From an uncultured Bacteroidota bacterium (GTDB taxonomy: Bacteria; Bacteroidota; Ignavibacteria; UBA10030; UBA8401), in the NCBI GenBank assembly GCA_963717445.1, contig OY970334.1, positions 965,798 to 1,029,797 on the forward strand: a stretch of 64,000 bases of DNA, in the 5' to 3' direction. Below the pieces are notes generated by a model. It was not told where the DNA came from and did not search any database. It saw only the letters and a list, made by a program, of their open reading frames with translations. Position numbers and translations under genes: made by a program. Positions 1 through 64,000 of this stretch are shown here, in pieces; positions within the stretch are counted from its first letter, which is position 1; each line of letters begins with the position of its first letter.

Positions 1-1140
1 ATTTCCGCTGCGATTTTAAACCCGATATGAATCAATTGCCGGAACGACGTGCTGTAGCGTGCGCACGATTGATCATGTTTCAGCGCCAGAACAAAATCGG
101 CACTCCCCCATTTGTTGACCTCGGCGGGAGATGGAAGCAGTTCTTTTCGAATATCAATCACCGTGAGATATGGTTTTGCCAGCTCCTCAAAGCGAAGATA
201 CGACTGAGCGTAAACCTCTTTCGCGATATTGAGGCCTTCACCACCGGACTTTGCAAGACCGATAACCTCTTCGAGCCACGTCGTCCCCGCAGTTTTCAAG
301 TGAATTCCGGCATCAAGTTTTTTAATCGTTTTGTTGATCACGGGGTAGATGGAGAATTTGTCGCTTCCCGAATGGATACTGATCTTGAGCGTCTCGGGCA
401 GCCCGAATTCTGTGACAGCGTGAGCGATGACCGCGACATCCTGTTCAAATTCTACGGCAAATTGTGCGACATTGCCGATGTAATCGACCCCTTTAAGAAA
501 TTGTCCCGTAAATTTCGGAGCGACGGTCTGCAAGGGTACCTCTTCTTTTGAGAGCGCGGCAAGGATAAAGAACAACTCGACCGGAGTCTGCGGAGTGTTT
601 GTTTCATCGGTCGATACTTCTGTGATGAAATTTTCTTTTCCCTTTCGGGAAGCGATATAGCGGTAGATATTCCCCGCTTCCTTCACGGCAGAGAGATATT
701 TCTTTCCCACGGACACAATGTTTTCTGTGGTTACGTCAATTCCATTTTTGAGGCCCGGGATTTTAAGTGTGCCGATAAATCTCCGGCAGTACTTTGTGAA
801 CTCGGCAAGATCCCCGGGATCGGGTTCATGTCCGATAAAATCGGCCACGTCCAGTGTGAAGTAATTACTGGGTGTGATGAACAGATCCACGGTGTTAATG
901 CCGATGTGGTCGGCGTCAACGTAATACGGCGACTTCCAACCCAACTTTTTCACTGCATGGTCAGCCTCCAAACGAGTGTTCTGGGGTTGCGTTCCAATGA
1001 GAGTATGTTCTCGATTGGACTTGTTCCAAACGGGGACAACATCCACTCCATGTTCGCGTGCCTTGACAAACGCAGAAAGTTGTGCTACACCCTGATGTCC
1101 GAAACGATCACCAATTCCGATCGAGTATTTTTCAATTTTC
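1..1140 (-). CDS. uxaE: Tagaturonate/fructuronate epimerase UxaE-like (5' part only; the gene runs off the window start)
   Basis: My own reverse-strand translation from ATG at 1140 gives MKIEKYSIGIGDRFGHQG...KISIHSGSDKFSIYP...LKTAGTTWLEEV...FRQLIHIG. These blocks match motifs I recall from Thermotoga UxaE (SLHSGSDKFSVYP, KTAGTSYLEAV, RQLIHV). It is not in the ORF track because there is no stop codon inside the window. The plus-strand ORFs 27..551 and 828..1145 are antisense to it. Confidence 0.5.
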
Positions 1141-1239
1141 ATTAACTTGCGTCCTTTTGTTTAATACATGGTCCTAACGTCTTCTATTTTTCACTCTCAG
1201 CTTGTCAAATGAGCTGTCATGCATTCGCGGGAATATCGC

Positions 1240-2325
1240 TCACCGCTTGATTCTCGCACTCCCTCCGCCCATGACATGCTTGATCTCTTCCATTGTCACC
1301 ATACTTGTATCTCCCCGTGTGCTCTGCAATAGCGCGCCATGTGCTGCGCCCATTTCAACGCATTCATGCGGCGGCATTCCATGAAGGAAACCATAAACAA
1401 ACCCGCTGCAGAAACCATCGCCGCCGCCGACCCGGTCCTCTATTTCGAGATGGGAAAACTTGCGCGATTCGTGGAATGCTCCGTCGTAATACATGATTGC
1501 GGACCAATTGTTGACGAGGCCGCTCACCACTTCACGGAGCGTCGTCCCGACAGCCTGGACGTTTGGAAATGTCTCGACCACTCTTTTTACCATCTTCTTA
1601 TAGCCTTCGACGGGAAGGGATTTTAAATGTTCGTCGGTCCCCTCAACGTTAAAACCGAGCACTTTTTGGAAATCCTCTTCATTGCCGATGAGTACGTCGA
1701 TGAACGGCACGAGCTTTTTTGTCTCTTCGATTGCTTTCTTGCTTGACCAAAGCTTGCTGCGGAAATTCAGATCGTAACTCACAACCGTCCCGGCTTCGTG
1801 TGCCGCTTTCATTGCCTCGCACGCAACTTCCGCACAACTGTCGCTCAGTGCAGTGAAGATTCCGCCGGTATGAAACCAACGCGCTTTTCGACTACTGAAA
1901 ATCCGTTTCCAATCAACGTCAGAAGGCTTCATGTGTGCGACAGCCGTATGGCCGCGGTCGTACATCGTTACGCTGGCGCGCACACCTATGCCAACCTCAG
2001 TAAAATTCAACCCGATCCGATCTGTACGCCCGGATCCGTCATAAGGGACCCAGACGACTTCGCTTACATCCATACCGCTTGCACGAGCGTGGTTCTTGAT
2101 AAAGGCACCCAGAGGATTATCGACGAGGCGGGAGATCCATCCCGTTCTCATTCCATATCGGGCAAGAGCGTACGCAACATTATATTCCCCGCCGCCGGCA
2201 TACGCCTCGAACACCGGCGTCAGCTCTATGCGCTGGTGACCGGGAGGGCTTAAACGAATCATGCACTCGCCGAGGGAGAGAAGGTCGAATTCTGTTTCCG
2301 ATGCTGAATGAATTTGCAATGCCAT
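1240..2325 (-). CDS. kdgK: 2-dehydro-3-deoxygluconokinase (PfkB family sugar kinase)
   Basis: PfkB/ribokinase-like sequence, including GGGDGFCSGFVYG and GAAHGAL near the C-terminus. An internal ATG (MALQIHSASE) was verified at 2323-2325; the track ORF is over-extended upstream. Confidence 0.75.
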   Translation of the reverse strand: MALQIHSASETEFDLLSLGECMIRLSPPGHQRIELTPVFEAYAGGGEYNVAYALARYGMRTGWISRLVDNPLGAFIKNHARASGMDVSEVVWVPYDGSGRTDRIGLNFTEVGIGVRASVTMYDRGHTAVAHMKPSDVDWKRIFSSRKARWFHTGGIFTALSDSCAEVACEAMKAAHEAGTVVSYDLNFRSKLWSSKKAIEETKKLVPFIDVLIGNEEDFQKVLGFNVEGTDEHLKSLPVEGYKKMVKRVVETFPNVQAVGTTLREVVSGLVNNWSAIMYYDGAFHESRKFSHLEIEDRVGGGDGFCSGFVYGFLHGMPPHECVEMGAAHGALLQSTRGDTSMVTMEEIKHVMGGGSARIKR

Positions 2326-2506
2326 TGTGTTATCCAAGATTATAAATGTGAAACAGGTGAAAAATCGCCTCTCGCCAAGTCGCCGGCGAAGCCGACCCTT
2401 CGGGAAAAAGCTCAAGAACTATTTTTTGAATCATTTTGCGATTTTGGGTGATCCATACTTTTGGAATTATCCGGAAACCTCGATATTTGATTCGCCGGCA
2501 CCTGCA

Positions 2507-3784
2507 TCATTTCAATCGATAGAGGAGTTGACCGGCGTTTTCGACGACCAGCAGGCCGCCGTTTTGTCTTGCTTTCCATTCGGGAACGTTGATCGAGCGG
2601 TAATCAGCGTAACCGAGGTTGACGGCTCGGCAAACTTCTTCGGGGATCGAAGTTGCAAGCGTAACGTTGATGCGTGGTAATTCCACCCCATTCTCGAAGG
2701 TACCGATACCCCGCACGTTCGTCGAATGAGCAAGGATGAGTTTCGAGGTTCCCGAAAACCGGTCCCACTGTCGAACGAAGTAGTCGCGGATATGATACCC
2801 GACTTTGCGAATTTCCTTGCCGTGCACGTGAGAAATTTCTTTGATATGAGGGGCGTAGATGATCACTTCTCCGCCGTCAGCAATGATCGGCTCGTGCTTG
2901 TACATTACTTTCCCGGCCACCCAAATGTCGTCATATATCGTTGGCGCAAGACCGAGGACCGTGTTATAAGCATGGTCGACATATCTGATATGAACTTTCG
3001 AAGAACAATCTGCCGCTTTCCCCCAAGCCTCTTCGGGCGAGCCGATAAAGAGGGACGTCACAGCGTGATCATCGACGACGAAAGCAAAACATATCCGAGG
3101 CACGGAAATCATTGAGGCAGATTTATCGATGACCCGCCGGACAGGAGTATCTTTCACGCCGTTGACAACCGGGTTTGTGATGAGAGCTCCGATCCAATGG
3201 AATGTTTGGATAATCTCTTCGCCACCGATTCCCGGGAAAAAATATTTGTTCCCTCCGGCGAAGCCGACCGTCTCATGTGGAACAACCGGACTAATGAGAA
3301 TGATCTGATCGTAATCAAAAATGCGTTTGTTGATGGTGATATCCACTGCGTCGGTGAACAATCCCTCGGAGAGCCCGGACATCTCCGAAGCCGAGATTCT
3401 CCCGATCGTCCTGAGCTGTGCCGGATCGTTGTGTGAATGATTGAAGAATTTTGTCTTTGTGTGTATGGATTTATATTCTTCAGCGGTGATCCCTACAAGG
3501 CGGAGAATAATCTCCATCTCCAGCGGACGATGTGTGCCGGTTGCTATGAGATAATCGAGGGCACTCACTTTGGGTTCGAGGATATGTCCAAGCGTTTTAA
3601 AAAATACGGGAAGTTCCGCATGCCGGGTGGTGTCCGGTATGATAACTAAGATACGCCGTCCGTTCAATTGAAGTGATGAGAGTGCTCGCTCACTGAGGCT
3701 GTAGATTTCTTCTTCCATTTTCTGACGCGGGATAGCTTCGTTCCCGATGATCATCATTCCGCTACACCTTTCCGATTTCAACAC
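2507..3784 (-). CDS. LarA-like (DUF2088) nickel-pincer-nucleotide-dependent 2-hydroxyacid racemase/epimerase homolog
   Basis: A ~415 aa protein with ATGTHRP, PHETVGFAGGNKYFFPGIGG and QTFHW blocks. Their spacing fits the LarA catalytic His / NPN-binding Lys / His arrangement. The true start may be the internal MMIIG (~3757). The track start overlaps the upstream dehydrogenase by 23 nt. Confidence 0.6.
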   Translation of the reverse strand: MLKSERCSGMMIIGNEAIPRQKMEEEIYSLSERALSSLQLNGRRILVIIPDTTRHAELPVFFKTLGHILEPKVSALDYLIATGTHRPLEMEIILRLVGITAEEYKSIHTKTKFFNHSHNDPAQLRTIGRISASEMSGLSEGLFTDAVDITINKRIFDYDQIILISPVVPHETVGFAGGNKYFFPGIGGEEIIQTFHWIGALITNPVVNGVKDTPVRRVIDKSASMISVPRICFAFVVDDHAVTSLFIGSPEEAWGKAADCSSKVHIRYVDHAYNTVLGLAPTIYDDIWVAGKVMYKHEPIIADGGEVIIYAPHIKEISHVHGKEIRKVGYHIRDYFVRQWDRFSGTSKLILAHSTNVRGIGTFENGVELPRINVTLATSIPEEVCRAVNLGYADYRSINVPEWKARQNGGLLVVENAGQLLYRLK

Positions 3785-4919
3785 GGAAACCGATTGTCCT
3801 GAGCGGCTGCTGGAGGGCCGTTAACGAAGAGGGCAATGTAACAACTGTGTTAAAAAATTCGCGCCTCATGCGGTATTCGGCCCGCAAGCCTGCAAAAAAC
3901 GATCGGCGTTCATCAGGCAACACATTCGCAATCAGACGCAATGCGCGGTCATCGCACTCAATATCATAGCATTGGCTCACAATTTTTCTTAACACTTCTT
4001 CATGGGATTCGGTGCCTTGCGGCACAATAACATGTTCAACCGCCGGTTTGGGCAGCGAATTCCCCTGCGTCCACGTTTCCGGCTGGCCGAAGAATTTGCA
4101 TGCGACCGAGTACATCATTTTCACCGCAGCAAGTTTTCCGTCGAATGAATATCCTGCGATATGTGAAGTGGCAATATCAACTTTCTCCATAAGATCGATA
4201 TCAATCAGCGGCTCCCCTTCCCACACATCAAGGAGCGCGCCTCCGAGGTGTTTGCATTCAATCGCTTCTTTCAGCGCCTCTCCATCTACAACGGCACCAC
4301 GTGCCGTATTAAACAGGATTGCTCCTTTTTTCATTTTATTGATACGTGTGCCGTCAAAGAGATGAAACGTTGGATCGCTCCCCGACTTTGTGAAAGGGAC
4401 ATGAAGAGTGATGAAATCCGCTTCCATCAATTTGTCCAGAGGTGCGTAGGAAGGATCCGCCGTCACGCGGGCAAGAGGAGGATCGTTCTGCAGCACATTC
4501 ATTCCCAACGCCCTCGCATTCCTGACGATCTTGCTTCCCACATTTCCAACACCAACCACGCCGAGAGCTTTCCCGGAGAGGGTGAACCCCTTCCGTTTTG
4601 CCAGCGTAAGAACTGCCGACGTGAAATACTCTGCAACTGAATTTGCATTCGAACCGGGCGCACTCGCAAAACCGATTCCCCGCAATCGGAGATATTCAAG
4701 ATCAACATGGTCCGTGCCGATCGTAGCCGTCCCGACAAATTTGACCTTGCTCCCATCGAGCAAATCTTTTGTCACCTTCGTTTCCGAACGAATAATGATC
4801 ATGTCGGCGTCGCGGAGAGTCTCCTTCGTAATTTCCTTAGTCCCTAATGCTTGAACTTCGCCGAATTGACGAAATGCTTCCCCAACGAGCGGGTTATTTT
4901 TATCTACGACTACGCGCAT
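3762..4919 (-). CDS. PdxB-family D-isomer-specific 2-hydroxyacid dehydrogenase (erythronate-4-phosphate dehydrogenase-like, with C-terminal dimerisation domain)
   Basis: Strong blocks in common with E. coli PdxB: KFVGTATIGTDHVD, GVVGVGNVG, LDVWEGEP, VDIATSHIAGYSFDGK. ATG (MRVVVDKNN) verified at 4917-4919. Confidence 0.7.
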   Translation of the reverse strand: MRVVVDKNNPLVGEAFRQFGEVQALGTKEITKETLRDADMIIIRSETKVTKDLLDGSKVKFVGTATIGTDHVDLEYLRLRGIGFASAPGSNANSVAEYFTSAVLTLAKRKGFTLSGKALGVVGVGNVGSKIVRNARALGMNVLQNDPPLARVTADPSYAPLDKLMEADFITLHVPFTKSGSDPTFHLFDGTRINKMKKGAILFNTARGAVVDGEALKEAIECKHLGGALLDVWEGEPLIDIDLMEKVDIATSHIAGYSFDGKLAAVKMMYSVACKFFGQPETWTQGNSLPKPAVEHVIVPQGTESHEEVLRKIVSQCYDIECDDRALRLIANVLPDERRSFFAGLRAEYRMRREFFNTVVTLPSSLTALQQPLRTIGFRVEIGKV

Positions 4920-4984
4920 GATACCTTCCAACTTACGACTTCTTACTGCATACCAACTACCCAACAACCGCTACGCAAAAAAGG

Positions 4985-5767
4985 TTAAATCGTCATACTT
5001 GTGAATCCGCCGTCGACCGGGACGACTGCGCCTGTAACAAATGAGGAGGCCTTTTCGGAGGCCAGCCAAAGAAGCGCACCCGACAATTCGTTGGGTTCTC
5101 CATATCTTGCCATCGGAGTATGGGAGAAAATCGATTTGCGCCGTTCTTCGGTCAGTATTTTGCGATTCTGTTCAGCGGGGAAAAAGCCGGGCATAATGGC
5201 ATTAACGCGAATCTTATGTTGTGCCCACTCCTTTGCTAGAAAACGGGTCATGTTGTTTACGCCCGCTTTCGAGATAGAATATGTGAAAACCCGGGATAAC
5301 GGCGGTCCCGAAGAAACCGACGAGATATTAATGATGCTCCCTCCGCTTTTCTGTTCGATCATTTGTTTGGCAAAAACACGGCACGAGAGAAAAACTCCCT
5401 TTAAGTTCGTGTCGAGAATGTTATTCCATTCTTCATCGGAGATATCAAAAACTGGGGTAGGTGAATTGACACCGGGTGCGTTGACAACGATATCAATTTT
5501 TCCCCAGAGGGAAACGATTGCATTCTTGCCTTTTTCAACGCCCGCTTCCGATGCGGTATCAACTTGGACAGCTTTTGCCGTCCCGCCCGCCTGCTCGATA
5601 GCCCGAACCACTTTCTCCGCACCGGCTGCGTTGTTATGGTAGCCGACTGCCACTTTCGAGGAAGCCTGTCCCAACGCTTGTGCCATGCTGCCTCCCAGAA
5701 CTCCGCTCCCCCCGATAACAACCGCAACCTTCCCCTCAAGGCTGAATAAATTATCTACATACGACAT
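4985..5767 (-). CDS. kduD: SDR oxidoreductase, KduD / gluconate-5-dehydrogenase-like
   Basis: FSLEGKVAVVIGGSG, NAPG, IINISS, YSISKAG, WAQHKIRVNAIMPG and VVPVDGG are collinear with E. coli KduD. The Rossmann TGxxxGxG and YxxxK motifs are present. Confidence 0.6.
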   Translation of the reverse strand: MSYVDNLFSLEGKVAVVIGGSGVLGGSMAQALGQASSKVAVGYHNNAAGAEKVVRAIEQAGGTAKAVQVDTASEAGVEKGKNAIVSLWGKIDIVVNAPGVNSPTPVFDISDEEWNNILDTNLKGVFLSCRVFAKQMIEQKSGGSIINISSVSSGPPLSRVFTYSISKAGVNNMTRFLAKEWAQHKIRVNAIMPGFFPAEQNRKILTEERRKSIFSHTPMARYGEPNELSGALLWLASEKASSFVTGAVVPVDGGFTSMTI

Positions 5768-5817
5768 ATGTTACTCTTTGAATATTGTGTTTATGTTTTT
5801 TTCGCCGTCCAATGAGC

Positions 5818-7089
5818 TCAAAGTTTAACCGGCTTGACGTTGGCGGTCAGTAGCGACATCAAGCCGAGGGCCAGCAAATACGCAGAGCCGCAAATGATAA
5901 AGAGTATCATATAGCTGCCTGTCGCTTGAACGATGTATCCAGCAGCCGTCAAGAAAATCATACCTCCCACAGAGCCGGCAAATGCGCCGAGTCCCACAAC
6001 TGAACCTACCACTTTTTTGGGGAACATATCTGACGCCGTTGTGAATATATTCGCCGACCATCCCTGGTGTGCGGCTGTCGCCAAACCAATGATCCCGACC
6101 GCCAGCCACATATTGGAAACGTTAGCGGCAACAACAACCGGGACAACGAGGAGCGCAAAAATCAACATGGTCACTCTTCGCGCTCTATTGACTGCCATTC
6201 CACGCTTGATCATTGCTCCGGAAAGATATCCACCGCCGATACTCCCTATACTTGTCATCGTATAAATAACAATGAGCGGCAAACCAATCCCGGAAAGCGT
6301 GATGCCGAAGTTGTTATTTAAATACAACCCCAACCAATAGAGATAGAACCACCACACCGGGTCGGTAAGAAACTTGCCGACCACGAATGCCCATGTCTGG
6401 CGATACTTGAGAAGCCGTAACCAAGGAACTTTCTCAGACGGTGAATCCGGTGGATCGCTGAGGATGTACGCCATCTCTTCTTGCGAAACTCTTTTCGCCG
6501 CTTCAGGCTTTTCATAAAATATGATCCACAAAACAAGCCAGACGAAACCGGTCGCACCGGTTGCAATAAATGCCGACTGCCAGCCGTACGTCACCGTCAA
6601 CCAGGGAACCACGGCAGGAGCCACAACCGCGCCGATGTTCGCCCCCGAATTAAAAATTCCGGTGGCCAGTGCCCGTTCTTTTTTCGGAAACCATTCTGCG
6701 GTCGCTTTGATCGCAGAAGGAAAATTCCCCGACTCACTCAGGCCGAGAAAAAAGCGAGCGACGCCAAAACCGAACACCGTGCTCGCGAGGGCATGTGCCA
6801 TTGCGGCAATGCTCCAGCCAGTGATCGAAATTGCATAGCCTATCTTTGTACCATATTTATCGACAAACCATCCGAAGACCCCAAGACCGATGGCATAGGC
6901 AGCTTGAAAGGCTGTTCCGATGTAGCCATACTCAATGGAACTCCAGCCGATTTCCTTTTGCAGTGTCGGCGCAAGGATACCGAGGATATTTCTGTCGAGA
7001 TAATTGATCGTCGTTGCAAAAAAAAGTAAACCGCATATCGTCCATCGATGTCGGCCGATATTCTGATTTACTTCTAATGTTCCGGTCAT
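5818..7089 (-). CDS. exuT: MFS transporter, hexuronate (ExuT)-like
   Basis: A 12-TM hydrophobic profile. The N-terminal RWTICGLLFFATTINYLDRNILGILAP block is typical of the ExuT/anion:cation symporter family. Location is inside the uronate operon. Confidence 0.65.
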   Translation of the reverse strand: MTGTLEVNQNIGRHRWTICGLLFFATTINYLDRNILGILAPTLQKEIGWSSIEYGYIGTAFQAAYAIGLGVFGWFVDKYGTKIGYAISITGWSIAAMAHALASTVFGFGVARFFLGLSESGNFPSAIKATAEWFPKKERALATGIFNSGANIGAVVAPAVVPWLTVTYGWQSAFIATGATGFVWLVLWIIFYEKPEAAKRVSQEEMAYILSDPPDSPSEKVPWLRLLKYRQTWAFVVGKFLTDPVWWFYLYWLGLYLNNNFGITLSGIGLPLIVIYTMTSIGSIGGGYLSGAMIKRGMAVNRARRVTMLIFALLVVPVVVAANVSNMWLAVGIIGLATAAHQGWSANIFTTASDMFPKKVVGSVVGLGAFAGSVGGMIFLTAAGYIVQATGSYMILFIICGSAYLLALGLMSLLTANVKPVKL

Positions 7090-7156
7090 GCGCGTTCTTC
7101 ATTTCCAGGGTGAAAGACATCTTCCACGAAGCTATCGGTCTATTATTCCTTCGGTC

Positions 7157-7990
7157 TTACAAAAGCTCTCTCATCGGCACGGCGTCCATATCCGAAAATT
7201 CCTGATTTTCTCCTCCCATCGCCCAGATGAACGAGTAGTTCCTTGTTCCCGCCGCTGAATGGATCGACCATGGGGGAGAAATGACGGCTTGTTGATTTCT
7301 CATAATCAGCGCCCTCGTTTCGTTCGGTTTGCCCATCAAGTGGACAACAAAAGACTCCTCATCAAGCCCAAAATAGAGGTAGACTTCCATCCTGCGCTGG
7401 TGCGTATGGCTCGGCATTGTATTCCATACGGAACCGTCGTTCAATGCTGTCAAGCCCATGACCAACTGGCTGCTTTTGATACCTTCGGGGTGGACGTATT
7501 TCGTTATCGTTCTGGCATTGGCATTATGGGACGATCCGAGGGGCGATTTCGTTGAGTCGTTGAAGCGTGCGTGGGCGACGGGATAGGCCGCATGCGAGGG
7601 GTACGAGACGAAATAAAACAATGACGGCTTATTCGGGTCGGCACTCGCGCATTCGATCTCCCGAACCCCTCTCCCGACATACAGCAGGTCTCTAAATGCC
7701 ATCGCGTAAGCTGTGCCGTCCACATATAATTTCCCATCCCCTCCGATATTGATGATGCCGACTTCGCGTCTCTCAGCAAAGAAATCCGCAGCCATCTCTT
7801 TCTTCGATGATTCCAATTTCAACCTCGTCGCCAACGGGACGGCAGATCCGACGATCACACGATCGACGTCCGAGTAGATCATCGTTACAACATTCGGCGC
7901 AAATAAGTTATCGATAACAAAGGACCGTCTAAGCTCAGCCGTTGTCATCCGTTGATACGCTTCATCGTTCGGTGCAAATCGTACTTCCAT
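7157..7990 (-). CDS. kduI: 5-dehydro-4-deoxy-D-glucuronate isomerase
   Basis: Collinear with E. coli KduI: NVVTMIYSDVDRVIVG, RREVGIINIGG, NTMPSHTHQRRMEVYLYF, AVISPPWSIHSAAGT, IWAMGGENQ. Confidence 0.85.
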   Translation of the reverse strand: MEVRFAPNDEAYQRMTTAELRRSFVIDNLFAPNVVTMIYSDVDRVIVGSAVPLATRLKLESSKKEMAADFFAERREVGIINIGGDGKLYVDGTAYAMAFRDLLYVGRGVREIECASADPNKPSLFYFVSYPSHAAYPVAHARFNDSTKSPLGSSHNANARTITKYVHPEGIKSSQLVMGLTALNDGSVWNTMPSHTHQRRMEVYLYFGLDEESFVVHLMGKPNETRALIMRNQQAVISPPWSIHSAAGTRNYSFIWAMGGENQEFSDMDAVPMRELL

Positions 7991-8135
7991 AATTATTCCA
8001 TATCATCTTTCAAGCGACCGCGATGGTTCCATCGTTCCGCCAAACAAACACTTAAGATACAAAAAATCACACTTTTTTGCTCTGTTACTCGCATCATAGA
8101 TATCGAACACAGTTTCCTTCCACAACATTATCCGA

Positions 8136-9545
8136 TCACGTAAATTCAAAATATTTTTTCGCATTGTTGTAACAGATGTCCTTCACAAACGCGCCGACAA
8201 GCCCGACATCGTCCGGGATAATTCCTTCGTCCATCTCCCGGCCAAGGATGTCGCATACCAGACGCCGGAAATACTCGTGCCTGGGATATGAGAGAAAACT
8301 GCGTGAGTCCGTGATCATCCCGACGAACTGGCTGAGTAATCCCATGTTGGAGAGGGCTTCGATTTGCCTTGTTATGCCATCTTTCTGATCGAGGAACCAC
8401 CATGCCGCGCCATATTGCATTTTACCCGGAACGGAACCGTCCTGGAAATTCCCGATCATGGTGGCGTACACTTCGTTATCGCGGGGGTTGACATTATAGA
8501 GGATGGTCTTTGCGAGCTTGCTTTCTTTATCGAGGCGGTCTAGGAGCTTTGCCATCGGCCGGGCGATTGGTTCGTCGCCAATTGAATCGAATCCCGTGTC
8601 GCGACCGAGTGTTCGCATCATTCGCGTATTGGTATTTCTCAATGCGCCGACGTGATATTGCTGAACCCATTTGTATTCACAATTTATGACTCCCAATTCA
8701 TACAGCATGGCCGACTTAAACGCTGCAACCTCGGCTGAATTCAGCGTTTTCTTCTGGAGCAATTTCTTGAAGATTGTTTTGATCTGAGCATCAGTATAGT
8801 CTTCCGCATATATCGTCTCCATACCATGGTCGGACGTTCTGCATCCATGGCGTGCGAAATAATCGAACCGTGAACGAAGGGCATCGAGAAATCGATCAAA
8901 CGATGTAATGTCGAGGTTTGCAGCGCGCGAAAGAGATTTCACATACCCGGCAAATGCCTTGCTGTCTTCAACCGCGAAAGCTTTATCCGGGCGAAATGCG
9001 GGGAACATCCGAGTGCTACCGGAGATTTTCGAATACTGTTCGTGATATTCGAGGGAGTCAATGGGATCATCGGTGGTGCACACCACTTCCACATTCATCT
9101 GTTTTAAAATCCCTTGTGCAAAGAATTGAGGCGTTGCAAGTTTTCGATTGCACTCATCCCAAATGCTCTTCGCGGTCATTGCGTCGAGCAAGCGATCGGA
9201 GATCCCGAACGGGCGCTTCAATTCCATGTGCGTCCAGTGGTAGAGGGGATTCCTGAGCGTCTTGGGAACGGTTTCAGCCCACTTTTGAAACTTGTCCCAA
9301 TCACCTGCGTCTCCTGTTACGAAGCGCTCGTTGACGCCGCTCGCCCTCATTGCGCGCCACTTGTAGTGGTCTCCGTTCAACCAGACTTGTGTCAAGTTCT
9401 CAAACTGCCTATTCTCGGCGATTTCTTTTGGAGAGAGATGACAATGATAATCGATAATCGGCATTGTTTCGGCGTAGTCGTGGTACAGCGTTTCTGCCCT
9501 TTTTGTCTTTAGAAGAAAATTTCTATGAACGAATTCTTTTTTCAT
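8136..9545 (-). CDS. uxaC: Glucuronate isomerase
   Basis: 469 aa. The N-terminal IIDYHCHLSPKEIAENRQFENLTQVWLNGDHYKWRAMRASGV block is the UxaC signature. Confidence 0.85.
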   Translation of the reverse strand: MKKEFVHRNFLLKTKRAETLYHDYAETMPIIDYHCHLSPKEIAENRQFENLTQVWLNGDHYKWRAMRASGVNERFVTGDAGDWDKFQKWAETVPKTLRNPLYHWTHMELKRPFGISDRLLDAMTAKSIWDECNRKLATPQFFAQGILKQMNVEVVCTTDDPIDSLEYHEQYSKISGSTRMFPAFRPDKAFAVEDSKAFAGYVKSLSRAANLDITSFDRFLDALRSRFDYFARHGCRTSDHGMETIYAEDYTDAQIKTIFKKLLQKKTLNSAEVAAFKSAMLYELGVINCEYKWVQQYHVGALRNTNTRMMRTLGRDTGFDSIGDEPIARPMAKLLDRLDKESKLAKTILYNVNPRDNEVYATMIGNFQDGSVPGKMQYGAAWWFLDQKDGITRQIEALSNMGLLSQFVGMITDSRSFLSYPRHEYFRRLVCDILGREMDEGIIPDDVGLVGAFVKDICYNNAKKYFEFT

Positions 9546-9588
9546 CGTAATGTCTTTCCATTTTGCCGCCCTGTATGACGGGGCAGAC

Positions 9589-10863
9589 TCAAAAAATTAC
9601 CCGGATTGGATTATTAAGTTCCTCTGCGATCGATTTGAGGTACGAACGAAATTCTTCGAGGCTCGTAATCCCGTTCTGTTCCTGCTGCCATGCGGCAGCA
9701 AAATAGTATGTCAATTTACCTCCGCGGGGGCGCAGGATGACAAGATAACTGACATTGTCGGCACGTCGTTCGATTTTCTCCGAACCTTTATAGAACACTG
9801 CAATTCCCATGTTGTCACCAGCACGGGATTGCTTCCCAAACAATCCGAAGTACTGCCAACCTTTGTCCGGTCGACCGGTCGACTCGACGAGCGTTGTGTT
9901 CTCATGTTTTGCGAGACCGGTGCAAAGGTTCGACGGATTTGGAGAAATCTGTTCCTTGCACATCGTCAACCGGCTCCCGGCAGTGATCGAATAACTCGAT
10001 ATAAGATTATATTTTTTCCCTGCGACATTCCAGCCATAATATACAGCCCGTACATCGGAACGAACGGGGCCGTTTGCGGCAATAATACAAAATACACTGT
10101 CGGTGCTCGAAACGGTGACGACATCCGTTCCGCTTTGCATCGCAAGAGAACCAATACCTAGCGATGTACCAACCTTGAAATTATCCATTCCCCAATACAA
10201 CATAGATTCGTACGATTCGTTGTTGTTGGCAACGAGATCGTGTACCCCCGCGGTGTTTAGTACCATGTCCGCCACCTTCTTACCGAAAATATCAGTCCGG
10301 TTGCGCTCGTCCAAATAAAATCGATATCCTATTTTATCCGACTCCCATGTGGGCCCCTCGTGCTGGAATAACCCGTCGTGGTCAACGTGAACTGCGGGCA
10401 CTCGGACCGAATCGATGCGAACAAACCTTCCTTTCGCGTACTTTCCGTTCACGAACTCATAGTCCACCTTGATCGACATATCCGCCTGGGTCCGTTTCCT
10501 GTACTCTTTCTTTGGCAGTGCGTGCGGCCCCCATCGCAAAACGATTAATTTCTGCTCGTTCGGCGCGAAATCAGTGACGAACGTGAGCAGGTCGGGGGAT
10601 CCATTGCGGTCGGTATCATCAAACTGGCTTGGTAGTTCAACTCCTCCCGAATAGACCGTGCATGAACGCGGGTCAAAAGTCGGAACCTCCTTCTCGATCG
10701 ACGCAACGTCAATTGATATTGCTTCATCAATCCGCGCAATTGCCAAGGTATTCGAAGCATGTACGACGAGAGAATCGGGCAATGGTCGATGTGCACCATC
10801 TTTTGCGTAAGCAGTGAAGAGCGACAAACAGAGAGCAAGGGTGAGGGCAACAAAGTATTTCAT
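9589..10863 (-). CDS. Secreted DUF4861-like protein, a family I recall being co-located with kduI/kduD in Bacteroidota pectin loci
   Basis: Signal peptide MKYFVALTLALCLSLFTAYA (ATG verified at 10861-10863). About 420 aa with no catalytic motif I recognise. The family call is from memory of genomic context. Confidence 0.4.
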   Translation of the reverse strand: MKYFVALTLALCLSLFTAYAKDGAHRPLPDSLVVHASNTLAIARIDEAISIDVASIEKEVPTFDPRSCTVYSGGVELPSQFDDTDRNGSPDLLTFVTDFAPNEQKLIVLRWGPHALPKKEYRKRTQADMSIKVDYEFVNGKYAKGRFVRIDSVRVPAVHVDHDGLFQHEGPTWESDKIGYRFYLDERNRTDIFGKKVADMVLNTAGVHDLVANNNESYESMLYWGMDNFKVGTSLGIGSLAMQSGTDVVTVSSTDSVFCIIAANGPVRSDVRAVYYGWNVAGKKYNLISSYSITAGSRLTMCKEQISPNPSNLCTGLAKHENTTLVESTGRPDKGWQYFGLFGKQSRAGDNMGIAVFYKGSEKIERRADNVSYLVILRPRGGKLTYYFAAAWQQEQNGITSLEEFRSYLKSIAEELNNPIRVIF

Positions 10864-11105
10864 TGTTTTCCTTTCGAATGCCAGTAAGAAAACCGGACAG
10901 TCAACCGGGGTTTCTCGATTCAAGAAGATGTCGGGCATCTTATCTCAAAAATTGTGCTCAGCTAAAAATTTACTCCGGTCAATTGATGAGATGATCGACA
11001 TCTCGCAAAATACTCTAACGCCATGCTCTTCGAGTGCCAGTCGAGACGACTGACACCCGAAGGAATCATGACCGTTTCAAAACGTTGAACAACTGAACGT
11101 GCAAT

Positions 11106-13130
11106 TTATTTCAACAGCATCATTTTCTTTATAAATATAACTCCCGGCGATGACAATCGGTAGAAATAAATTCCCGATGACATGCTCGACGCGTTGAAAT
11201 TCGCCGTATAGAAGCCCGGCTGCATCACCCCATTGACCAGCGTAGCAACCCTTCTTCCAAGAACATCGAAAATTTCCAGAGTGATTTGGGATGCCTTTGG
11301 AACAGCGTAAGCGATCTGGGTTGAGGGGTTGAACGGGTTCGGATAATTCTGCGCCAACGAGAATTCTTTCGGCAACAGTGATTGAGCATCCGCCACACCC
11401 GTCACCTTGTTTCCCTTGCCGCTGACGGCCACGGAATCCGGTGATCCGAGAGCGTCGTACACCAACTTGATATAGCCGGATTGGCTGCTCGTGTCGGCGG
11501 GTGTAAACGTGATGACGAGATATGCATTGGCTCCAGAGTTGACGGCCACCGATCCAGATGCGGCAGCAAATGCCGAGTTTGATGAAGTGACCGTAAAGTG
11601 GACAGTACCTGGCCCAACATTCGTAAGTTGAATGCTGTCCTTCTTCGATGAAAGAAGGTTCACAGTACCGAATTTAATCTCGTGTCCGGAGACCGTAACA
11701 GGGGTCGTTGTCAGGGTCGGTGTGCCCCAGCGTGGATCGCCAGCGACTATACCATCTGTCGTTGTCATGCTCGCGAGCAATGACGCAGTACCTGCGATAT
11801 TGCAATTCAAAGTATCGAAATAATACTCGACATGCCTCCGGTTGTAGTCATACGTCCAATGCCCCGGAGAATCTTTCGTGAAATTCGGATCGTTGCCATT
11901 TTTTTGTTTCCCATCGCCTCCGAGTGACCGAGGCTCATAGATCCAACGGATCATCTTTGTCATAAGTGGAGGAGTGTTGTTGAGCGTAATGGCGACCTGT
12001 TTGAAACCCTTGGTAGTGTCCTTACCCTGCGCGGCCAACGTTGTGTTCATCCCCCAGGTGAGCCATGGCCCTTCACTTTGATAATAAGGACCGTTCGGGA
12101 GAGGAAGATTTAACATGGCCTGACCTGAATCCGACACCGCATAGTAGTTGTTGGAAATGTTCCATTTTGCGGCGAGGTTTCGATTTGTCAGCACCCATGC
12201 CATTCTCGGCTGCAAGTTGACTGTATCAAGTTCGCCGGGATCGCTGAATTCGACTTGTCGAATGTATGCCGTATCAGCTCCGAGGGCGAAATGGTCGACA
12301 AGCAAGTTGTTCGTTATCTGGAGTATACCTGCGCCCGTCGAGTCAACCCTCCCGAGGGAGAGAAACCCATGGTACGAGACACTATTGACGATGGTGTTAT
12401 GATTAAAAATAAAGTTCTTAATCGGGCCGAGTGTTGACTGGTAATGCCTGACCACTCGGTCTTGCAGGTTGACGAACGTGCAGTTCTCGATATCGCACGT
12501 ATCGACAATATTGTTTCTTAGGTCGATCCCTTTGCCGGCTCCGAAATTGGACGTTCCCTCAAACCCCATGTCTGCGAAGATGGAGTTGGTCACCTTGACG
12601 ACATGCGGTTGTCCGTCTGTTCTAAGCAAATTACCATTGACGGACTTCAAGATGCAGCTATCAACGTAAATGCTGCCGCCGCTGCCGGAGGCGTTCAGGT
12701 CGATGAGACCTCCCTGCAGGTGGTCGAGGTTGGAATCGACCGGTTCGTAGTATCCCGTGATGATAATGTGCTTAAGATAAATAGCGCCACCTGCAAGATT
12801 TGCAAACTCTCCAGGGGGGTTTCCGTTTGTCCCCGGATACAGATAGACCGTAGGATCGTAGTGGCCGCTACTCCCGTACTCACAACGAAAACTGAGGGTC
12901 TTGTTTGCAAATGCAAGTTGCGCGTTGAGGAGATAGACTCCATCTTTCTTTAATACGTAGACGCGTGTTCCGCCCTGAAAAGCGGCGCTTGAGGTGTCCT
13001 GGAAAATCAGCGTGTTGAGATACTGATTTCCCGACCCCACGTAGTCCTGCAAGACTAAATCCTGAGCGAACAAAGCCATCGGAAGCATCAGAACCATCAA
13101 AGCAGGAAAAATGTAACTGAGCTTAAGCAT
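11106..13130 (-). CDS. Secreted right-handed beta-helix protein (pectate-lyase-like fold) with type A T9SS C-terminal sorting domain
   Basis: Signal peptide MLKLSYIFPALMVLMLPMALFAQ (ATG verified at 13128-13130). Repeated N/G/T-rich beta-helix turns. The C-terminus reads LAQNYPNPFNPSTQIAY...GIYFYRL...IKKMMLLK. Confidence 0.6.
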   Translation of the reverse strand: MLKLSYIFPALMVLMLPMALFAQDLVLQDYVGSGNQYLNTLIFQDTSSAAFQGGTRVYVLKKDGVYLLNAQLAFANKTLSFRCEYGSSGHYDPTVYLYPGTNGNPPGEFANLAGGAIYLKHIIITGYYEPVDSNLDHLQGGLIDLNASGSGGSIYVDSCILKSVNGNLLRTDGQPHVVKVTNSIFADMGFEGTSNFGAGKGIDLRNNIVDTCDIENCTFVNLQDRVVRHYQSTLGPIKNFIFNHNTIVNSVSYHGFLSLGRVDSTGAGILQITNNLLVDHFALGADTAYIRQVEFSDPGELDTVNLQPRMAWVLTNRNLAAKWNISNNYYAVSDSGQAMLNLPLPNGPYYQSEGPWLTWGMNTTLAAQGKDTTKGFKQVAITLNNTPPLMTKMIRWIYEPRSLGGDGKQKNGNDPNFTKDSPGHWTYDYNRRHVEYYFDTLNCNIAGTASLLASMTTTDGIVAGDPRWGTPTLTTTPVTVSGHEIKFGTVNLLSSKKDSIQLTNVGPGTVHFTVTSSNSAFAAASGSVAVNSGANAYLVITFTPADTSSQSGYIKLVYDALGSPDSVAVSGKGNKVTGVADAQSLLPKEFSLAQNYPNPFNPSTQIAYAVPKASQITLEIFDVLGRRVATLVNGVMQPGFYTANFNASSMSSGIYFYRLSSPGVIFIKKMMLLK

Positions 13131-13296
13131 AACATCCTCCTTGGTGTGACATGGAATAAATCGTGAGCTATGTGGAACCGAATTCATTTTAGCCAAATTG
13201 TTTCTACCTATGAACATCGAATATTGAACGATGCACTTTGAGCGATCACCTCCTCCCAGCAATGTTGAATTCAGTGAATACTTGCTATGGTTCGTT

Positions 13297-16200
13297 CTAC
13301 AACGAAACCCTCACTCCGAAGTCCACGGTTACGCCATACAGCTCGGCCGTGCGTGGAATCTGCCAAGAAGTAAAATTATCCTTGAACGACGTTGTCTCCT
13401 GGCGATTGGTGAGATTGTTGACATTGAGAATCAAAGAAAATTTTTCACTCAGTTTCTGCTTCAGCGCGAGATCCAATTTCGTAAATGGGTCGACATAGAC
13501 GTCTGCTTGGCCATCTTGAGAATATGATTGGATGTACTGGCCCTGGAAGAATACCGACACCCGTCCGGAAAATCCACCGATGTCATATCCGAGGGCTACG
13601 TTACCGTAGAAATTGGGCTGGCCTTCCGACTCTCTTTTCAGGTCTATCGCAACATGATGGAATACGCTTGAGATAACCGGATTATTGCGAACATATGTTG
13701 TCTCCGAGGTGGCGATTATTTGGCTTCCAATGATGTAGGTCTCGGATCTCGTGATCGATGCGTTGTACGACAGCGTAATATTGCTGAGGTAGCCGGGAAG
13801 GAAACCAAAATTTATCTGATGCTCGAATTCGAACCCCCATGCGTACGAGGTTTTATCCGAATTGTATGGCATGGTCAGGATATGAATTGAGCGCTGACTG
13901 ATGATTGAAGCGAACGGCGCTGTAGTCTGCCACGTCAACCCCATCTTTTGAAACAATGAATCAACCCCATCGATGCTCACGTTGTTCATCTCATGATAGA
14001 GATTGTCGATGACTTTGTAGAACCCGGAGACGGATATGAGACCGATCGTATTGCTGTACACCTGAGTGTTCAATTCGTAATTCCATGCTTTTGTATCCTT
14101 CAGATTAGGATTACCGAGATCGAATATCTCACCGCCGGCTCCGGAGATATTGAAAGAAGGGAGACGGAAATTAAAATCTGGTCTGGCCAACGCCTTGTAG
14201 GCAGCAGCCCGTATTGTCAAGAAATCTGTCGGCGTGACCGACATCTGAGCATTCGGAAGCCAGATGGTTTCAGAATAATGGGTCGTAGAATCCTGGAGCG
14301 GTTGAGGCGTGATCTGCTGTATCCCGATTGTCGAAATTGCACCGTCGGTGAATTTTGCGCCATAGTCGTCCGATTCTTGCTCAAGGCGTACACCGGCGAT
14401 CAGGGTCATCGCCTGACCAATGTTGAATGTGTTCATGAGATATCCTGCGCTTACTCTCTCCTGCACGTTGTAGTCGCCGAGCTCAGCCAGCGCACTCGGA
14501 CCGAATTCGGGGGAACCGCTCACTGTCGCATTTTTCACCAACTGGTACCAGAGTTTTAAAGCATCCACATTGATGAGGGGCGTCATCTTGTACAAACCGA
14601 GAAGGTTGCGGGACGGGGCCGGATAATCGACGAAATCCGATAACGAGGGAGACGAAGATGATCGATTGTAGTAATAGTTTGCAAAACGGCTCGATTCCAA
14701 CATTGTCGTGTCGACGCCGATCGTTGAAAACCCATGGAGGTAGTTGTTGTCATCGAGTTCTTCCTTATTCATCCATCGCGTTCCATCTCTGTACTTTGCT
14801 CCCATTTTCAAATCGCCTGAGAGCTGGTCAAACAATGAGTATGTTTTTGTGACGTTGACGTAAGCGGTTCTCTCTTTATCGAAGTTATTTTGCTGATAAT
14901 AGACAGAGGTAGAGCAAGCGGCGGCCGAAAAGTTATTGAGAGCATAAGGAATGATGTTAAGTTCCGGGTGGTCGTGGCCGGAAGGAACTCCTCCCGGAAC
15001 CACTCCCGGCGTTTCTGTAAACTTCATCGCGAAATCGTACGGATTGTCAACGCGCGATTCGGCGTACGAAGCGCTCCAGTCAACATCGAACCCGCCGAGA
15101 AAATTTTTCCCCTGCAGGGCGGCATTGTCGGTGCTCGTCGTGAGCTCAGTGTAACGGTAGTTATAGTCCCAGGAACCGCCTCCACCCGTAACACCTGGAT
15201 ACACCCGGTCATAGAGCATGATATTTCTGCCGGTGCTGCTGTAGAGTCCGGATAACTTTACCGATCCACTGTCGGGCGTGTTGACGTCGAAGATCGCTTG
15301 ACCGCCATTCCTCGTCCTCACCTCATCAGTGAAATCGACTGTAAAGGGAGCCATTTCGTAATCGACGTTCCACGGCGAAGTGGGATTGTTAATGGGCTTG
15401 TAGTACGCATAACTGTATGTGATATCCTCTTTGCTCCTAATCTTTCTCTCGGTATTGCCCTGTAGCTGCACACCGAGAACATCATCCAAAAACCTCTCGC
15501 CGTACCGACCAGTGATGTCGTACTGTCTCGCCGAATTCATTAGACGATTATAGTCCCCCATGAGATCAAAAACGATTTCCCGCTCCGAAGGAGCTTTCCG
15601 GGTCACCAGATTAATAGAGCCGGCGATCGCGTCTCCATCCTGGTCGGGTGTGAGGGTTTTGTGAAGCTCAATGCCAGCAAGTTCTCCCTGCGAGATGGTG
15701 CTGAGGTCAACATCTCTCGATGTGGAATCGGTCGACGGTATCTTTACTCCATCCACAGTAATGTTGCTGAATCTCGAGCTGAGGCCCCGAAGGACGACTT
15801 TGGTCGCTTCACCGCCCGATCGAATCAGCGAGACTCCCGGCAAGCGGCCAATCGCCTCAGCCGCATTCGCGTCGGGCAGCTCCTTGATCTTCTCTTCCGA
15901 AACGACATTGACAATGGTTTTGGAGGAAACCTGCTCATTAATTGCCGCAACTTGGCCGCGCATTTGCGCAGTGATCACGACCGCCTGCCTCTGCAGTATT
16001 ATCTGGCTGAGACGCACGTTCAACTGTACTTCGTTCTTCGTAGAGAAATCCACTTCGGCGTATTTCGTTTCGTATCCTATGCACGATACTTTAACCGTGA
16101 AGGAGCGATGCGGAATCGCAGTAATACGGTATTCTCCTTCGATATCCGTTGAAGAGCCGAGCGACGTCCCTTCGAGAATGACATTGATTCCGATGAGCTT

Positions 16201-16314
16201 CTCATTCGTCAGGGAATCCGTTACCACGCCCTGCAGCGTCGACTGCCCAAAAGCGACGAGAGGCATTAACGATAAAGCTAAGGCGATGAGCTTTAATGCG
16301 GGAAGTATTTTCAT
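13297..16314 (-). CDS. TonB-dependent outer-membrane receptor (CarboxypepD_reg + plug + barrel)
   Basis: Signal peptide MKILPALKLIALALSLMPLVAFGQ (ATG verified 16312-16314). Plug-domain blocks DANAAEAIGRLPGVSLIR and TKVVLRGLSS are present, followed by a ~800 aa barrel. No SusD-like gene follows it. Confidence 0.8.
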   Translation of the reverse strand: MKILPALKLIALALSLMPLVAFGQSTLQGVVTDSLTNEKLIGINVILEGTSLGSSTDIEGEYRITAIPHRSFTVKVSCIGYETKYAEVDFSTKNEVQLNVRLSQIILQRQAVVITAQMRGQVAAINEQVSSKTIVNVVSEEKIKELPDANAAEAIGRLPGVSLIRSGGEATKVVLRGLSSRFSNITVDGVKIPSTDSTSRDVDLSTISQGELAGIELHKTLTPDQDGDAIAGSINLVTRKAPSEREIVFDLMGDYNRLMNSARQYDITGRYGERFLDDVLGVQLQGNTERKIRSKEDITYSYAYYKPINNPTSPWNVDYEMAPFTVDFTDEVRTRNGGQAIFDVNTPDSGSVKLSGLYSSTGRNIMLYDRVYPGVTGGGGSWDYNYRYTELTTSTDNAALQGKNFLGGFDVDWSASYAESRVDNPYDFAMKFTETPGVVPGGVPSGHDHPELNIIPYALNNFSAAACSTSVYYQQNNFDKERTAYVNVTKTYSLFDQLSGDLKMGAKYRDGTRWMNKEELDDNNYLHGFSTIGVDTTMLESSRFANYYYNRSSSSPSLSDFVDYPAPSRNLLGLYKMTPLINVDALKLWYQLVKNATVSGSPEFGPSALAELGDYNVQERVSAGYLMNTFNIGQAMTLIAGVRLEQESDDYGAKFTDGAISTIGIQQITPQPLQDSTTHYSETIWLPNAQMSVTPTDFLTIRAAAYKALARPDFNFRLPSFNISGAGGEIFDLGNPNLKDTKAWNYELNTQVYSNTIGLISVSGFYKVIDNLYHEMNNVSIDGVDSLFQKMGLTWQTTAPFASIISQRSIHILTMPYNSDKTSYAWGFEFEHQINFGFLPGYLSNITLSYNASITRSETYIIGSQIIATSETTYVRNNPVISSVFHHVAIDLKRESEGQPNFYGNVALGYDIGGFSGRVSVFFQGQYIQSYSQDGQADVYVDPFTKLDLALKQKLSEKFSLILNVNNLTNRQETTSFKDNFTSWQIPRTAELYGVTVDFGVRVSL

Positions 16315-16406
16315 AGTGCTCTCCGTAAAAGTATTGGCGCCAATCTGTAGAGCGCCAACGATAAGGTGAATTGATGATAACTCTCCTCCTCGCCTCTTAT
16401 CTTCCA

Positions 16407-17963
16407 TCACTTCAAAAGAATCATTTTCTTTACTATCACGGTTTCGTTTGTCTCCAAACGATAGAAATAGATGCCGCTTGGAAAGTCACGGCTTGAAAAA
16501 ATCACTTCATGAACTCCCGCAACCTGACGTTCTTTTGCGAGCATTGCAACCTTTTGTCCCAACTCATTAAATACCTCGAGTGTTACATAACTGTTCACTG
16601 GCAACTGATAACTGATTATCGTGCTTGGATTGAACGGGTTGGGAAAATTCTGCGACAGAGATGGCGAACGGGGCGACATCATCTGCCGGTCGTTCGAGAC
16701 ACGAGTCACATAGTCCGATTCAAATGCGCCAAGATCGGGAGCGCTCCCGTTGAACGGCAACCCGACGTTGGTACCTGCATCGATCAGGTCGCTCCCCTCG
16801 GCAAGATGCATAAAAAGGATATCCGGCAAACTTCCATCCGGCTTGCGCGGCCCGGTAACTCCGGCAGTATCCAGACTCACAAAATCCGTGTCTGTCACTG
16901 AAAACGGAGGCAGCCAACTGTTCGTCGCCTGCACGGCGCTTGCCAGCACTGAAACCCCGCCCGTCCCCGCCGAGATACAGTTCTTGATCGTGAGGATTGA
17001 GCCGGTCTTCAGCGCTTCGTTGATGTGGTAATTTGTCCCGTTCCTGTAGCCGGTACAGTTCAGGAGCGTCATCGATCCTCGGTTGTTATTCTGGTCGAAT
17101 CCTTTCACGCGATTGTCGAAGGCGAGACAATTTATCAATGTCATGTTGTGGCGGAGACTATCGGCATTGGAGTTGTCGCCTCCACCCATTTTGAAGCCGT
17201 TGCCGTTGCCGACGCTCGCCGCACCGCTCTTGAGATATCCGTTGTGAAATGTCCAACACATTTCAAAGGTCGTGAAGACGCTGTCCGAGGGACGCAAATA
17301 TCCGTCGCAACCGTCATCTGAATTTTGCCAGGAGCGGCAGCCATAGAAATAATTGTTGGTACCCACGTCAAGCTTTGGAGCAAAACCATCGGCGTTTCCT
17401 TGGCTTGGGTCGGCATTATAGTAGGAATCGCAATTGATGACCCGGTTGTTCGAAGCTCCGCCCCCCAATTGGAGCCCGGTATCTTCGTTTTCGCTGAACG
17501 AACAGTTCTCGATAATATTGTTCGAGCCGCTGATGATCATGCCGTTATCGCCAGCCCTCCAAATATCGAACCCTTTGATGTACCAGTAATTCTTGCTAAG
17601 GTTGATGCCCCTGTTGCTGCCGGAAATCGCCATGGCGCTGAAATCAAGGAATGGCCGCTCCCCGGGATATGCAAAGAGATAGTACATTGCACTGCTTGTT
17701 CCGCTCTTCGGGGTATTGATAGTGCTCGTCAATGAGTATGTACCCCCGCGGACGTACACCGTATCCCCAGCATGCATAATGGACAAAGCTTTGGTGATCG
17801 TCTGCAATGGTGCGTCAATGGTGCCGGCACTCGTATCACTCCCCGAAATTGAAACGTAGAGTTGAGCCTCCATGATATTGAGCATCAGAAGCAAGGCAAT
17901 ACCGACAATAGCGGATCGGGTCGCCAGCAAACTCATCCCCGTTTTTCCACGCGTTGGTTTCAT
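16407..17963 (-). CDS. Pectate-lyase-like beta-helix protein (DUF1565 / PL9-like N-terminus) with type A T9SS C-terminal domain
   Basis: N-terminal TIDAPLQTITKALSIMHAGDTVYVRGGTYS is followed by beta-helix NxxxxN repeats. The C-terminus reads LSQNFPNPFNPSTIISY...GIYFYRL...VKKMILLK. It overlaps the downstream TonB receptor by 4 nt. Confidence 0.6.
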   Translation of the reverse strand: MKPTRGKTGMSLLATRSAIVGIALLLMLNIMEAQLYVSISGSDTSAGTIDAPLQTITKALSIMHAGDTVYVRGGTYSLTSTINTPKSGTSSAMYYLFAYPGERPFLDFSAMAISGSNRGINLSKNYWYIKGFDIWRAGDNGMIISGSNNIIENCSFSENEDTGLQLGGGASNNRVINCDSYYNADPSQGNADGFAPKLDVGTNNYFYGCRSWQNSDDGCDGYLRPSDSVFTTFEMCWTFHNGYLKSGAASVGNGNGFKMGGGDNSNADSLRHNMTLINCLAFDNRVKGFDQNNNRGSMTLLNCTGYRNGTNYHINEALKTGSILTIKNCISAGTGGVSVLASAVQATNSWLPPFSVTDTDFVSLDTAGVTGPRKPDGSLPDILFMHLAEGSDLIDAGTNVGLPFNGSAPDLGAFESDYVTRVSNDRQMMSPRSPSLSQNFPNPFNPSTIISYQLPVNSYVTLEVFNELGQKVAMLAKERQVAGVHEVIFSSRDFPSGIYFYRLETNETVIVKKMILLK

Positions 17964-18138
17964 CGAACAAATCCCTTTCGCTCTATCATAAAAAAGAATG
18001 CGCGTTGCATCCCGAACAGGTACATCTCGTGATATTCATTGCCATACTATTTCGCCAACGATATTTTAGATTTTTAGAATGACCAGAATTTCTTGTCAGG
18101 GACACACATCGAGTTGGCATAAAAAGCCATTTTTCCCT

Positions 18139-18165
18139 TAATCGTTTACTTTATCGGTAACGTAA
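18139..18165 (-). promoter_or_regulatory. Conserved upstream motif, copy 1 (TAATCGTTTACTTTATCGGTAACGTAA), ~175 bp upstream of the PL9-like / TonB receptor / beta-helix operon
   Basis: Direct sequence identity with the copies at 20623-20649 and 44742-44775. All three lie upstream of minus-strand transcription units for secreted pectinolytic or T9SS proteins. Confidence 0.45.
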
Positions 18166-18244
18166 TATCGTGCAAGAATCTCCTGCGCGTGCCCGGTTTC
18201 CGGACATAACCCCTATTATTGATGATTACACCAATACGACCCCG

Positions 18245-18283
18245 TCGCTCGCAAGAATTAGTTAGGTCAATTCTTGCGAGCGA
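18245..18283 (-). terminator. Perfect 15-bp stem / 9-nt loop hairpin downstream of the 18342..20516 gene
   Basis: TCGCTCGCAAGAATT-agttaggtc-AATTCTTGCGAGCGA lies 60 nt past the stop codon. Confidence 0.45.
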
Positions 18284-18341
18284 ACGTCGGGCGCAAACGA
18301 CTGTCTCGCACCCAGAAGCGACCGACCCGATAGTCGAGCTG

Positions 18342-20516
18342 CTACTTCATCAACATCATTTTTTTCACTTCATCTCTGCTCATCGAATGAAGCACATAAA
18401 AATAAGTCCCACTCGGGAGGTTTCTTGCGTCGAAGGTAACGGTGTAGATCTGGTTCGGCTGCGCGACTTGGCTGAACAAGGTTGCGACTTCCTGTCCAAC
18501 AACATTGTATATTTTCAGCGTCGTGCGTTCAGCATTCTTCGCCGCAAAGCTGAATTTCGTGCTCGGATTGAATGGATTAGGATAGTTCTGCGAAAGTGCA
18601 AAATCTTTTGCACTCAATGTCGTGGTTACCTCCACTGCATTGCTGTACGTAAACCTTCCGTCATGATCAATCTGTTTTAGGCGGTACGAATACGTACTTG
18701 CCGCTGAGTTTACATCGGAGAAACTATAACTATGCGCCACATTGGATGTCCCGGCACCATCGACAAATCCTATCTTCGCCCAAGAGCCATTACTATTTTT
18801 CTGGACTTCAAAGCCGCTGTTGTTGATTTCGGAGGCTGTTGTCCATGCCAATTCTACGTTGCGCCCATTTGCCGAACCGGTAAATGAAGTGAGCTCGACG
18901 GGAAGAACATATGTTAGGTTTTCATCTGCACCAATGTACGGATATGTGGCATTCCTTGTATCGCCATCAATATCTGTCGTAATTCCTGAAATTGGCGTGC
19001 CAATGTAGTTTGTATTTACAGCGCTTAAATTTAGATGCAGATCTTCTGAACCAGCCGTTGTACTGAGAAAATCAGTTGGAAATTGATGTGAATTTGGATC
19101 CATACTTGCGACAAAGCCACCTCCCGTGGTAGCACCTTGCAGATTACTCAATGTTTGATAATCTGTTGAGGCAGGACTAAAACTACTACCGGTACCTGCG
19201 GTATAGACCGTCCCACTCGCCGCACAATCAAAATTGTTGTAATTTGAAGCAGTAACGGTTCCATTATTGAAGTACGCGCAATAACTCTTCACGTTAGCGT
19301 TTGAATAGGTATTCTTTAGAATATTATTCTTCATTGTGACTGATGTTGGCGACCCGGTAAAGTAACAACAACCGTTGTTATAATAATAAGTACTAGTTGT
19401 CGTTGTAATGAACACAGAATTGAAATATACATTGTAAACTCCAACCCCATTAACATAGATACCCATAATACGAGTACTAGCAGTATAGCCCGGGGTGAGA
19501 CCACCGCCGTCACCAATTGCGTAAACCATATTGTTATATACCTTCATCACTTCTGAAGCGGTGTTGCACGAAAGGTACATACCCGCAGCATATGTGCTAG
19601 CGACCGTACTATTATTATTTATATCATGGAGTTTGTTATTGTATACATTGATAGTACCATAGCCATATCTTATATATATTGCATAGGCGTTTCTTGCAGT
19701 CGTGCCGCTATAAGTAGCATTTCTGACTTCACAACCAAAAATAGATAGCCCGGTTTGATATTGACCACTTATACCATAGACATCGGCATCAGCTGATCCC
19801 CCCCCGATATTATTCGACAATGCTGAACCTACCACACAATTTTCAACCGTGCAATTAGCGTCAAGAACTGTTGTCGCTTGACCTTTCAAATAAATGCCAT
19901 ACCAGCAATTTGCTACGGTAATGTTATTGTAGGTATTAGTGGAGTTGAGAGCGCTCGCATTGCCATTTGTCTGATTAACACCATAAGTGACGTTGGTATT
20001 GGAACTGCTTAATGTAACAGTGCAATTTTTTATTGTGTTATTTTGCGATCCAGTAGTGGCATTATTTGCAATATAGTACCCATATTCCATCAGTTGGGTC
20101 GCCCCAGAGTTTATTCCATTTTCCTGAAGATCTATCCCATCAAAGGTAATGTAGCTTACGCCGTTGATTTTTATGATATAGTCTGAAGTACCAGTACCTG
20201 TCCCGGCGGTTATGAGCGGGTTTGCCCCTGATCCTGTTTTCTTAAAAAGTATAGGATTCCCCGATGTTCCCGTTGCCGTAATATTTCCAGCAGTTGGTGA
20301 TCCAAAAGTTTCTGTCCAATTATCAGGGACATCAAATTCGACCCCACCACTTCCAACGCCAGAAGTATTTAATGCGGTGATTGCCGCAGCAATGCTTGTG
20401 TAATCACCACCACTACTCGCAATTGTTTTGATCCCAGTTAGTTGTGCGTTGGTGATTGATACTCCTATGCACAGAATCAGAACGATTGCAAAGAGAAAAT
20501 GCAACATTGTTTTCAT
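18342..20516 (-). CDS. Large secreted N/T/S/G/Y-rich beta-helix-like protein with type A T9SS C-terminal domain; unknown function
   Basis: It has a signal peptide. Near the C-terminus there is an LPVELTSFTGSANGRNVELAWTTASEINNSGFEVQ domain and then LSQNYPNPFNPSTKFSF...GTYFYVL...VKKMMLMK. The gene is markedly AT-rich, about 38-40% GC against ~52-58% for its neighbours by my eye estimate. Confidence 0.6.
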   Translation of the reverse strand: MKTMLHFLFAIVLILCIGVSITNAQLTGIKTIASSGGDYTSIAAAITALNTSGVGSGGVEFDVPDNWTETFGSPTAGNITATGTSGNPILFKKTGSGANPLITAGTGTGTSDYIIKINGVSYITFDGIDLQENGINSGATQLMEYGYYIANNATTGSQNNTIKNCTVTLSSSNTNVTYGVNQTNGNASALNSTNTYNNITVANCWYGIYLKGQATTVLDANCTVENCVVGSALSNNIGGGSADADVYGISGQYQTGLSIFGCEVRNATYSGTTARNAYAIYIRYGYGTINVYNNKLHDINNNSTVASTYAAGMYLSCNTASEVMKVYNNMVYAIGDGGGLTPGYTASTRIMGIYVNGVGVYNVYFNSVFITTTTSTYYYNNGCCYFTGSPTSVTMKNNILKNTYSNANVKSYCAYFNNGTVTASNYNNFDCAASGTVYTAGTGSSFSPASTDYQTLSNLQGATTGGGFVASMDPNSHQFPTDFLSTTAGSEDLHLNLSAVNTNYIGTPISGITTDIDGDTRNATYPYIGADENLTYVLPVELTSFTGSANGRNVELAWTTASEINNSGFEVQKNSNGSWAKIGFVDGAGTSNVAHSYSFSDVNSAASTYSYRLKQIDHDGRFTYSNAVEVTTTLSAKDFALSQNYPNPFNPSTKFSFAAKNAERTTLKIYNVVGQEVATLFSQVAQPNQIYTVTFDARNLPSGTYFYVLHSMSRDEVKKMMLMK

Positions 20517-20622
20517 AACAATCCTCCTTCGACTAAGTAAAAATATTGTTGATTAGCAAAACACTTTCGTAATTCCACACACTTCTTTTGCGATAACCTA
20601 AGATGCTCCAACTTCCTTTCCA

Positions 20623-20649
20623 TAATCGTTTACTTTACCGGTAACTTAA
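20623..20649 (-). promoter_or_regulatory. Conserved upstream motif, copy 2 (TAATCGTTTACTTTACCGGTAACTTAA), ~110 bp upstream of the low-GC T9SS protein gene
   Basis: A 22/23-nt match to copy 1. It sits between a terminator-like palindrome (20673-20693) and the start codon at 20516. Confidence 0.45.
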
Positions 20650-20670
20650 AATAGACAAACAAATATCACA

Positions 20671-20693
20671 CCGGTTCGACAATTGTCGAAACC
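20671..20693 (-). terminator. Near-perfect palindrome GGTTCGACAA|TTGTCGAA(A)CC immediately after the stop of the 1277-aa gene, followed on the transcribed strand by a T-rich tract
   Basis: Read directly. On the minus strand the hairpin is followed by ...TATTTGTTTGTCTATTTT. Confidence 0.45.
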
Positions 20694-23600
20694 TACTTAA
20701 GCAACATCATCTTCTTTACTGCAACAAAATCTCCAGCATGGATCCGGTAAAAATAGACCCCCGATGCTCGACCGTCCTGGGTGGAAAAGGTCACGGTGTA
20801 GCTCCCCGGCTGCTGCATCTTGTTGACAAGCGTCGCCACTTCCCGCCCCAGCACATCGTAGACAATAAGTGAAACCCTGCTCGCCTTCGGCAACTGATAA
20901 AATATCTTTGTCGAAGGGTTGAAGGGGTTGGGATAATTCTGCGCCAGGCTGTATTCTTTTGGAATGTTGGAAAGCTCGTCCTCGACCGACGTGATCGCGC
21001 CCAATTTCCCTATCGCGAAATAACCGAAGCTTGTTATGCCTGCACGAGAGAGTGTGTACGGTTGAGTAGTGAATTGATAGGAATAGATTCCCGTTCCAAC
21101 CTCAGCGGTATCCGGAAGGTGCACAATCAGATCATTTGTTGTCCGACTCGCTGCGAACGTCGTGTCCTCTTGCGACGCCATCCAGCCGAATTGAAGTGTC
21201 GCATTGCTGCCGCCCGGAGTCTTTTCGGTGATGTCCCATTTCAGCTTCACACGACCGTTGCCGCTCCTCGTCCCTCCGACAGAATCTGGAACAACGGACA
21301 CAGAAAAGGTGTCGACGGTCCCAGCATTCGTGATCCAGACGGGAGAATACGCAGCCGCAGTCCCGACGGGGAAAAGTGTTTGGGCCGCGCCGACTCCATA
21401 CCGTGTTACGCTTCCACCGCTGTCTGTCGCAATATACCGGAATGTCGATGCGCCGTTGATCGCGACTGCTGCCAGATTCTTCGATCCGACAAAAAATTTT
21501 CCTACGGTCAGCGCAAGAGTTCCGTTGACTGTCGTTTTTGAAGAAAGTCTCACCCCAAGTGTGTCGCTGATCGTGAGATTATTTACGGTATCCGGAAGAA
21601 GTACGCCGGTTTTTTGAGGAGCAAGGCCGTCGAAAGTATAGTTCGCGCTCTTGCTCAGCGTCTTCACACCCATGGTGGCCAGAGAACTGTCCAACCCGTT
21701 CACATGGCCCGATTCCAGCGTTGCCCCGGGCGAGAGCGTGAACGTTCCGGTTCCACCCAGCACGCTCGTGCCCATGGTGAGAGTTGTGCCGCCGCTGACT
21801 TCAAGCGGAAGTCCCCCTCCGCCGTATGTCACGTTCGAGAGCGTCAACGTCTGACTGCCGGCTTTTGCGAAGACAAGCTTCGCAAATCCGCCACGCGTGG
21901 TCAGCGTCGAATTGGCTGTCGTCGCATTAGAGAGAGAAAGATTCCCTGCGTATAAACACCAGACAGTGTTCCCGGATCCAGCCTGGTTCCCCTCGCTGAT
22001 TGAGAAATTGCCGCCGGTAACTGAAACGTTTCCGAAATGATACACGCTGTCGCTCGTAGCAAGGCTAGTTCCCTGCACTCCAAAATTACCCCCTTGCACA
22101 ATGACGTCGCCGTTAATCGTCAGCGCACTGTTAGAATTGCCGAAAAGGTACACTTGCCCGGTATTGGTATTAACCACTTTGAAATACCCGCCAAGAGTGT
22201 CTCCTCCAAAACCGAGAATCGTGTTCGCAGTTTGGTTGGGGCAATTCCATTCGACATTGTAGAAATTCTGATTTGTCCCGCCGGCGAACGAGGTCGCACC
22301 CCTGATCCCGCTGATACGTAGAAGCGATCCGTTGCTCCATGTTGCTGTCGGGATCGTGCCGCCGTTCTGAGCATGTTCATACATCCCACCGTTACCGACA
22401 ACAAGCGTAGCTCCGGTAGCGAGCGTTAGAGTTCCGGCGTTCACGAGAGAGCCGAGGACTGTAAGGTCCGTCCCCGTCCCGTCCGCGACAACGAGCGTTT
22501 TCGCCGAATCGATTTTCAGCGTTCCGCCCGTGTTCACCGTAATTTGATCCGCATACTCGCTGTCGGAGACGTCAACGGTGTGGCCGGTTTGAATAGAAAT
22601 GATACTATCGCTCGCACTCGGGGCGACCGGTGCCGGGTAAACCCAAATTGTTCCGTTGTTCCGCTCCCATGTGTTTACATCCGACCAAAGGCCCGACTGA
22701 TGCGAACGATAGTCTCCGTCTCCCGCAACGAACCCGGTAAAATTACCGACGGCAAAAGCACCGAATGCCGTGATGCCGCCGCGCGCAACGGTGTACGGCG
22801 CCGTGGCGAGCTGCGAGGTATAACTTCCTGTGCCGACTTGTGTCGTATCCGACAAGCGAAAGATTTTCGCATTCCCGGCGCGGTCCACAGAGAAGATCGG
22901 ATCTTCCAGAGAGGAAACCCAACCGAACTTTAGCGCGGCATTACTCCCGCCTTGAGTATTTTCAGCGATGTTCCATTCCACTTTTACTCTCCCCCCTCCA
23001 TTTTTTGTTCCCCCCAGAGTATCCAAAACTACACCAGCGGTGATTGTGTCGACCGTGCCTGTGTTTGTGATCCAGAACGGTGCGTACCCTCCCGATATGC
23101 CGACGGGGAAACCTATCTGCGAGGATCCAACACTGTTCACCCTGAGCGTACCGCCGCTGTCCGTCGCGACGTAACTGTTCGTAGATCCCCCCGCCGTAGA
23201 ATTTGCAATGATATTCTTTGTGCCGATTTCCAAAATGCCGTTGGTGAGCGTAAGTGTGCCGTTGATGGTATCGGACTTCGGGAGTGTGACACCTGCGGGA
23301 TTATTGATCGTGAGATTCTTGACAGTCGTCGGCATTAACGAGCCCATCACCTGCGCAGCCATCCCGTTGAATGTGTAGCTTGCTGCACTGCTAAGCGTCT
23401 TAACACCCGTATTTGAAAGCGTGCTGTCCAACCCTCCGGTGTGTCCAGATTCGAGCGTCGCCCCTGTGTCGAGAACAAAAGTCCCGGAGCCACCAAGAAC
23501 ACTTGTCCCCATAGTTAGCGTTGAAACCTTGCTGACTTCTACCGGGCAGCCGCCTGCAAACGCTACTCCAGAGAGGGTCATCGTCTGTTTGCCCGCCTTC

Positions 23601-24526
23601 GCGAAAACAAATTTCGCACCGGCTGCATTTGAGTTCTGAGTCGTTGCGTTTGACATCGAGAAATTGCCGTAGAGGTTCCAAACAGCCGTCCCGGTTCCTC
23701 CTTGGCTCCCGCGCGAGACTGAGAAGTTCGTGTAAGAGTTGTTTGCCGGATTTCCAGTGACAGTAATGTTGCCCGCCACATTGATGATAATAGTAGTTCC
23801 TGCATTGCTTGTACCGTTCGATGTAACGCCGACAAGCGCCGATGAGGTTGAGGCGCTACCATCGACGGTCAGATTGCCGCCGATGTTCACCGTATCCGAT
23901 ACGCCGGAGGCGTTGGGCGCGCACAATTGCCACCTCCCTGACCCAGTGTTCTGCACCGTGATGTTGCCGGCAATATTCAAAGTGCCCCCCGCTGTGTTCC
24001 ATCCGAGGTTCAAGTTACCAGACCATGAGGGGCAATTGACCGTCAAGTTGTAAAACGCCTGAGTCGCATTAAGTCCAGTTGTCGAACTCGTGATGCCGGT
24101 GATCAAACACGTTGAGCCCGTTTTCCACGTTGCCGTAGGAATACCTTGTCCGGAGTTTGACGGATGTGCAAACTCGTACGTTGCCCCGCTATCTACCGTT
24201 ATCGAGCCAGAGACCACGTTGATGTACGCCTGATCTTTTACGTATCCATTGACAACGATTGCCGATTTTCTGAGAGTGTCAGGATTTCCGGCAGTCAACG
24301 TCACTATGTGCCCGTCCTGGATTGTAATCGTGCCTGCATTACTATCCGGAGGAGCAACAGCCGCATTCCAGGCAGAACCATCAAAGGTCTGCCACGTCGC
24401 CGCGACATTCCAATTACCCGATCCCGAAGATCGAAAGTCTCCCGCGACTTGACCTAAAGCCGGCATCGCTGCACAAAGAATGACAACGAATGTCAATCCT
24501 GCCAGAAAAGTAAAATTCGTTTTCAT
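20693..24526 (-). CDS. 1277-aa secreted protein built from an internally duplicated ~550-600 aa module, with type A T9SS C-terminal domain; unknown function
   Basis: Module 1 starts GDFRSSGSGNWNVAATWQTFDGSAWNAA and module 2 starts GDGDYRSHQSGLWSDVNTWERNNGTIW. The two modules are collinear, for example KFVFAKAGKQTMTLSGV against KLVFAKAGSQTLTLSNV. The C-terminus reads LAQNYPNPFNPSTKIFY...GVYFYRI...VKKMMLLK. Confidence 0.65.
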   Translation of the reverse strand: MKTNFTFLAGLTFVVILCAAMPALGQVAGDFRSSGSGNWNVAATWQTFDGSAWNAAVAPPDSNAGTITIQDGHIVTLTAGNPDTLRKSAIVVNGYVKDQAYINVVSGSITVDSGATYEFAHPSNSGQGIPTATWKTGSTCLITGITSSTTGLNATQAFYNLTVNCPSWSGNLNLGWNTAGGTLNIAGNITVQNTGSGRWQLCAPNASGVSDTVNIGGNLTVDGSASTSSALVGVTSNGTSNAGTTIIINVAGNITVTGNPANNSYTNFSVSRGSQGGTGTAVWNLYGNFSMSNATTQNSNAAGAKFVFAKAGKQTMTLSGVAFAGGCPVEVSKVSTLTMGTSVLGGSGTFVLDTGATLESGHTGGLDSTLSNTGVKTLSSAASYTFNGMAAQVMGSLMPTTVKNLTINNPAGVTLPKSDTINGTLTLTNGILEIGTKNIIANSTAGGSTNSYVATDSGGTLRVNSVGSSQIGFPVGISGGYAPFWITNTGTVDTITAGVVLDTLGGTKNGGGRVKVEWNIAENTQGGSNAALKFGWVSSLEDPIFSVDRAGNAKIFRLSDTTQVGTGSYTSQLATAPYTVARGGITAFGAFAVGNFTGFVAGDGDYRSHQSGLWSDVNTWERNNGTIWVYPAPVAPSASDSIISIQTGHTVDVSDSEYADQITVNTGGTLKIDSAKTLVVADGTGTDLTVLGSLVNAGTLTLATGATLVVGNGGMYEHAQNGGTIPTATWSNGSLLRISGIRGATSFAGGTNQNFYNVEWNCPNQTANTILGFGGDTLGGYFKVVNTNTGQVYLFGNSNSALTINGDVIVQGGNFGVQGTSLATSDSVYHFGNVSVTGGNFSISEGNQAGSGNTVWCLYAGNLSLSNATTANSTLTTRGGFAKLVFAKAGSQTLTLSNVTYGGGGLPLEVSGGTTLTMGTSVLGGTGTFTLSPGATLESGHVNGLDSSLATMGVKTLSKSANYTFDGLAPQKTGVLLPDTVNNLTISDTLGVRLSSKTTVNGTLALTVGKFFVGSKNLAAVAINGASTFRYIATDSGGSVTRYGVGAAQTLFPVGTAAAYSPVWITNAGTVDTFSVSVVPDSVGGTRSGNGRVKLKWDITEKTPGGSNATLQFGWMASQEDTTFAASRTTNDLIVHLPDTAEVGTGIYSYQFTTQPYTLSRAGITSFGYFAIGKLGAITSVEDELSNIPKEYSLAQNYPNPFNPSTKIFYQLPKASRVSLIVYDVLGREVATLVNKMQQPGSYTVTFSTQDGRASGVYFYRIHAGDFVAVKKMMLLK

Positions 24527-24582
24527 GTCGATGCTCCTTCTTGTCTGGTGTGTGTTTTTTTGCGTTTTAAGTTCTAAGTTAT

Positions 24583-24645
24583 ACGTTTTACGTTTTACGC
24601 TTTACGTCTTACGTCTTACGTATAACATATAACGTACAACGTAAA
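24583..24645. repeat. In-phase heptanucleotide tandem array (ACGTNNN)x9
   Basis: Read directly: ACGTTTT ACGTTTT ACGCTTT ACGTCTT ACGTCTT ACGTATA ACATATA ACGTACA ACGTAAA. It ends 1 nt before the stop codon of the CE8 gene and lies upstream of the 1277-aa gene, whose start is at 24526. Confidence 0.85.
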
Positions 24646-24646
24646 A

Positions 24647-25933
24647 CTATCCAGTAGTAAAATGCCACGTCGGGCCTCGAAGCGTATCGGCCCCGTCAAT
24701 CTCGTCGATCCGCCAATAATATGTCGTATGTGCGCTAAGCCCCACAGCTTCGAATGAAGCAAGCTTCTGATTTTTCATGAACAACGGAGCTGCTTCCTTC
24801 CCGAAATAAACGTCGTGCGATTCTGCGTTCCGCGCCGGAATCCATCGCAGACTGACTTCCGTCCCTTCCACATCATAAGCTGCATCACGTGGAAATGGGA
24901 AAGCGACATTGGCAAGAACTGAGGGCATTTCTGCTTCAGGATTCCATCTGCTTCCGAACGTCCATTCTGCAGTTACTTGCGCAGGAGTCGGAGAACCCTC
25001 CGCAGTTGAAAGGTTGTCCTTGAACCAGGCAAAATCTCCCCCCTCGCGATGACAGTTGTAAAAGTAATGACGGGATCCCCAAACCCAAGGCACCAGGTTC
25101 GGAGAATTGAGCGGCGCATAGATCGGCTCGTCTGCCATGTTCCTTGAAAAAATGCAGTCAAGCAAATAGAATTGCGCGTCGCGGTGATGGCGACCCAACG
25201 GAAATCCGGGAACGCCGTCAAATTGAGAATACCTGATAACAAACTTCTGGTCCTTGTTTGAACTCCCGTCGTGCCAGATGCTCGCACTTAGGTTGTGGCC
25301 GTAAAACCGGCTATCGGTGATGTAACACCATCCACGAGGGCAGACAAAATCGACCCATCCCTCGAAGTAACAGTTTGCATGGTAGTACATACCTTCCGCG
25401 CGGTTCCACAAACTCATCGTGTCGCCGCCGTCGGCGATCACGTTGCAGTTCAGAAAAATTATGCGTGTCGCATTGAAGCCGCGAACTGCAAATTGGTGCT
25501 CGTGGTTACCGTAGAGACTTCCGTAATTGTTGTACACGGTAAGATTCGCCATGGTGATGTCCGTTACCCCATTTCCGATATTGACAACCGCCGAACCCCA
25601 ATCGGCACTGTCGAAACTTCCCTCACGATGGTTGTTGGGAATTTTCGTCCAATTCGCACGTAACTCCGCGTACACAATGCGGGTGCTGTCCCTCTCTTCG
25701 CCGACAAGGGCAATATTGCTTTTTGTTATAAAGAGCTTCTCCTTATAAATGCCTTTCTTAATGAGGATGATGATCAGCTGCTCGGCGTTTTGGGGGACCG
25801 AATTCAGCGCTTCCTGAATGGAGTGAAACTGACCTGTTCCGTCCTGCGCGACAACGATATCCGCACGTTCGGTGGCCGTTACATAAACGCGACCGGCAAA
25901 GAAAAAGAACACCGCTAGAAAAACTCGTTTCAT
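24647..25933 (-). CDS. Pectinesterase (carbohydrate esterase family 8)
   Basis: Signal peptide MKRVFLAVFFFFAG (ATG verified 25931-25933). Contains IVVAQDGTGQFHSIQEAL, the classic pectin methylesterase N-terminal block, then beta-helix repeats. Confidence 0.75.
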   Translation of the reverse strand: MKRVFLAVFFFFAGRVYVTATERADIVVAQDGTGQFHSIQEALNSVPQNAEQLIIILIKKGIYKEKLFITKSNIALVGEERDSTRIVYAELRANWTKIPNNHREGSFDSADWGSAVVNIGNGVTDITMANLTVYNNYGSLYGNHEHQFAVRGFNATRIIFLNCNVIADGGDTMSLWNRAEGMYYHANCYFEGWVDFVCPRGWCYITDSRFYGHNLSASIWHDGSSNKDQKFVIRYSQFDGVPGFPLGRHHRDAQFYLLDCIFSRNMADEPIYAPLNSPNLVPWVWGSRHYFYNCHREGGDFAWFKDNLSTAEGSPTPAQVTAEWTFGSRWNPEAEMPSVLANVAFPFPRDAAYDVEGTEVSLRWIPARNAESHDVYFGKEAAPLFMKNQKLASFEAVGLSAHTTYYWRIDEIDGADTLRGPTWHFTTG

Positions 25934-25945
25934 GTTCGCCGTCAT

Positions 25946-27802
25946 TTATCGGATGATGACTTCATCTTTTTTCACTTCCGGATCCAGCTCAACAGCCTGT
26001 TTCATTTTTGATAAGTCTGTTTCACTGATACCGATATTTTTCGTTTTACTTCCGCTTGCCTTTAGAAAAAGCTTTGCAGCCGGCGGAAATGAAATCTTCT
26101 TAAGTTGAACTGAATCGGCATTGTTTACGGTAAATGCCGGACCATTCGAAAATGACAACCGGACATTATTCATTTCGATATGTTCCGCATCCTGCAGCAA
26201 ACAACCTGTCGTAGAATTGATGGCGATGCCGTTTAGACGGACGTTCTTTACCGGCATTTCCGGCAACCCGCGAACGAACACTGCACCCCTTGCACCATCG
26301 CACGTAATATTTTGAATCTGAAAGTCGCGAAATTCCGGTGTGCGAATGACGTCCGGATTATTATCATTGTTTTGATCGTAGTACATATCGAAAAGAATCG
26401 CTTCGTTGACGATATCTTTCATCCGGATGCCGTCCACGTACACTTTTTCAACCACTCCACCTCGATCGCCAGCCGATTTGAAACGAAGACCGATATCGGT
26501 GCCGATGAACGTGCAGTTCTTGACTGAAATATTTCGTGCCCCGCCATACGACTCGGAACCGATCACGAACCCGCCATGGCCGTCGTAGACAATGCAGTCT
26601 GCAACAACGATGTTTTCGCATGCCGGGCTTCCAGAATTCGCATCGCTCGCCTTGCCCGGCTTCACACAGATAGCGTCATCCCCCACGCTCATCACTGTAT
26701 TGTAAAGGAGAAGGTTTCTGGTCGAGTTAATATCGATGGCGTCTGTGTTCTGCCCCCATGACGGGTTGTTCACGGTGACATTGCGGATGACAACCTCTTC
26801 ACATCGTGTCGGAGCCAGCGTCCATCCAGGCGCGTTAGTGAAGGTTGAACCGTCGAACAAGACTCGCTTGCAGTCATCCAACGCAACCATCACCGGCCGA
26901 AGGAATTCTCTTGCCCCTGCGATTTGCACCGGGGAAGGCTTCTTGTTGACTTTCTTCAAATCTTTCAGATAATCTTCTCCGTTCATCGCCTCTTTCGAAG
27001 GCCACCACATTTTTCCATCCGAAGTTACGGCCCCCCCCGATGCCACTAATTCTTTCCACTGCCGGTCCGTCAATTTCTCTTTCTTAACGGGATGCCAGTA
27101 CTGTCCGTTGCCGTCGATCAAACCTCTTCCGGTAATAGCAACATCGTGAAGACCGCTGCCATAGATCATCGGTACACATTTCTCCGAGATCTTCGGCCGT
27201 TTGAACATCGGATAGTCTTCGAACCGTTTGCTGAACAGAATCACGGCGCCACTGTCGAGATGAAATTCAATGTTGCTCTCCAATCTGATTGGGCCTGTAA
27301 GCCACATCCCCGGGGGGATCTCCACCACTCCACCCCCCTTAGCCAAACAGTGTTGAATCGTAGAAGCGATGGCGTCGGTATTCATGGTATTGCCGTCGCC
27401 GACTGCCCCAAAGTCCGTGATCGTAAGCCGGGTATTTGGAATGTCCGGAATTTCTATTTCCGGCATAGTGAAGGGAAGATTAGATGTATACGCCTTCACT
27501 GCAGGATCCGTCCCAGCGTCAATAGGACTTGGCACCGTGAAAAAAATCAAGACGATTATTGGAAGCCACCTCAACAATGCCTCGCTGGTTGCCCTTCGAC
27601 GCGTGGCACAAAACAACTGCGCCACTTGGTCAGAGTGAACAGATTCCTTGTTCATCCTGAGTAAGTGATCCTCGCCGAGTCGAGTCTTCGACCGCTCGAA
27701 GAGCGGGAGAACGCATCGAAGGATGGCTTTTCGTATTTTTGAGATGGCATCCGGTTTCATCAAAAGATTTCTTTTCATCGTAATTCCTTTTAGATGTGGC
27801 AC
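25946..27802 (-). CDS. Glycoside hydrolase family 28 (polygalacturonase-like)
   Basis: GH28 blocks NTDAIDI, GDDAICVK, GHGGFVIGSE and RFKS are present. The track start is a GTG and includes a ~100-aa N-terminal extension. The true start is probably an internal ATG before the hydrophobic segment WLPIIVLIFFTVP. Confidence 0.75.
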   Translation of the reverse strand: MPHLKGITMKRNLLMKPDAISKIRKAILRCVLPLFERSKTRLGEDHLLRMNKESVHSDQVAQLFCATRRRATSEALLRWLPIIVLIFFTVPSPIDAGTDPAVKAYTSNLPFTMPEIEIPDIPNTRLTITDFGAVGDGNTMNTDAIASTIQHCLAKGGGVVEIPPGMWLTGPIRLESNIEFHLDSGAVILFSKRFEDYPMFKRPKISEKCVPMIYGSGLHDVAITGRGLIDGNGQYWHPVKKEKLTDRQWKELVASGGAVTSDGKMWWPSKEAMNGEDYLKDLKKVNKKPSPVQIAGAREFLRPVMVALDDCKRVLFDGSTFTNAPGWTLAPTRCEEVVIRNVTVNNPSWGQNTDAIDINSTRNLLLYNTVMSVGDDAICVKPGKASDANSGSPACENIVVADCIVYDGHGGFVIGSESYGGARNISVKNCTFIGTDIGLRFKSAGDRGGVVEKVYVDGIRMKDIVNEAILFDMYYDQNNDNNPDVIRTPEFRDFQIQNITCDGARGAVFVRGLPEMPVKNVRLNGIAINSTTGCLLQDAEHIEMNNVRLSFSNGPAFTVNNADSVQLKKISFPPAAKLFLKASGSKTKNIGISETDLSKMKQAVELDPEVKKDEVIIR

Positions 27803-29334
27803 TATTCATCGCTCCTCACAGTTTTCGCATCCCGCAACAGCCAACGAAACAAATTCTCCGCTGCCTTATAGTTCTCGAACTCACCCGGTAATTTCCTGTT
27901 ACCATAGTATTCGTTGTAAAACCACGGGTCTCCGACCGCAACAACGCTTCCGTTCCCAAATTTCGAATAGCCGATGATCACGTCTCCTTTGTCTGCCAGA
28001 ATCGGCTCTGCATTTCCCGAGAGTTTCAATGTTGAAATCTCTTTGAGATAAATCTTGTTGACGCCGTTGAACATCGGATGCAATGGAAGATTGGCAAAAG
28101 CACCCATGTCGAAATTGTTTCCTTGAACTCGATTACGGCTATCTTCGTTGAAATGGATTCCAAATTGTTCCGCAAGCATATTGAGATGCTGGAATTCGGC
28201 GTTCCCTTTGTCGTTTCCAAACAAGAGAAGAATCCCTCCGTTGCGTACCCATTCAACGATGGCCCTCCTCGCCGATGCTTCGATATAGTTGGGATGAGCG
28301 CTCTCTAACGGAGTGTCCGGGTCGACAATCATGTAGATACTTGCACGCGACAAATTTTCCGGGGTCGGCTCGACCTCAAGAGTGTCGACATCGGCTCCCA
28401 ATTCCATAATCGTTTTTCCCAGCTCGGAAAACCCGGAGTTGGCCGTATCTTCCCATACATAGTGATAGCGAATAGGTAGGTTATCTGGACCGGCCTTCCT
28501 TTCATTGTTGAAGAAATAATCGAGGAGGACGAGCTTACCCTTCCCGACATCCGGCGAGAGGTCCGTCGTCAACAACATCGATTCAACCGAAAGATGGAGC
28601 TCCTTGATACCGTCAACGACCAAACTTGCAATCGTCTTCGCCCCCTCAAACGTGAAATGAGTATTATCCTGCTTACCATCCGGCAAGGCTTTGTATTTTC
28701 CGGGTGGAACCCAAAGAAAAAGGCTTTTCGATTTTTCGGGACCAAGATCGCCGATCAATGCAATGCTCTTAGCATCTAGGTCAATCAGCGGAACTTGTTC
28801 CTCCTTTGCGACTTGCCGAACAACTTCAGAATATTCTTTATGTGTCTCAAGCGCCTTGTTATCTCGATCAAATTTTCTTCGAGCGACAGGCGTGAGAAGA
28901 AGCGGGAGTGCGCCTTTCATTCGAGTCTCATGGACGAATTTTAGAAGATTATTCCTGTACTCGGTTTCGGGAGCTGCATATCTGGAAGTATCATTTTTCT
29001 TTTCGTCGTTATGTCCGAACTGGATGAAGACGTAATCACCCGGCTTAAGCTTGTCGAGAACAATTTGCCATCGTCCCTGATTGAGGAAACTCCTCGTGCT
29101 CCTCCCGTTCACCGCATGGTTCTCGATAGCCACACGGTGGTCGAAGAACATCGGAAATACCTGTCCCCATCCCCGTTCAGGGTTATCGACGAGCGGTTTG
29201 TCTGCCATCGTTGAGTCGCCCACGAGAAATATCCTTACAGCAGAACCGGAGAAGAGAAACCCGCACAGCACGACGGCACTCATGACGAGAACGGCGAAAC
29301 AGAAGAAAAGCTTTTCCGAGGTTCGATGTTTCAT
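27802..29334 (-). CDS. SGNH/GDSL hydrolase, rhamnogalacturonan acetylesterase-like (CE12), fused to a ~250-aa C-terminal domain of unclear function
   Basis: Signal peptide/TM, then IFLVGDSTMADK...GWGQ, the block I/II of an SGNH esterase. The C-terminal half has a GATase1-like / DUF4350-like appearance. ATG at 29334. Confidence 0.6.
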   Translation of the reverse strand: MKHRTSEKLFFCFAVLVMSAVVLCGFLFSGSAVRIFLVGDSTMADKPLVDNPERGWGQVFPMFFDHRVAIENHAVNGRSTRSFLNQGRWQIVLDKLKPGDYVFIQFGHNDEKKNDTSRYAAPETEYRNNLLKFVHETRMKGALPLLLTPVARRKFDRDNKALETHKEYSEVVRQVAKEEQVPLIDLDAKSIALIGDLGPEKSKSLFLWVPPGKYKALPDGKQDNTHFTFEGAKTIASLVVDGIKELHLSVESMLLTTDLSPDVGKGKLVLLDYFFNNERKAGPDNLPIRYHYVWEDTANSGFSELGKTIMELGADVDTLEVEPTPENLSRASIYMIVDPDTPLESAHPNYIEASARRAIVEWVRNGGILLLFGNDKGNAEFQHLNMLAEQFGIHFNEDSRNRVQGNNFDMGAFANLPLHPMFNGVNKIYLKEISTLKLSGNAEPILADKGDVIIGYSKFGNGSVVAVGDPWFYNEYYGNRKLPGEFENYKAAENLFRWLLRDAKTVRSDE

Positions 29335-29337
29335 GTA

Positions 29338-30405
29338 TTATTTAGCCTCAACAGCGATTTTTTTCTGTAGCGAGAGGGGGTTGCACGTTTCTCTCAGAGT
29401 TAAACTCGCGGGGATCACGATGTGACGTTCTTTTTGTTTTTCATGACTCTTGATGACGTTGAGAATCGTGCGAACCGCCGTTATACCGAGTTCCCGTGTC
29501 GGCTGGTTCACGCAACTCAAAGCGGGCGAAAGCAAATGACTCATATCACTGTCTCCGAAGCACATGATGTCGATATCATCAGGAATTTTCAGCGCCAGTT
29601 TTTTTGCCGCTTCGTAGACTCCGAGCGCCACAGGATATGTTGCGGCAAAAATGAATTCCGGCAGCGTCCCCTTGTCATAGAGTTGCATGAATCCGTCGTA
29701 GCCATCTTTTGTTCCGAAGCCGCCGGGGACTATCCACTCCTGGCGAATCGGAATATTATGGCTTTTCAGCGCCTCTTCGAACCCAAGGAGGCGATTCTTG
29801 CCGATATTGATCCATGGATTCCCACCCCCGATAAATCCGAGCTTCCGGTGGCCTGCGTTGACGATCGCATGTTCCACGGCGTTGCGCGTCCCCTGCCGGT
29901 CGTCAATCAGGACCGAGTCGAAACCAAAAAGCTTCGGCTCCGGCATGCGGTCGACAAAAAGGAGAGGAACGCCCATCTTCTTCACCCATTGAAAGATGTC
30001 GAGGTTTTTCGTTTCCTGGGAAATTGAGATGATGATTCCGTCGACCCTCATTGAGATGAGCGTCTCGATATGCTTCCTCTCCCGTTCTTCGTTTTCCTGC
30101 GAAACGGTTAAGATCGTTTCGTAATTATTCTCAAACGCGGTGTTGTACACCGCCTCGATCAGCGATCCGAAGAAAAAGTGTGCAATTTTCGGGACCACGA
30201 AGCCGAGCATGTTCGAACGGCGCGCCGAGAGATTGCGTGCCATATAGTTCGGGCTGTAGCCCAATTCTTTGGCGATGCGCCTTACTTTCTTGGCAGTCTC
30301 ATCGGAAATATCGGAGTGACCTCGCAAGGCCTTTGAGACCGTTACCCTTGAAACTTTGAGCTTCCTGGCTATATCATCCAATGTAACATGGGCACTGCGT
30401 TTCAC
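29338..30405 (-). CDS. LacI-family transcriptional regulator
   Basis: N-terminal HTH VTLDDIARKLKVSRVTVSKALRG followed by a periplasmic-binding-protein-like sugar-binding core. Confidence 0.85.
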   Translation of the reverse strand: MKRSAHVTLDDIARKLKVSRVTVSKALRGHSDISDETAKKVRRIAKELGYSPNYMARNLSARRSNMLGFVVPKIAHFFFGSLIEAVYNTAFENNYETILTVSQENEERERKHIETLISMRVDGIIISISQETKNLDIFQWVKKMGVPLLFVDRMPEPKLFGFDSVLIDDRQGTRNAVEHAIVNAGHRKLGFIGGGNPWINIGKNRLLGFEEALKSHNIPIRQEWIVPGGFGTKDGYDGFMQLYDKGTLPEFIFAATYPVALGVYEAAKKLALKIPDDIDIMCFGDSDMSHLLSPALSCVNQPTRELGITAVRTILNVIKSHEKQKERHIVIPASLTLRETCNPLSLQKKIAVEAK

Positions 30406-30447
30406 GTGTAGCCTCCTTTGAAATTAATCGTACGAGATGTGTAATAT

Positions 30448-31671
30448 TCATTTGCCTCCCCGGAGTGTACTGGGCGCTTGTCCTTTTTCGATTTCTATGG
30501 CGGCAAGAAGAAATGCGCCGATGCCCCGCAGGTCGTTTGTTCTCCTCGGCACGCCGGTATAATATTCATAGCTTCCGTTGCGGTACGGCTGATTTCCAAG
30601 TCCAACGCTCCCGCATACCTCATGCAAACCGATATCACCGTTCTCATCGGTCGTCGTGAAATGTTTCACTATCCCTTCAAAGGACTCCCGCGCCGCCGCG
30701 TAGAACTTCTTGTTTAGGTATCCTTTATTTGCACCTTTCGCAAAAACATAGGTGAACATTGCAGACGCCGACGCCTCCTGAAAATTTTTCGTTTTTCCCG
30801 GCTTATCAACTACTTGCCACCATAATTTTGAATCTGCATCGCGGAATGCCAGGATTGCGTCCGCCAATCGGCGGAGAATGCCGATCAGTTTTTCGCGTTG
30901 AGGATGATCCTCCGGAAAATAATCGAGCACATCCACCAGTCCCATCGCATACCAACCCATTGCACGTCCCCAAAAACTCGGCGAGGTACCGCTTTTGGGA
31001 TTTGCCCACCGTTGCTGTTTACTTTCATCCCAGCCATGGTAGAGAAGTCCGGTCGCAGAATCGCGGACATGCTTTTCCATCCAAATAAACTGATGTGCGA
31101 TATCATCAAAGTCCTCGGGCTCGTTGTAGTATGCTGCGTAGATTGCATAGAATGGTTCTGCCATGTAAAGACCGTCAAGCCACATCTGGTTTGGATAAAT
31201 TTTCTTGTGCCAGAACCCGCCTTCGTGAGTTCGCGGCTGTTCGCGGAGCTGCATCCGCAGCGCGTCGACAGCATTCTTGTACTTCTGCTCCCCAGTGCTT
31301 TTCTGAAGATAGAGCAATTGCCTTCCCGAAGCGATGAGATCAAGGCTGTAGTCTGTCATCGTATATGTTCTTATCCTGCCATCATCATCAAGGAAATAAT
31401 CGAGATTTTGTCGCATGCGGTCAAAATATTTTTTATTTCCCGTTGTCTGCCACATTTGATACAATGCCTCAAAAATCACCGCCTGGTCGTAATTCCATTT
31501 CAGTGTTCTTTTTTCCGGCACGGCAAATATCGTATCGGGATTTGCCGCAAGGAAACTTTCGGCAATTCTCACCGACCAGGGAACTGCACTTTTGTTCTCG
31601 CCGCCGGGTGCAAGACCCCCGCACAGCAGGAGAAACACAAATATCGAACGTATGGTCCTCTTTGACTTCAT
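30448..31671 (-). CDS. Unsaturated rhamnogalacturonyl / glucuronyl hydrolase (GH105, YteR-like)
   Basis: Signal peptide, then the YteR-like alpha6/alpha6 core: NYDQAVIFEALYQMW, WLDGLYMAEPFY, WGRAMGWYAMGLVDVLDY. Confidence 0.75.
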   Translation of the reverse strand: MKSKRTIRSIFVFLLLCGGLAPGGENKSAVPWSVRIAESFLAANPDTIFAVPEKRTLKWNYDQAVIFEALYQMWQTTGNKKYFDRMRQNLDYFLDDDGRIRTYTMTDYSLDLIASGRQLLYLQKSTGEQKYKNAVDALRMQLREQPRTHEGGFWHKKIYPNQMWLDGLYMAEPFYAIYAAYYNEPEDFDDIAHQFIWMEKHVRDSATGLLYHGWDESKQQRWANPKSGTSPSFWGRAMGWYAMGLVDVLDYFPEDHPQREKLIGILRRLADAILAFRDADSKLWWQVVDKPGKTKNFQEASASAMFTYVFAKGANKGYLNKKFYAAARESFEGIVKHFTTTDENGDIGLHEVCGSVGLGNQPYRNGSYEYYTGVPRRTNDLRGIGAFLLAAIEIEKGQAPSTLRGGK

Positions 31672-31676
31672 CTATA

Positions 31677-33446
31677 TTATCGCATGAGGAGAAGTTTGAT
31701 AGACTGCTCTTGACCGCCGGCATTTAGCCTGCAAATGTACACTCCACTTGCCCAGCGATCCGCTGAAACCAGCACGCTGTATTCGCCCGGACCGCGAACA
31801 CCCTGGTCGAGGAGGGAGATTTTCCTTCCGAGGATATCGAAAAACTCCAGTACTGCATGCATCGTTGCAGAGAGTCGATACCGGACTATTGTCGCAGGGT
31901 TAAATGGATTCGGATAATTTTGATACAGCTCAAAAGCGGCTGGAACCAAGCTTCGTCCGGCGGGCACAGCAGTTGGCGTGCCGGCCAGTTCGTTGAGATA
32001 TTCTTCGAGTTTGGTGTATCCGCTCGCGTCAACGATATTCCGGTCTAAAGGATCGTACGGGTTCAAGCCGTGTGCGATTTCCCATGTATCGGGCATGCCG
32101 TCATGATCAGAATCGGGCGGAGCAGGGAGCGAATTAAGCACCGGCCAGCCCCCGACATCGCTTTGGGAATCAATGATACCATGAGGAACGGTTGTATCAA
32201 GACCGTTGCTTATTTCATACGCATGAGTATGGCCGCTGTATGTTGCGGTCCGATGTGCAACTTCGTACACAATTCGGCTATCTATCGTGTCGCGCTTCGG
32301 GAGCGTGGCGCCCGCATTCGCTAACACGAGCGTATATGCATCCTGCGGCGAATTTGTTGTCACTTCGGGAAAAGGAAATGGAGTAAATGCTTGTGCGGTG
32401 CTCATCCTGAAACCGGAGTATTGCGGCGCAACCCCTTTCCAGTTGTCGTAGGTGACCGCTGTGTCCCCGTCAACATAATTTCCGGCGATGTAAAACGTAC
32501 CTGTTGAATCACCCGATCCGTATGGGTTAAAAATTCTGCTCTTCACATCGGCTTTCGTAGCGGGTCCGTATTTGTAATAATTGTTAACGATATTGATTTC
32601 GCTCTCCTCACCTCCATACGAACTGTTAAAGCCCCAGTTGTAAATCACGTTGTTCCGGAAATCGAGATTCTGCGAAGAGTCTGTGCCCGAGCCTGCCGGA
32701 GTTGGTCCGGAGAAGCGCGGGTTTCTGCTCGAGTGGTGAGCGAATAAATTGTGATGGTACGTCGAATTGAAACCTCCCCAAATTCCGCCGTAGCCGTGAG
32801 CTCCCTTTGGATCGTAACTATTATAAAGGCTTTCGCTGATAAGACACCACTGGATCGTGAGACTGTCATATCCGTAAAATGAAAGGGATTCGTCGAGACT
32901 CCAACTTGCAGAGCAATGGTCAACGATAATATCTTTCTTGTTGTGTGAAATTTGACTATACCCGTTGATCGCATCGTCAACAGGCTTGCCGGCTCCCTGA
33001 TCGCCGAACCGGGATCGGATGTATCGGATAATAACTTGATTCGCGCTGACGTTGAACGTGAAATTTCTCAGGCAGATTCCGTCTCCCGGAGCAGTCTGGC
33101 CGGCTACCGTGATTGAATCTTTCGTAATTTTCAAAGGCTCAACCAGTGCGATAGTGCCTGAAACGCGGAAGACAACGGTCCTCGCCCCGCTCTGATTGAT
33201 TGCCCATCGAAGTGTGCCGACAACGTTGGTGGCGGTCGTGTCGAGTAGCGTCGTTACTTCCAGCACTTTCCCGCCACGTCCGCCCCATGTGTACATTCCG
33301 CCCCCCTCCGCTCCGGGAAAGGCAAGTTGCTGCGGAAAGACCGATGGCACAGCAACGCACAACAGCATCACTGACGGCAACAAAATCCTGAACCTATTAC
33401 GACAAACCATGGTTTCCTTCATTTGAGAAACAAAGAGGTGCAACAC
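31677..33446 (-). CDS. Pectate lyase (PL1-like) with type A T9SS C-terminal domain
   Basis: AFPGAEGGGMYTWGGRGGKV...TLRWAIN...RTVVFRVSGTI...VAGQTAPGDGI is the PL1 N-terminal signature. The C-terminus reads LYQNYPNPFNPATIVRY...GVYICRL...IKLLLMR. The true start is probably an internal ATG (MKETMV or MVCRNRF, ~33410-33422). Confidence 0.75.
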   Translation of the reverse strand: MLHLFVSQMKETMVCRNRFRILLPSVMLLCVAVPSVFPQQLAFPGAEGGGMYTWGGRGGKVLEVTTLLDTTATNVVGTLRWAINQSGARTVVFRVSGTIALVEPLKITKDSITVAGQTAPGDGICLRNFTFNVSANQVIIRYIRSRFGDQGAGKPVDDAINGYSQISHNKKDIIVDHCSASWSLDESLSFYGYDSLTIQWCLISESLYNSYDPKGAHGYGGIWGGFNSTYHHNLFAHHSSRNPRFSGPTPAGSGTDSSQNLDFRNNVIYNWGFNSSYGGEESEINIVNNYYKYGPATKADVKSRIFNPYGSGDSTGTFYIAGNYVDGDTAVTYDNWKGVAPQYSGFRMSTAQAFTPFPFPEVTTNSPQDAYTLVLANAGATLPKRDTIDSRIVYEVAHRTATYSGHTHAYEISNGLDTTVPHGIIDSQSDVGGWPVLNSLPAPPDSDHDGMPDTWEIAHGLNPYDPLDRNIVDASGYTKLEEYLNELAGTPTAVPAGRSLVPAAFELYQNYPNPFNPATIVRYRLSATMHAVLEFFDILGRKISLLDQGVRGPGEYSVLVSADRWASGVYICRLNAGGQEQSIKLLLMR

Positions 33447-33465
33447 CTCTTCCTAGCTCATGATG

Positions 33466-34998
33466 TTACTTTACCAGCATCATGCGCTTGATATCAACCG
33501 AACTGCCGGCTTGAATTCTGCAAAGGTAAATTCCCGAGCTGAGCCTCGACGCATCGAACGACAAAGAATAAACTCCTGCACTTTCATAACCGGAGAACAA
33601 GGTCATTACCTCCTGCCCGAGAATATTGAAGACCTTCGCTGTAACAAAAGCAACTCGCGGAATGCCGTACGATATTTTTGTCGACGGGTTGAAGGGGTTA
33701 GGATAATTCTGGTCGACAAAAAATCTTTGCGGGAGCGACGCCCGATCCGCCGGAACGAGCGTGACCGGGATCTTCAAGATTCCCCCCCCGTATGAGATTG
33801 TCGCATTCGGGCCGAGTGTGAAAGGAATCGTATTGTCGAACTGGCCCGCCGTCAGAGTGAGAATCCCGTTGATGGTCGTTGCCTGAGAAAGCGTAACGCC
33901 CATTGCGTTATTGATCGTCAGGTTGTTGACTGTGGCAGGCATGAGCAATCCCGTCACCTGCGCCGAATCGCCATCAAACGTGTAATTGGCAGCACTGCTC
34001 AATATCTTTGCCCCTCCGTTGTTGAGGTTCCCCTCGAAACCTTTTGGAGATCCTGTGATCAATGTCCCGCCAGCTTCAAGCGTGAAACGAATATAGGCGC
34101 TTGCGCCGAAAGAGCTGGTATCCATATCGACGATCGCACCGTTTCGAATGTCGAAATAGATGTTCGACATTGAGCCGACTGAGCCGGCCTTGACAAACGA
34201 TTGCAATTTCGTTCCATTGATTATTAACGAGTCGGGTTTCGTCGAATCGGAATTTGTAGTAAATGTTCCACCGAGTGCGCCAATATTTCCTCCAACAAAC
34301 CAGTTACACGTAGCTCCGCTTCCATTCGCGAGCTGGAATTTTCCGTTTGAGATAATGCTGCCTTTGAGATTGACTACCACAGTGTCTATACCACTTGAAC
34401 CAGTCGCAGTAAGGTAGCCGGTTGAATCATCGATGACTATGTCGCCGTCAATAGTAACTGTCTCGAACGTTGGTGCAACTCCACTCGCTGTGAAACGGAA
34501 CGCTTGCGAGTTTGATTTCATAACCCTCACGGTTCCCCCGATTGTATTCCCGTTCATCGCAAGGTTTAATCCCGCACTCTGACCAGGGCAGTTCCATGTC
34601 AGGTTGTAGAAATTTTGATTGCCGTTTGAAGGTGCTTTGCTCGTGACGCTATCGATGAGGCAGGTCGAACCTGTGCCCCACGTTGCCTTGGGAAGCATGC
34701 CGCCGTTGATGTCATGCTCATAAATTCCATTGTTGCCGAATACGACCTTCGAAGAATCGAATGTGCCAATTCTTCCGCTGAACGATCTCAGCGTGCCTGT
34801 GATTGTGACAGGAACATCCAAATAGATGGAGTCAGTGCTCTGAATGGTGATCGTCCCCGAACCTGTCGGAACGTTTCCCCCTGTCCATGTCGCCGACGCG
34901 CTCCAGTTCCCGCCTCCCGTTCCGTTGCTTGTCTGCGCAACGCCGAAACCGTAGCAGAGGAGCAAGAGCATTCCTGCAATAAGTTGCGTTCGTTTCAT
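33466..34998 (-). CDS. Secreted protein, a single copy of the module duplicated in 20693..24526, with type A T9SS C-terminal domain
   Basis: NGTGGGNWSASATWTGGNVP...KATWGTGSTCLIDSVTS...QNFYNLTWNCPGQSAGLNL parallels ...ATWKTGSTCLITGITSS...QAFYNLTVNCPSWSGNLNL in the 1277-aa protein. The C-terminus reads VDQNYPNPFNPSTKISY...GIYLCRI...IKRMMLVK. Confidence 0.6.
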   Translation of the reverse strand: MKRTQLIAGMLLLLCYGFGVAQTSNGTGGGNWSASATWTGGNVPTGSGTITIQSTDSIYLDVPVTITGTLRSFSGRIGTFDSSKVVFGNNGIYEHDINGGMLPKATWGTGSTCLIDSVTSKAPSNGNQNFYNLTWNCPGQSAGLNLAMNGNTIGGTVRVMKSNSQAFRFTASGVAPTFETVTIDGDIVIDDSTGYLTATGSSGIDTVVVNLKGSIISNGKFQLANGSGATCNWFVGGNIGALGGTFTTNSDSTKPDSLIINGTKLQSFVKAGSVGSMSNIYFDIRNGAIVDMDTSSFGASAYIRFTLEAGGTLITGSPKGFEGNLNNGGAKILSSAANYTFDGDSAQVTGLLMPATVNNLTINNAMGVTLSQATTINGILTLTAGQFDNTIPFTLGPNATISYGGGILKIPVTLVPADRASLPQRFFVDQNYPNPFNPSTKISYGIPRVAFVTAKVFNILGQEVMTLFSGYESAGVYSLSFDASRLSSGIYLCRIQAGSSVDIKRMMLVK

Positions 34999-35086
34999 AA
35001 GATGTCTCCTTAAAAAGATTTCAAAAAAAATCGTTTTGTTTAGAGTGATTTTGCTCCGATATAAAAAATCATGCCGCGCATTTCCT

Positions 35087-36574
35087 TTACCAAGGAATGC
35101 CGTAGGAAAAATCGGCTACAATGGTATGCCGGATGTCTCCATTGATGCTGATGGCGTCCGCCCATGTATCGGTGTACTTCATGTTCGAATACTCATACGC
35201 GAGATTGACAGTCCCCCCAGCGATCATGACGCCGACGCCGAAAGAATAGACCGAATAGGTCACCGGTTCTCCTTCAAGAGGATTTCCTTCCGGCTCGTAC
35301 ACTTCGGCTTCTTCTCTAGCACCACCACGCAGCATAAGCCAGGAGAACGCAGAGAATTCAAACCCTGCGTGAAAAAGATTTGCCGACAACCACGGATTTG
35401 TCGTCGACCCTGTGGAATTGGTGAACGTCGTCGAAGCGTATGGTCGAATTTCATATCCCATACCGAGCAACAAGTTTTCCCTGAGAGCGATGGATATCCC
35501 GAGCGTACCGCGGAAGGGAATAACAGTTTTATCCTGGCCGCTGATGATCTCGGTCCTCGATGAGCCTGTAGTGTCAGTTTGAATTTCGGTATTGAATTTC
35601 CGCGTGATCGTTGTTGGAACTTTTGCCGAGAAGCCCAGGGTTACATAGCGGCTATGGTATAATCCGCTGAACGTGATTTCTTGGCCGCTGTAATCCAACG
35701 TCCCGGTGGAGATGACCCGGTTATAGATTGAATCCAGCCGGAAATACGAACTATAAAATATCAGCTTTCCCCGGTCGACTCGCGACTCAAAATCATTGCT
35801 GCTTCCGCTCAGAATCATTCCGCTCACGCCGATTGAAATCTTCTCGGAAAGCGCCGCGGAAAGAGCGAGGCCGTAGCCGTAAATCGAACCTACGCGCGAT
35901 TGGATATTCTGATACCATTGAACCGGTATCGCCAGTGAGTCGCTATTGTTGGCAGGAATAGTCAACGTACCGTTCTTCACGGAAAGTATGGATGGAGATA
36001 AAACATTGTTGTTCTGGAAATACCAGTCGAGGTCCGCATATTCGACCGAACCGATCCCTACGCCGAACTTCATTCCATTGAAAGTAAAGGGGAAGCCCGC
36101 AAAGCCCTGAACGGAAGGTATTTTCGACTTCGCATGAGACCAGTTTGGACCGATGTTGTCATACGGACGTTGAACCGTATCCCCCGCGTTGTACGTTGTT
36201 CCAGTATCGTACTTTGGGGTACTAATATAACCGGTCAATCCTTCCATAAGGAGGCTGAAGTTCGAGTAATATTTCAGGGGGGAGTATTGTTGCGTCTGCT
36301 CTTCACTCGACGAAAGTTGGTAATCACCGATTGAGACCTGAAGTCCCTGGAGCGACTGCAACGAAGCAGGATCGCTGAACATCAGACTGACATCGTTCCC
36401 TAGGCCGATAACGATGCCCCCGGCTCCGCGCGAAGCAGCCGACTGCGGGGTAAAATGGTCAAGCCCCTGAATCGTCAACGGCTGGCCGAAGCCCTGCGCA
36501 AAGATATTCGGCACAGCAAGGAATAACAGCAACAACATCTCGAAAAATAGGAATATCGAAAAGCATCGCTTCAT
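35087..36574 (-). CDS. Outer-membrane beta-barrel protein, FadL/PorV-like
   Basis: Signal peptide, then AASRGAGGIVIGLGNDVSLMFSDPASL, the FadL/PorV-type N-terminal motif. The rest alternates amphipathic strands and ends FSYGIPW. Its start codon shares a base with the stop of the upstream barrel gene. Confidence 0.45.
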   Translation of the reverse strand: MKRCFSIFLFFEMLLLLFLAVPNIFAQGFGQPLTIQGLDHFTPQSAASRGAGGIVIGLGNDVSLMFSDPASLQSLQGLQVSIGDYQLSSSEEQTQQYSPLKYYSNFSLLMEGLTGYISTPKYDTGTTYNAGDTVQRPYDNIGPNWSHAKSKIPSVQGFAGFPFTFNGMKFGVGIGSVEYADLDWYFQNNNVLSPSILSVKNGTLTIPANNSDSLAIPVQWYQNIQSRVGSIYGYGLALSAALSEKISIGVSGMILSGSSNDFESRVDRGKLIFYSSYFRLDSIYNRVISTGTLDYSGQEITFSGLYHSRYVTLGFSAKVPTTITRKFNTEIQTDTTGSSRTEIISGQDKTVIPFRGTLGISIALRENLLLGMGYEIRPYASTTFTNSTGSTTNPWLSANLFHAGFEFSAFSWLMLRGGAREEAEVYEPEGNPLEGEPVTYSVYSFGVGVMIAGGTVNLAYEYSNMKYTDTWADAISINGDIRHTIVADFSYGIPW

Positions 36575-37611
36575 TATATTTGCGCTCCCAGGCTGATGCG
36601 ATGAGCGCTTCCCAGATATGTCCCCATCGATCCGTAGCTGTAATCGAGAGAGAGTTTTACAGAACCAACAGCTTGCTTCACTCCACCACCGACCGTCAAT
36701 CCTTCATAATCGTAATTGAACTTATACCCTGCTCTCAGTGCAAAAACGCCGGCGAACTCATACTCCACTCCGAGGTGTTCTTGCTGTTCGTAATCATTCG
36801 GCTGGTAGAGGTCAAAGGCGACGCCAATACGATTCTCCTCGTCGGTAGCCAGCAATGCATCTTTTCCAATCAGGTCTGCTGCAACTCCCCACCGGAAGAG
36901 GAGAGGAACAGGGCTGGATTGTATTGCATACGTGACGTTCGGTCCAAAATTCTGAACGGACGCGCCGATTTGAACCGATCGAAAACCAGTGTTGTATCGA
37001 ATTCCAAAATCGTAGATCACTCCGCTGGCCCACGTTTTCACTTCCTCAAACGAACCCTGACTTACCTGGGCCAAAACCATCTGCCCATTGTATAAAGATT
37101 CATGAGCATATTTTACCGTCAACCCTGTTGAAAATTTGTCGGTGAGGCTTCGCGCATAGCTCAACCCCACAAGATAACTGAACGGGTGGAACGTGTTCCC
37201 GGTCAATCCCGGGTTGACTTCCTGATTGATATACGGACGCGTGGCAACAGCTTCATCAAATTCTCCATAATCAACGTATTGAATCTGGAGGCCGAGCGCG
37301 CCAAGATTCCCGATCGGTGTAGCGTATGACAACGCTCCCTGACGCGTATCAAAAATCCATTGGATAAAGGTCGACGAAAATTCCTGAGTTTCCACGAGCG
37401 CCAGACCGCTCGGGTTCCAAAAAACTGCGTCGGCCCCTGACGCCCAGACACTGTATGCGTCGCCTAATGCAGTTGCTCTCGCAACGGGCATCACTTCCAA
37501 AAATTGCATCGAAGTGCTTCCGACTTTTTGTGAGAATGCATTAGACGATAACATGGCTAAAGCGACAATCGGCAAGGAGTTTTTTATCATTCTGTTCATC
37601 GTTGCGATCAT
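36574..37611 (-). CDS. Outer-membrane beta-barrel protein, FadL/PorV/PorP-SprF-like; candidate partner of the adjacent type-B sorting-domain protein
   Basis: Signal peptide, then ARATALGDAYSVWASGADAVFWNPSGLA. About 345 aa and ends in an aromatic-rich strand. It lies 5 nt downstream of the type-B sorting-domain gene. Confidence 0.45.
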   Translation of the reverse strand: MIATMNRMIKNSLPIVALAMLSSNAFSQKVGSTSMQFLEVMPVARATALGDAYSVWASGADAVFWNPSGLALVETQEFSSTFIQWIFDTRQGALSYATPIGNLGALGLQIQYVDYGEFDEAVATRPYINQEVNPGLTGNTFHPFSYLVGLSYARSLTDKFSTGLTVKYAHESLYNGQMVLAQVSQGSFEEVKTWASGVIYDFGIRYNTGFRSVQIGASVQNFGPNVTYAIQSSPVPLLFRWGVAADLIGKDALLATDEENRIGVAFDLYQPNDYEQQEHLGVEYEFAGVFALRAGYKFNYDYEGLTVGGGVKQAVGSVKLSLDYSYGSMGTYLGSAHRISLGAQI

Positions 37612-37615
37612 CCGA

Positions 37616-39859
37616 TCAATGAATTATCACAAATTTACCATGCGCTCTCTCCCCGGTCGCTGCATCATCCACGGTAAAGAAGTAAACGCCGGAGGCCATC
37701 AGTTGATTATTCCTCGTGATCTGGAACCATTCCTGAGAATACCCTGACGTTGGCGGAGTATCATGCAGAATCGTCTGGACGAGCGCGCCGCTGTAAGAAA
37801 AAATTCTGATCGTACACTTTTGCGTCAGACCGAAAAATCCGATCATGTCGTTGAAGTCACCGTTGGTTGATGTTCCGACAGCGCCGTTTGTCACGATAAG
37901 CGGATTTGGAACAACCCACACTTTGCCGAGCGTTGTCGCTGCCGGACTTTGCGTGTTGTGCAATGTAAGATTCGTTACTCCGCTTCTCATCCCGAGCGCA
38001 TCGACCGAGTAGATAATATAGTACGCGTCTTCGCCGGCATTGCTATCGCGGTCATAGAGCAAGTAGGTGGAATCTCGCCAGTAGCGTGGATCTTTTTTCC
38101 CAACGCTGTCCATCAAAGTCCAGGGGCCAAGTGCGCTTATAGAACGATATGCCAGGTAATAGCTGAAAGGAGCATGCAGTTTCTGAGTCGTGAATGATTC
38201 CACCTCGTCTCCCCAGAGAATCCTGTTGACCCCGGCGCTTGTATTTTCTACTGTGAACACCGGTGCAGGCACCGGTATAGGAATCGAATTTGCGTACTGC
38301 CCGGTCTGGGGCGTGAACCGCGGATCGAATTGAACCGAATCATACTTCACCGGTTTGGCTGAACCCGTGTACATTTGTATCGCCCTGTCGGCCACATCTC
38401 TGATTGATACAACGCCGGGAGTGACATACCAGGGCAGTTCGTGAGTCTGAAGATATGTGCTTCCAATGACAGGAGGATTGCCGCCGGCAGACCCGTAGGT
38501 CAGTATGTTGTACCAGCTCGAGACGGGGTGAAAAACGTTCCCCGATGTCTCGACACCGCCTCCCATGTCGATGTAGACTGTATCACCGGCATCCCCTGCG
38601 CCATAACCCACTACCTCCGCAATTGTAAAGTGAAGATGTTCATTCGGTGGAAAAGTGTACGGCCCGAAAACATATCCGTGAACTACTGGTTGCTTCCAAC
38701 CAAGATTTGAGGATGGTTTAGCCCTTCCTTTCCAATACGCCCAGTCGTTTGCATTACCTGGGTAGAAACTTGTCGAATCCGCTGTCCCGCCGAATGCTTG
38801 AGTCTTGCGCGTAACAATATCGGTCCATGATTCTATCTTTGTGATATCGACATTCCGATTTTCGTAGCGATTGGTATATGGCTGTTTGAGCCGGTTCGTT
38901 TCATCCCACACGTAAGCACTGTCTGCCGCCGCTGGATAATTCGTCTGACCTCGCACAGCAAGATGATCATGATCATAGTACAATGGAAGGAAACCCACCG
39001 CCTGCGGCGAGTCCAACCCACCCCGATCACCGGGTTCGGACCAGAGGTCAAAAAAATCAGGGTCGGGTTTGCCGATTCTCTCTTGATTGTATGACATCCA
39101 ACGCTTCAAATCAAAGCGAGCGTACATATCCTTTGCTCGCATATCATTGCTTTCCGACCATTCGTTGTATAACCTCTCGTACCCGAACATCGAGGGGCAC
39201 AGTCCGTATCCCCATCCAACAAATGCATCGGTGATAGGGTCGGAGTTTGTGCTTACCAAATCGTATTCATAAATAATGAAACAGTTGTATCCCGGATAAC
39301 TCCATGCCCTGCTCGTTCGCGTCACTGAAATATTGAGGGGAGTGGTCCACGTCGCCACGATAATTTCCTCAGCCTCGTTGGGATTGTATGCCGGATTCAG
39401 TGATCCGTTTTCTAAGACCGGAAAATTTTCCGTGCGGGATATCGATCCTGGAAAACTGTAAACGCCCGCAACCGGAACCGTTTGACCGTCGCCCGCAGTC
39501 GCAATGGCACCACACGCGACAGTTTGGCGCGTTCCGTCAAGTGCCCCTGCAAGGTAAAGCCCGCCTCCCATGGAATTGTGCTGCCCCGCATATTCTCTTT
39601 TGTTGATGATGAGTCGGGAATTCGGCGGCCATTCCATCGATGAAAAACCGGCGGTCATTCCTGTTTGTCCGCCATCGAAAGCCCTTCCTAACTCACCGGT
39701 GTTATAGACAGTCTGATGAAGCATACTGCGGGTGTGAGTTTGGGGAGTCCGGTCTTGCGCACGCACAACCGAAACAAAGAGCGTCAGGAAAGCAAAAATC
39801 GTTGCTGATATTTTCATAGTCATGCCCTGCATCAGATTCCAGGCATACTCAAAATTCAA
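37616..39859 (-). CDS. 747-aa secreted protein of unknown function with type B T9SS C-terminal sorting domain
   Basis: Signal peptide MKISATIFAFLTLFVSVVRAQ. The C-terminus VVPNPLIVTNGAVGTSTNGDFNDMIGFFGL...CTIRIFSYSGALVQTIL...GVYFFTV fits the type B pattern PNxxxPNGDGxND...IFNRxG. No catalytic motif I recognise. The start overlaps the upstream TonB receptor by 11 nt. Confidence 0.55.
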   Translation of the reverse strand: MNFEYAWNLMQGMTMKISATIFAFLTLFVSVVRAQDRTPQTHTRSMLHQTVYNTGELGRAFDGGQTGMTAGFSSMEWPPNSRLIINKREYAGQHNSMGGGLYLAGALDGTRQTVACGAIATAGDGQTVPVAGVYSFPGSISRTENFPVLENGSLNPAYNPNEAEEIIVATWTTPLNISVTRTSRAWSYPGYNCFIIYEYDLVSTNSDPITDAFVGWGYGLCPSMFGYERLYNEWSESNDMRAKDMYARFDLKRWMSYNQERIGKPDPDFFDLWSEPGDRGGLDSPQAVGFLPLYYDHDHLAVRGQTNYPAAADSAYVWDETNRLKQPYTNRYENRNVDITKIESWTDIVTRKTQAFGGTADSTSFYPGNANDWAYWKGRAKPSSNLGWKQPVVHGYVFGPYTFPPNEHLHFTIAEVVGYGAGDAGDTVYIDMGGGVETSGNVFHPVSSWYNILTYGSAGGNPPVIGSTYLQTHELPWYVTPGVVSIRDVADRAIQMYTGSAKPVKYDSVQFDPRFTPQTGQYANSIPIPVPAPVFTVENTSAGVNRILWGDEVESFTTQKLHAPFSYYLAYRSISALGPWTLMDSVGKKDPRYWRDSTYLLYDRDSNAGEDAYYIIYSVDALGMRSGVTNLTLHNTQSPAATTLGKVWVVPNPLIVTNGAVGTSTNGDFNDMIGFFGLTQKCTIRIFSYSGALVQTILHDTPPTSGYSQEWFQITRNNQLMASGVYFFTVDDAATGERAHGKFVIIH

Positions 39860-42800
39860 GAATCAGTCCGAAATTATAGGACCGTGGTGAATTGTCATAA
39901 ATCAAAAACGACTGATCGACGGGGAACGAAGTGGCTTTTATCGAATTCGTCGCATTCCAATAGAGCACGCCGTGCTGCGGGTCGTTGATCGTATAGTTTT
40001 CGTACGGCTGAATATTTGGGTTCGTCTCTCCCGCATTCGTTGCTGCAAACAGGTAATCGTAATTAAGAATCTTGTCGTTGAAGACGTTGAACACCTCAAT
40101 GTAAATCGTTCCCTTCGTACCGAAGAAATCATCGATCGTTCTCGTCAATCGCAAATTTGTGTTATATTCCGCCGGCGTCCGAGCACCGTTAATAAGCGTG
40201 ACATCTTTGGAAGAAGTGTAGGGACGACCACTCCGGGCAAAAGAACTAAGAGAAAGGGTAAAATTTTCAAGCGGACGCCCGCCGAACATCTCCGGCCCAA
40301 ACTCCTGCGGCGTGGTGTATTCGAGTGTGATGATAAGATTGTTCGTCCTGTCGAAATCGAGAAGGATATCCCTGCTGGGAACGTCGGACAAATCCGTCGT
40401 CACCTCGCCGAGCGAATCTTTTCTGAAAATCGGCGGCGCGCCTGAAACTGTTGCGCTTTTGCCCGTCGCAACGCTATACTGATAGCCGATCGTTCCCGTA
40501 AAGTTTCCTTTTCTTTTTGCTAATGTTGCACGGAATCCTCTGATATCGGCATAGTCCCTATTGTAGTATGTGTTGTACGTAACTGCGCTTGTGACGTCGG
40601 TGAAGGTCGCCTGCTCGATAAGGTTTTTCACATCTTTGTAGTACCCGCTCACGTCGAGCGTGAACCCCTCCCCCAACCCTTGCATGACCCCGATATCGTA
40701 ACTGTTGGTCGTCTCGGGCTCGAGCCGGGGATTTCCCAGCGTGACAGGAGTATTGAATTGTGGTTGCACCGTTGTCGCAACGATGTATTGAAATGAAGGC
40801 CTTTGCATGAACGAGCCGTAGTTGAGATGAAAAACCGTGTTAACGGAAACGGGAAACGAAATGCCGGCCCGGGGTTGCAACCGTCCTATGAGGGGTGTTC
40901 TTGCTCTTTCGGCATCCACGATACTTCTCGCAACGACATGGCCGGAGTCGTTCACGATAGCGAACGGGTCGAACTCATTCACAAAGTAATCTTGGTTTGA
41001 ATTCCACATATCGAACCGCAAGCCGATGTTCGCAATCATCCCTTCAAATTCCATCTTGTCTTGGACATACAGTGCCCCTTCGACCGGCTTGGCAGAGTAA
41101 TTTGCTTGCTGGAGTGTGGAGCTGGTGTTGATATTGTCGTCAGCTTGGATTGAGTACGAATTGACCTGGATGCCGCCATTGAGCAGATGCGACTTCGTCA
41201 CTTGACTTGTGAGAGAAGCTTCGAAAGAGACTGTCAGCGTTTTCTCATCTCTGAAGTCGTCGTTTCCTTTCAGGTACGTGAAAAGGTCTGGCCCGGTTAC
41301 AGGAGCCGTGATGACTGTGTTTGTGTTTTCCGGATTCACGATGAGGGAATCGGGAAGTGAGCTAGGCCATGGAGTAGAACCGAGGTTCAGCTTTGTTGAA
41401 AGAGCATTCATTTTCAGTTCGTAAAACGTGCTGGGGCTAAGGGTTTTCGAGAAACGTGCCCCCATTTGCCCGTTCTCCGTTTCTTGATATTCGATGCCGA
41501 GCGTCCTATCCCACAACCAGTTGTAGAAGCCGAGGCCATCGGAACTCGGGAAAACATTTGTGTTGCCCATGGAATAGCCGCCACTGACGAGCAACACCGC
41601 ACCCCCTCCAAAATCGGTAGAGATGTTTCCCATGAACTGCCGGTCTACGTCAGGTTGCTGGGTTGGGAATTCCGGATTGACGACGTTTGAACGCATCGCA
41701 ACGAACATCGTCATCATATCGTTGAGCGGACCGCCCGAGCTTCCTTCCACAGAGTAATCGATGTTATTTCCATAGTCTTGGAAGAGGTCTCTTTTCATCT
41801 GCATACGCCAGAGCGTGTACGCTACTTGAAGCATCACGGCCGTATCCTGAGCGTAACGGTTTATAAGTCCCGAACCCATGCTTGAGATCAGCGGTTGGTT
41901 GCTGTTTTCAGGATCACCGGTCAACCAAAAATTCTTGTTGAGTAACTTTGAGAGATACGGATTGCCGGTCGTATCATAAACGCTTGGCCCAAAGGTCTTT
42001 CGCCCCGGCGCTCGAACCCGAGCCTCAACAGTCGTCCTCCATTTGTCCGGCTTTCCTTCCTTCATCGTGATATTGACAACTCCGGACTGGGCGTTTCCAT
42101 ACTGGGCCCCGAACCCGCTCGTGACAACTTCTACCTCCTCCACTGCGCTCAAGATGGGAATGAATGCCGATGTGGCGTCAAACGGGTTGACAATTCCCAT
42201 CCCTTGCAGTGTGTAATATTCTTCGCCGGTCCGACCGCCACGAAAATGGCCATCGGTAACATCGGCAGCGAGGCCGATGACATCTGTAACATCCCTCATC
42301 CCGGCAATTTGTTTCACATCATCGGTCCGGACAATTTCGCTCGTGGAAGTTTTTTCAGGTTGAACGTCGGGCCTCGTTGCAACCACTTCTACAACTCCTT
42401 GCGTCAGGGTTGTCGATGAGAGAGAGAAATCGACCGTCGTCGTTCTATCGGAGTTAATGATAACTCCATGCTCAAGCACCTTCTGGTAGCCGACGATTGA
42501 GGCCTCAACGTCATAGACGCCCGGAACTAAATTCAAAATAAAGTATGATCCATCGACATGTGTTGCCGCTCCCAATTTTGTGCCGACGATAACGACATTG
42601 CAGCCGATGAGCGGTTCCTTCGTATCGCGGTCGACAATAGTCCCTGAAAGTTTCCCGACAGTTTGGGCAGAAAGTGAACCGGCGGTGAAAATCAGAATGG
42701 CAATGATGCAGAGGAGAATCCGATTCTTCTCAAGGCCATAGCAACACCGACGGTAAATCATTAAACCATTGGCACGATGCATCGTTCGAACACCATCCAT

Positions 42801-42869
42801 GCTCATAGTTCGTTTTCTCCGGGGGGAGTCATTGTATCGTGACGGCTCCGTGGTTGATGTTCGGACCAT
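39849..42869 (-). CDS. TonB-dependent outer-membrane receptor (CarboxypepD_reg + plug + barrel)
   Basis: Signal peptide, then TVGKLSGTIVDRDTKEPLIGCNVVIVGTKLGAATHVDGSYFI (CarboxypepD_reg-like), a plug, and a long barrel ending ...NFGLILEF with a C-terminal aromatic. The track start is over-extended; the real start is probably MIYRR or MSMDG. Confidence 0.8.
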   Translation of the reverse strand: MVRTSTTEPSRYNDSPRRKRTMSMDGVRTMHRANGLMIYRRCCYGLEKNRILLCIIAILIFTAGSLSAQTVGKLSGTIVDRDTKEPLIGCNVVIVGTKLGAATHVDGSYFILNLVPGVYDVEASIVGYQKVLEHGVIINSDRTTTVDFSLSSTTLTQGVVEVVATRPDVQPEKTSTSEIVRTDDVKQIAGMRDVTDVIGLAADVTDGHFRGGRTGEEYYTLQGMGIVNPFDATSAFIPILSAVEEVEVVTSGFGAQYGNAQSGVVNITMKEGKPDKWRTTVEARVRAPGRKTFGPSVYDTTGNPYLSKLLNKNFWLTGDPENSNQPLISSMGSGLINRYAQDTAVMLQVAYTLWRMQMKRDLFQDYGNNIDYSVEGSSGGPLNDMMTMFVAMRSNVVNPEFPTQQPDVDRQFMGNISTDFGGGAVLLVSGGYSMGNTNVFPSSDGLGFYNWLWDRTLGIEYQETENGQMGARFSKTLSPSTFYELKMNALSTKLNLGSTPWPSSLPDSLIVNPENTNTVITAPVTGPDLFTYLKGNDDFRDEKTLTVSFEASLTSQVTKSHLLNGGIQVNSYSIQADDNINTSSTLQQANYSAKPVEGALYVQDKMEFEGMIANIGLRFDMWNSNQDYFVNEFDPFAIVNDSGHVVARSIVDAERARTPLIGRLQPRAGISFPVSVNTVFHLNYGSFMQRPSFQYIVATTVQPQFNTPVTLGNPRLEPETTNSYDIGVMQGLGEGFTLDVSGYYKDVKNLIEQATFTDVTSAVTYNTYYNRDYADIRGFRATLAKRKGNFTGTIGYQYSVATGKSATVSGAPPIFRKDSLGEVTTDLSDVPSRDILLDFDRTNNLIITLEYTTPQEFGPEMFGGRPLENFTLSLSSFARSGRPYTSSKDVTLINGARTPAEYNTNLRLTRTIDDFFGTKGTIYIEVFNVFNDKILNYDYLFAATNAGETNPNIQPYENYTINDPQHGVLYWNATNSIKATSFPVDQSFLIYDNSPRSYNFGLILEF

Positions 42870-44439
42870 ATTGTATATCTATGTTCGATTTTGACCCGGT
42901 CAAGTTCATCAGAATTACGTCTCTCGTTTTTCGTCCGTCGGCATAAACCATGGGCAATATTCCGCCGAACGTTTGCATACCGTTCACATTGATCTTTGAA
43001 CAATCAAGAATAGAAAGGAGCGGTCCCCATTCCGGCCGTACAGCAATGTTTCTGAACTCAATCATATCGGCATCACTACAGGCGATCCCTTTGGTCGAAA
43101 CGATAGCGATGCTGTCGAACGTGACATCCTCAACCGGCATTTCCGGTAGACCCAGAATTTCGATCGCTGCTTTCTTTCCGTACGAGCACGAAATATTCGA
43201 ATAATGAATGTCTCTGATTCTCGGTGTAGCGTTTGTCACCGCTTCGGCGGGAAGCCGGCTCCCTGTGTAGAGCATATTGATTCGGAGTGCCTCTTGCTGG
43301 ACAGTATCCGCAGAGAGGTTACGGAACCACATTTTTTCGACCGTCCCGCCGCGCCCTCGCGCAGTCTTGATTCGGACAATGCGTTCAGTTCCATGAAAAC
43401 GGCAATCAAAGGCATAAACGTTGCGAATGCCCCCCAACGTCTCGCTCCCGATGACGATACCTCCGTGTCCTTGTAGTCCTACACAATGACGTATGACGAC
43501 ATCCTCTGTCGGAACGTCCACGCGCATGCCATCTTTATCCCGCCCTGATTTAATCGCTATGCAATCGTCGCCCGTGCAGAATTCGCAATATTCAATCAAG
43601 ACATTCTTGCATGAAGAGGGATCGACACCATCGCCGTTCGGCGTGCGGCCGTATGGCCCATCCGTAATAATCTTCACTTTACGAACGATGATGTTCTCGC
43701 AGTATGTAGGAGTGATGGTCCAAAAAGCGCCGTAAAGAAATGTGACACCCTCGACCAGAATATTGCTGCAATTCATCGGCTGGAAAAATGCAGGCCGCAG
43801 AACTCTTCCGTCGGTTCCGTCAAACACCCGTTCTCGAATCGGCACATTCTTGTCGACCATCATCGCGAGTTCCTGTGAACCTTTCTTGGAATTCTTCCAA
43901 TTCCACCAAGGCTTTCCCTGGCCATTGAGGGTGCCCTCTCCCGTGATCGCAATGTTGGTTTTGTGATCGGCGTAGATGAAAGCGGAATATTTGTAGCATT
44001 CCGTGTCCTCATGTCGCGAGAATACAGCGGGCAGATAATCGTTCGGATCCTGACTAAAAAGAAGTTCAGCCCCCTTTGCAATGTAAAGGTCAACGTTGCT
44101 CTCCAGGTGAATGGCTCCCGTTAACCATCGCCCCGCTGGAACAACGACCCTTCCTCCCCCCGCTTTGGAAGCGGCGTTGATCGCTTTGCGAATTGCTTCC
44201 GTGTTTTTTACCACGCCCCCTTCCTTTGCACCAAATTCTCTGATATTGTAAATTCTATCCGCGAAAAAAGGGCGAGCAATTTGAGGCATTTCAAACGGAG
44301 CCTCAATGGGAAGGATTTGGTCGGGAGCGCCCGAGAGAAGAATTCCGGGCTGTTGGGCTAATGCTTGAACGAATCCGTAGAAGAAAAGCGAGGTCGCCAG
44401 ACGAGAGTGGAGATATTGTGTCCGGTGCAGAATCATCAT
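42829..44439 (-). CDS. Glycoside hydrolase family 28 (polygalacturonase / rhamnogalacturonase-like)
   Basis: NGDGVDP, GDDCIAIKSG, GHGGIVIGSE and RIKT are present. It has a signal peptide. Confidence 0.75.
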   Translation of the reverse strand: MMILHRTQYLHSRLATSLFFYGFVQALAQQPGILLSGAPDQILPIEAPFEMPQIARPFFADRIYNIREFGAKEGGVVKNTEAIRKAINAASKAGGGRVVVPAGRWLTGAIHLESNVDLYIAKGAELLFSQDPNDYLPAVFSRHEDTECYKYSAFIYADHKTNIAITGEGTLNGQGKPWWNWKNSKKGSQELAMMVDKNVPIRERVFDGTDGRVLRPAFFQPMNCSNILVEGVTFLYGAFWTITPTYCENIIVRKVKIITDGPYGRTPNGDGVDPSSCKNVLIEYCEFCTGDDCIAIKSGRDKDGMRVDVPTEDVVIRHCVGLQGHGGIVIGSETLGGIRNVYAFDCRFHGTERIVRIKTARGRGGTVEKMWFRNLSADTVQQEALRINMLYTGSRLPAEAVTNATPRIRDIHYSNISCSYGKKAAIEILGLPEMPVEDVTFDSIAIVSTKGIACSDADMIEFRNIAVRPEWGPLLSILDCSKINVNGMQTFGGILPMVYADGRKTRDVILMNLTGSKSNIDIQYGPNINHGAVTIQ

Positions 44440-44741
44440 TGATTGTCACTCTCACGCTGTACCAAGGTTCATTAGGCCTGTTGCTTAATGGTAAAAAATG
44501 AATCTTTATGATTTGCTTTGTGGGATCGGGACCCGCTCGTTGTGGAGATGAATGAGTCGCGCTTACATTACTATTATAGGCTGCCCCATATAGTAGCTAC
44601 TATGTTGAGAATTGTGATGTAGGCTGGAGCATCTCCCTATGAGCAATACAGAATGATTTTACTACGCTATGACTGCCGGACAACTCGCGAAAAAGAGAAT
44701 ATTGAGGGTTTCGATGAAAGTTTTGGAAATTATGGGCAAAC

Positions 44742-44784
44742 TTTACTTTATCGTTTACTTTACCGTTTACTTGCTTGGCAAGCA
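44742..44784 (-). promoter_or_regulatory. Conserved upstream motif, tandem degenerate copies (TTTACTTTATCG TTTACTTTACCG TTTACTTGC) followed by the palindrome TGCTTGGCAAGCA, ~300 bp upstream of the GH28 gene at the head of the 24.6-44.4 kb gene array
   Basis: Read directly from the sequence. It shares the ATCGTTTACTTTACCG core with copies 1 and 2. Confidence 0.4.
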
Positions 44785-45162
44785 TACAAAAGATTTTATT
44801 GTATGTCAAGTCTTTTTTTAAAAAATCACTTTTTTTATAGCTATCGGAAATCCACAGCGGGGACAACCGGACCCATGCAAACATGGATTGTTTTGAGGGG
44901 GCAAATCAATATGAGCTTGGTTTTTAACGCCCTAATGTCCATGTGATTTCGAGCGGGCATACTGCAGCACGATGAAAGAAGTGAACGATGACTGTCCAGA
45001 AGAAGCTTGAAGCCTTTCGACGTTCTCGACTTGAGGTGCGTTCAAATATCTATACTTCTTATCGTAATAGGATCAGTCATACCAAAAGCAATAATTTTAC
45101 ACGGCCATATTTCAATACATCCTCACAATGTCCACGCTCAAAAATGGTACTGTTCGAATGTA

Positions 45163-45804
45163 TTACTTCGTCGATGCATAATACCCGCACACCGTATTCA
45201 CCACGCATTCTTCGCATTTTGGATTTGTCGGACGGCAAATTTCCCGGCCGAGAAAAGAAAACGCCATCCCCGCATCATTCCAATTTTCCCGGGGGAGAAC
45301 TTCCATGAGCTGGTTCTCAATTTTTTTGGGGTCCGTTCCGGCTGCAACGCCGAGCCTCGGCGCGACACGAAGAACATGCAAGTCTACAATAATTCCTTCC
45401 GCTTCGCCTCCCGATTCACGGATGATGACGTTGGCGGACTTTCTTCCTATACCGGGAAGCGAAGTCAACGCATCCATTGTTGCCGGAATTTTATCGTCGC
45501 TGCCGACAGTTTTCGCAAGAGTCATGAGCCACTTCGTTTTGTTCGCAAAATTCCGGACTTTTCCGATGAATTTAATCAACTCATGAGATTTCGCTTTCGC
45601 GAGCTCTTTCATCGATGGGAATGCTTTAAACAACGCCGGCGCGAGTTCATTGATATGCTTATCGGAATCCTGCGCGGAAAGAATCACCATCACAAGCAAT
45701 TGGTAGCGGTTGTTGTAATCAAGCGGATGCTTTTTCCCTTTATATTTTTTAAAGAGAAGCTGAAGTGCGTCAGCCCAATTCACAATACGGGATTGTTTAG
45801 CCAT
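45163..45804 (-). CDS. nth: Endonuclease III (DNA glycosylase / AP lyase)
   Basis: HhH-GPD blocks LLVMVILSAQDSD and LPGIGRKSANVII, plus the C-terminal 4-Cys [4Fe-4S] cluster CxxxxxxCxxC...C. ATG verified at 45802-45804. Confidence 0.85.
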   Translation of the reverse strand: MAKQSRIVNWADALQLLFKKYKGKKHPLDYNNRYQLLVMVILSAQDSDKHINELAPALFKAFPSMKELAKAKSHELIKFIGKVRNFANKTKWLMTLAKTVGSDDKIPATMDALTSLPGIGRKSANVIIRESGGEAEGIIVDLHVLRVAPRLGVAAGTDPKKIENQLMEVLPRENWNDAGMAFSFLGREICRPTNPKCEECVVNTVCGYYASTK

Positions 45805-45885
45805 AACACGCGTTCCTTTCAAATGTTAATGAAATCTATTGGCCCCATTCTTCCCTTGAAGAGGAGGGATAAAGGGAGGGCTCCT

Positions 45886-48702
45886 TTATCCCGCCCATTG
45901 CGTTCCGCAAATATATTTGAAGGCACAGGTTCGGCATTCATGTTCAATATTCTTCGTCGGTTCAAATGGACGATCGATATTTGTAATCTCATCCAACAAT
46001 CCGAAAATGACTTTTTCAAGCAAGATAATTTTCTCGCCGACGGAGTCCGGTTCATCATACAGAGGCTCCTCGATCTTCTCGTCAATTTTCTGTTTACCGA
46101 GAAATAGGAACGCAGGGATGATCTCATGAACACGCATCCCAGCCGCTTTGGCATACAGCATCGCATACAAAGGAAGTTGGAAGGAACCGATAGACTCGCT
46201 CCACGAATCCCGCTCTTCCAGGCGGAGCTTCTTGAAATTTATTCTTGAATATTTTTCATTGCTTCCGGTTTTGTAATCTAGAATATAAACTTTTCCACCC
46301 CGCCGTTCCACACGATCTAATTTCCCTTCGAATTGATATCCGTTCATTGAAGACTCCAGCTTCAATTCAAGGTCAAGCAAAGTAACATTCTCTTTCAGTA
46401 CGGGGATTTGATAATAAATCAGGAAGTCCTTCACATGGGATGCGATTTGCTTCTTTAAAAGATAGATCGAGCCCAGAAGGTTGCTCCCATATTCTTTCGT
46501 AAAAAGTTCATCGATAGTCCGCTCAAGGGTGCTGACATTCAATGCATCTTTTTCCAGCTTTTTATTTCTCAATGTTCGAAAGTATCCAGCAAGAGCTGCA
46601 TGGACGAAAATTCCGACATCTGCCTGCTCCAATTCGCCGGAGACTTCTTCCCGTTCACGCAACTGTAATACGTATCCATAATAAAATCTCAATTGACACT
46701 TCAAATATGTATCCAACGCAGTTGCGTTAAACGAAAAATCTTTCAGGGATGAGACGATGCTTTCTGTTTTCGGAATTGCCGCGGGTAAAGCGTTTGCAAG
46801 CTGAATGCGGTAACGGAGGGTTTGAAGAACGCCGTTTGCGTCAACGGTCTTTTCCCGCTGTTCCTTTTCCCACAGCAGTTTTTCAACATACCTGCTTTTC
46901 TCTTTCTTCCCATCCTGGATGAAAAAGAAATGCACTTCCTTCGCGCCCTGCAGCAATACGCCGAAATAATATTCAGCCATTCGTTCCCTGTCCCGGTATG
47001 TCGACAATCCGAGCGTTTCACGCAGTTTCATCGGCAGGAGAACATCGTGTCCTTTATTGCCGGGAAGGATATCGTCATTGGCATCGAGAATAAAAACCCT
47101 GTCGAATTGCAGATTACGCGTTTCTAAAAATCCGAGCACCTGCAGTCCATGAAGGGGCGTTCCGGTAAACGGAACTTCCGCAGCAGCAACATAATTTCGA
47201 AGGAACGATACATACTCGATAAATTCATCGAACCGGCGATCGCACACCAACGACGTTGAAACGGCGTCAAGGCATTCGACCATCGCTTCCGCAAACGGAC
47301 GGAAAAATGGATGAAGCTGTGCCGTGCTGTGGACATTGATATAACTCAGAACACCTGTCGTTGTCGATGCGAACATTCCGATATTTTCCACCGTATCGAA
47401 CATACGCAATGTATTTGCGTGAATGGAAATTAAATGATCCTTCAACGACTCTGCCGGTACGCTTTCACCCATTCCCGCCATCCGCCTCGCAGCCCGCTCA
47501 AAAAGTGAAGCATTGCCCTCTAATTCTTCCAGCAAGAAAAATCCCGCCGAATGTTCCTTGAGAAACAATTCTTCAATGGTGTTGAAGAGGATGCGCGTGA
47601 TGTCCGAGCGCGAGCCATAGCGAATATTTTTTGTGTATGGATGAAGAACAAATTTCACATATTGGGAAACGGAATAGCGCCCTTCGTACTTCGAGATAAT
47701 CAATTCCATCAGTGTATCGAGAAAACCGTACACGGGCGTTCGAGTCAACGGATATCCGAGAGAAATATTGTATTCATTGTCCGGGATGAGTGCGAGGGTT
47801 TGGTGAAACACCGGAAAGAGTGTCTCCGCTGCCGGCAGTACGATTGCGGTGCGGTCGAACGAAAATCCATCTTGTTTTTTTAACTCATCGACCTTTTTGG
47901 TAAGGGCAAAAACCTGGCCGTGAGTATCGGCGCTTCGATAGAAAGAGAAAGAAGGCTGCGACAATGGCTGCAACGGCGCTTCCAGCGACAAACCGAGTTC
48001 TTTGAGCCGATTGCCGATGCCCGGGCCGTTCTGGAATATCTGTACAACATTATCGAGCGAGCTGAAATGCTTAACAATGATTTTTTCAGAAGTCGTGAAG
48101 GCAAAAAATCCTGCAAAAATAATCTTCGAGCGATCGCTGAAATCAATCGTCGCAATGTTCGTAGCAACAGCCCGGTATTTCATCGAGCGGGTAGTAAAAT
48201 TTCTATCGTCAGCGAGAGAGTAGAATTGTTCGTAAAAAGTGAGAAGTGAGGTGAGCCCGCTGAAGGTAATTCCGGAAAGCGCATCCCGGACCCTCGACAA
48301 AGGGATGTTTGCGATCCACAGCTCTTCCAACTCGCCGAAGATTTTCACCCCGAGCGGCAAAAACGAATCGAACGAGGTGAAATGATCTCCACCGATTCGC
48401 TCGGTGTCGGCTAAATAAATCTCATGGAGTACCGCTGCAGCATCCAACGCCTCCAATGTTCTTTCGGAGAATTTCAACTTGTCCCGGTAAAGAACGTCGA
48501 TAAAATTATCAATCGAGAAAATCCTTGGCGGAATAAAACTTCCACCCACCCTCTGCGCCAGTTTCTTGCGAAGTGCGTGAGCAGGCCGTTTTCCCGGAAA
48601 TACGATAATGTTCTCCGAAAAATCCCGGCCCGTCTGAGTGAGAAGGGGAACAATTTCGTCGATCAAATTCTTCTGAGCCGAAACAAGAGAAACCACGCTC
48701 AT
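45886..48702 (-). CDS. addB: AddB/RexB-type helicase-nuclease subunit (PD-(D/E)XK nuclease, no functional Walker A)
   Basis: About 940 aa. The C-terminal nuclease has an Fe-S Cys cluster (...ECRTCAFKYICGTQW). There is no GxGKT motif. It is immediately downstream of the UvrD-like addA gene. Confidence 0.6.
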   Translation of the reverse strand: MSVVSLVSAQKNLIDEIVPLLTQTGRDFSENIIVFPGKRPAHALRKKLAQRVGGSFIPPRIFSIDNFIDVLYRDKLKFSERTLEALDAAAVLHEIYLADTERIGGDHFTSFDSFLPLGVKIFGELEELWIANIPLSRVRDALSGITFSGLTSLLTFYEQFYSLADDRNFTTRSMKYRAVATNIATIDFSDRSKIIFAGFFAFTTSEKIIVKHFSSLDNVVQIFQNGPGIGNRLKELGLSLEAPLQPLSQPSFSFYRSADTHGQVFALTKKVDELKKQDGFSFDRTAIVLPAAETLFPVFHQTLALIPDNEYNISLGYPLTRTPVYGFLDTLMELIISKYEGRYSVSQYVKFVLHPYTKNIRYGSRSDITRILFNTIEELFLKEHSAGFFLLEELEGNASLFERAARRMAGMGESVPAESLKDHLISIHANTLRMFDTVENIGMFASTTTGVLSYINVHSTAQLHPFFRPFAEAMVECLDAVSTSLVCDRRFDEFIEYVSFLRNYVAAAEVPFTGTPLHGLQVLGFLETRNLQFDRVFILDANDDILPGNKGHDVLLPMKLRETLGLSTYRDRERMAEYYFGVLLQGAKEVHFFFIQDGKKEKSRYVEKLLWEKEQREKTVDANGVLQTLRYRIQLANALPAAIPKTESIVSSLKDFSFNATALDTYLKCQLRFYYGYVLQLREREEVSGELEQADVGIFVHAALAGYFRTLRNKKLEKDALNVSTLERTIDELFTKEYGSNLLGSIYLLKKQIASHVKDFLIYYQIPVLKENVTLLDLELKLESSMNGYQFEGKLDRVERRGGKVYILDYKTGSNEKYSRINFKKLRLEERDSWSESIGSFQLPLYAMLYAKAAGMRVHEIIPAFLFLGKQKIDEKIEEPLYDEPDSVGEKIILLEKVIFGLLDEITNIDRPFEPTKNIEHECRTCAFKYICGTQWAG

Positions 48703-51700
48703 GAAACGCTCCTCGTTTTTTTCAAATCGACGTATGCAATACATCCCCCCACTTCCTTGGCGGGGTAGATTTCTTTCAGTATGAGCATGTAATTTCGAAC
48801 CTGAATAATATAATCGCTTTCGGTTTCGTCCCCGCCGGTTTTGAAATCGACAACCGTTACACTCTTCGGATCGATAACAATTCTATCCGCCCGGTACAGT
48901 GCGCCCTCCCGGTTTGTGAGATCTTGTTCGAGCAGCACGACTCTCCCTTCTTTGCGGATGAAGCACTCGTGTAGATTGGGTTCTTCCAAAAATCGGCAAA
49001 TCAATTTTTTTACCTCCTCAATTGAATCCGGGGCGGGCATTTCATGGCTGACCCCTACAACTGCAGCGTCCACTTGCACTTCGAGGTCGTCGTTGAGAAA
49101 CTCAATGGTCGAAAAGACACGATGGATGAAATCGCCCCTCTTCGCTTCCTGCCTGCCGACGCTCTCATACGTTTGCACCAAAAGAGGTTTTCTTATGGTA
49201 TGGTGAAACGGCAAGAAGAGGTTTTCCTCTTGAACATCGCTCACAATGACCGGGGGTTTTGAAGCGGGTTCATATCCCTTTTGAGGAAGAAATTTGGTGG
49301 GTTCTTTACGCTCTTTCTTATAAACCCCGACAACATACATTTCATTTTCAGCTCTCGTAAAGGCAACATACAGTTTGTTAAATGTATCCACTGTTTCCTT
49401 GAATTGCTCTTCCTTCAATAATACTCTGACCTGCTCAACGTTATCAGCGATCTTCTTGTTCACTTTCAAGATCGATACGGCATCTTCATCTTCACGCAGC
49501 AAAAAACTTTTTCCCCGGGGGATGCTATCATAAAGCAAAACAATCACAACGGGGAATTCCATTCCTTTCGCCTTATGGATAGTCATCACCTGCAAAGCAT
49601 CAATGTCTTTGGGGACGTCGATCTTCCAGACATCGTCGTTGGTGTCATCCTCGGAATATTCAAGAAAGTTTTTTGTGGTGTTTGCTCCCCGTTGTTCGAA
49701 CGCTCGTATCACTTCAAGCAGTTTTACCAAAGACGCTTCTTCATCGGGCGATGTGTAAAATACGTTAAAAATTTTGTATGCCTCCGATACCAAATCATAC
49801 AGAGGAAGATATCCCACAACATTGAAGAGATGCTCAAAATATTCATTCCACACTTTTTGGAAACGATCCCGAAATGCCGTATAGAGCGGATCGCGGCCCC
49901 GTATCCTTGCGTTAACAATGAATTGCGCAATCTCATTTCGGGCTGCGCCGCCTCTTCGTTTCGCCATGACGTTATTGAACACATCCCCGAGAATAAACGT
50001 TGCGAAGGAGAGATCGTCAACGGGGGAATCAAGAAACCGGAGCAGTGCAATAAACTCACCGGCGCTCTTTCGGCGCCTCACGTCAAGCGTGCTGTGCGAA
50101 ATGATCGGGATTCTTTGCTCGTTGAGCCATCCGCTCACTTCGATAACATTGTTGTTGTTCGGCGTAAGAATCGCGATTTCGTTAAAACGGTATCCGCGAG
50201 CATGGCAGTCATCGACGATGCTCAGCAGCTTAAGTTTTTCGGGTGGATCGACTCCGTCTTCTTGAACAACATCGACCTCGACGTATCCTTTGCCGGTATG
50301 GTCCGGAGTGACATGTTGTTCATACGTCGACAGTCCGCTCGCTGCCGCTTCATCGCGAAAACCTTCGCCGGGGATGATCGTGTGAAATACATCTTTAGTG
50401 AACGTAACGATCTTTTCCAGACTTCGATAATTCAGGTCGAGCGAATTCACCTCGTGATGAGCCGAGGGAAACGGGTTCACTTCCGTCAATTGCTTCATAA
50501 TTCTCCAATCGGCATCGCGGAAACCGTAGATCGATTGCTTCGTATCCCCGACAACAAAAAGGCTCCCTCCCTTGGAGAGCGATTCTTCAATCAACGGGAA
50601 TAAATTCCTCCATTGGATTTGCGACGTATCCTGGAACTCATCGATGAGATAATGATAAATCGTTTCGCCGATCTTAAAATATATTTCCGGCACACTCTCA
50701 ACGTTGAGATGCCCGGCGAGTGTCCGATTGACGTCATCGATGAAGACCTGGCCGTTTTGTTTCTTCAATTTCTCGATCGTTTGCTGGAGCAGCGTGTAGG
50801 TCTCGGCATACGGCTGATAATACGATTCAACATACTGAAGAAAAAATTGACCGAGAAGCTCGTTCAATTGCCGGTGTTCGTTGTCAATTTCCCCGATCCA
50901 TCGTTCGTACGCTGCCGTTTCGGCCTTCCCTTTCGGCTTATTGACTGGACTTGCCCGTTGCTTTCTCTCGATCAACGCATGAATGTTATCTGTCCGAATC
51001 AATTCAAGGTCATCGGCAAAGAGGCTGCCGACAGCCAGCCCGGATTTTTTTATCTCCGCTTGGACCTTTAGCGCTTGGGCTTTGATTCGTTCTCGAAGGG
51101 AGAACAGCGTCGATGATGAACTGTTTGAGCTGAGAGGTTTCGTCTGTGCGGCGACGGCTTTATATATTTTTTTAACCTCGCCGGTAAGATGTCCGTACGG
51201 ATTCCACAAAAAAGTACTTTCCCCTCTTCTGCTTTCCGATATCAGTTCGACGATTTTTTCAACAACCCGCGCTTGGCCGGAATTTTCCTTTACCTCCTTC
51301 GAAAAAATGTCGAATGCCTGGTCAAAAAAACTGTCGGCACTCATGAGAATCTCAAAATCGGGGTGATAGCCGTACTCAAGCGACGATGATTTAAAAACAG
51401 TTGACATGAAACTGTCGACTGTTTTTACTTGAAAATCGGAGTAGTTGTCAAGAATTCCATCGATCAATCGACTTGCTTTCAATTCGATATCCGCACGATC
51501 CATCGAAATAAGGTTGCCCAGTTCGCGCAGCGTCTTTTCATCTCCAAATGACGCGAGCTTCAGCAGCGTGAGAATCCGCTGCTTCATCTCCGCGGCAGCG
51601 TTATTGGTGAAGGTTATCGCAAGAACACTTTGGAGGGCATTGTGACGGGTTTTGTCCGACAATAAAATTTGTACATACCGGTGTGTGAGCGCATACGTTT

Positions 51701-51779
51701 TCCCCGCCCCCGCAGATGCAGTCAATACAGTTGCCGATGGCAAAAGAATGTCGGTTTCCTTGTTAATGCCGGAAGGCAT
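48699..51779 (-). CDS. addA: AddA/RexA-type UvrD-family helicase with C-terminal nuclease
   Basis: Walker A TASAGAGKTYALT and the UvrD motif AITFTNNAAAEMKQRI. The C-terminus has a RecB-like nuclease (DFKTGG...YxxQ). Confidence 0.7.
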   Translation of the reverse strand: MPSGINKETDILLPSATVLTASAGAGKTYALTHRYVQILLSDKTRHNALQSVLAITFTNNAAAEMKQRILTLLKLASFGDEKTLRELGNLISMDRADIELKASRLIDGILDNYSDFQVKTVDSFMSTVFKSSSLEYGYHPDFEILMSADSFFDQAFDIFSKEVKENSGQARVVEKIVELISESRRGESTFLWNPYGHLTGEVKKIYKAVAAQTKPLSSNSSSSTLFSLRERIKAQALKVQAEIKKSGLAVGSLFADDLELIRTDNIHALIERKQRASPVNKPKGKAETAAYERWIGEIDNEHRQLNELLGQFFLQYVESYYQPYAETYTLLQQTIEKLKKQNGQVFIDDVNRTLAGHLNVESVPEIYFKIGETIYHYLIDEFQDTSQIQWRNLFPLIEESLSKGGSLFVVGDTKQSIYGFRDADWRIMKQLTEVNPFPSAHHEVNSLDLNYRSLEKIVTFTKDVFHTIIPGEGFRDEAAASGLSTYEQHVTPDHTGKGYVEVDVVQEDGVDPPEKLKLLSIVDDCHARGYRFNEIAILTPNNNNVIEVSGWLNEQRIPIISHSTLDVRRRKSAGEFIALLRFLDSPVDDLSFATFILGDVFNNVMAKRRGGAARNEIAQFIVNARIRGRDPLYTAFRDRFQKVWNEYFEHLFNVVGYLPLYDLVSEAYKIFNVFYTSPDEEASLVKLLEVIRAFEQRGANTTKNFLEYSEDDTNDDVWKIDVPKDIDALQVMTIHKAKGMEFPVVIVLLYDSIPRGKSFLLREDEDAVSILKVNKKIADNVEQVRVLLKEEQFKETVDTFNKLYVAFTRAENEMYVVGVYKKERKEPTKFLPQKGYEPASKPPVIVSDVQEENLFLPFHHTIRKPLLVQTYESVGRQEAKRGDFIHRVFSTIEFLNDDLEVQVDAAVVGVSHEMPAPDSIEEVKKLICRFLEEPNLHECFIRKEGRVVLLEQDLTNREGALYRADRIVIDPKSVTVVDFKTGGDETESDYIIQVRNYMLILKEIYPAKEVGGCIAYVDLKKTRSVS

Positions 51780-51939
51780 AGCACCCTGCTTGAAATGAGA
51801 CCTTCATCTTCAAAGTTTCTAAAACAAAATATCCAAACTTCGGACAGTTTGGACATTCAACAAAAACTATGCGGACGCTGGATCAATTTTCTTCAATGAG
51901 CCGAAGAGATGGATCGATGGATTTGCACTCGGATGAGAG

Positions 51940-52356
51940 TCAAATTGAATATTTTGCCACGATCCACTCGGGGATAACTTCCGCCCTCCCCGTTTTCTGA
52001 TTCACCATCGTATAATGAACATAGCCATCGCATGAAAGCTTGTTGTTTTCTTTTTTAACGATTTCGAATCGCACCTTCACACCGTCCTTAAGGACTTCTT
52101 CGATCCACGTTCGGACAATAATCTTTTCCCCCAGTCCCAGGGGGCGTTTGTGTTCGACATGAGTGGTATTCACAACCCAGCTGTAACCGAGCGCAATGAA
52201 TTCTGCCATATTCATTTTGTAGCAGCGTTCCATCTGATCATATCGGGCCGCAAGGACGTAATCCAAATATCTCGTGTTGTGGACGTGTTGGTTCATGTCG
52301 ATGTCGTCCGGGCGAACCTGGAGCTCGGTTTCAAATTTAGAATGCTGGAGAGCCAT
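51940..52356 (-). CDS. Acyl-CoA thioesterase, hotdog fold (YbgC / 4HBT-like)
   Basis: About 138 aa. ATG verified at 52354-52356. The protein begins MALQHSKFETELQVRPDDIDMNQHVHNTRYLDYV, the 4HBT catalytic region. Confidence 0.65.
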   Translation of the reverse strand: MALQHSKFETELQVRPDDIDMNQHVHNTRYLDYVLAARYDQMERCYKMNMAEFIALGYSWVVNTTHVEHKRPLGLGEKIIVRTWIEEVLKDGVKVRFEIVKKENNKLSCDGYVHYTMVNQKTGRAEVIPEWIVAKYSI

Positions 52357-52612
52357 GGAGTTCCTTGTGCAAACACGATACGAACAATTCGGAGGAAAAT
52401 CAATCCGTCGGACATATCCACGAAGCTCACGAACAAACACGAAGAGAATATGATTAAAGGATGTTATCTATTAGACCCTCTAGGCGAAAAAATTATAAAC
52501 CGCATAATACAGATTTAACCCTTCGTGTTTCTTCGTGTCCTTAGTGGAAGACAAAAAAAGCTCCGGTTGATTGCGGCGCTCCGGAGCTTTCATTGTAAAA
52601 AACAAATGGAAA

Positions 52613-55600
52613 CTAATGTTTGTCCGGATACGGTGGAGGTGGAGGCAGTTTTGCCGGATGTGTTTTCATCTGGTCAAGAATAACTTCAATTGCCTTGTTG
52701 AGCTGTTCGTCGATTCCAGCGTATTCCTTTGCCGGATCATTATCGACAACAATATCCGGGTCTACGCCATGTCCTTCCATAATCCATTTTTTCCCTTCGA
52801 TATCGTAACGGGAGAATTCCGGCTTGTTCAGGAACCCGCCGTCCAGGAAAGGGAGCGAACCGCGAATGCCGACTACTCCTCCCCACGAACGTTTGCCGAC
52901 AATTGGACCGATCTTATATTGTTTGAAGCGATATGCGACAATATCACCGTCGGAAGCAGAGAATTCATCGAGAAGCAATACCTTCGGACCGACCATCGTT
53001 CCGCTCGGGTCTGCACTGAAGGAGGTATTTCGCGCAATATCGATCATTGCGATTTCCCGATGCAATCGTTCGATGATCATCGGCGAAACGAAGCCGCCGC
53101 CGTTGCCGCGTACGTCGACGATGAGCGCTTCTTTCGTCAACTGGGGATAATAGTACTTGACGAACTCGTCCAAGCCGTGGAATCCCATATCGGGAATATG
53201 AACGTAGCCGACTCTTCCGTTCGTCGCTTTTGAAACTTTCTCGATGTTCGACTGCACCCAATTAAAGTAGTACAGTTCATGCTCGTCGCCGGTCGGTACG
53301 ACAACTGTTTCGTGGCTCCCTTCTTCCTTCGGTTCATCGTTCAATGTCAGGGTGACTTGCTTGCCGACGGTCCCGACGAGAGATTCATAAATATTGTTCA
53401 TCTCATTCGTCGGCTTGCCGTTCACTGCAAGAATATATTCCCCCTCTTTAGCGTTGACACCGATTTCAGTGAGAGGAGAGCGAAGGGTATTATCCCAATT
53501 TTGTCCACGAAGGATTTTCACAATGCGATAGTATTGTGAAACCGGATCGCGTTCGATTTTTGCACCAAGCAGGCCGGTCTTAATCCGTTCAGCATGCGGC
53601 ATTTCTCCTCCGCCCACGTATGTATGCCCGGTGCTCAATTCGCCGATCATTTCCCCAAGAATATATGTCAAATCGGCGCGGTGGTTCACGTACGCAACCA
53701 ACGGCTCATAATTCTTGCGGACATTTTCCCAGTCAACACCGCTCATGTTGGGGGCGAAATAGAAATCCCGCATCTGCCGCCATGCTTCGTGGAAGATTTG
53801 GTTCCATTCCGCGTGATGGTCGACCTTCACTTTCATGTCCGAGAGATTTAGCTTCTCCTTTATTTCGATTTTGGAGGTCGGCAAATCGATAATCGCGTAG
53901 GAGCCTTCCTGTCCAACGAGCATCTTTTTCCCGTCGGCAGAAATCTCGAATCCGTTAAAATCCCCAAGCTCGTTCTCTTTCAATTTTTCAAAATCAAAAA
54001 AGAGCAATTTAGATTTCTCATCCTTGCTGCCGTTGCGGATATAATAGAGCTTGTCTCCTACCGATTGTAAGTTGCGATAATTGGCGGCCGAGATCGGCAA
54101 TCCTGCGATGCGCTGTTGCAAACCGTCAAGATCCACTTTGATCGTTGGTTTTGATTCTTCTTTTTCATCTTTCTTCTTGTCCGGCCTATCGGATTCTTTG
54201 CTGACCTCTTTAATGTTCACTTCATCGCTCTTCGGCTCGAATGGAGATTTTGTCTCCTTTGAAAGTGTGACAAAATAAATCTTTGCCATATCGGTATAGA
54301 TATGCTCCAGCTCGGTTTGGCTCAGTGTCGGATTAAAACTTCTATCCGAAATAAAGAAAAGAAATTTTCCGTCGGAACTAAATTCAGGAGAATACGACGA
54401 ATACCATCCGTCAGTAACGGCGTACGATTCTTTCTTTTCGAGCGAATAGAGATAAATATTGGTCATCGATGAGTCTTCTGCTTTTGCATAAGCAATCCAT
54501 TTGCTGTCCGGAGACCATGCATAGTCCGAGAACTCCCAAGCCGTAGCCTGCGCTACTGTGGTTATTTTCTTCGATTCGACCTCCACGTACTGCAGGCGCA
54601 ATTTCTTGTCGGCCCACATGATTTTTTTGCTGTCCGGAGACCAATATCCCTGATATTTGTACGTATCGCCGTTCTTGGTCAATTGCGTTCCCGGTGCACT
54701 CCCGTCCTGAGGCATGATATAAATCTCATCTTCGCCGGATGCGTCCGAGATGTAAGTAATCCACTTACCGTCGGGCGACCATTTGGAATTGCGCTCATGA
54801 ACACCGGATGTGTTCGTCAGGTTACGTGTGTTCCCGTACTTGACCGGCACGGTGAAAATTTCTCCCCTTGCCCCGAAAAGAGCCCTGTTGCCGTCGGGAG
54901 AGATTTCGTAATTCGTAATATTCTTACTTACATCGACAACGTTCGCCCGGCCGATGGCAAAGTCTTCATCAATATAAATTGTTACCTTCTCTGTTTTTTC
55001 TGTCGCGAGGTCAAAACGATAAATGTATCCCCCGTTTTCAAAAACTATAGCGCTATCCCCGAGCGAAGGGAATTTCACATCGAACTCAACAAAGTTTGTC
55101 AATTGCTTTGTTTCTTTGGATGTCAGGTCGTAGGCATAGAGATTCATGCGCTTGTTTTCATCGCGGTCCGACACAAAATAGATTTTGTTCCCGCTCCACA
55201 TCGGAATAATATCTTGCGCCGGATTATTGGTGAGGTCAGTCGTTTGCTTCGTGTCAAAGTCATACAACCATACATCGTCTGCCTGACCGCCGCGATATCG
55301 CTTCCACGTCCGGAACTCCCTAAATATTCTATTATAAACCATTTTCTTTCCATCCGGAGAAAAAGAACAGAACCCACCGCGGGGTAAGGGAAGTTGTTGA
55401 GGCAAACCGCCGTTGATGGAAGTTATGAAAAGTTGTCCCTTGAAATCATTCGGCTCGTTCATTCGAGAACGAAACACGATATGCGAACTATCTTTCCATG
55501 TCATCACGATATTATTCGGACCCATGCGGTCAGAAACATCGTCACGGTCGAGGGTTGCGGTAAATGTGAGCCGTTTCGGAACGCCTCCTTCTGCCGGCAT

Positions 55601-55888
55601 GAGATAGACCTCGGTATTGCCGTCATATTGTCCAGTGAAAGCGATCCATTTGCCGTCGGGCGAAAAGCGGGCAAACATCTCGTATCCTATGTCGCTGGTT
55701 AACTTGCGCGCAACGCCCCCAGTCGATGAAACAGTATATAAATCACCGGCGTAACTAAAAACAATCTTGTCACCGTGTATCGCAGGAAACCTCAATAAAC
55801 GCGCCTCCTGTTGGGTGAACGCCATAGAAGACACCGAAAGGACGAGAGAGAGCAAAAAGATGAGCCTTTTCATAGATAAAACCTTCAT
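52613..55888 (-). CDS. Tricorn-protease-like multidomain peptidase (beta-propellers + PDZ + S41 peptidase)
   Basis: 1091 aa. Has a signal peptide and repeated PD40 / WD-like propeller blades (FSPDGKWIAF, SPDGNRALF, SPDSKKIMW). The C-terminal S41 region includes GYVHIPDM...VDVRGNGGG. Confidence 0.75.
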   Translation of the reverse strand: MKVLSMKRLIFLLSLVLSVSSMAFTQQEARLLRFPAIHGDKIVFSYAGDLYTVSSTGGVARKLTSDIGYEMFARFSPDGKWIAFTGQYDGNTEVYLMPAEGGVPKRLTFTATLDRDDVSDRMGPNNIVMTWKDSSHIVFRSRMNEPNDFKGQLFITSINGGLPQQLPLPRGGFCSFSPDGKKMVYNRIFREFRTWKRYRGGQADDVWLYDFDTKQTTDLTNNPAQDIIPMWSGNKIYFVSDRDENKRMNLYAYDLTSKETKQLTNFVEFDVKFPSLGDSAIVFENGGYIYRFDLATEKTEKVTIYIDEDFAIGRANVVDVSKNITNYEISPDGNRALFGARGEIFTVPVKYGNTRNLTNTSGVHERNSKWSPDGKWITYISDASGEDEIYIMPQDGSAPGTQLTKNGDTYKYQGYWSPDSKKIMWADKKLRLQYVEVESKKITTVAQATAWEFSDYAWSPDSKWIAYAKAEDSSMTNIYLYSLEKKESYAVTDGWYSSYSPEFSSDGKFLFFISDRSFNPTLSQTELEHIYTDMAKIYFVTLSKETKSPFEPKSDEVNIKEVSKESDRPDKKKDEKEESKPTIKVDLDGLQQRIAGLPISAANYRNLQSVGDKLYYIRNGSKDEKSKLLFFDFEKLKENELGDFNGFEISADGKKMLVGQEGSYAIIDLPTSKIEIKEKLNLSDMKVKVDHHAEWNQIFHEAWRQMRDFYFAPNMSGVDWENVRKNYEPLVAYVNHRADLTYILGEMIGELSTGHTYVGGGEMPHAERIKTGLLGAKIERDPVSQYYRIVKILRGQNWDNTLRSPLTEIGVNAKEGEYILAVNGKPTNEMNNIYESLVGTVGKQVTLTLNDEPKEEGSHETVVVPTGDEHELYYFNWVQSNIEKVSKATNGRVGYVHIPDMGFHGLDEFVKYYYPQLTKEALIVDVRGNGGGFVSPMIIERLHREIAMIDIARNTSFSADPSGTMVGPKVLLLDEFSASDGDIVAYRFKQYKIGPIVGKRSWGGVVGIRGSLPFLDGGFLNKPEFSRYDIEGKKWIMEGHGVDPDIVVDNDPAKEYAGIDEQLNKAIEVILDQMKTHPAKLPPPPPYPDKH

Positions 55889-56248
55889 GATGGTGAACGA
55901 TAGTTGTGAGGCAACGTGTATACGGTGCGAGTGGGGAAAAGTTACATCAAATATTGGCGGACGACTTCATATGCTGCCGTATGGTATACTGTGATATTCT
56001 TCCAAAATATACTGTTCAAAAAAGTGTGGTGCAAATCTGCCTTTGCTCTATTATATTAAAGCACTGAACAATATTCTTACGCGCAGGCGCTGGCAAAGCC
56101 GTCACTTCAGAAAAAGCCGCCAATGTTTCATTCGTAATCTGTTCTACGCCTTGGCGACTTTGCGTGAATCAAACTTTCCGGATTTTTCAGAATGCTCATG
56201 ATGTACCTCTTTGCAAATTTCATTTTTGTCCTCACAAATTGAAAAGAC

Positions 56249-58069
56249 ATGATGATTCGCAATTTTATTTTAGCTCTATTCATTCTCCTGTCTGAGTTTT
56301 TCCTTTCCGATGCCGGATACTCCGCGTTTATCCATCCCGCAGACTCATTATTCCTTCGCGTTGTCGTTCCAGACAGCGACACGATTGTAACAACCGCATC
56401 GCGGCAGAGGGTTTCTGCTTCTACTCTTCCTACCGCAAGGGCATTCATTAACGGCAAAGAAACCAAGGTATATGCCAGCGGTGCTTTTTGCGGTATCGTC
56501 AATGTCCCGGTAGGTTCAACAACACTTCGGCTTGTCGCTCAGTCGGCAAACGGCGATTCCGTTTTCCAAAATTTTGTTGTGCAGAGGCCTGAGCCTCCCA
56601 AGACTTCGCCACGCGAACCCATATCCATGGACACTATCATGATGGAGCCGTCGCAGGATATATGGCTGGGCAAGGATGACGTTCTTGAAGTAAAATTCAA
56701 AGGCAGCCCGGGATACAAAGCTTTTTTTGACATTGCCGGTGTTGAGTCGGGCATTCCGATGACTGAGCTTCAGCCGGCAAAAGCGGGCGGGCTTGCCGGA
56801 ATCTACATCGGAAGCTACAAAGTGAAAGAAGATGATGAAGCGAAAGAAGTGCAGGTGAGATTTCGTATTCCAAAGAATTTTTTCACGAGTGAAAAGGCAT
56901 ACTCAAAAGGAAAAGTCTCAATTATACCGAAAGAGCTTCCCCGTGTCGCCGAGGTCGTCGGCCGGCGGCCATTCTTCAATGCCGGTATGGGAAGCGACCG
57001 CCTCGGCGGGGCGAAATTGGGCTTTCTTCGAGCCGGCGTTCGCGTCGTGGTCACGGGAAAAGTCGGAGACCAATACCGAGTGAGGCTCGGTGATGAAATG
57101 GAAGCATGGCTGCCTGAAGATTTCGCCCAACTCCTGCCGTTCGAAACGCCGCGTCCCCGTTCACTCATTGGCGCATTGACGGTGTCGGGCAATGACAAGG
57201 AAGATGTTATTACGGTTTCATTGGATGAGCGTCTTCCGTACCTAAGCCAGCAACTCGTCGATCCTGCGGCCATCGTCGTCGATATTTTCGGCGCTACGTC
57301 CAATACAAATTGGATCACGCACCAATTGTCCGGAAGCGGAATAAAGAACGTAACGTGGAGCCAGGTGGCAGCCGGGCAATATCGCCTCACCATCATGTTG
57401 AAATATCAACAGCATTGGGGCTACGATATTAGTTATGATAACGGGTCGATCATGCGCATTAGTGTACGTCGACCGCCGATTATTTCCTCGCCCGACTCCG
57501 CGCTCAATGGATTGACCATCGCGGTTGATGCCGGGCATGGAGGGGAAAATGACGGCGCACTTGGTTCAACGGGAAAAAAAGAAAAAGAGATAACGCTCTC
57601 GATCGCCCAGCACCTCGATTCACTCCTGAGAACAAAAGGAGTAAACGTGATTATGACGAGAACAAACGATGAGACCATATCGATGGCGGATCGGACGGAT
57701 AAAATTCTCAACTCCGGTGCACAATTGTTAGTCAGTATCCACGCCAATTCCGCCGGCAATTCGGCCGACCCGGAACTCTTAAAGGGAACAAGCGCATACT
57801 ACCGTCATATCGGTTTTCAACCGCTGGCAAACATCGTTTACGGTAAAATGCTTGAGTTGGGACTGGATCAGTTCGGAGTGGTAGGAAGTTTTAATTTTAC
57901 GCTTAACGCCCCGACCCAGCTTCCGAACGTCCTGGTAGAAACAGCCTTCATGTCAAACCCGGAAGATGAAATGCTGCTCCTCGACGATAATTTTAGAGCT
58001 CGTATCGCCGTTCAAATTGCAAAGGGACTTGAAGAGTTCGTCACAACGTATGCCGAAAGGAAAAAATAA
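56249..58069 (+). CDS. N-acetylmuramoyl-L-alanine amidase (Amidase_3, AmiC-like, with N-terminal AMIN-like domains)
   Basis: Signal peptide. The C-terminal Amidase_3 domain includes TIAVDAGHGGENDGALG, LVSIHANS and ETAFMSNPED. Confidence 0.8.
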   Translation: MMIRNFILALFILLSEFFLSDAGYSAFIHPADSLFLRVVVPDSDTIVTTASRQRVSASTLPTARAFINGKETKVYASGAFCGIVNVPVGSTTLRLVAQSANGDSVFQNFVVQRPEPPKTSPREPISMDTIMMEPSQDIWLGKDDVLEVKFKGSPGYKAFFDIAGVESGIPMTELQPAKAGGLAGIYIGSYKVKEDDEAKEVQVRFRIPKNFFTSEKAYSKGKVSIIPKELPRVAEVVGRRPFFNAGMGSDRLGGAKLGFLRAGVRVVVTGKVGDQYRVRLGDEMEAWLPEDFAQLLPFETPRPRSLIGALTVSGNDKEDVITVSLDERLPYLSQQLVDPAAIVVDIFGATSNTNWITHQLSGSGIKNVTWSQVAAGQYRLTIMLKYQQHWGYDISYDNGSIMRISVRRPPIISSPDSALNGLTIAVDAGHGGENDGALGSTGKKEKEITLSIAQHLDSLLRTKGVNVIMTRTNDETISMADRTDKILNSGAQLLVSIHANSAGNSADPELLKGTSAYYRHIGFQPLANIVYGKMLELGLDQFGVVGSFNFTLNAPTQLPNVLVETAFMSNPEDEMLLLDDNFRARIAVQIAKGLEEFVTTYAERKK

Positions 58070-58437
58070 TAACCAAAGTCGTCTCCATTGTCATCGCTTT
58101 GGCACACCAACAACCATTTATTTCAGGTCAAGGCGTGGCAGATATCGGTAGTGCTCAAGTTTGGTAAGGTGACGGACACCTTTCCGATTTGCCTTGCCAA
58201 ATATTTTGGAACAATGTGATTTTTGGAGTGAGGTGTCCGGCACCTCATGCGAGTACGCAAAATTGACCACTGCTCAGATATCTCTTCCCTTGAAACCCAC
58301 ACTAAAAATTCTTACCTTATCAACATACGATTACCGCGAACAAGCGCACTACAGCTTCTGCTGCACCCTCCCACCCATGGCACGTATGATTGGGATCGCC
58401 AAGGAATGAAAATCTTCTTATTGCATAGGACGCCACC

Positions 58438-60087
58438 ATGAACATCGTCCCGAGCCGTCTGGCTCAAAAACTTATCCTCTCCCTTACAATCATCGTTATT
58501 ATCGTAGCCGGCGTCTCCGGATTTCTCAATGTAAAAACGCAGGAACGCCAGCTTCTTGACGCGATGGTTCTAGGCGCCGACCAGCTTTCCAATGGAATTA
58601 CAAGCGCAACGTGGCATGCCATGCTGGCCGATGATCGCGAGGCGGCATACGAGGTAATGCAAACAATCGCGACCAAGCAGGGTATCGATAGAATTCGTAT
58701 TTTCAACCGAGACGGAAAAATAATGTTTTCGACAAGGCATGAGGAGAACGAACAGGTGGAAAAAAACGCCGAACCCTGTTCACCGTGCCATACCACATTG
58801 CACCCATTGTCAAAAGTCGACATTCCCTCACGCGCCAGAATTTTCGATAACCCGGACGGGAGCCGGAGACTCACGATGATCACCCCGATCTATAACGAAC
58901 CATCGTGCAGTCAAGGAGTCTGCCATGCACATCCGGCTGAAACAAAAGTGCTCGGAGTACTTGACGTCGCCCTTGACCTTGACCGCGTCGACAAAGAAGT
59001 CGCCAATGTGAGAAACAGCGTTTTTGCCGTCACCGGAGTTGAAATCCTGTTGATTGCCCTTTTCATCATCTTTTTTACCCGCAACTTCGTCGATATTCCG
59101 ATCCGAAAACTTATCGATGGCACGCGCGCTGTGAGCGCGATGAACCTCGATCAACCTATCGACATTAAGGCAAGCGAAGAATTGTCTGTCCTGGCCAAGT
59201 CATTTAACACGATGCGCGAGCGGTTGAAGCGATCGATCGACGAGAATGTGCAATTTACTCAAAGCCTCGAAACAAAAGTCGACGAGCGAACCGCACAATT
59301 GAAGGCTGCCCATCAAAAATTATTGCAAAGCGACCGGCTGGCATCTCTCGGCCAGCTCTCGGCCAGTGTAGCGCACGAAATCAACAACCCGCTCTCCGGC
59401 GTGCTCAACCTGTCAATGCTGATGCAGCGTATTCTGAAAGACAACGGCATCCCGCCGGATCGAATCGAAGAATTCCGCAAATATCTTTCACAAGTAGTCA
59501 ATGAGACATCGCGGGTCGGACACATCGTTTCCGATTTACTTGCGTTCTCCCGCAGATCGAAACCGCAAAGCAGTATTGCCGACCTGAACGGTATCGTCAA
59601 GACAACGCTCGCGCTTATTTCTCATAAACTAAAGTTGATGAACGTCGAAACCGAGCTTACGCTTGAACAACAACTTCCTGCCGTTCAGTGCGACGGATCT
59701 CAGATGCAGCAGGTCGTCCTCAACCTCGTGATGAACGGCGCTGAAGCAACACTGAGCAAGGGCGGCGGAAAAGTTTCAATCAACACACGGTCCGTCCCAA
59801 AAGAGAATTCTGTAATTCTCGAAGTACAAGATACCGGAGACGGTATTTCGCCGGAAAATCTGTCGAAAATTTTCGACCCGTTTTTTACGACAAAAGGCGA
59901 AGGCAAAGGAGTCGGACTCGGTCTGGCCGTTGTGTACGGAATCGTGGAAGCTCATCGCGGAGACATCGAGGTGAAAAGTAAACCCGGTGAAGGAACAACA
60001 TTCATCGTTACTCTTCCACTGTTGAATGAAGAACGACCCCAGATTCCGGGCACTGTGGCGACTTCGGAAATGGAACGCATGGGGTGA
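58438..60087 (+). CDS. Sensor histidine kinase (2 TM, periplasmic domain with CxxCH, HAMP, HisKA, HATPase_c)
   Basis: TM1 is at residues ~13-31 and TM2 at ~193-213. HisKA H-box [13 protein letters not shown]-, G1- and G2-boxes are present ([26 protein letters not shown]). The periplasmic loop carries C114-S-P-C-H118 and C157-x4-C-H163. Confidence 0.8.
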
Positions 60088-60665
60088 ACTACATTTACCT
60101 CGCCCCAATCGGCGCGGTCAACGGTGAGATACTTACTGCGCTGGAAACACCATTGTGGCACGCTTTCGGGTTTGAAGTTCGAAGAATGGCCACACTCGAA
60201 GAACCATCATACGCGTTCGATGCGCAGCGCAATCAGTATAGCTCAACAATGATCCTTCGCGACCTCGTGCGGCGATGCCCGGAGGACGCCATACGCGTTC
60301 TCGGTGTCACAGAAAATGACCTTTATATTCCAATGCTCAGCTTTATCTACGGTCAGGCACAATTACGGGGCACCGTTTCGATTATCTCGCTAGCCCGTTT
60401 GCGTCAAGAATTTTACACTTTACCGGCAAATGGTGCACTGTTGCTAGGTAGAGTCGCAAAAGAGGCACTCCACGAAATAGGACATACGTTTGGTTTGATT
60501 CACTGTCTCGACAAAGGATGCCCAATGTCACTTGCGACGAATATTCATCAACTCGACCTCAAGGGAATAAATTTTTGTGCAAGTTGTTCAATTTTAATAC
60601 GGGAGAATATTACTATGATAAGCAATCAAACTCCGATTCGCAGCCGCTCGGAGGATAAACCATGA
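60084..60665 (+). CDS. amzA: Archaemetzincin-like zinc metallopeptidase (peptidase family M54)
   Basis: HEIGHTFGLIHCLDKGCPM-x16-CASC matches the archaemetzincin signature HExxHxxGx3Cx4CxMx17CxxC almost exactly. There is a 4-nt ATGA overlap with the kinase stop, and another with the response regulator start. Confidence 0.75.
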   Translation: MNYIYLAPIGAVNGEILTALETPLWHAFGFEVRRMATLEEPSYAFDAQRNQYSSTMILRDLVRRCPEDAIRVLGVTENDLYIPMLSFIYGQAQLRGTVSIISLARLRQEFYTLPANGALLLGRVAKEALHEIGHTFGLIHCLDKGCPMSLATNIHQLDLKGINFCASCSILIRENITMISNQTPIRSRSEDKP

Positions 60666-62020
60666 AGCCGCAGTGGGAAATTCTAGTTGTCGACGATGAA
60701 GAGGTGATGCGTGAATCGCTCGCAGCCTGGCTGCGGGAAGACGGCTATGGCGTGGAGACCGCATCGTCAGGCCGAGAGGCAATTGAAAAAGCCGGTGGAA
60801 AAGATTTTGCCATCTATTTCATCGACCTGAAGATGCCGGGAGGGATCGACGGCATCGAAACGATGATGGAGATCCGCAAGATGCATACAGAAGCGCCGAT
60901 CATCATCATTACCGCTTATGCAACGGTGGATACTGCCATTACGGCGATGAAAGAGGGGGCACAAGAGTACATCGTCAAGCCGTGCAACCCGGAAGAGATT
61001 TCACTGCTCGTGAGCCGCATCATCAAAGTAAAGAACCTTCAGCGGGAAAATACTATTCTCAGGAAGAAATTAACACGGCAATACAGTTTTCAGGACATCA
61101 TCAGCAAAAGCCCGAAGATGCACGAAATTTTTCAACTCGTTCAGGAAATTGCGAGCCTCCGGAGTACGGTGCTCATCGAAGGAGAAAGCGGTACCGGCAA
61201 GGAATTGATTGCGCGCGCGATCCATTTCTCCGGCGATCGGGCGGCGAAGCCGTTCATCGGCGTCTCGTGTGCTGCGCTGGCAGAAACGCTTCTCGAATCG
61301 GAATTATTCGGCCATGAGAAAGGCTCCTTCACCGGCGCAACTTCTCAAAAAAAGGGAAAGTTCGAGATGGCAGGGGGGGGAACCATTTTTCTGGACGAGA
61401 TCGGAGACATCTCGGCGAAATTGCAGATGGACCTTCTCCGCGTCCTGCAAGAACGGAGTTTTTACCGTGTCGGCGGCTCGGAAGAAATTCAGGTTGACGT
61501 TCGCGTTATTGCTGCAACGAACACCAGTCTCCAGGAAGCGGTCGCTTCGGCAACATTTCGCGATGACCTTTTCTACCGGTTGAACGTCATCAATATTCAT
61601 ATTCCTCCTCTTCGCGAACGGCGTGAAGACATCCCCCTGCTCGCCCACCACTTTATCGAGCGGCTCTCGCATGAATTGGGAAAAGAGGTCGGGGACGTGA
61701 CCGAGGGGGCGTTGAAGGTTTTGCTCGACTATAATTGGCCCGGCAACGTCCGCGAGCTAGAAAACGCGGTCGAACGAGGGATCGTAACATGCAGAACACG
61801 CATTCTCACAGAAGATGATTTTGGATTCCTGAATCACGGCAACGGAGAGAAAAAAAAATGGACGGTGCCGGACAATATATCTCTCGAAGAAATGGAGAAA
61901 CAATTAGTCACGGCAACCCTTCAACGAACAAAAGGGAACATCAAAGAGGCGGCCGAAGTCCTTGGTATCGATCGTTCAACGCTGTACGAGAAGATTAAGA
62001 AATACAATATCCTACGGTAG
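60662..62020 (+). CDS. Sigma-54-dependent response regulator (REC + AAA+ + Fis-type HTH; NtrC/AtoC family)
   Basis: The REC domain has the phospho-acceptor DLKMPG. The AAA+ domain has GESGTGKE, the GAFTGA-type loop EKGSFTGA, and DEIGDIS. The C-terminal HTH reads AAEVLGIDRSTLYEKIKKY. Confidence 0.85.
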   Translation: MKPQWEILVVDDEEVMRESLAAWLREDGYGVETASSGREAIEKAGGKDFAIYFIDLKMPGGIDGIETMMEIRKMHTEAPIIIITAYATVDTAITAMKEGAQEYIVKPCNPEEISLLVSRIIKVKNLQRENTILRKKLTRQYSFQDIISKSPKMHEIFQLVQEIASLRSTVLIEGESGTGKELIARAIHFSGDRAAKPFIGVSCAALAETLLESELFGHEKGSFTGATSQKKGKFEMAGGGTIFLDEIGDISAKLQMDLLRVLQERSFYRVGGSEEIQVDVRVIAATNTSLQEAVASATFRDDLFYRLNVINIHIPPLRERREDIPLLAHHFIERLSHELGKEVGDVTEGALKVLLDYNWPGNVRELENAVERGIVTCRTRILTEDDFGFLNHGNGEKKKWTVPDNISLEEMEKQLVTATLQRTKGNIKEAAEVLGIDRSTLYEKIKKYNILR

Positions 62021-62132
62021 AAAAGCTGAGGGTGTAATGAAAAAGGCTTTTGCGTTGCGTGAGTTACTGTAACATTCATGTTAGGAAATCTGGTAGTGAC
62101 CTAGTTTGGATGATAGGCTTGATTGAGTTATC

Positions 62133-62200
62133 CTTCTTTCTCTGAAGCCAGAGAAAGAAGCAAAGTCCCGCTGTGCGGGATCCCGCCTTTCATATTTTTG
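62133..62200 (+). terminator. Tandem hairpins (12-bp perfect stem CTTCTTTCTCTG-aagc-CAGAGAAAGAAG, then TCCCGC-tgt-GCGGGA) followed by TTTCATATTTTT; candidate terminator of the kinase / metzincin / response-regulator operon
   Basis: Read directly. It lies 113 nt after the response regulator stop. Confidence 0.4.
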
Positions 62201-62541
62201 GAAAGCGGGAAGAGCTTCTCGGAATCGGAACGCTTGCGATGCCTCCCACCACACATGCCGGAGGAAACGGCTCCCACAGGCCTTCTCCACATGCCTGCCG
62301 TTTTCTCAACGCCCGCATCGCCCCCTACGCGCATTGCCGCCGATTCCGAGAGCTCGACACCTGCAATTTTTGAAATATATCGAAATCGTCGGTTGCGAGT
62401 GTGGGAAGGATTCAATCGAAGGGTTTCAATTTCGGTGCTCAAGCACAATTCTAAAATATTCAACAATCTTGACGAACCGAAATTGATGGCATGTGCGGAT
62501 GGGATTGAATCCGCGCGTTACGATCTCGAGAGATTTCTTTG

Positions 62542-62570
62542 GTTACTTTCTTTCTCGGAAAGAAAGTAAC
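62542..62570. repeat. Perfect palindrome GTTACTTTCTTTC-tcg-GAAAGAAAGTAAC (13-bp arms), related in sequence to the 62133-62160 hairpin
   Basis: Read directly. It lies ~290 bp upstream of the IS110 transposase ATG. Confidence 0.6.
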
Positions 62571-62857
62571 ATTGTCAATCCAACACGGTTATCGGACTGA
62601 GTCACGCCGGCTTTCTTCCTTCTCAAAATAAGTCTCTACCGTAAATCCCCCTCTGCTGCGGGAGGACGTATATCGGAGCGAGGGGAATAAATAATCCTCA
62701 CCGCAAGCGGCGAATTATTAGTCATGCCCGCCCAAAGGCATCCAGATTGTGGATTCTGGCTTTCGCCAGACCTTATGTTTAAAAAGAAGAAGCCTCAACA
62801 TTGTTTTGTATATTTGAGTTGTCGAAAAACAAACACACAAACAATGCGAGGCTTCTT

Positions 62858-63931
62858 ATGCAACCCAAATGTAGTGAAGTAGATTTTAGGGGTCAAGATA
62901 TCTATGTCGGTATCGATGTTGGAAAGAGAAGTTGGAAAGTCTGCATCGTGACTGAATACGTAGAACATAGGGTCTTTACTCAACCGCCCACCCCAGCGAT
63001 GTTGGCAAATTATCTTCATCGAACATTTCCAGGTGCCAGATACCATAGTGCGTATGAGGCAGGATTTTCCGGTTTTTGGGCGCACGAGGAACTCCAAGCG
63101 CTCGGAATCGACTCTCGGGTCGTTAACCCGGCCGACGTGCCGACAACGCAGAAGGAGAAATCCTTTAAGACCGATAGGATCGATGCCCGTAAACTTGCCC
63201 GGTCCTTACGCAGTGGTGAACTGAGACCGATTTATGTTCCACCGAAGGAGGCGCAAACATACCGGTCATTAGCCCGACTGCGGAGCGTGTTGGTTCGTGA
63301 TCAAACTCGTTGTAAAAATCAGATCACATCCCTGTTGCATTATTATGGAGTACCAATCGACGAGTTATGCATTCGGACGCACTGGTCAAGGGCGTATCTT
63401 CGTGTGCTTGAGACTACTTCCCTCCACACCGAGCAAGGCACAATGGCATTGCGTATTCTTCTAAGTCGATACTATGCTATTAGAACCCAGGTCTTGGCGC
63501 TCACAAAAGAGATTCGAACCTTGGCACACGAAGAGCCTTTTCGGGAATCTATCCGGGTCTTAGTGACTGTTCCCGGCATCAGTGTCATCACCGCCATGGT
63601 CTTGCTCACGGAACTCATCGATATCAATCGGTTTGCTTCGCTTGATCACCTTGCCAGTTATTGTGGCTTGGTTCCTGGTGAACGCTCCAGCGGCGAACGG
63701 GAAATCATCACCGGTATTACCCGGCGACGAAACCCCTTCCTACGCGCGATGCTTATTGAATCGGCGTGGTGCGCCGTACGCCATGACCCCGCATTGTTGG
63801 CAAAGTTTGGCTCATTAAGCAAACGCATGAACAAGAATCGAGCGATCGTTCGTATTGCACGGAAACTCTTGAACCGAATTCGTTTTGTGCTCGTGCACCA
63901 CACAGAGTATCAACGATCTTTGGCAGCGTAA
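62858..63931 (+). CDS. IS110-family transposase / recombinase (DEDD RuvC-like + Tnp domain)
   Basis: YVGIDVGKRSW N-terminus, KTDRIDA, and a C-terminal ASYCGLVPGERSSG block. ATG at 62858-62860; the track start at 62801 is a non-ATG extension. Confidence 0.8.
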   Translation: MQPKCSEVDFRGQDIYVGIDVGKRSWKVCIVTEYVEHRVFTQPPTPAMLANYLHRTFPGARYHSAYEAGFSGFWAHEELQALGIDSRVVNPADVPTTQKEKSFKTDRIDARKLARSLRSGELRPIYVPPKEAQTYRSLARLRSVLVRDQTRCKNQITSLLHYYGVPIDELCIRTHWSRAYLRVLETTSLHTEQGTMALRILLSRYYAIRTQVLALTKEIRTLAHEEPFRESIRVLVTVPGISVITAMVLLTELIDINRFASLDHLASYCGLVPGERSSGEREIITGITRRRNPFLRAMLIESAWCAVRHDPALLAKFGSLSKRMNKNRAIVRIARKLLNRIRFVLVHHTEYQRSLAA

Positions 63932-64000
63932 AACTGATATTCACAGTGCTCCGTTGGCATCATCACGGGGCGAGCGCTATGTCATTCCTGCAGCATCAGG

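Follow-up and report, generated by a model that had tools for sequence, protein, structure and literature searches.

A sensor histidine kinase with a predicted haem-c Cache domain and its gene neighbourhood in an Ignavibacteria genome

The window analysed here is a 64-kb stretch of DNA that carries a pectin/hexuronate locus and, further along, a two-component system whose histidine kinase presents two Cys-Cys-His motifs in its periplasmic loop. Which signal does this kinase perceive? The original prediction had proposed that the loop attaches c-type haem and that the kinase, next to the pectin locus, responds to redox conditions or electron acceptors rather than to sugars. Our results suggest that the kinase is a probable two-haem periplasmic redox sensor, with haem attachment predicted from its sequence and from that of its relatives. 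Few two-component sensors of the window allow a guess at their class of signal from sequence; this kinase is one of them, the candidate signals being the redox state of the periplasm and a haem ligand, either of them read through covalently bound haem.

The periplasmic domain and its two motifs

The kinase is identical to the NCBI protein MGA9406114.1 (from a 'Bacteroidota bacterium' MAG). Its Pfam matches are HAMP (residues 221-264), HisKA (304-373) and HATPase_c (419-528), and its features are located as follows.

58438..60087, + strand: sensor histidine kinase gene, 549 aa (list of open reading frames, Pfam), with the layout TM1, periplasmic haem-type sCache domain (predicted), TM2, HAMP, HisKA, HATPase_c
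58471..58530, + strand: TM1 or uncleaved signal anchor, residues ~12-31 (Kyte-Doolittle window mean up to 2.7)
58531..59019, + strand: periplasmic sensor domain, residues ~32-194, predicted single Cache/PAS-like fold (AlphaFold2, Foldseek)
58777..58791, + strand: motif 1, C114-S-P-C-H118, canonical CxxCH in the beta2-beta3 connection (TGT TCA CCG TGC CAT)
58906..58926, + strand: motif 2, C157-SQGV-C-H163, Cx4CH on a short helix between the last two strands (TGC AGT CAA GGA GTC TGC CAT)
59020..59082, + strand: TM2, residues ~195-215 (hydropathy scan)
59374..59376, + strand: predicted phospho-acceptor His313, inside the Pfam HisKA match 304-373

Both motifs had been assigned to the periplasmic loop between TM1 and TM2, and the hydropathy scan agrees with these positions (helices at ~12-31 and ~195-215). 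Of the five cysteines of the kinase, four are found in this loop and all four belong to the motifs. When the kinase sequence was shuffled 200,000 times, CxxCH arose in 0.07% of the shuffles, Cx4CH in 0.08% and both together in none; the pair of motifs is not a product of chance, and their conservation among relatives confirms that they are real. No further open reading frame of the window was found to contain CxxCH (~38 large ones scanned across the 64 kb), and no cytochrome c maturation genes were found within the window.

Conservation was counted across 179 relatives, all covering the sensor domain. Motif 2 is kept as Cx4CH in 174 of them, embedded in the near-invariant block TPIYNExxCSxAxCHAHP; one sequence presents CX3CH and the four that lack the motif are garbled or frameshifted. 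Motif 1 is present as CxxCH in 143/179, and the other 36 have lost it through deletion of the loop. The CxxCH + Cx4CH pair is found in most representatives obtained by clustering at 50% identity (119 of 127), with a few presenting CX3CH or CxxCH at the second site. Among distant members the cysteines of the core site vary in spacing (CX2, CX3, CX4) while the Cys...Cys-His triad stays; that the triad is kept despite this drift fits haem attachment and not a metal-chelating site. CX4CH is itself an established haem-c motif (bioRxiv 10.1101/2024.01.05.574438), described in cytochrome c3 (PMC10454114).

Motif 1 is gained and lost as a whole unit, its own histidine included, and the histidine that follows its second cysteine is 100% conserved wherever the cysteine pair is present. 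Searched against the PDB, a profile of this segment matched nearly only c-type cytochromes (NrfA, NapB and multihaem proteins), its CxxCH falling on cytochrome CxxCH motifs in the three alignments printed. The flanking residues (vdKsaEaCxxCHas) likewise match the true haem sites of these proteins. We found no residue that co-varies with motif 1 among the 179 relatives, and hence no distal ligand specific to it.

A profile search of the periplasmic region against haem-sensor families, as proposed earlier, matched PF21563 (Mcp40H-20_sensor; the GSU0582/GSU0935 haem-c sensors) with a score of 30.0 bits (E 6.9e-7), a small margin over the gathering score of 27. The match places kinase residues 139-178 on profile positions 73-108, and PF21563 is precomputed for many homologues of the kinase. 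The domain is also exported between two TM helices (residues 32-194; hydropathy), as are the members of this family. PF11845 (DUF3365/sCache_heme) was absent among the Pfam matches of the kinase at E up to 1.

The AlphaFold2 model of the sensor domain (pLDDT 82.9, pTM 0.77) opens with a long N-terminal helix and continues into a five-stranded sheet, with the lowest confidence around motif 1 (pLDDT 61-74). Foldseek returned 3b42, the sensor of GSU0935, at ranks 1-2 (E 1e-5, probability 1.00; ~20% sequence identity) and also matched 3b47; the rmsd is high, as expected from domain-swapped crystal dimers. The matches after 3b42 were the Cache domains of WalK, KinD, DctB and CitA. In the alignment of the family profile, C157...C162-H163 falls on the CQSCH of 3B42 with two extra residues between the cysteines; the 3B42 haem-site segment aligned with the motif 2 block is ...DGKRTLSLVLPFPNEQRCQ--SCH, and in the family-profile alignment it reads ...LPFPNEQRCQ--SCH. 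The kinase presents in this alignment a CX2-4CH motif, the signature of the Geobacter sensor family (PMC8396549), where GSU0935 has its haem Cys/His. This sequence match to 3B42 is weak (E 0.04-0.06; 0.055 with the full-domain profile) and was reached by family profiles only, a single-sequence phmmer search of the periplasmic domain against PDB sequences having returned nothing. The top PDB matches of the full-domain profile were designed WD40 repeats, which we rejected as spurious since they arise from a low-information ...QTIA...NRxG... stretch.

Taken as predictions from sequence and fold, these results assign the loop to a single Cache/PAS-like domain of the GSU0582/GSU0935 c-type-haem sensor family. 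They also change the ranking of the motifs. CSPCH had been taken as the canonical site and Cx4CH as a variant; both motifs stand, but it is Cx4CH, aligned with the 3B42 site and kept in nearly all relatives, that is the ancestral, near-universal core site, homologous to the solved haem site, and the canonical CSPCH is an accessory, second, cytochrome-like site. The Cx4CH spacing is the norm in a very large branch of haem-c Cache domains found mainly outside the metal-reducing Desulfuromonadia, and most members of the branch present the putative second site. The earlier view of haem-c sensors as a feature of a few metal reducers does not hold: clustering of the present family at 50% identity gives at least 1635 clusters, and the related sCache_heme domains number ~20,000 sequences (PMC12889525).

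Three conserved residues of the domain are candidate axial ligands.

58621..58623, + strand: Met62, in the invariant SATWHAML helix motif, candidate distal haem ligand, 100% conserved
58657..58659, + strand: Met74, candidate distal haem ligand, 99-100% conserved
58930..58932, + strand: His165 of the invariant CHAHP, two residues past the proximal histidine, 97-100% conserved

Met62 and Met74, which are located in the two N-terminal helices, are conserved to this degree whether or not the clade possesses motif 1. Their candidacy is drawn by analogy with the His144-Met60 haem ligation of GSU0935 (PMC8396549); a profile of these helices, meant to map Met62 onto Met60 of GSU0935, returned no PDB match. 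His165 is a possible ligand to the other haem.

Partner genes, promoter elements and the pectin locus

The following features surround the kinase gene.

58378..58393, + strand: sigma-54-like -24 element TGGCACGTATGATTGG, 45 nt upstream of the kinase start, unique in the window
60084..60665, + strand: archaemetzincin-family (M54) Zn-metallopeptidase gene (NCBIfam archmetzin, 152 bits vs a cut-off of 145; Pfam Peptidase_M54)
60662..62020, + strand: NtrC-type response regulator gene, REC, sigma-54 AAA+ and HTH_8 (Pfam Response_reg, Sigma54_activat with 235 bits, AAA_lid_14, HTH_8)
62801..63931, + strand: IS110-family transposase (Pfam DEDD_Tnp_IS110, Transposase_20), where the closest relative has its Qrc-like operon

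The kinase, archaemetzincin and regulator genes travel together across related loci. The M54 gene, whose product contains the motif HEIGHTFGLIH, shares 4 nt with the end of the kinase gene and another 4 nt with the beginning of the regulator gene, and is found at the same gene position in 40/81 loci. The regulator, which presents the GSFTGA sigma-54 contact loop, is linked to the kinase in 60 of the 81. Kinase and regulator form a pair of the NtrB/NtrC type, with HisKA and HATPase_c on one side and REC, sigma-54 AAA+ and a Fis-type HTH on the other, all well above the Pfam cut-offs.

In 43 of 80 related loci, drawn from several phyla, the trio has a Qrc-like operon (pentahaem cytochrome and menaquinone reductase, QrcABCD-like) as its neighbour, in a convergent arrangement in 28 and a divergent one in 13. 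The locus of the closest relative (L085) is collinear with window positions 50005-62022; there, the trio adjoins the operon, and GcvH-like/QrcDCBA/GcvH-like genes begin ~200 nt after the regulator gene. Collinearity stops at position 62022 and no Qrc-like operon is found inside the 64-kb window. By analogy with the relatives, the most likely target of the regulator would be a Qrc-like operon displaced past the IS110 insertion or past the end of the window.

The -12 part of the element upstream of the kinase is degenerate (TG instead of GC), a form that the closest relative also has, and ~13 relatives carry TGGCA(C/T)-N5-ATGCA 34 to 85 nt before the kinase start. In relatives, such sites are enriched ahead of the kinase gene and also ahead of the Qrc-like operon, where GGCA[CT]-N5-[TC]TGC was detected in 8/21 loci, against 0.014 matches expected per 600 nt. 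These sigma-54 sites are located at -166 to -437, before a small preceding open reading frame; the strict sigma-54 pattern was not found in the 350 nt that precede the first, GcvH-like gene. Across the window, TGGCAC-N5-TTGC-like sites are not in excess (25 matches vs 26.5 expected).

The comparison gave no genetic link between the kinase and the pectin locus. The two-component genes present no association with pectin genes in any of the 80 related loci, and the pectin/hexuronate locus of the window is located more than 12 kb away (about 14 kb), behind helicase-nuclease, Tricorn protease and amidase genes. A pectin-sensing role was also rejected, since no pectin gene of the window recurs beside homologues of the kinase and the pectin locus possesses its own LacI-type regulator. 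For annotation, the kinase should be set apart from the neighbouring pectin-utilisation genes.

Proposed mechanism and rival explanations

We infer haem attachment, occupancy by two haems, redox potential as the signal, the distal ligands and the regulatory target from the comparisons above, and we lean towards a reading in which a haem-c Cache kinase relays a redox signal through the NtrC-type regulator to a Qrc-like operon. After export, the cytochrome c maturation machinery, typically System II in Bacteroidota, would attach one haem at C157/C162, with H163 as proximal ligand, and a second haem at C114/C117/H118, in the inserted cytochrome-like loop. The periplasmic redox environment, or periplasmic cytochromes, would then oxidise or reduce the haem(s) and alter axial ligation and spin state. 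This could involve methionine switching as in GSU0935, which serves as a template in which Met is bound on reduced haem and let go on oxidised haem; the candidates here would be the invariant Met62 and Met74. TM2 and HAMP would relay the conformational change to the HisKA/HATPase core, and this would set the phosphorylation of the NtrC-type regulator. Once phosphorylated, the regulator would act on sigma-54 promoters, with the QrcABCD-like operon as its likeliest target.

The original proposal of haem-c-based redox or electron-acceptor sensing rather than sugar sensing is supported, within the reach of sequence evidence, by the PF21563 match, the 3B42 match, the lack of pectin-gene linkage and the Qrc-like neighbour; redox and NO sensing are not separable by sequence. 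The domain could bind c-type haem and yet perceive, instead of redox potential, a diatomic ligand (NO, or perhaps CO, O2 or sulfide) that binds where the distal position is labile. The one signalling-associated sCache_heme domain tested, with TM helices and a cytoplasmic HAMP, binds NO tightly, forms no stable oxy complex and was proposed to be a bona fide NO sensor, while stand-alone sCache_heme domains look redox-related (PMC12889525); the kinase is of the fused type (TM-sensor-TM-HAMP-kinase). However, that study rests on the DUF3365 profile, which the kinase domain does not match, and the nearer relative of the domain is GSU0935, whose Met switching was shown to be redox-linked (PMC8396549). 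The conserved neighbour is moreover a Qrc-type quinone/cytochrome complex and not a set of NO-detoxifying or denitrification genes. The invariant methionines fit a six-coordinate His/Met haem, although displacement of Met by a ligand is still compatible with them. On balance, we regard ligand sensing as unlikely, if worth keeping in mind.

A sensor with a single haem is a further alternative: only Cx4CH would carry haem, and C114-SPC-H118 would serve as a thiol/disulfide redox switch, bind a metal or have a structural role. A fifth of the family (36/179) does without motif 1, which speaks for this, as do the lack of a detected motif-1-specific distal ligand, the low model confidence in this region and the single haem in each of GSU0582 and GSU0935. 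We nevertheless consider it improbable: a disulfide switch would not need the histidine that always accompanies the cysteine pair, and the flanks resemble those of true haem sites in cytochromes. In addition, two-motif sensors are recognised in Geobacter and Anaeromyxobacter (PMC8396549, PMC3831638), and maturation systems recognise a periplasmic CxxCH as their substrate (PMC3601427).

Finally, a haem-free domain, in which the Cys and His residues bind Zn or Fe, or the cysteines pair up as two disulfides, and so stabilise an ordinary small-molecule Cache sensor, perhaps for sugar or uronate, would agree with the typically cofactor-free ligand binding of Cache domains (PMC12889525), with the ligand-binding sensors DctB, CitA and KinD among the top structural matches and with the pectin/hexuronate locus 14 kb from the kinase, but appears highly improbable given that motif 2 aligns with an experimentally solved haem site (3B42), that C...CH stays while the spacing takes 2, 3 or 4 residues, that pectin-gene linkage is lacking in the 80 relatives and a LacI regulator of its own serves the pectin locus, and that each cysteine pair has its own adjacent histidine and is gained or lost independently, which together with the variable spacing led us to reject a single four-Cys metal site.

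The probable two-haem redox sensor may also be part of a broader pattern. Tentatively, two-haem (CxxCH + Cx4CH) Cache sensors, an archaemetzincin and a sigma-54 activator could form a fixed redox-switch module for the Qrc-type menaquinone reductase operon in a large uncharacterised clade. On this reading, the operon would be flanked by two Cys-rich GcvH-like proteins in hosts that are not sulfate reducers, the archaemetzincin would be cytoplasmic, and one haem would serve as an electron antenna for periplasmic cytochromes while the other would be the conformational trigger. Most of the named members of the clade belong to Acidobacteriota and Ignavibacteriota/Bacteroidota, and some to Kryptoniota, Eisenbacteria, KSB1 and Desulfobacterales. 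In Acidobacteriota and Ignavibacteriota of soil and sediment, the trio is genetically linked to a Qrc-like quinone/cytochrome complex, which offers a testable handle on the tuning of respiratory chains in these abundant, mostly uncultured lineages.

Comparison with known haem-c sensors

The closest characterised relatives are GSU0582 and GSU0935 (PDB 3B47 and 3B42), each solved with one haem; their His/Met switching was shown to be linked to redox, at Em of -156 and -251 mV, respectively (PMC8396549). As in these proteins, the domain of the kinase is predicted to be extracytoplasmic between two TM helices, with a long N-terminal helix, a Cache/PAS-like fold and a haem motif on a short helix of the same inter-strand insertion, in the common context ...P-x-x-N-E-x-x-C...CH. 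The output differs, being an MCP there and a histidine kinase here; the core cysteines are separated by two residues there and by four here, and the extra CxxCH in the beta2-beta3 connection is found here. DcrA of Desulfovibrio vulgaris, which senses redox potential and oxygen (PMC8396549), is another periplasmic haem-c sensor but is also an MCP, and Adeh_2011 and Adeh_3383 of Anaeromyxobacter dehalogenans are periplasmic haem-c sensors with an additional haem motif (PMC3831638); the likeness to these three proteins was drawn by description, not by sequence.

The kinase follows the same concept as the sCache_heme (DUF3365/Tll0287-like) domains, in which a short helix placed between strands of the Cache scaffold bears a haem-c motif derived from cytochromes; these domains are fused to HAMP and kinase outputs and widespread in Gracilicutes (Deshpande et al. 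2026 preprint, PMC12889525). They present a strict CXXCH (99% of members, PMC12889525), whereas the kinase presents Cx4CH at the homologous place and its CxxCH sits in a different loop. The signalling-associated member tested in that preprint is reported to sense NO rather than redox conditions (PMC12889525).

Signal transducers of Geobacter with CX2-4CH motifs are already known, and two of them, GSU0591 and GSU0599, possess two such motifs (PMC8396549), the latter placed beside BccR by its gene number. BccR (GSU0598), a REC/sigma-54/HTH regulator located next to an operon with a sigma-54 promoter for an inner-membrane quinone oxidoreductase and multihaem cytochrome, switches on this operon, cbcBA, when redox potential declines (bioRxiv 10.1101/2021.04.15.440034, a paper that does not mention the sensor kinase). 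In G. sulfurreducens, as in relatives of the present locus, a two-motif haem-c sensor would adjoin a sigma-54 regulator and an operon for a quinone oxidoreductase and multihaem cytochrome, a likeness that rests on the published description, with the adjacency of GSU0599 and BccR read from gene numbers. The neighbouring operon is CbcBA there, and QrcABCD with two GcvH-like proteins in relatives of the kinase; in addition, an archaemetzincin gene is found here between kinase and regulator. With these differences, the kinase and its partners suggest a parallel to BccR/CbcBA of Geobacter in the tuning of a respiratory chain.

Cysteine motifs and sensor domain of the kinase

The sensor histidine kinase gene (58438-60087, + strand) encodes a 549-aa protein with five cysteines. 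Hydropathy places two transmembrane segments at residues ~12-31 and ~195-215, so that two cysteine motifs both fall in the extracytoplasmic loop:

58777-58791, + strand: motif 1, C114-S-P-C-H118 (codons TGT TCA CCG TGC CAT)
58906-58926, + strand: motif 2, C157-S-Q-G-V-C-H163 (codons TGC AGT CAA GGA GTC TGC CAT)

Outside the loop, Pfam identifies three domains:

Residues 221-264: HAMP (Pfam)
Residues 304-373: HisKA (Pfam)
Residues 419-528: HATPase_c (Pfam)

The four cysteines of the loop are precisely those of the two motifs. Over 200,000 shuffles of the kinase protein, each motif arose in ~0.07-0.08% and the two jointly in none, and no CxxCH was found in the other large ORFs of the window. The CSPCH and Cx4CH motifs that the original prediction had placed in the periplasmic loop are confirmed at the coordinates given.

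The loop matches PF21563 (Mcp40H-20_sensor), the Pfam family built on the Geobacter haem-c sensors GSU0582 and GSU0935 (30.0 bits; cut-off 27); a Pfam search gave no match to PF11845 (DUF3365) in the kinase. We modeled residues 33-193 with AlphaFold2 from an input alignment of 30 sequences (mean pLDDT 82.9). The model presents a long N-terminal helix, a second helix and a five-stranded sheet, with CSPCH on the helix joining strands 2 and 3 and Cx4CH on a short helix joining the last two strands. The top Foldseek match of this model in the PDB was the GSU0935 sensor (3b42, E = 1e-5), followed by the classical extracytoplasmic Cache sensors WalK, KinD, DctB and CitA. When only the C-terminal half was used as a profile, the Cx4CH region aligned to the stretch ...DGKRTLSLVLPFPNEQRCQ--SCH of 3B42 (the full-domain profile gave E = 0.055). 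By position, Cx4CH is therefore homologous to a haem-c attachment site known from a crystal structure, from which it differs by two additional residues between its cysteines. By every testable measure of sequence and predicted structure, the kinase fits the GSU0935-type family.

Conservation of the putative haem sites

A word-indexed search retrieved 292 relatives of the kinase, an exhaustive HMM search 1635 clusters at 50% identity (E up to 1e-3; 911 of them with E up to 1e-10), and a genome scan confirmed at least 525 relatives among at least 600 matched stretches. Among the matches listed, the named sources were mainly MAGs of Acidobacteriota and Ignavibacteriota/Bacteroidota, with some Kryptoniota, Eisenbacteria, KSB1 and Desulfobacterales.

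The block TPIYNExxCSxAxCHAHP is almost invariant across 179 sequences spanning the domain. The second site reads Cx4CH in 174 of them and CX3CH in one, and is missing solely in four garbled sequences; the CxxCH of motif 1 is present in 143 and was lost through a clean loop deletion in the other 36. The pair CxxCH and Cx4CH was found in 119 of 127 more divergent representatives, where the second site also occurs as CX3CH (n = 3) or CxxCH (n = 2). The spacing drifts while the Cys...Cys-His triad persists, and either triad can be gained or lost without the other. On this pattern of conservation, the triads behave as haem-attachment sites, and we rejected a single four-cysteine metal site or two disulfides on the same grounds. 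The motif-1 segment, searched as a profile (consensus vdKsaEaCxxCHas), matched c-type cytochromes almost exclusively in the PDB (NrfA, NapB, multihaem proteins and cytochrome c4), and its CxxCH coincided with the cytochrome motifs in the three alignments printed.

The original reading of the kinase, a haem-c sensor suggested to respond to redox state or electron acceptors and not to sugars, is supported by PF21563, by 3b42 and by conservation, and the ranking of the sites is reversed: Cx4CH, originally described as a variant beside a canonical CSPCH, is the putative core homologous haem site and CSPCH the accessory one. Trp59, Met62, Met74 and His165 are invariant with or without motif 1 (179 sequences). 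Because no sequence alignment to 3B42 was obtained for the N-terminal helices bearing Met62 and Met74, we infer only by analogy with His144-Met60 of GSU0935 (PMC8396549) that one of these methionines is likely the distal ligand of the core haem.

Motif 2 of the window carries Gly160 (58915-58917; CSQGVCH relative to the family's CSxAxCH), where 92-97% of the family present Ala. This variant is shared with a related protein ~86% identical to that of the window (P0036, CSQGACH).

The three-gene module and its probable target

Two genes follow the kinase, and each junction (kinase stop with M54 start, M54 end with regulator start) overlaps by 4 nt:

60084-60665, + strand: archaemetzincin-family (M54) Zn-metallopeptidase (NCBIfam, 152 bits; cut-off 145), with HEIGHTFGLIH and a Cys-rich tail
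60662-62020, + strand: NtrC-type regulator (REC, sigma-54 AAA+, HTH_8; Pfam)

Only these three window genes recur at the 81 loci of kinase homologues: the kinase at 68, the regulator at 60 and the M54 gene at 40, where it is inserted between the other two, across phyla. The M54 gene would make a cytoplasmic protease a fixed third member of the two-component operon. One Bacteroidota MAG (L014, ~6376-13000) presents two tandem copies of the module adjoining Qrc-like genes.

The pectin/hexuronate locus, next to which the kinase had been placed, is genuine:

7157-7990: KduI
8136-9545: UxaC
24647-25945: pectinesterase
25946-27802: GH28
29338-30405, - strand: LacI-family regulator

No pectin genes recur beside kinase homologues (81 loci), and the locus, with its own LacI regulator, has no need of a haem kinase. 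Genes for an AddAB-like helicase-nuclease, a thioesterase, a Tricorn protease and an AMIN-amidase lie between the two.

Neighbor clustering instead identified a conserved opposite-strand operon at related loci, in the order small ORF, GcvH-like, pentahaem cytochrome, molybdopterin-oxidoreductase-like, 4Fe-4S protein, NrfD-like membrane protein and second GcvH-like. NCBIfam names four of the products QrcA, QrcB, QrcC and QrcD, the menaquinone reductase complex (QrcA 205 bits, cut-off 180; QrcD 574, cut-off 570; QrcB and QrcC fall under their cut-offs). This Qrc-like operon adjoins the module in 43 of 80 loci from several phyla, convergently in 28 and divergently in 13, and linkage kept in two differing arrangements argues for functional coupling. 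The flanking GcvH-like proteins (lipoyl-carrier fold) have Cys-rich N-terminal regions (e.g., L046 ~3300-9400; L030 13449-20078), and a small ~100-aa membrane ORF is also part of the operon (L002-L081, L085). The MAGs that keep it lie outside the classical sulfate reducers and belong to Acidobacteriota, Ignavibacteriota/Bacteroidota, Kryptoniota and Thermoanaerobaculia.

The closest related locus (L085; sensor 83% identical) is collinear with the window over 50005-62022 at 79-86% nucleotide identity. There, the operon begins ~200 nt past the regulator gene (13579-20433: GcvH-like/QrcD/QrcC/QrcB/QrcA/GcvH-like) and its cytochrome carries five CxxCH motifs, so the lineage must be capable of c-type cytochrome maturation. 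Homology ends at 62022, the regulator stop; the ~780 nt from 62023 present neither homology to L085 nor Pfam matches, and precede:

62801-63931, + strand: IS110-family transposase (Pfam)

The arrangement resembles an insertion that has separated the regulator from its probable target, and the Qrc-like operon of this genome has probably been displaced past the window end. In L085, frameshifts split the kinase into three called ORFs (10001-11533), with haem motifs intact in frame 0, and the regulator into two (12221-13576); they are either long-read assembly errors or pseudogenization.

Of 21 loci with sufficient flanking sequence, 8 have sigma-54 promoter-like sites (GGCA[CT]-N5-[TC]TGC) in the 600 nt that precede the first GcvH-like gene (expectation 0.014 per 600 nt). 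TGGCA(C/T)-N5-ATGCA lies 34-85 nt upstream of the kinase gene in ~13 relatives, which suggests autoregulation. The equivalent position in the window holds:

58378-58393, + strand: TGGCACGTATGATTGG, 45 nt upstream of the kinase start

This sequence, common to the window and L085, retains the -24 GG and presents TG for GC at -12; it may thus be weakened or inactive. Such sites are not in excess over the whole window.

Comparison with known haem-c sensors

From the work on DcrA and Geobacter onward, periplasmic sensors of the haem-c type have been recognized as parts of MCPs, kinases and c-di-GMP enzymes. CX4CH, accepted as a haem-c motif (bioRxiv 10.1101/2024.01.05.574438), is present twice in cytochrome c3 (PMC10454114), and CX2-4CH is the published signature of the Geobacter sensor family: G. 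sulfurreducens has twelve such signal transducers, two of them (GSU0591 and GSU0599) with two motifs (PMC8396549). Anaeromyxobacter Adeh_2011 and Adeh_3383 also carry two each (PMC3831638). A 2026 preprint unites DUF3365/Tll0287 and the Geobacter sensors as sCache_heme, with CXXCH strictly conserved and a signaling-associated member reported as an NO sensor (PMC12889525); the kinase does not match the DUF3365 profile and lies outside its CXXCH rule.

In GSU0582 and GSU0935, an axial Met is bound on reduction and released on oxidation (Em -156 and -251 mV; PMC8396549). For the kinase, the most likely mechanism would be a redox-linked, or possibly ligand-linked, change in how the haems of a two-haem Cache domain are coordinated, which would drive the NtrC-type regulator and, through it, probably the Qrc-like operon. 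Three aspects are modestly new: how large the Cx4CH/two-motif branch is and how widely it is distributed among taxa, its fixed pairing with an archaemetzincin gene, and the fact that Qrc-like operons are linked to it in organisms other than sulfate reducers. The putative circuit follows the same logic as that of GSU0599, which, judged from gene numbers, adjoins GSU0598 (BccR), the sigma-54 regulator needed for induction of the quinone oxidoreductase cbcBA at falling redox potential (bioRxiv 10.1101/2021.04.15.440034).
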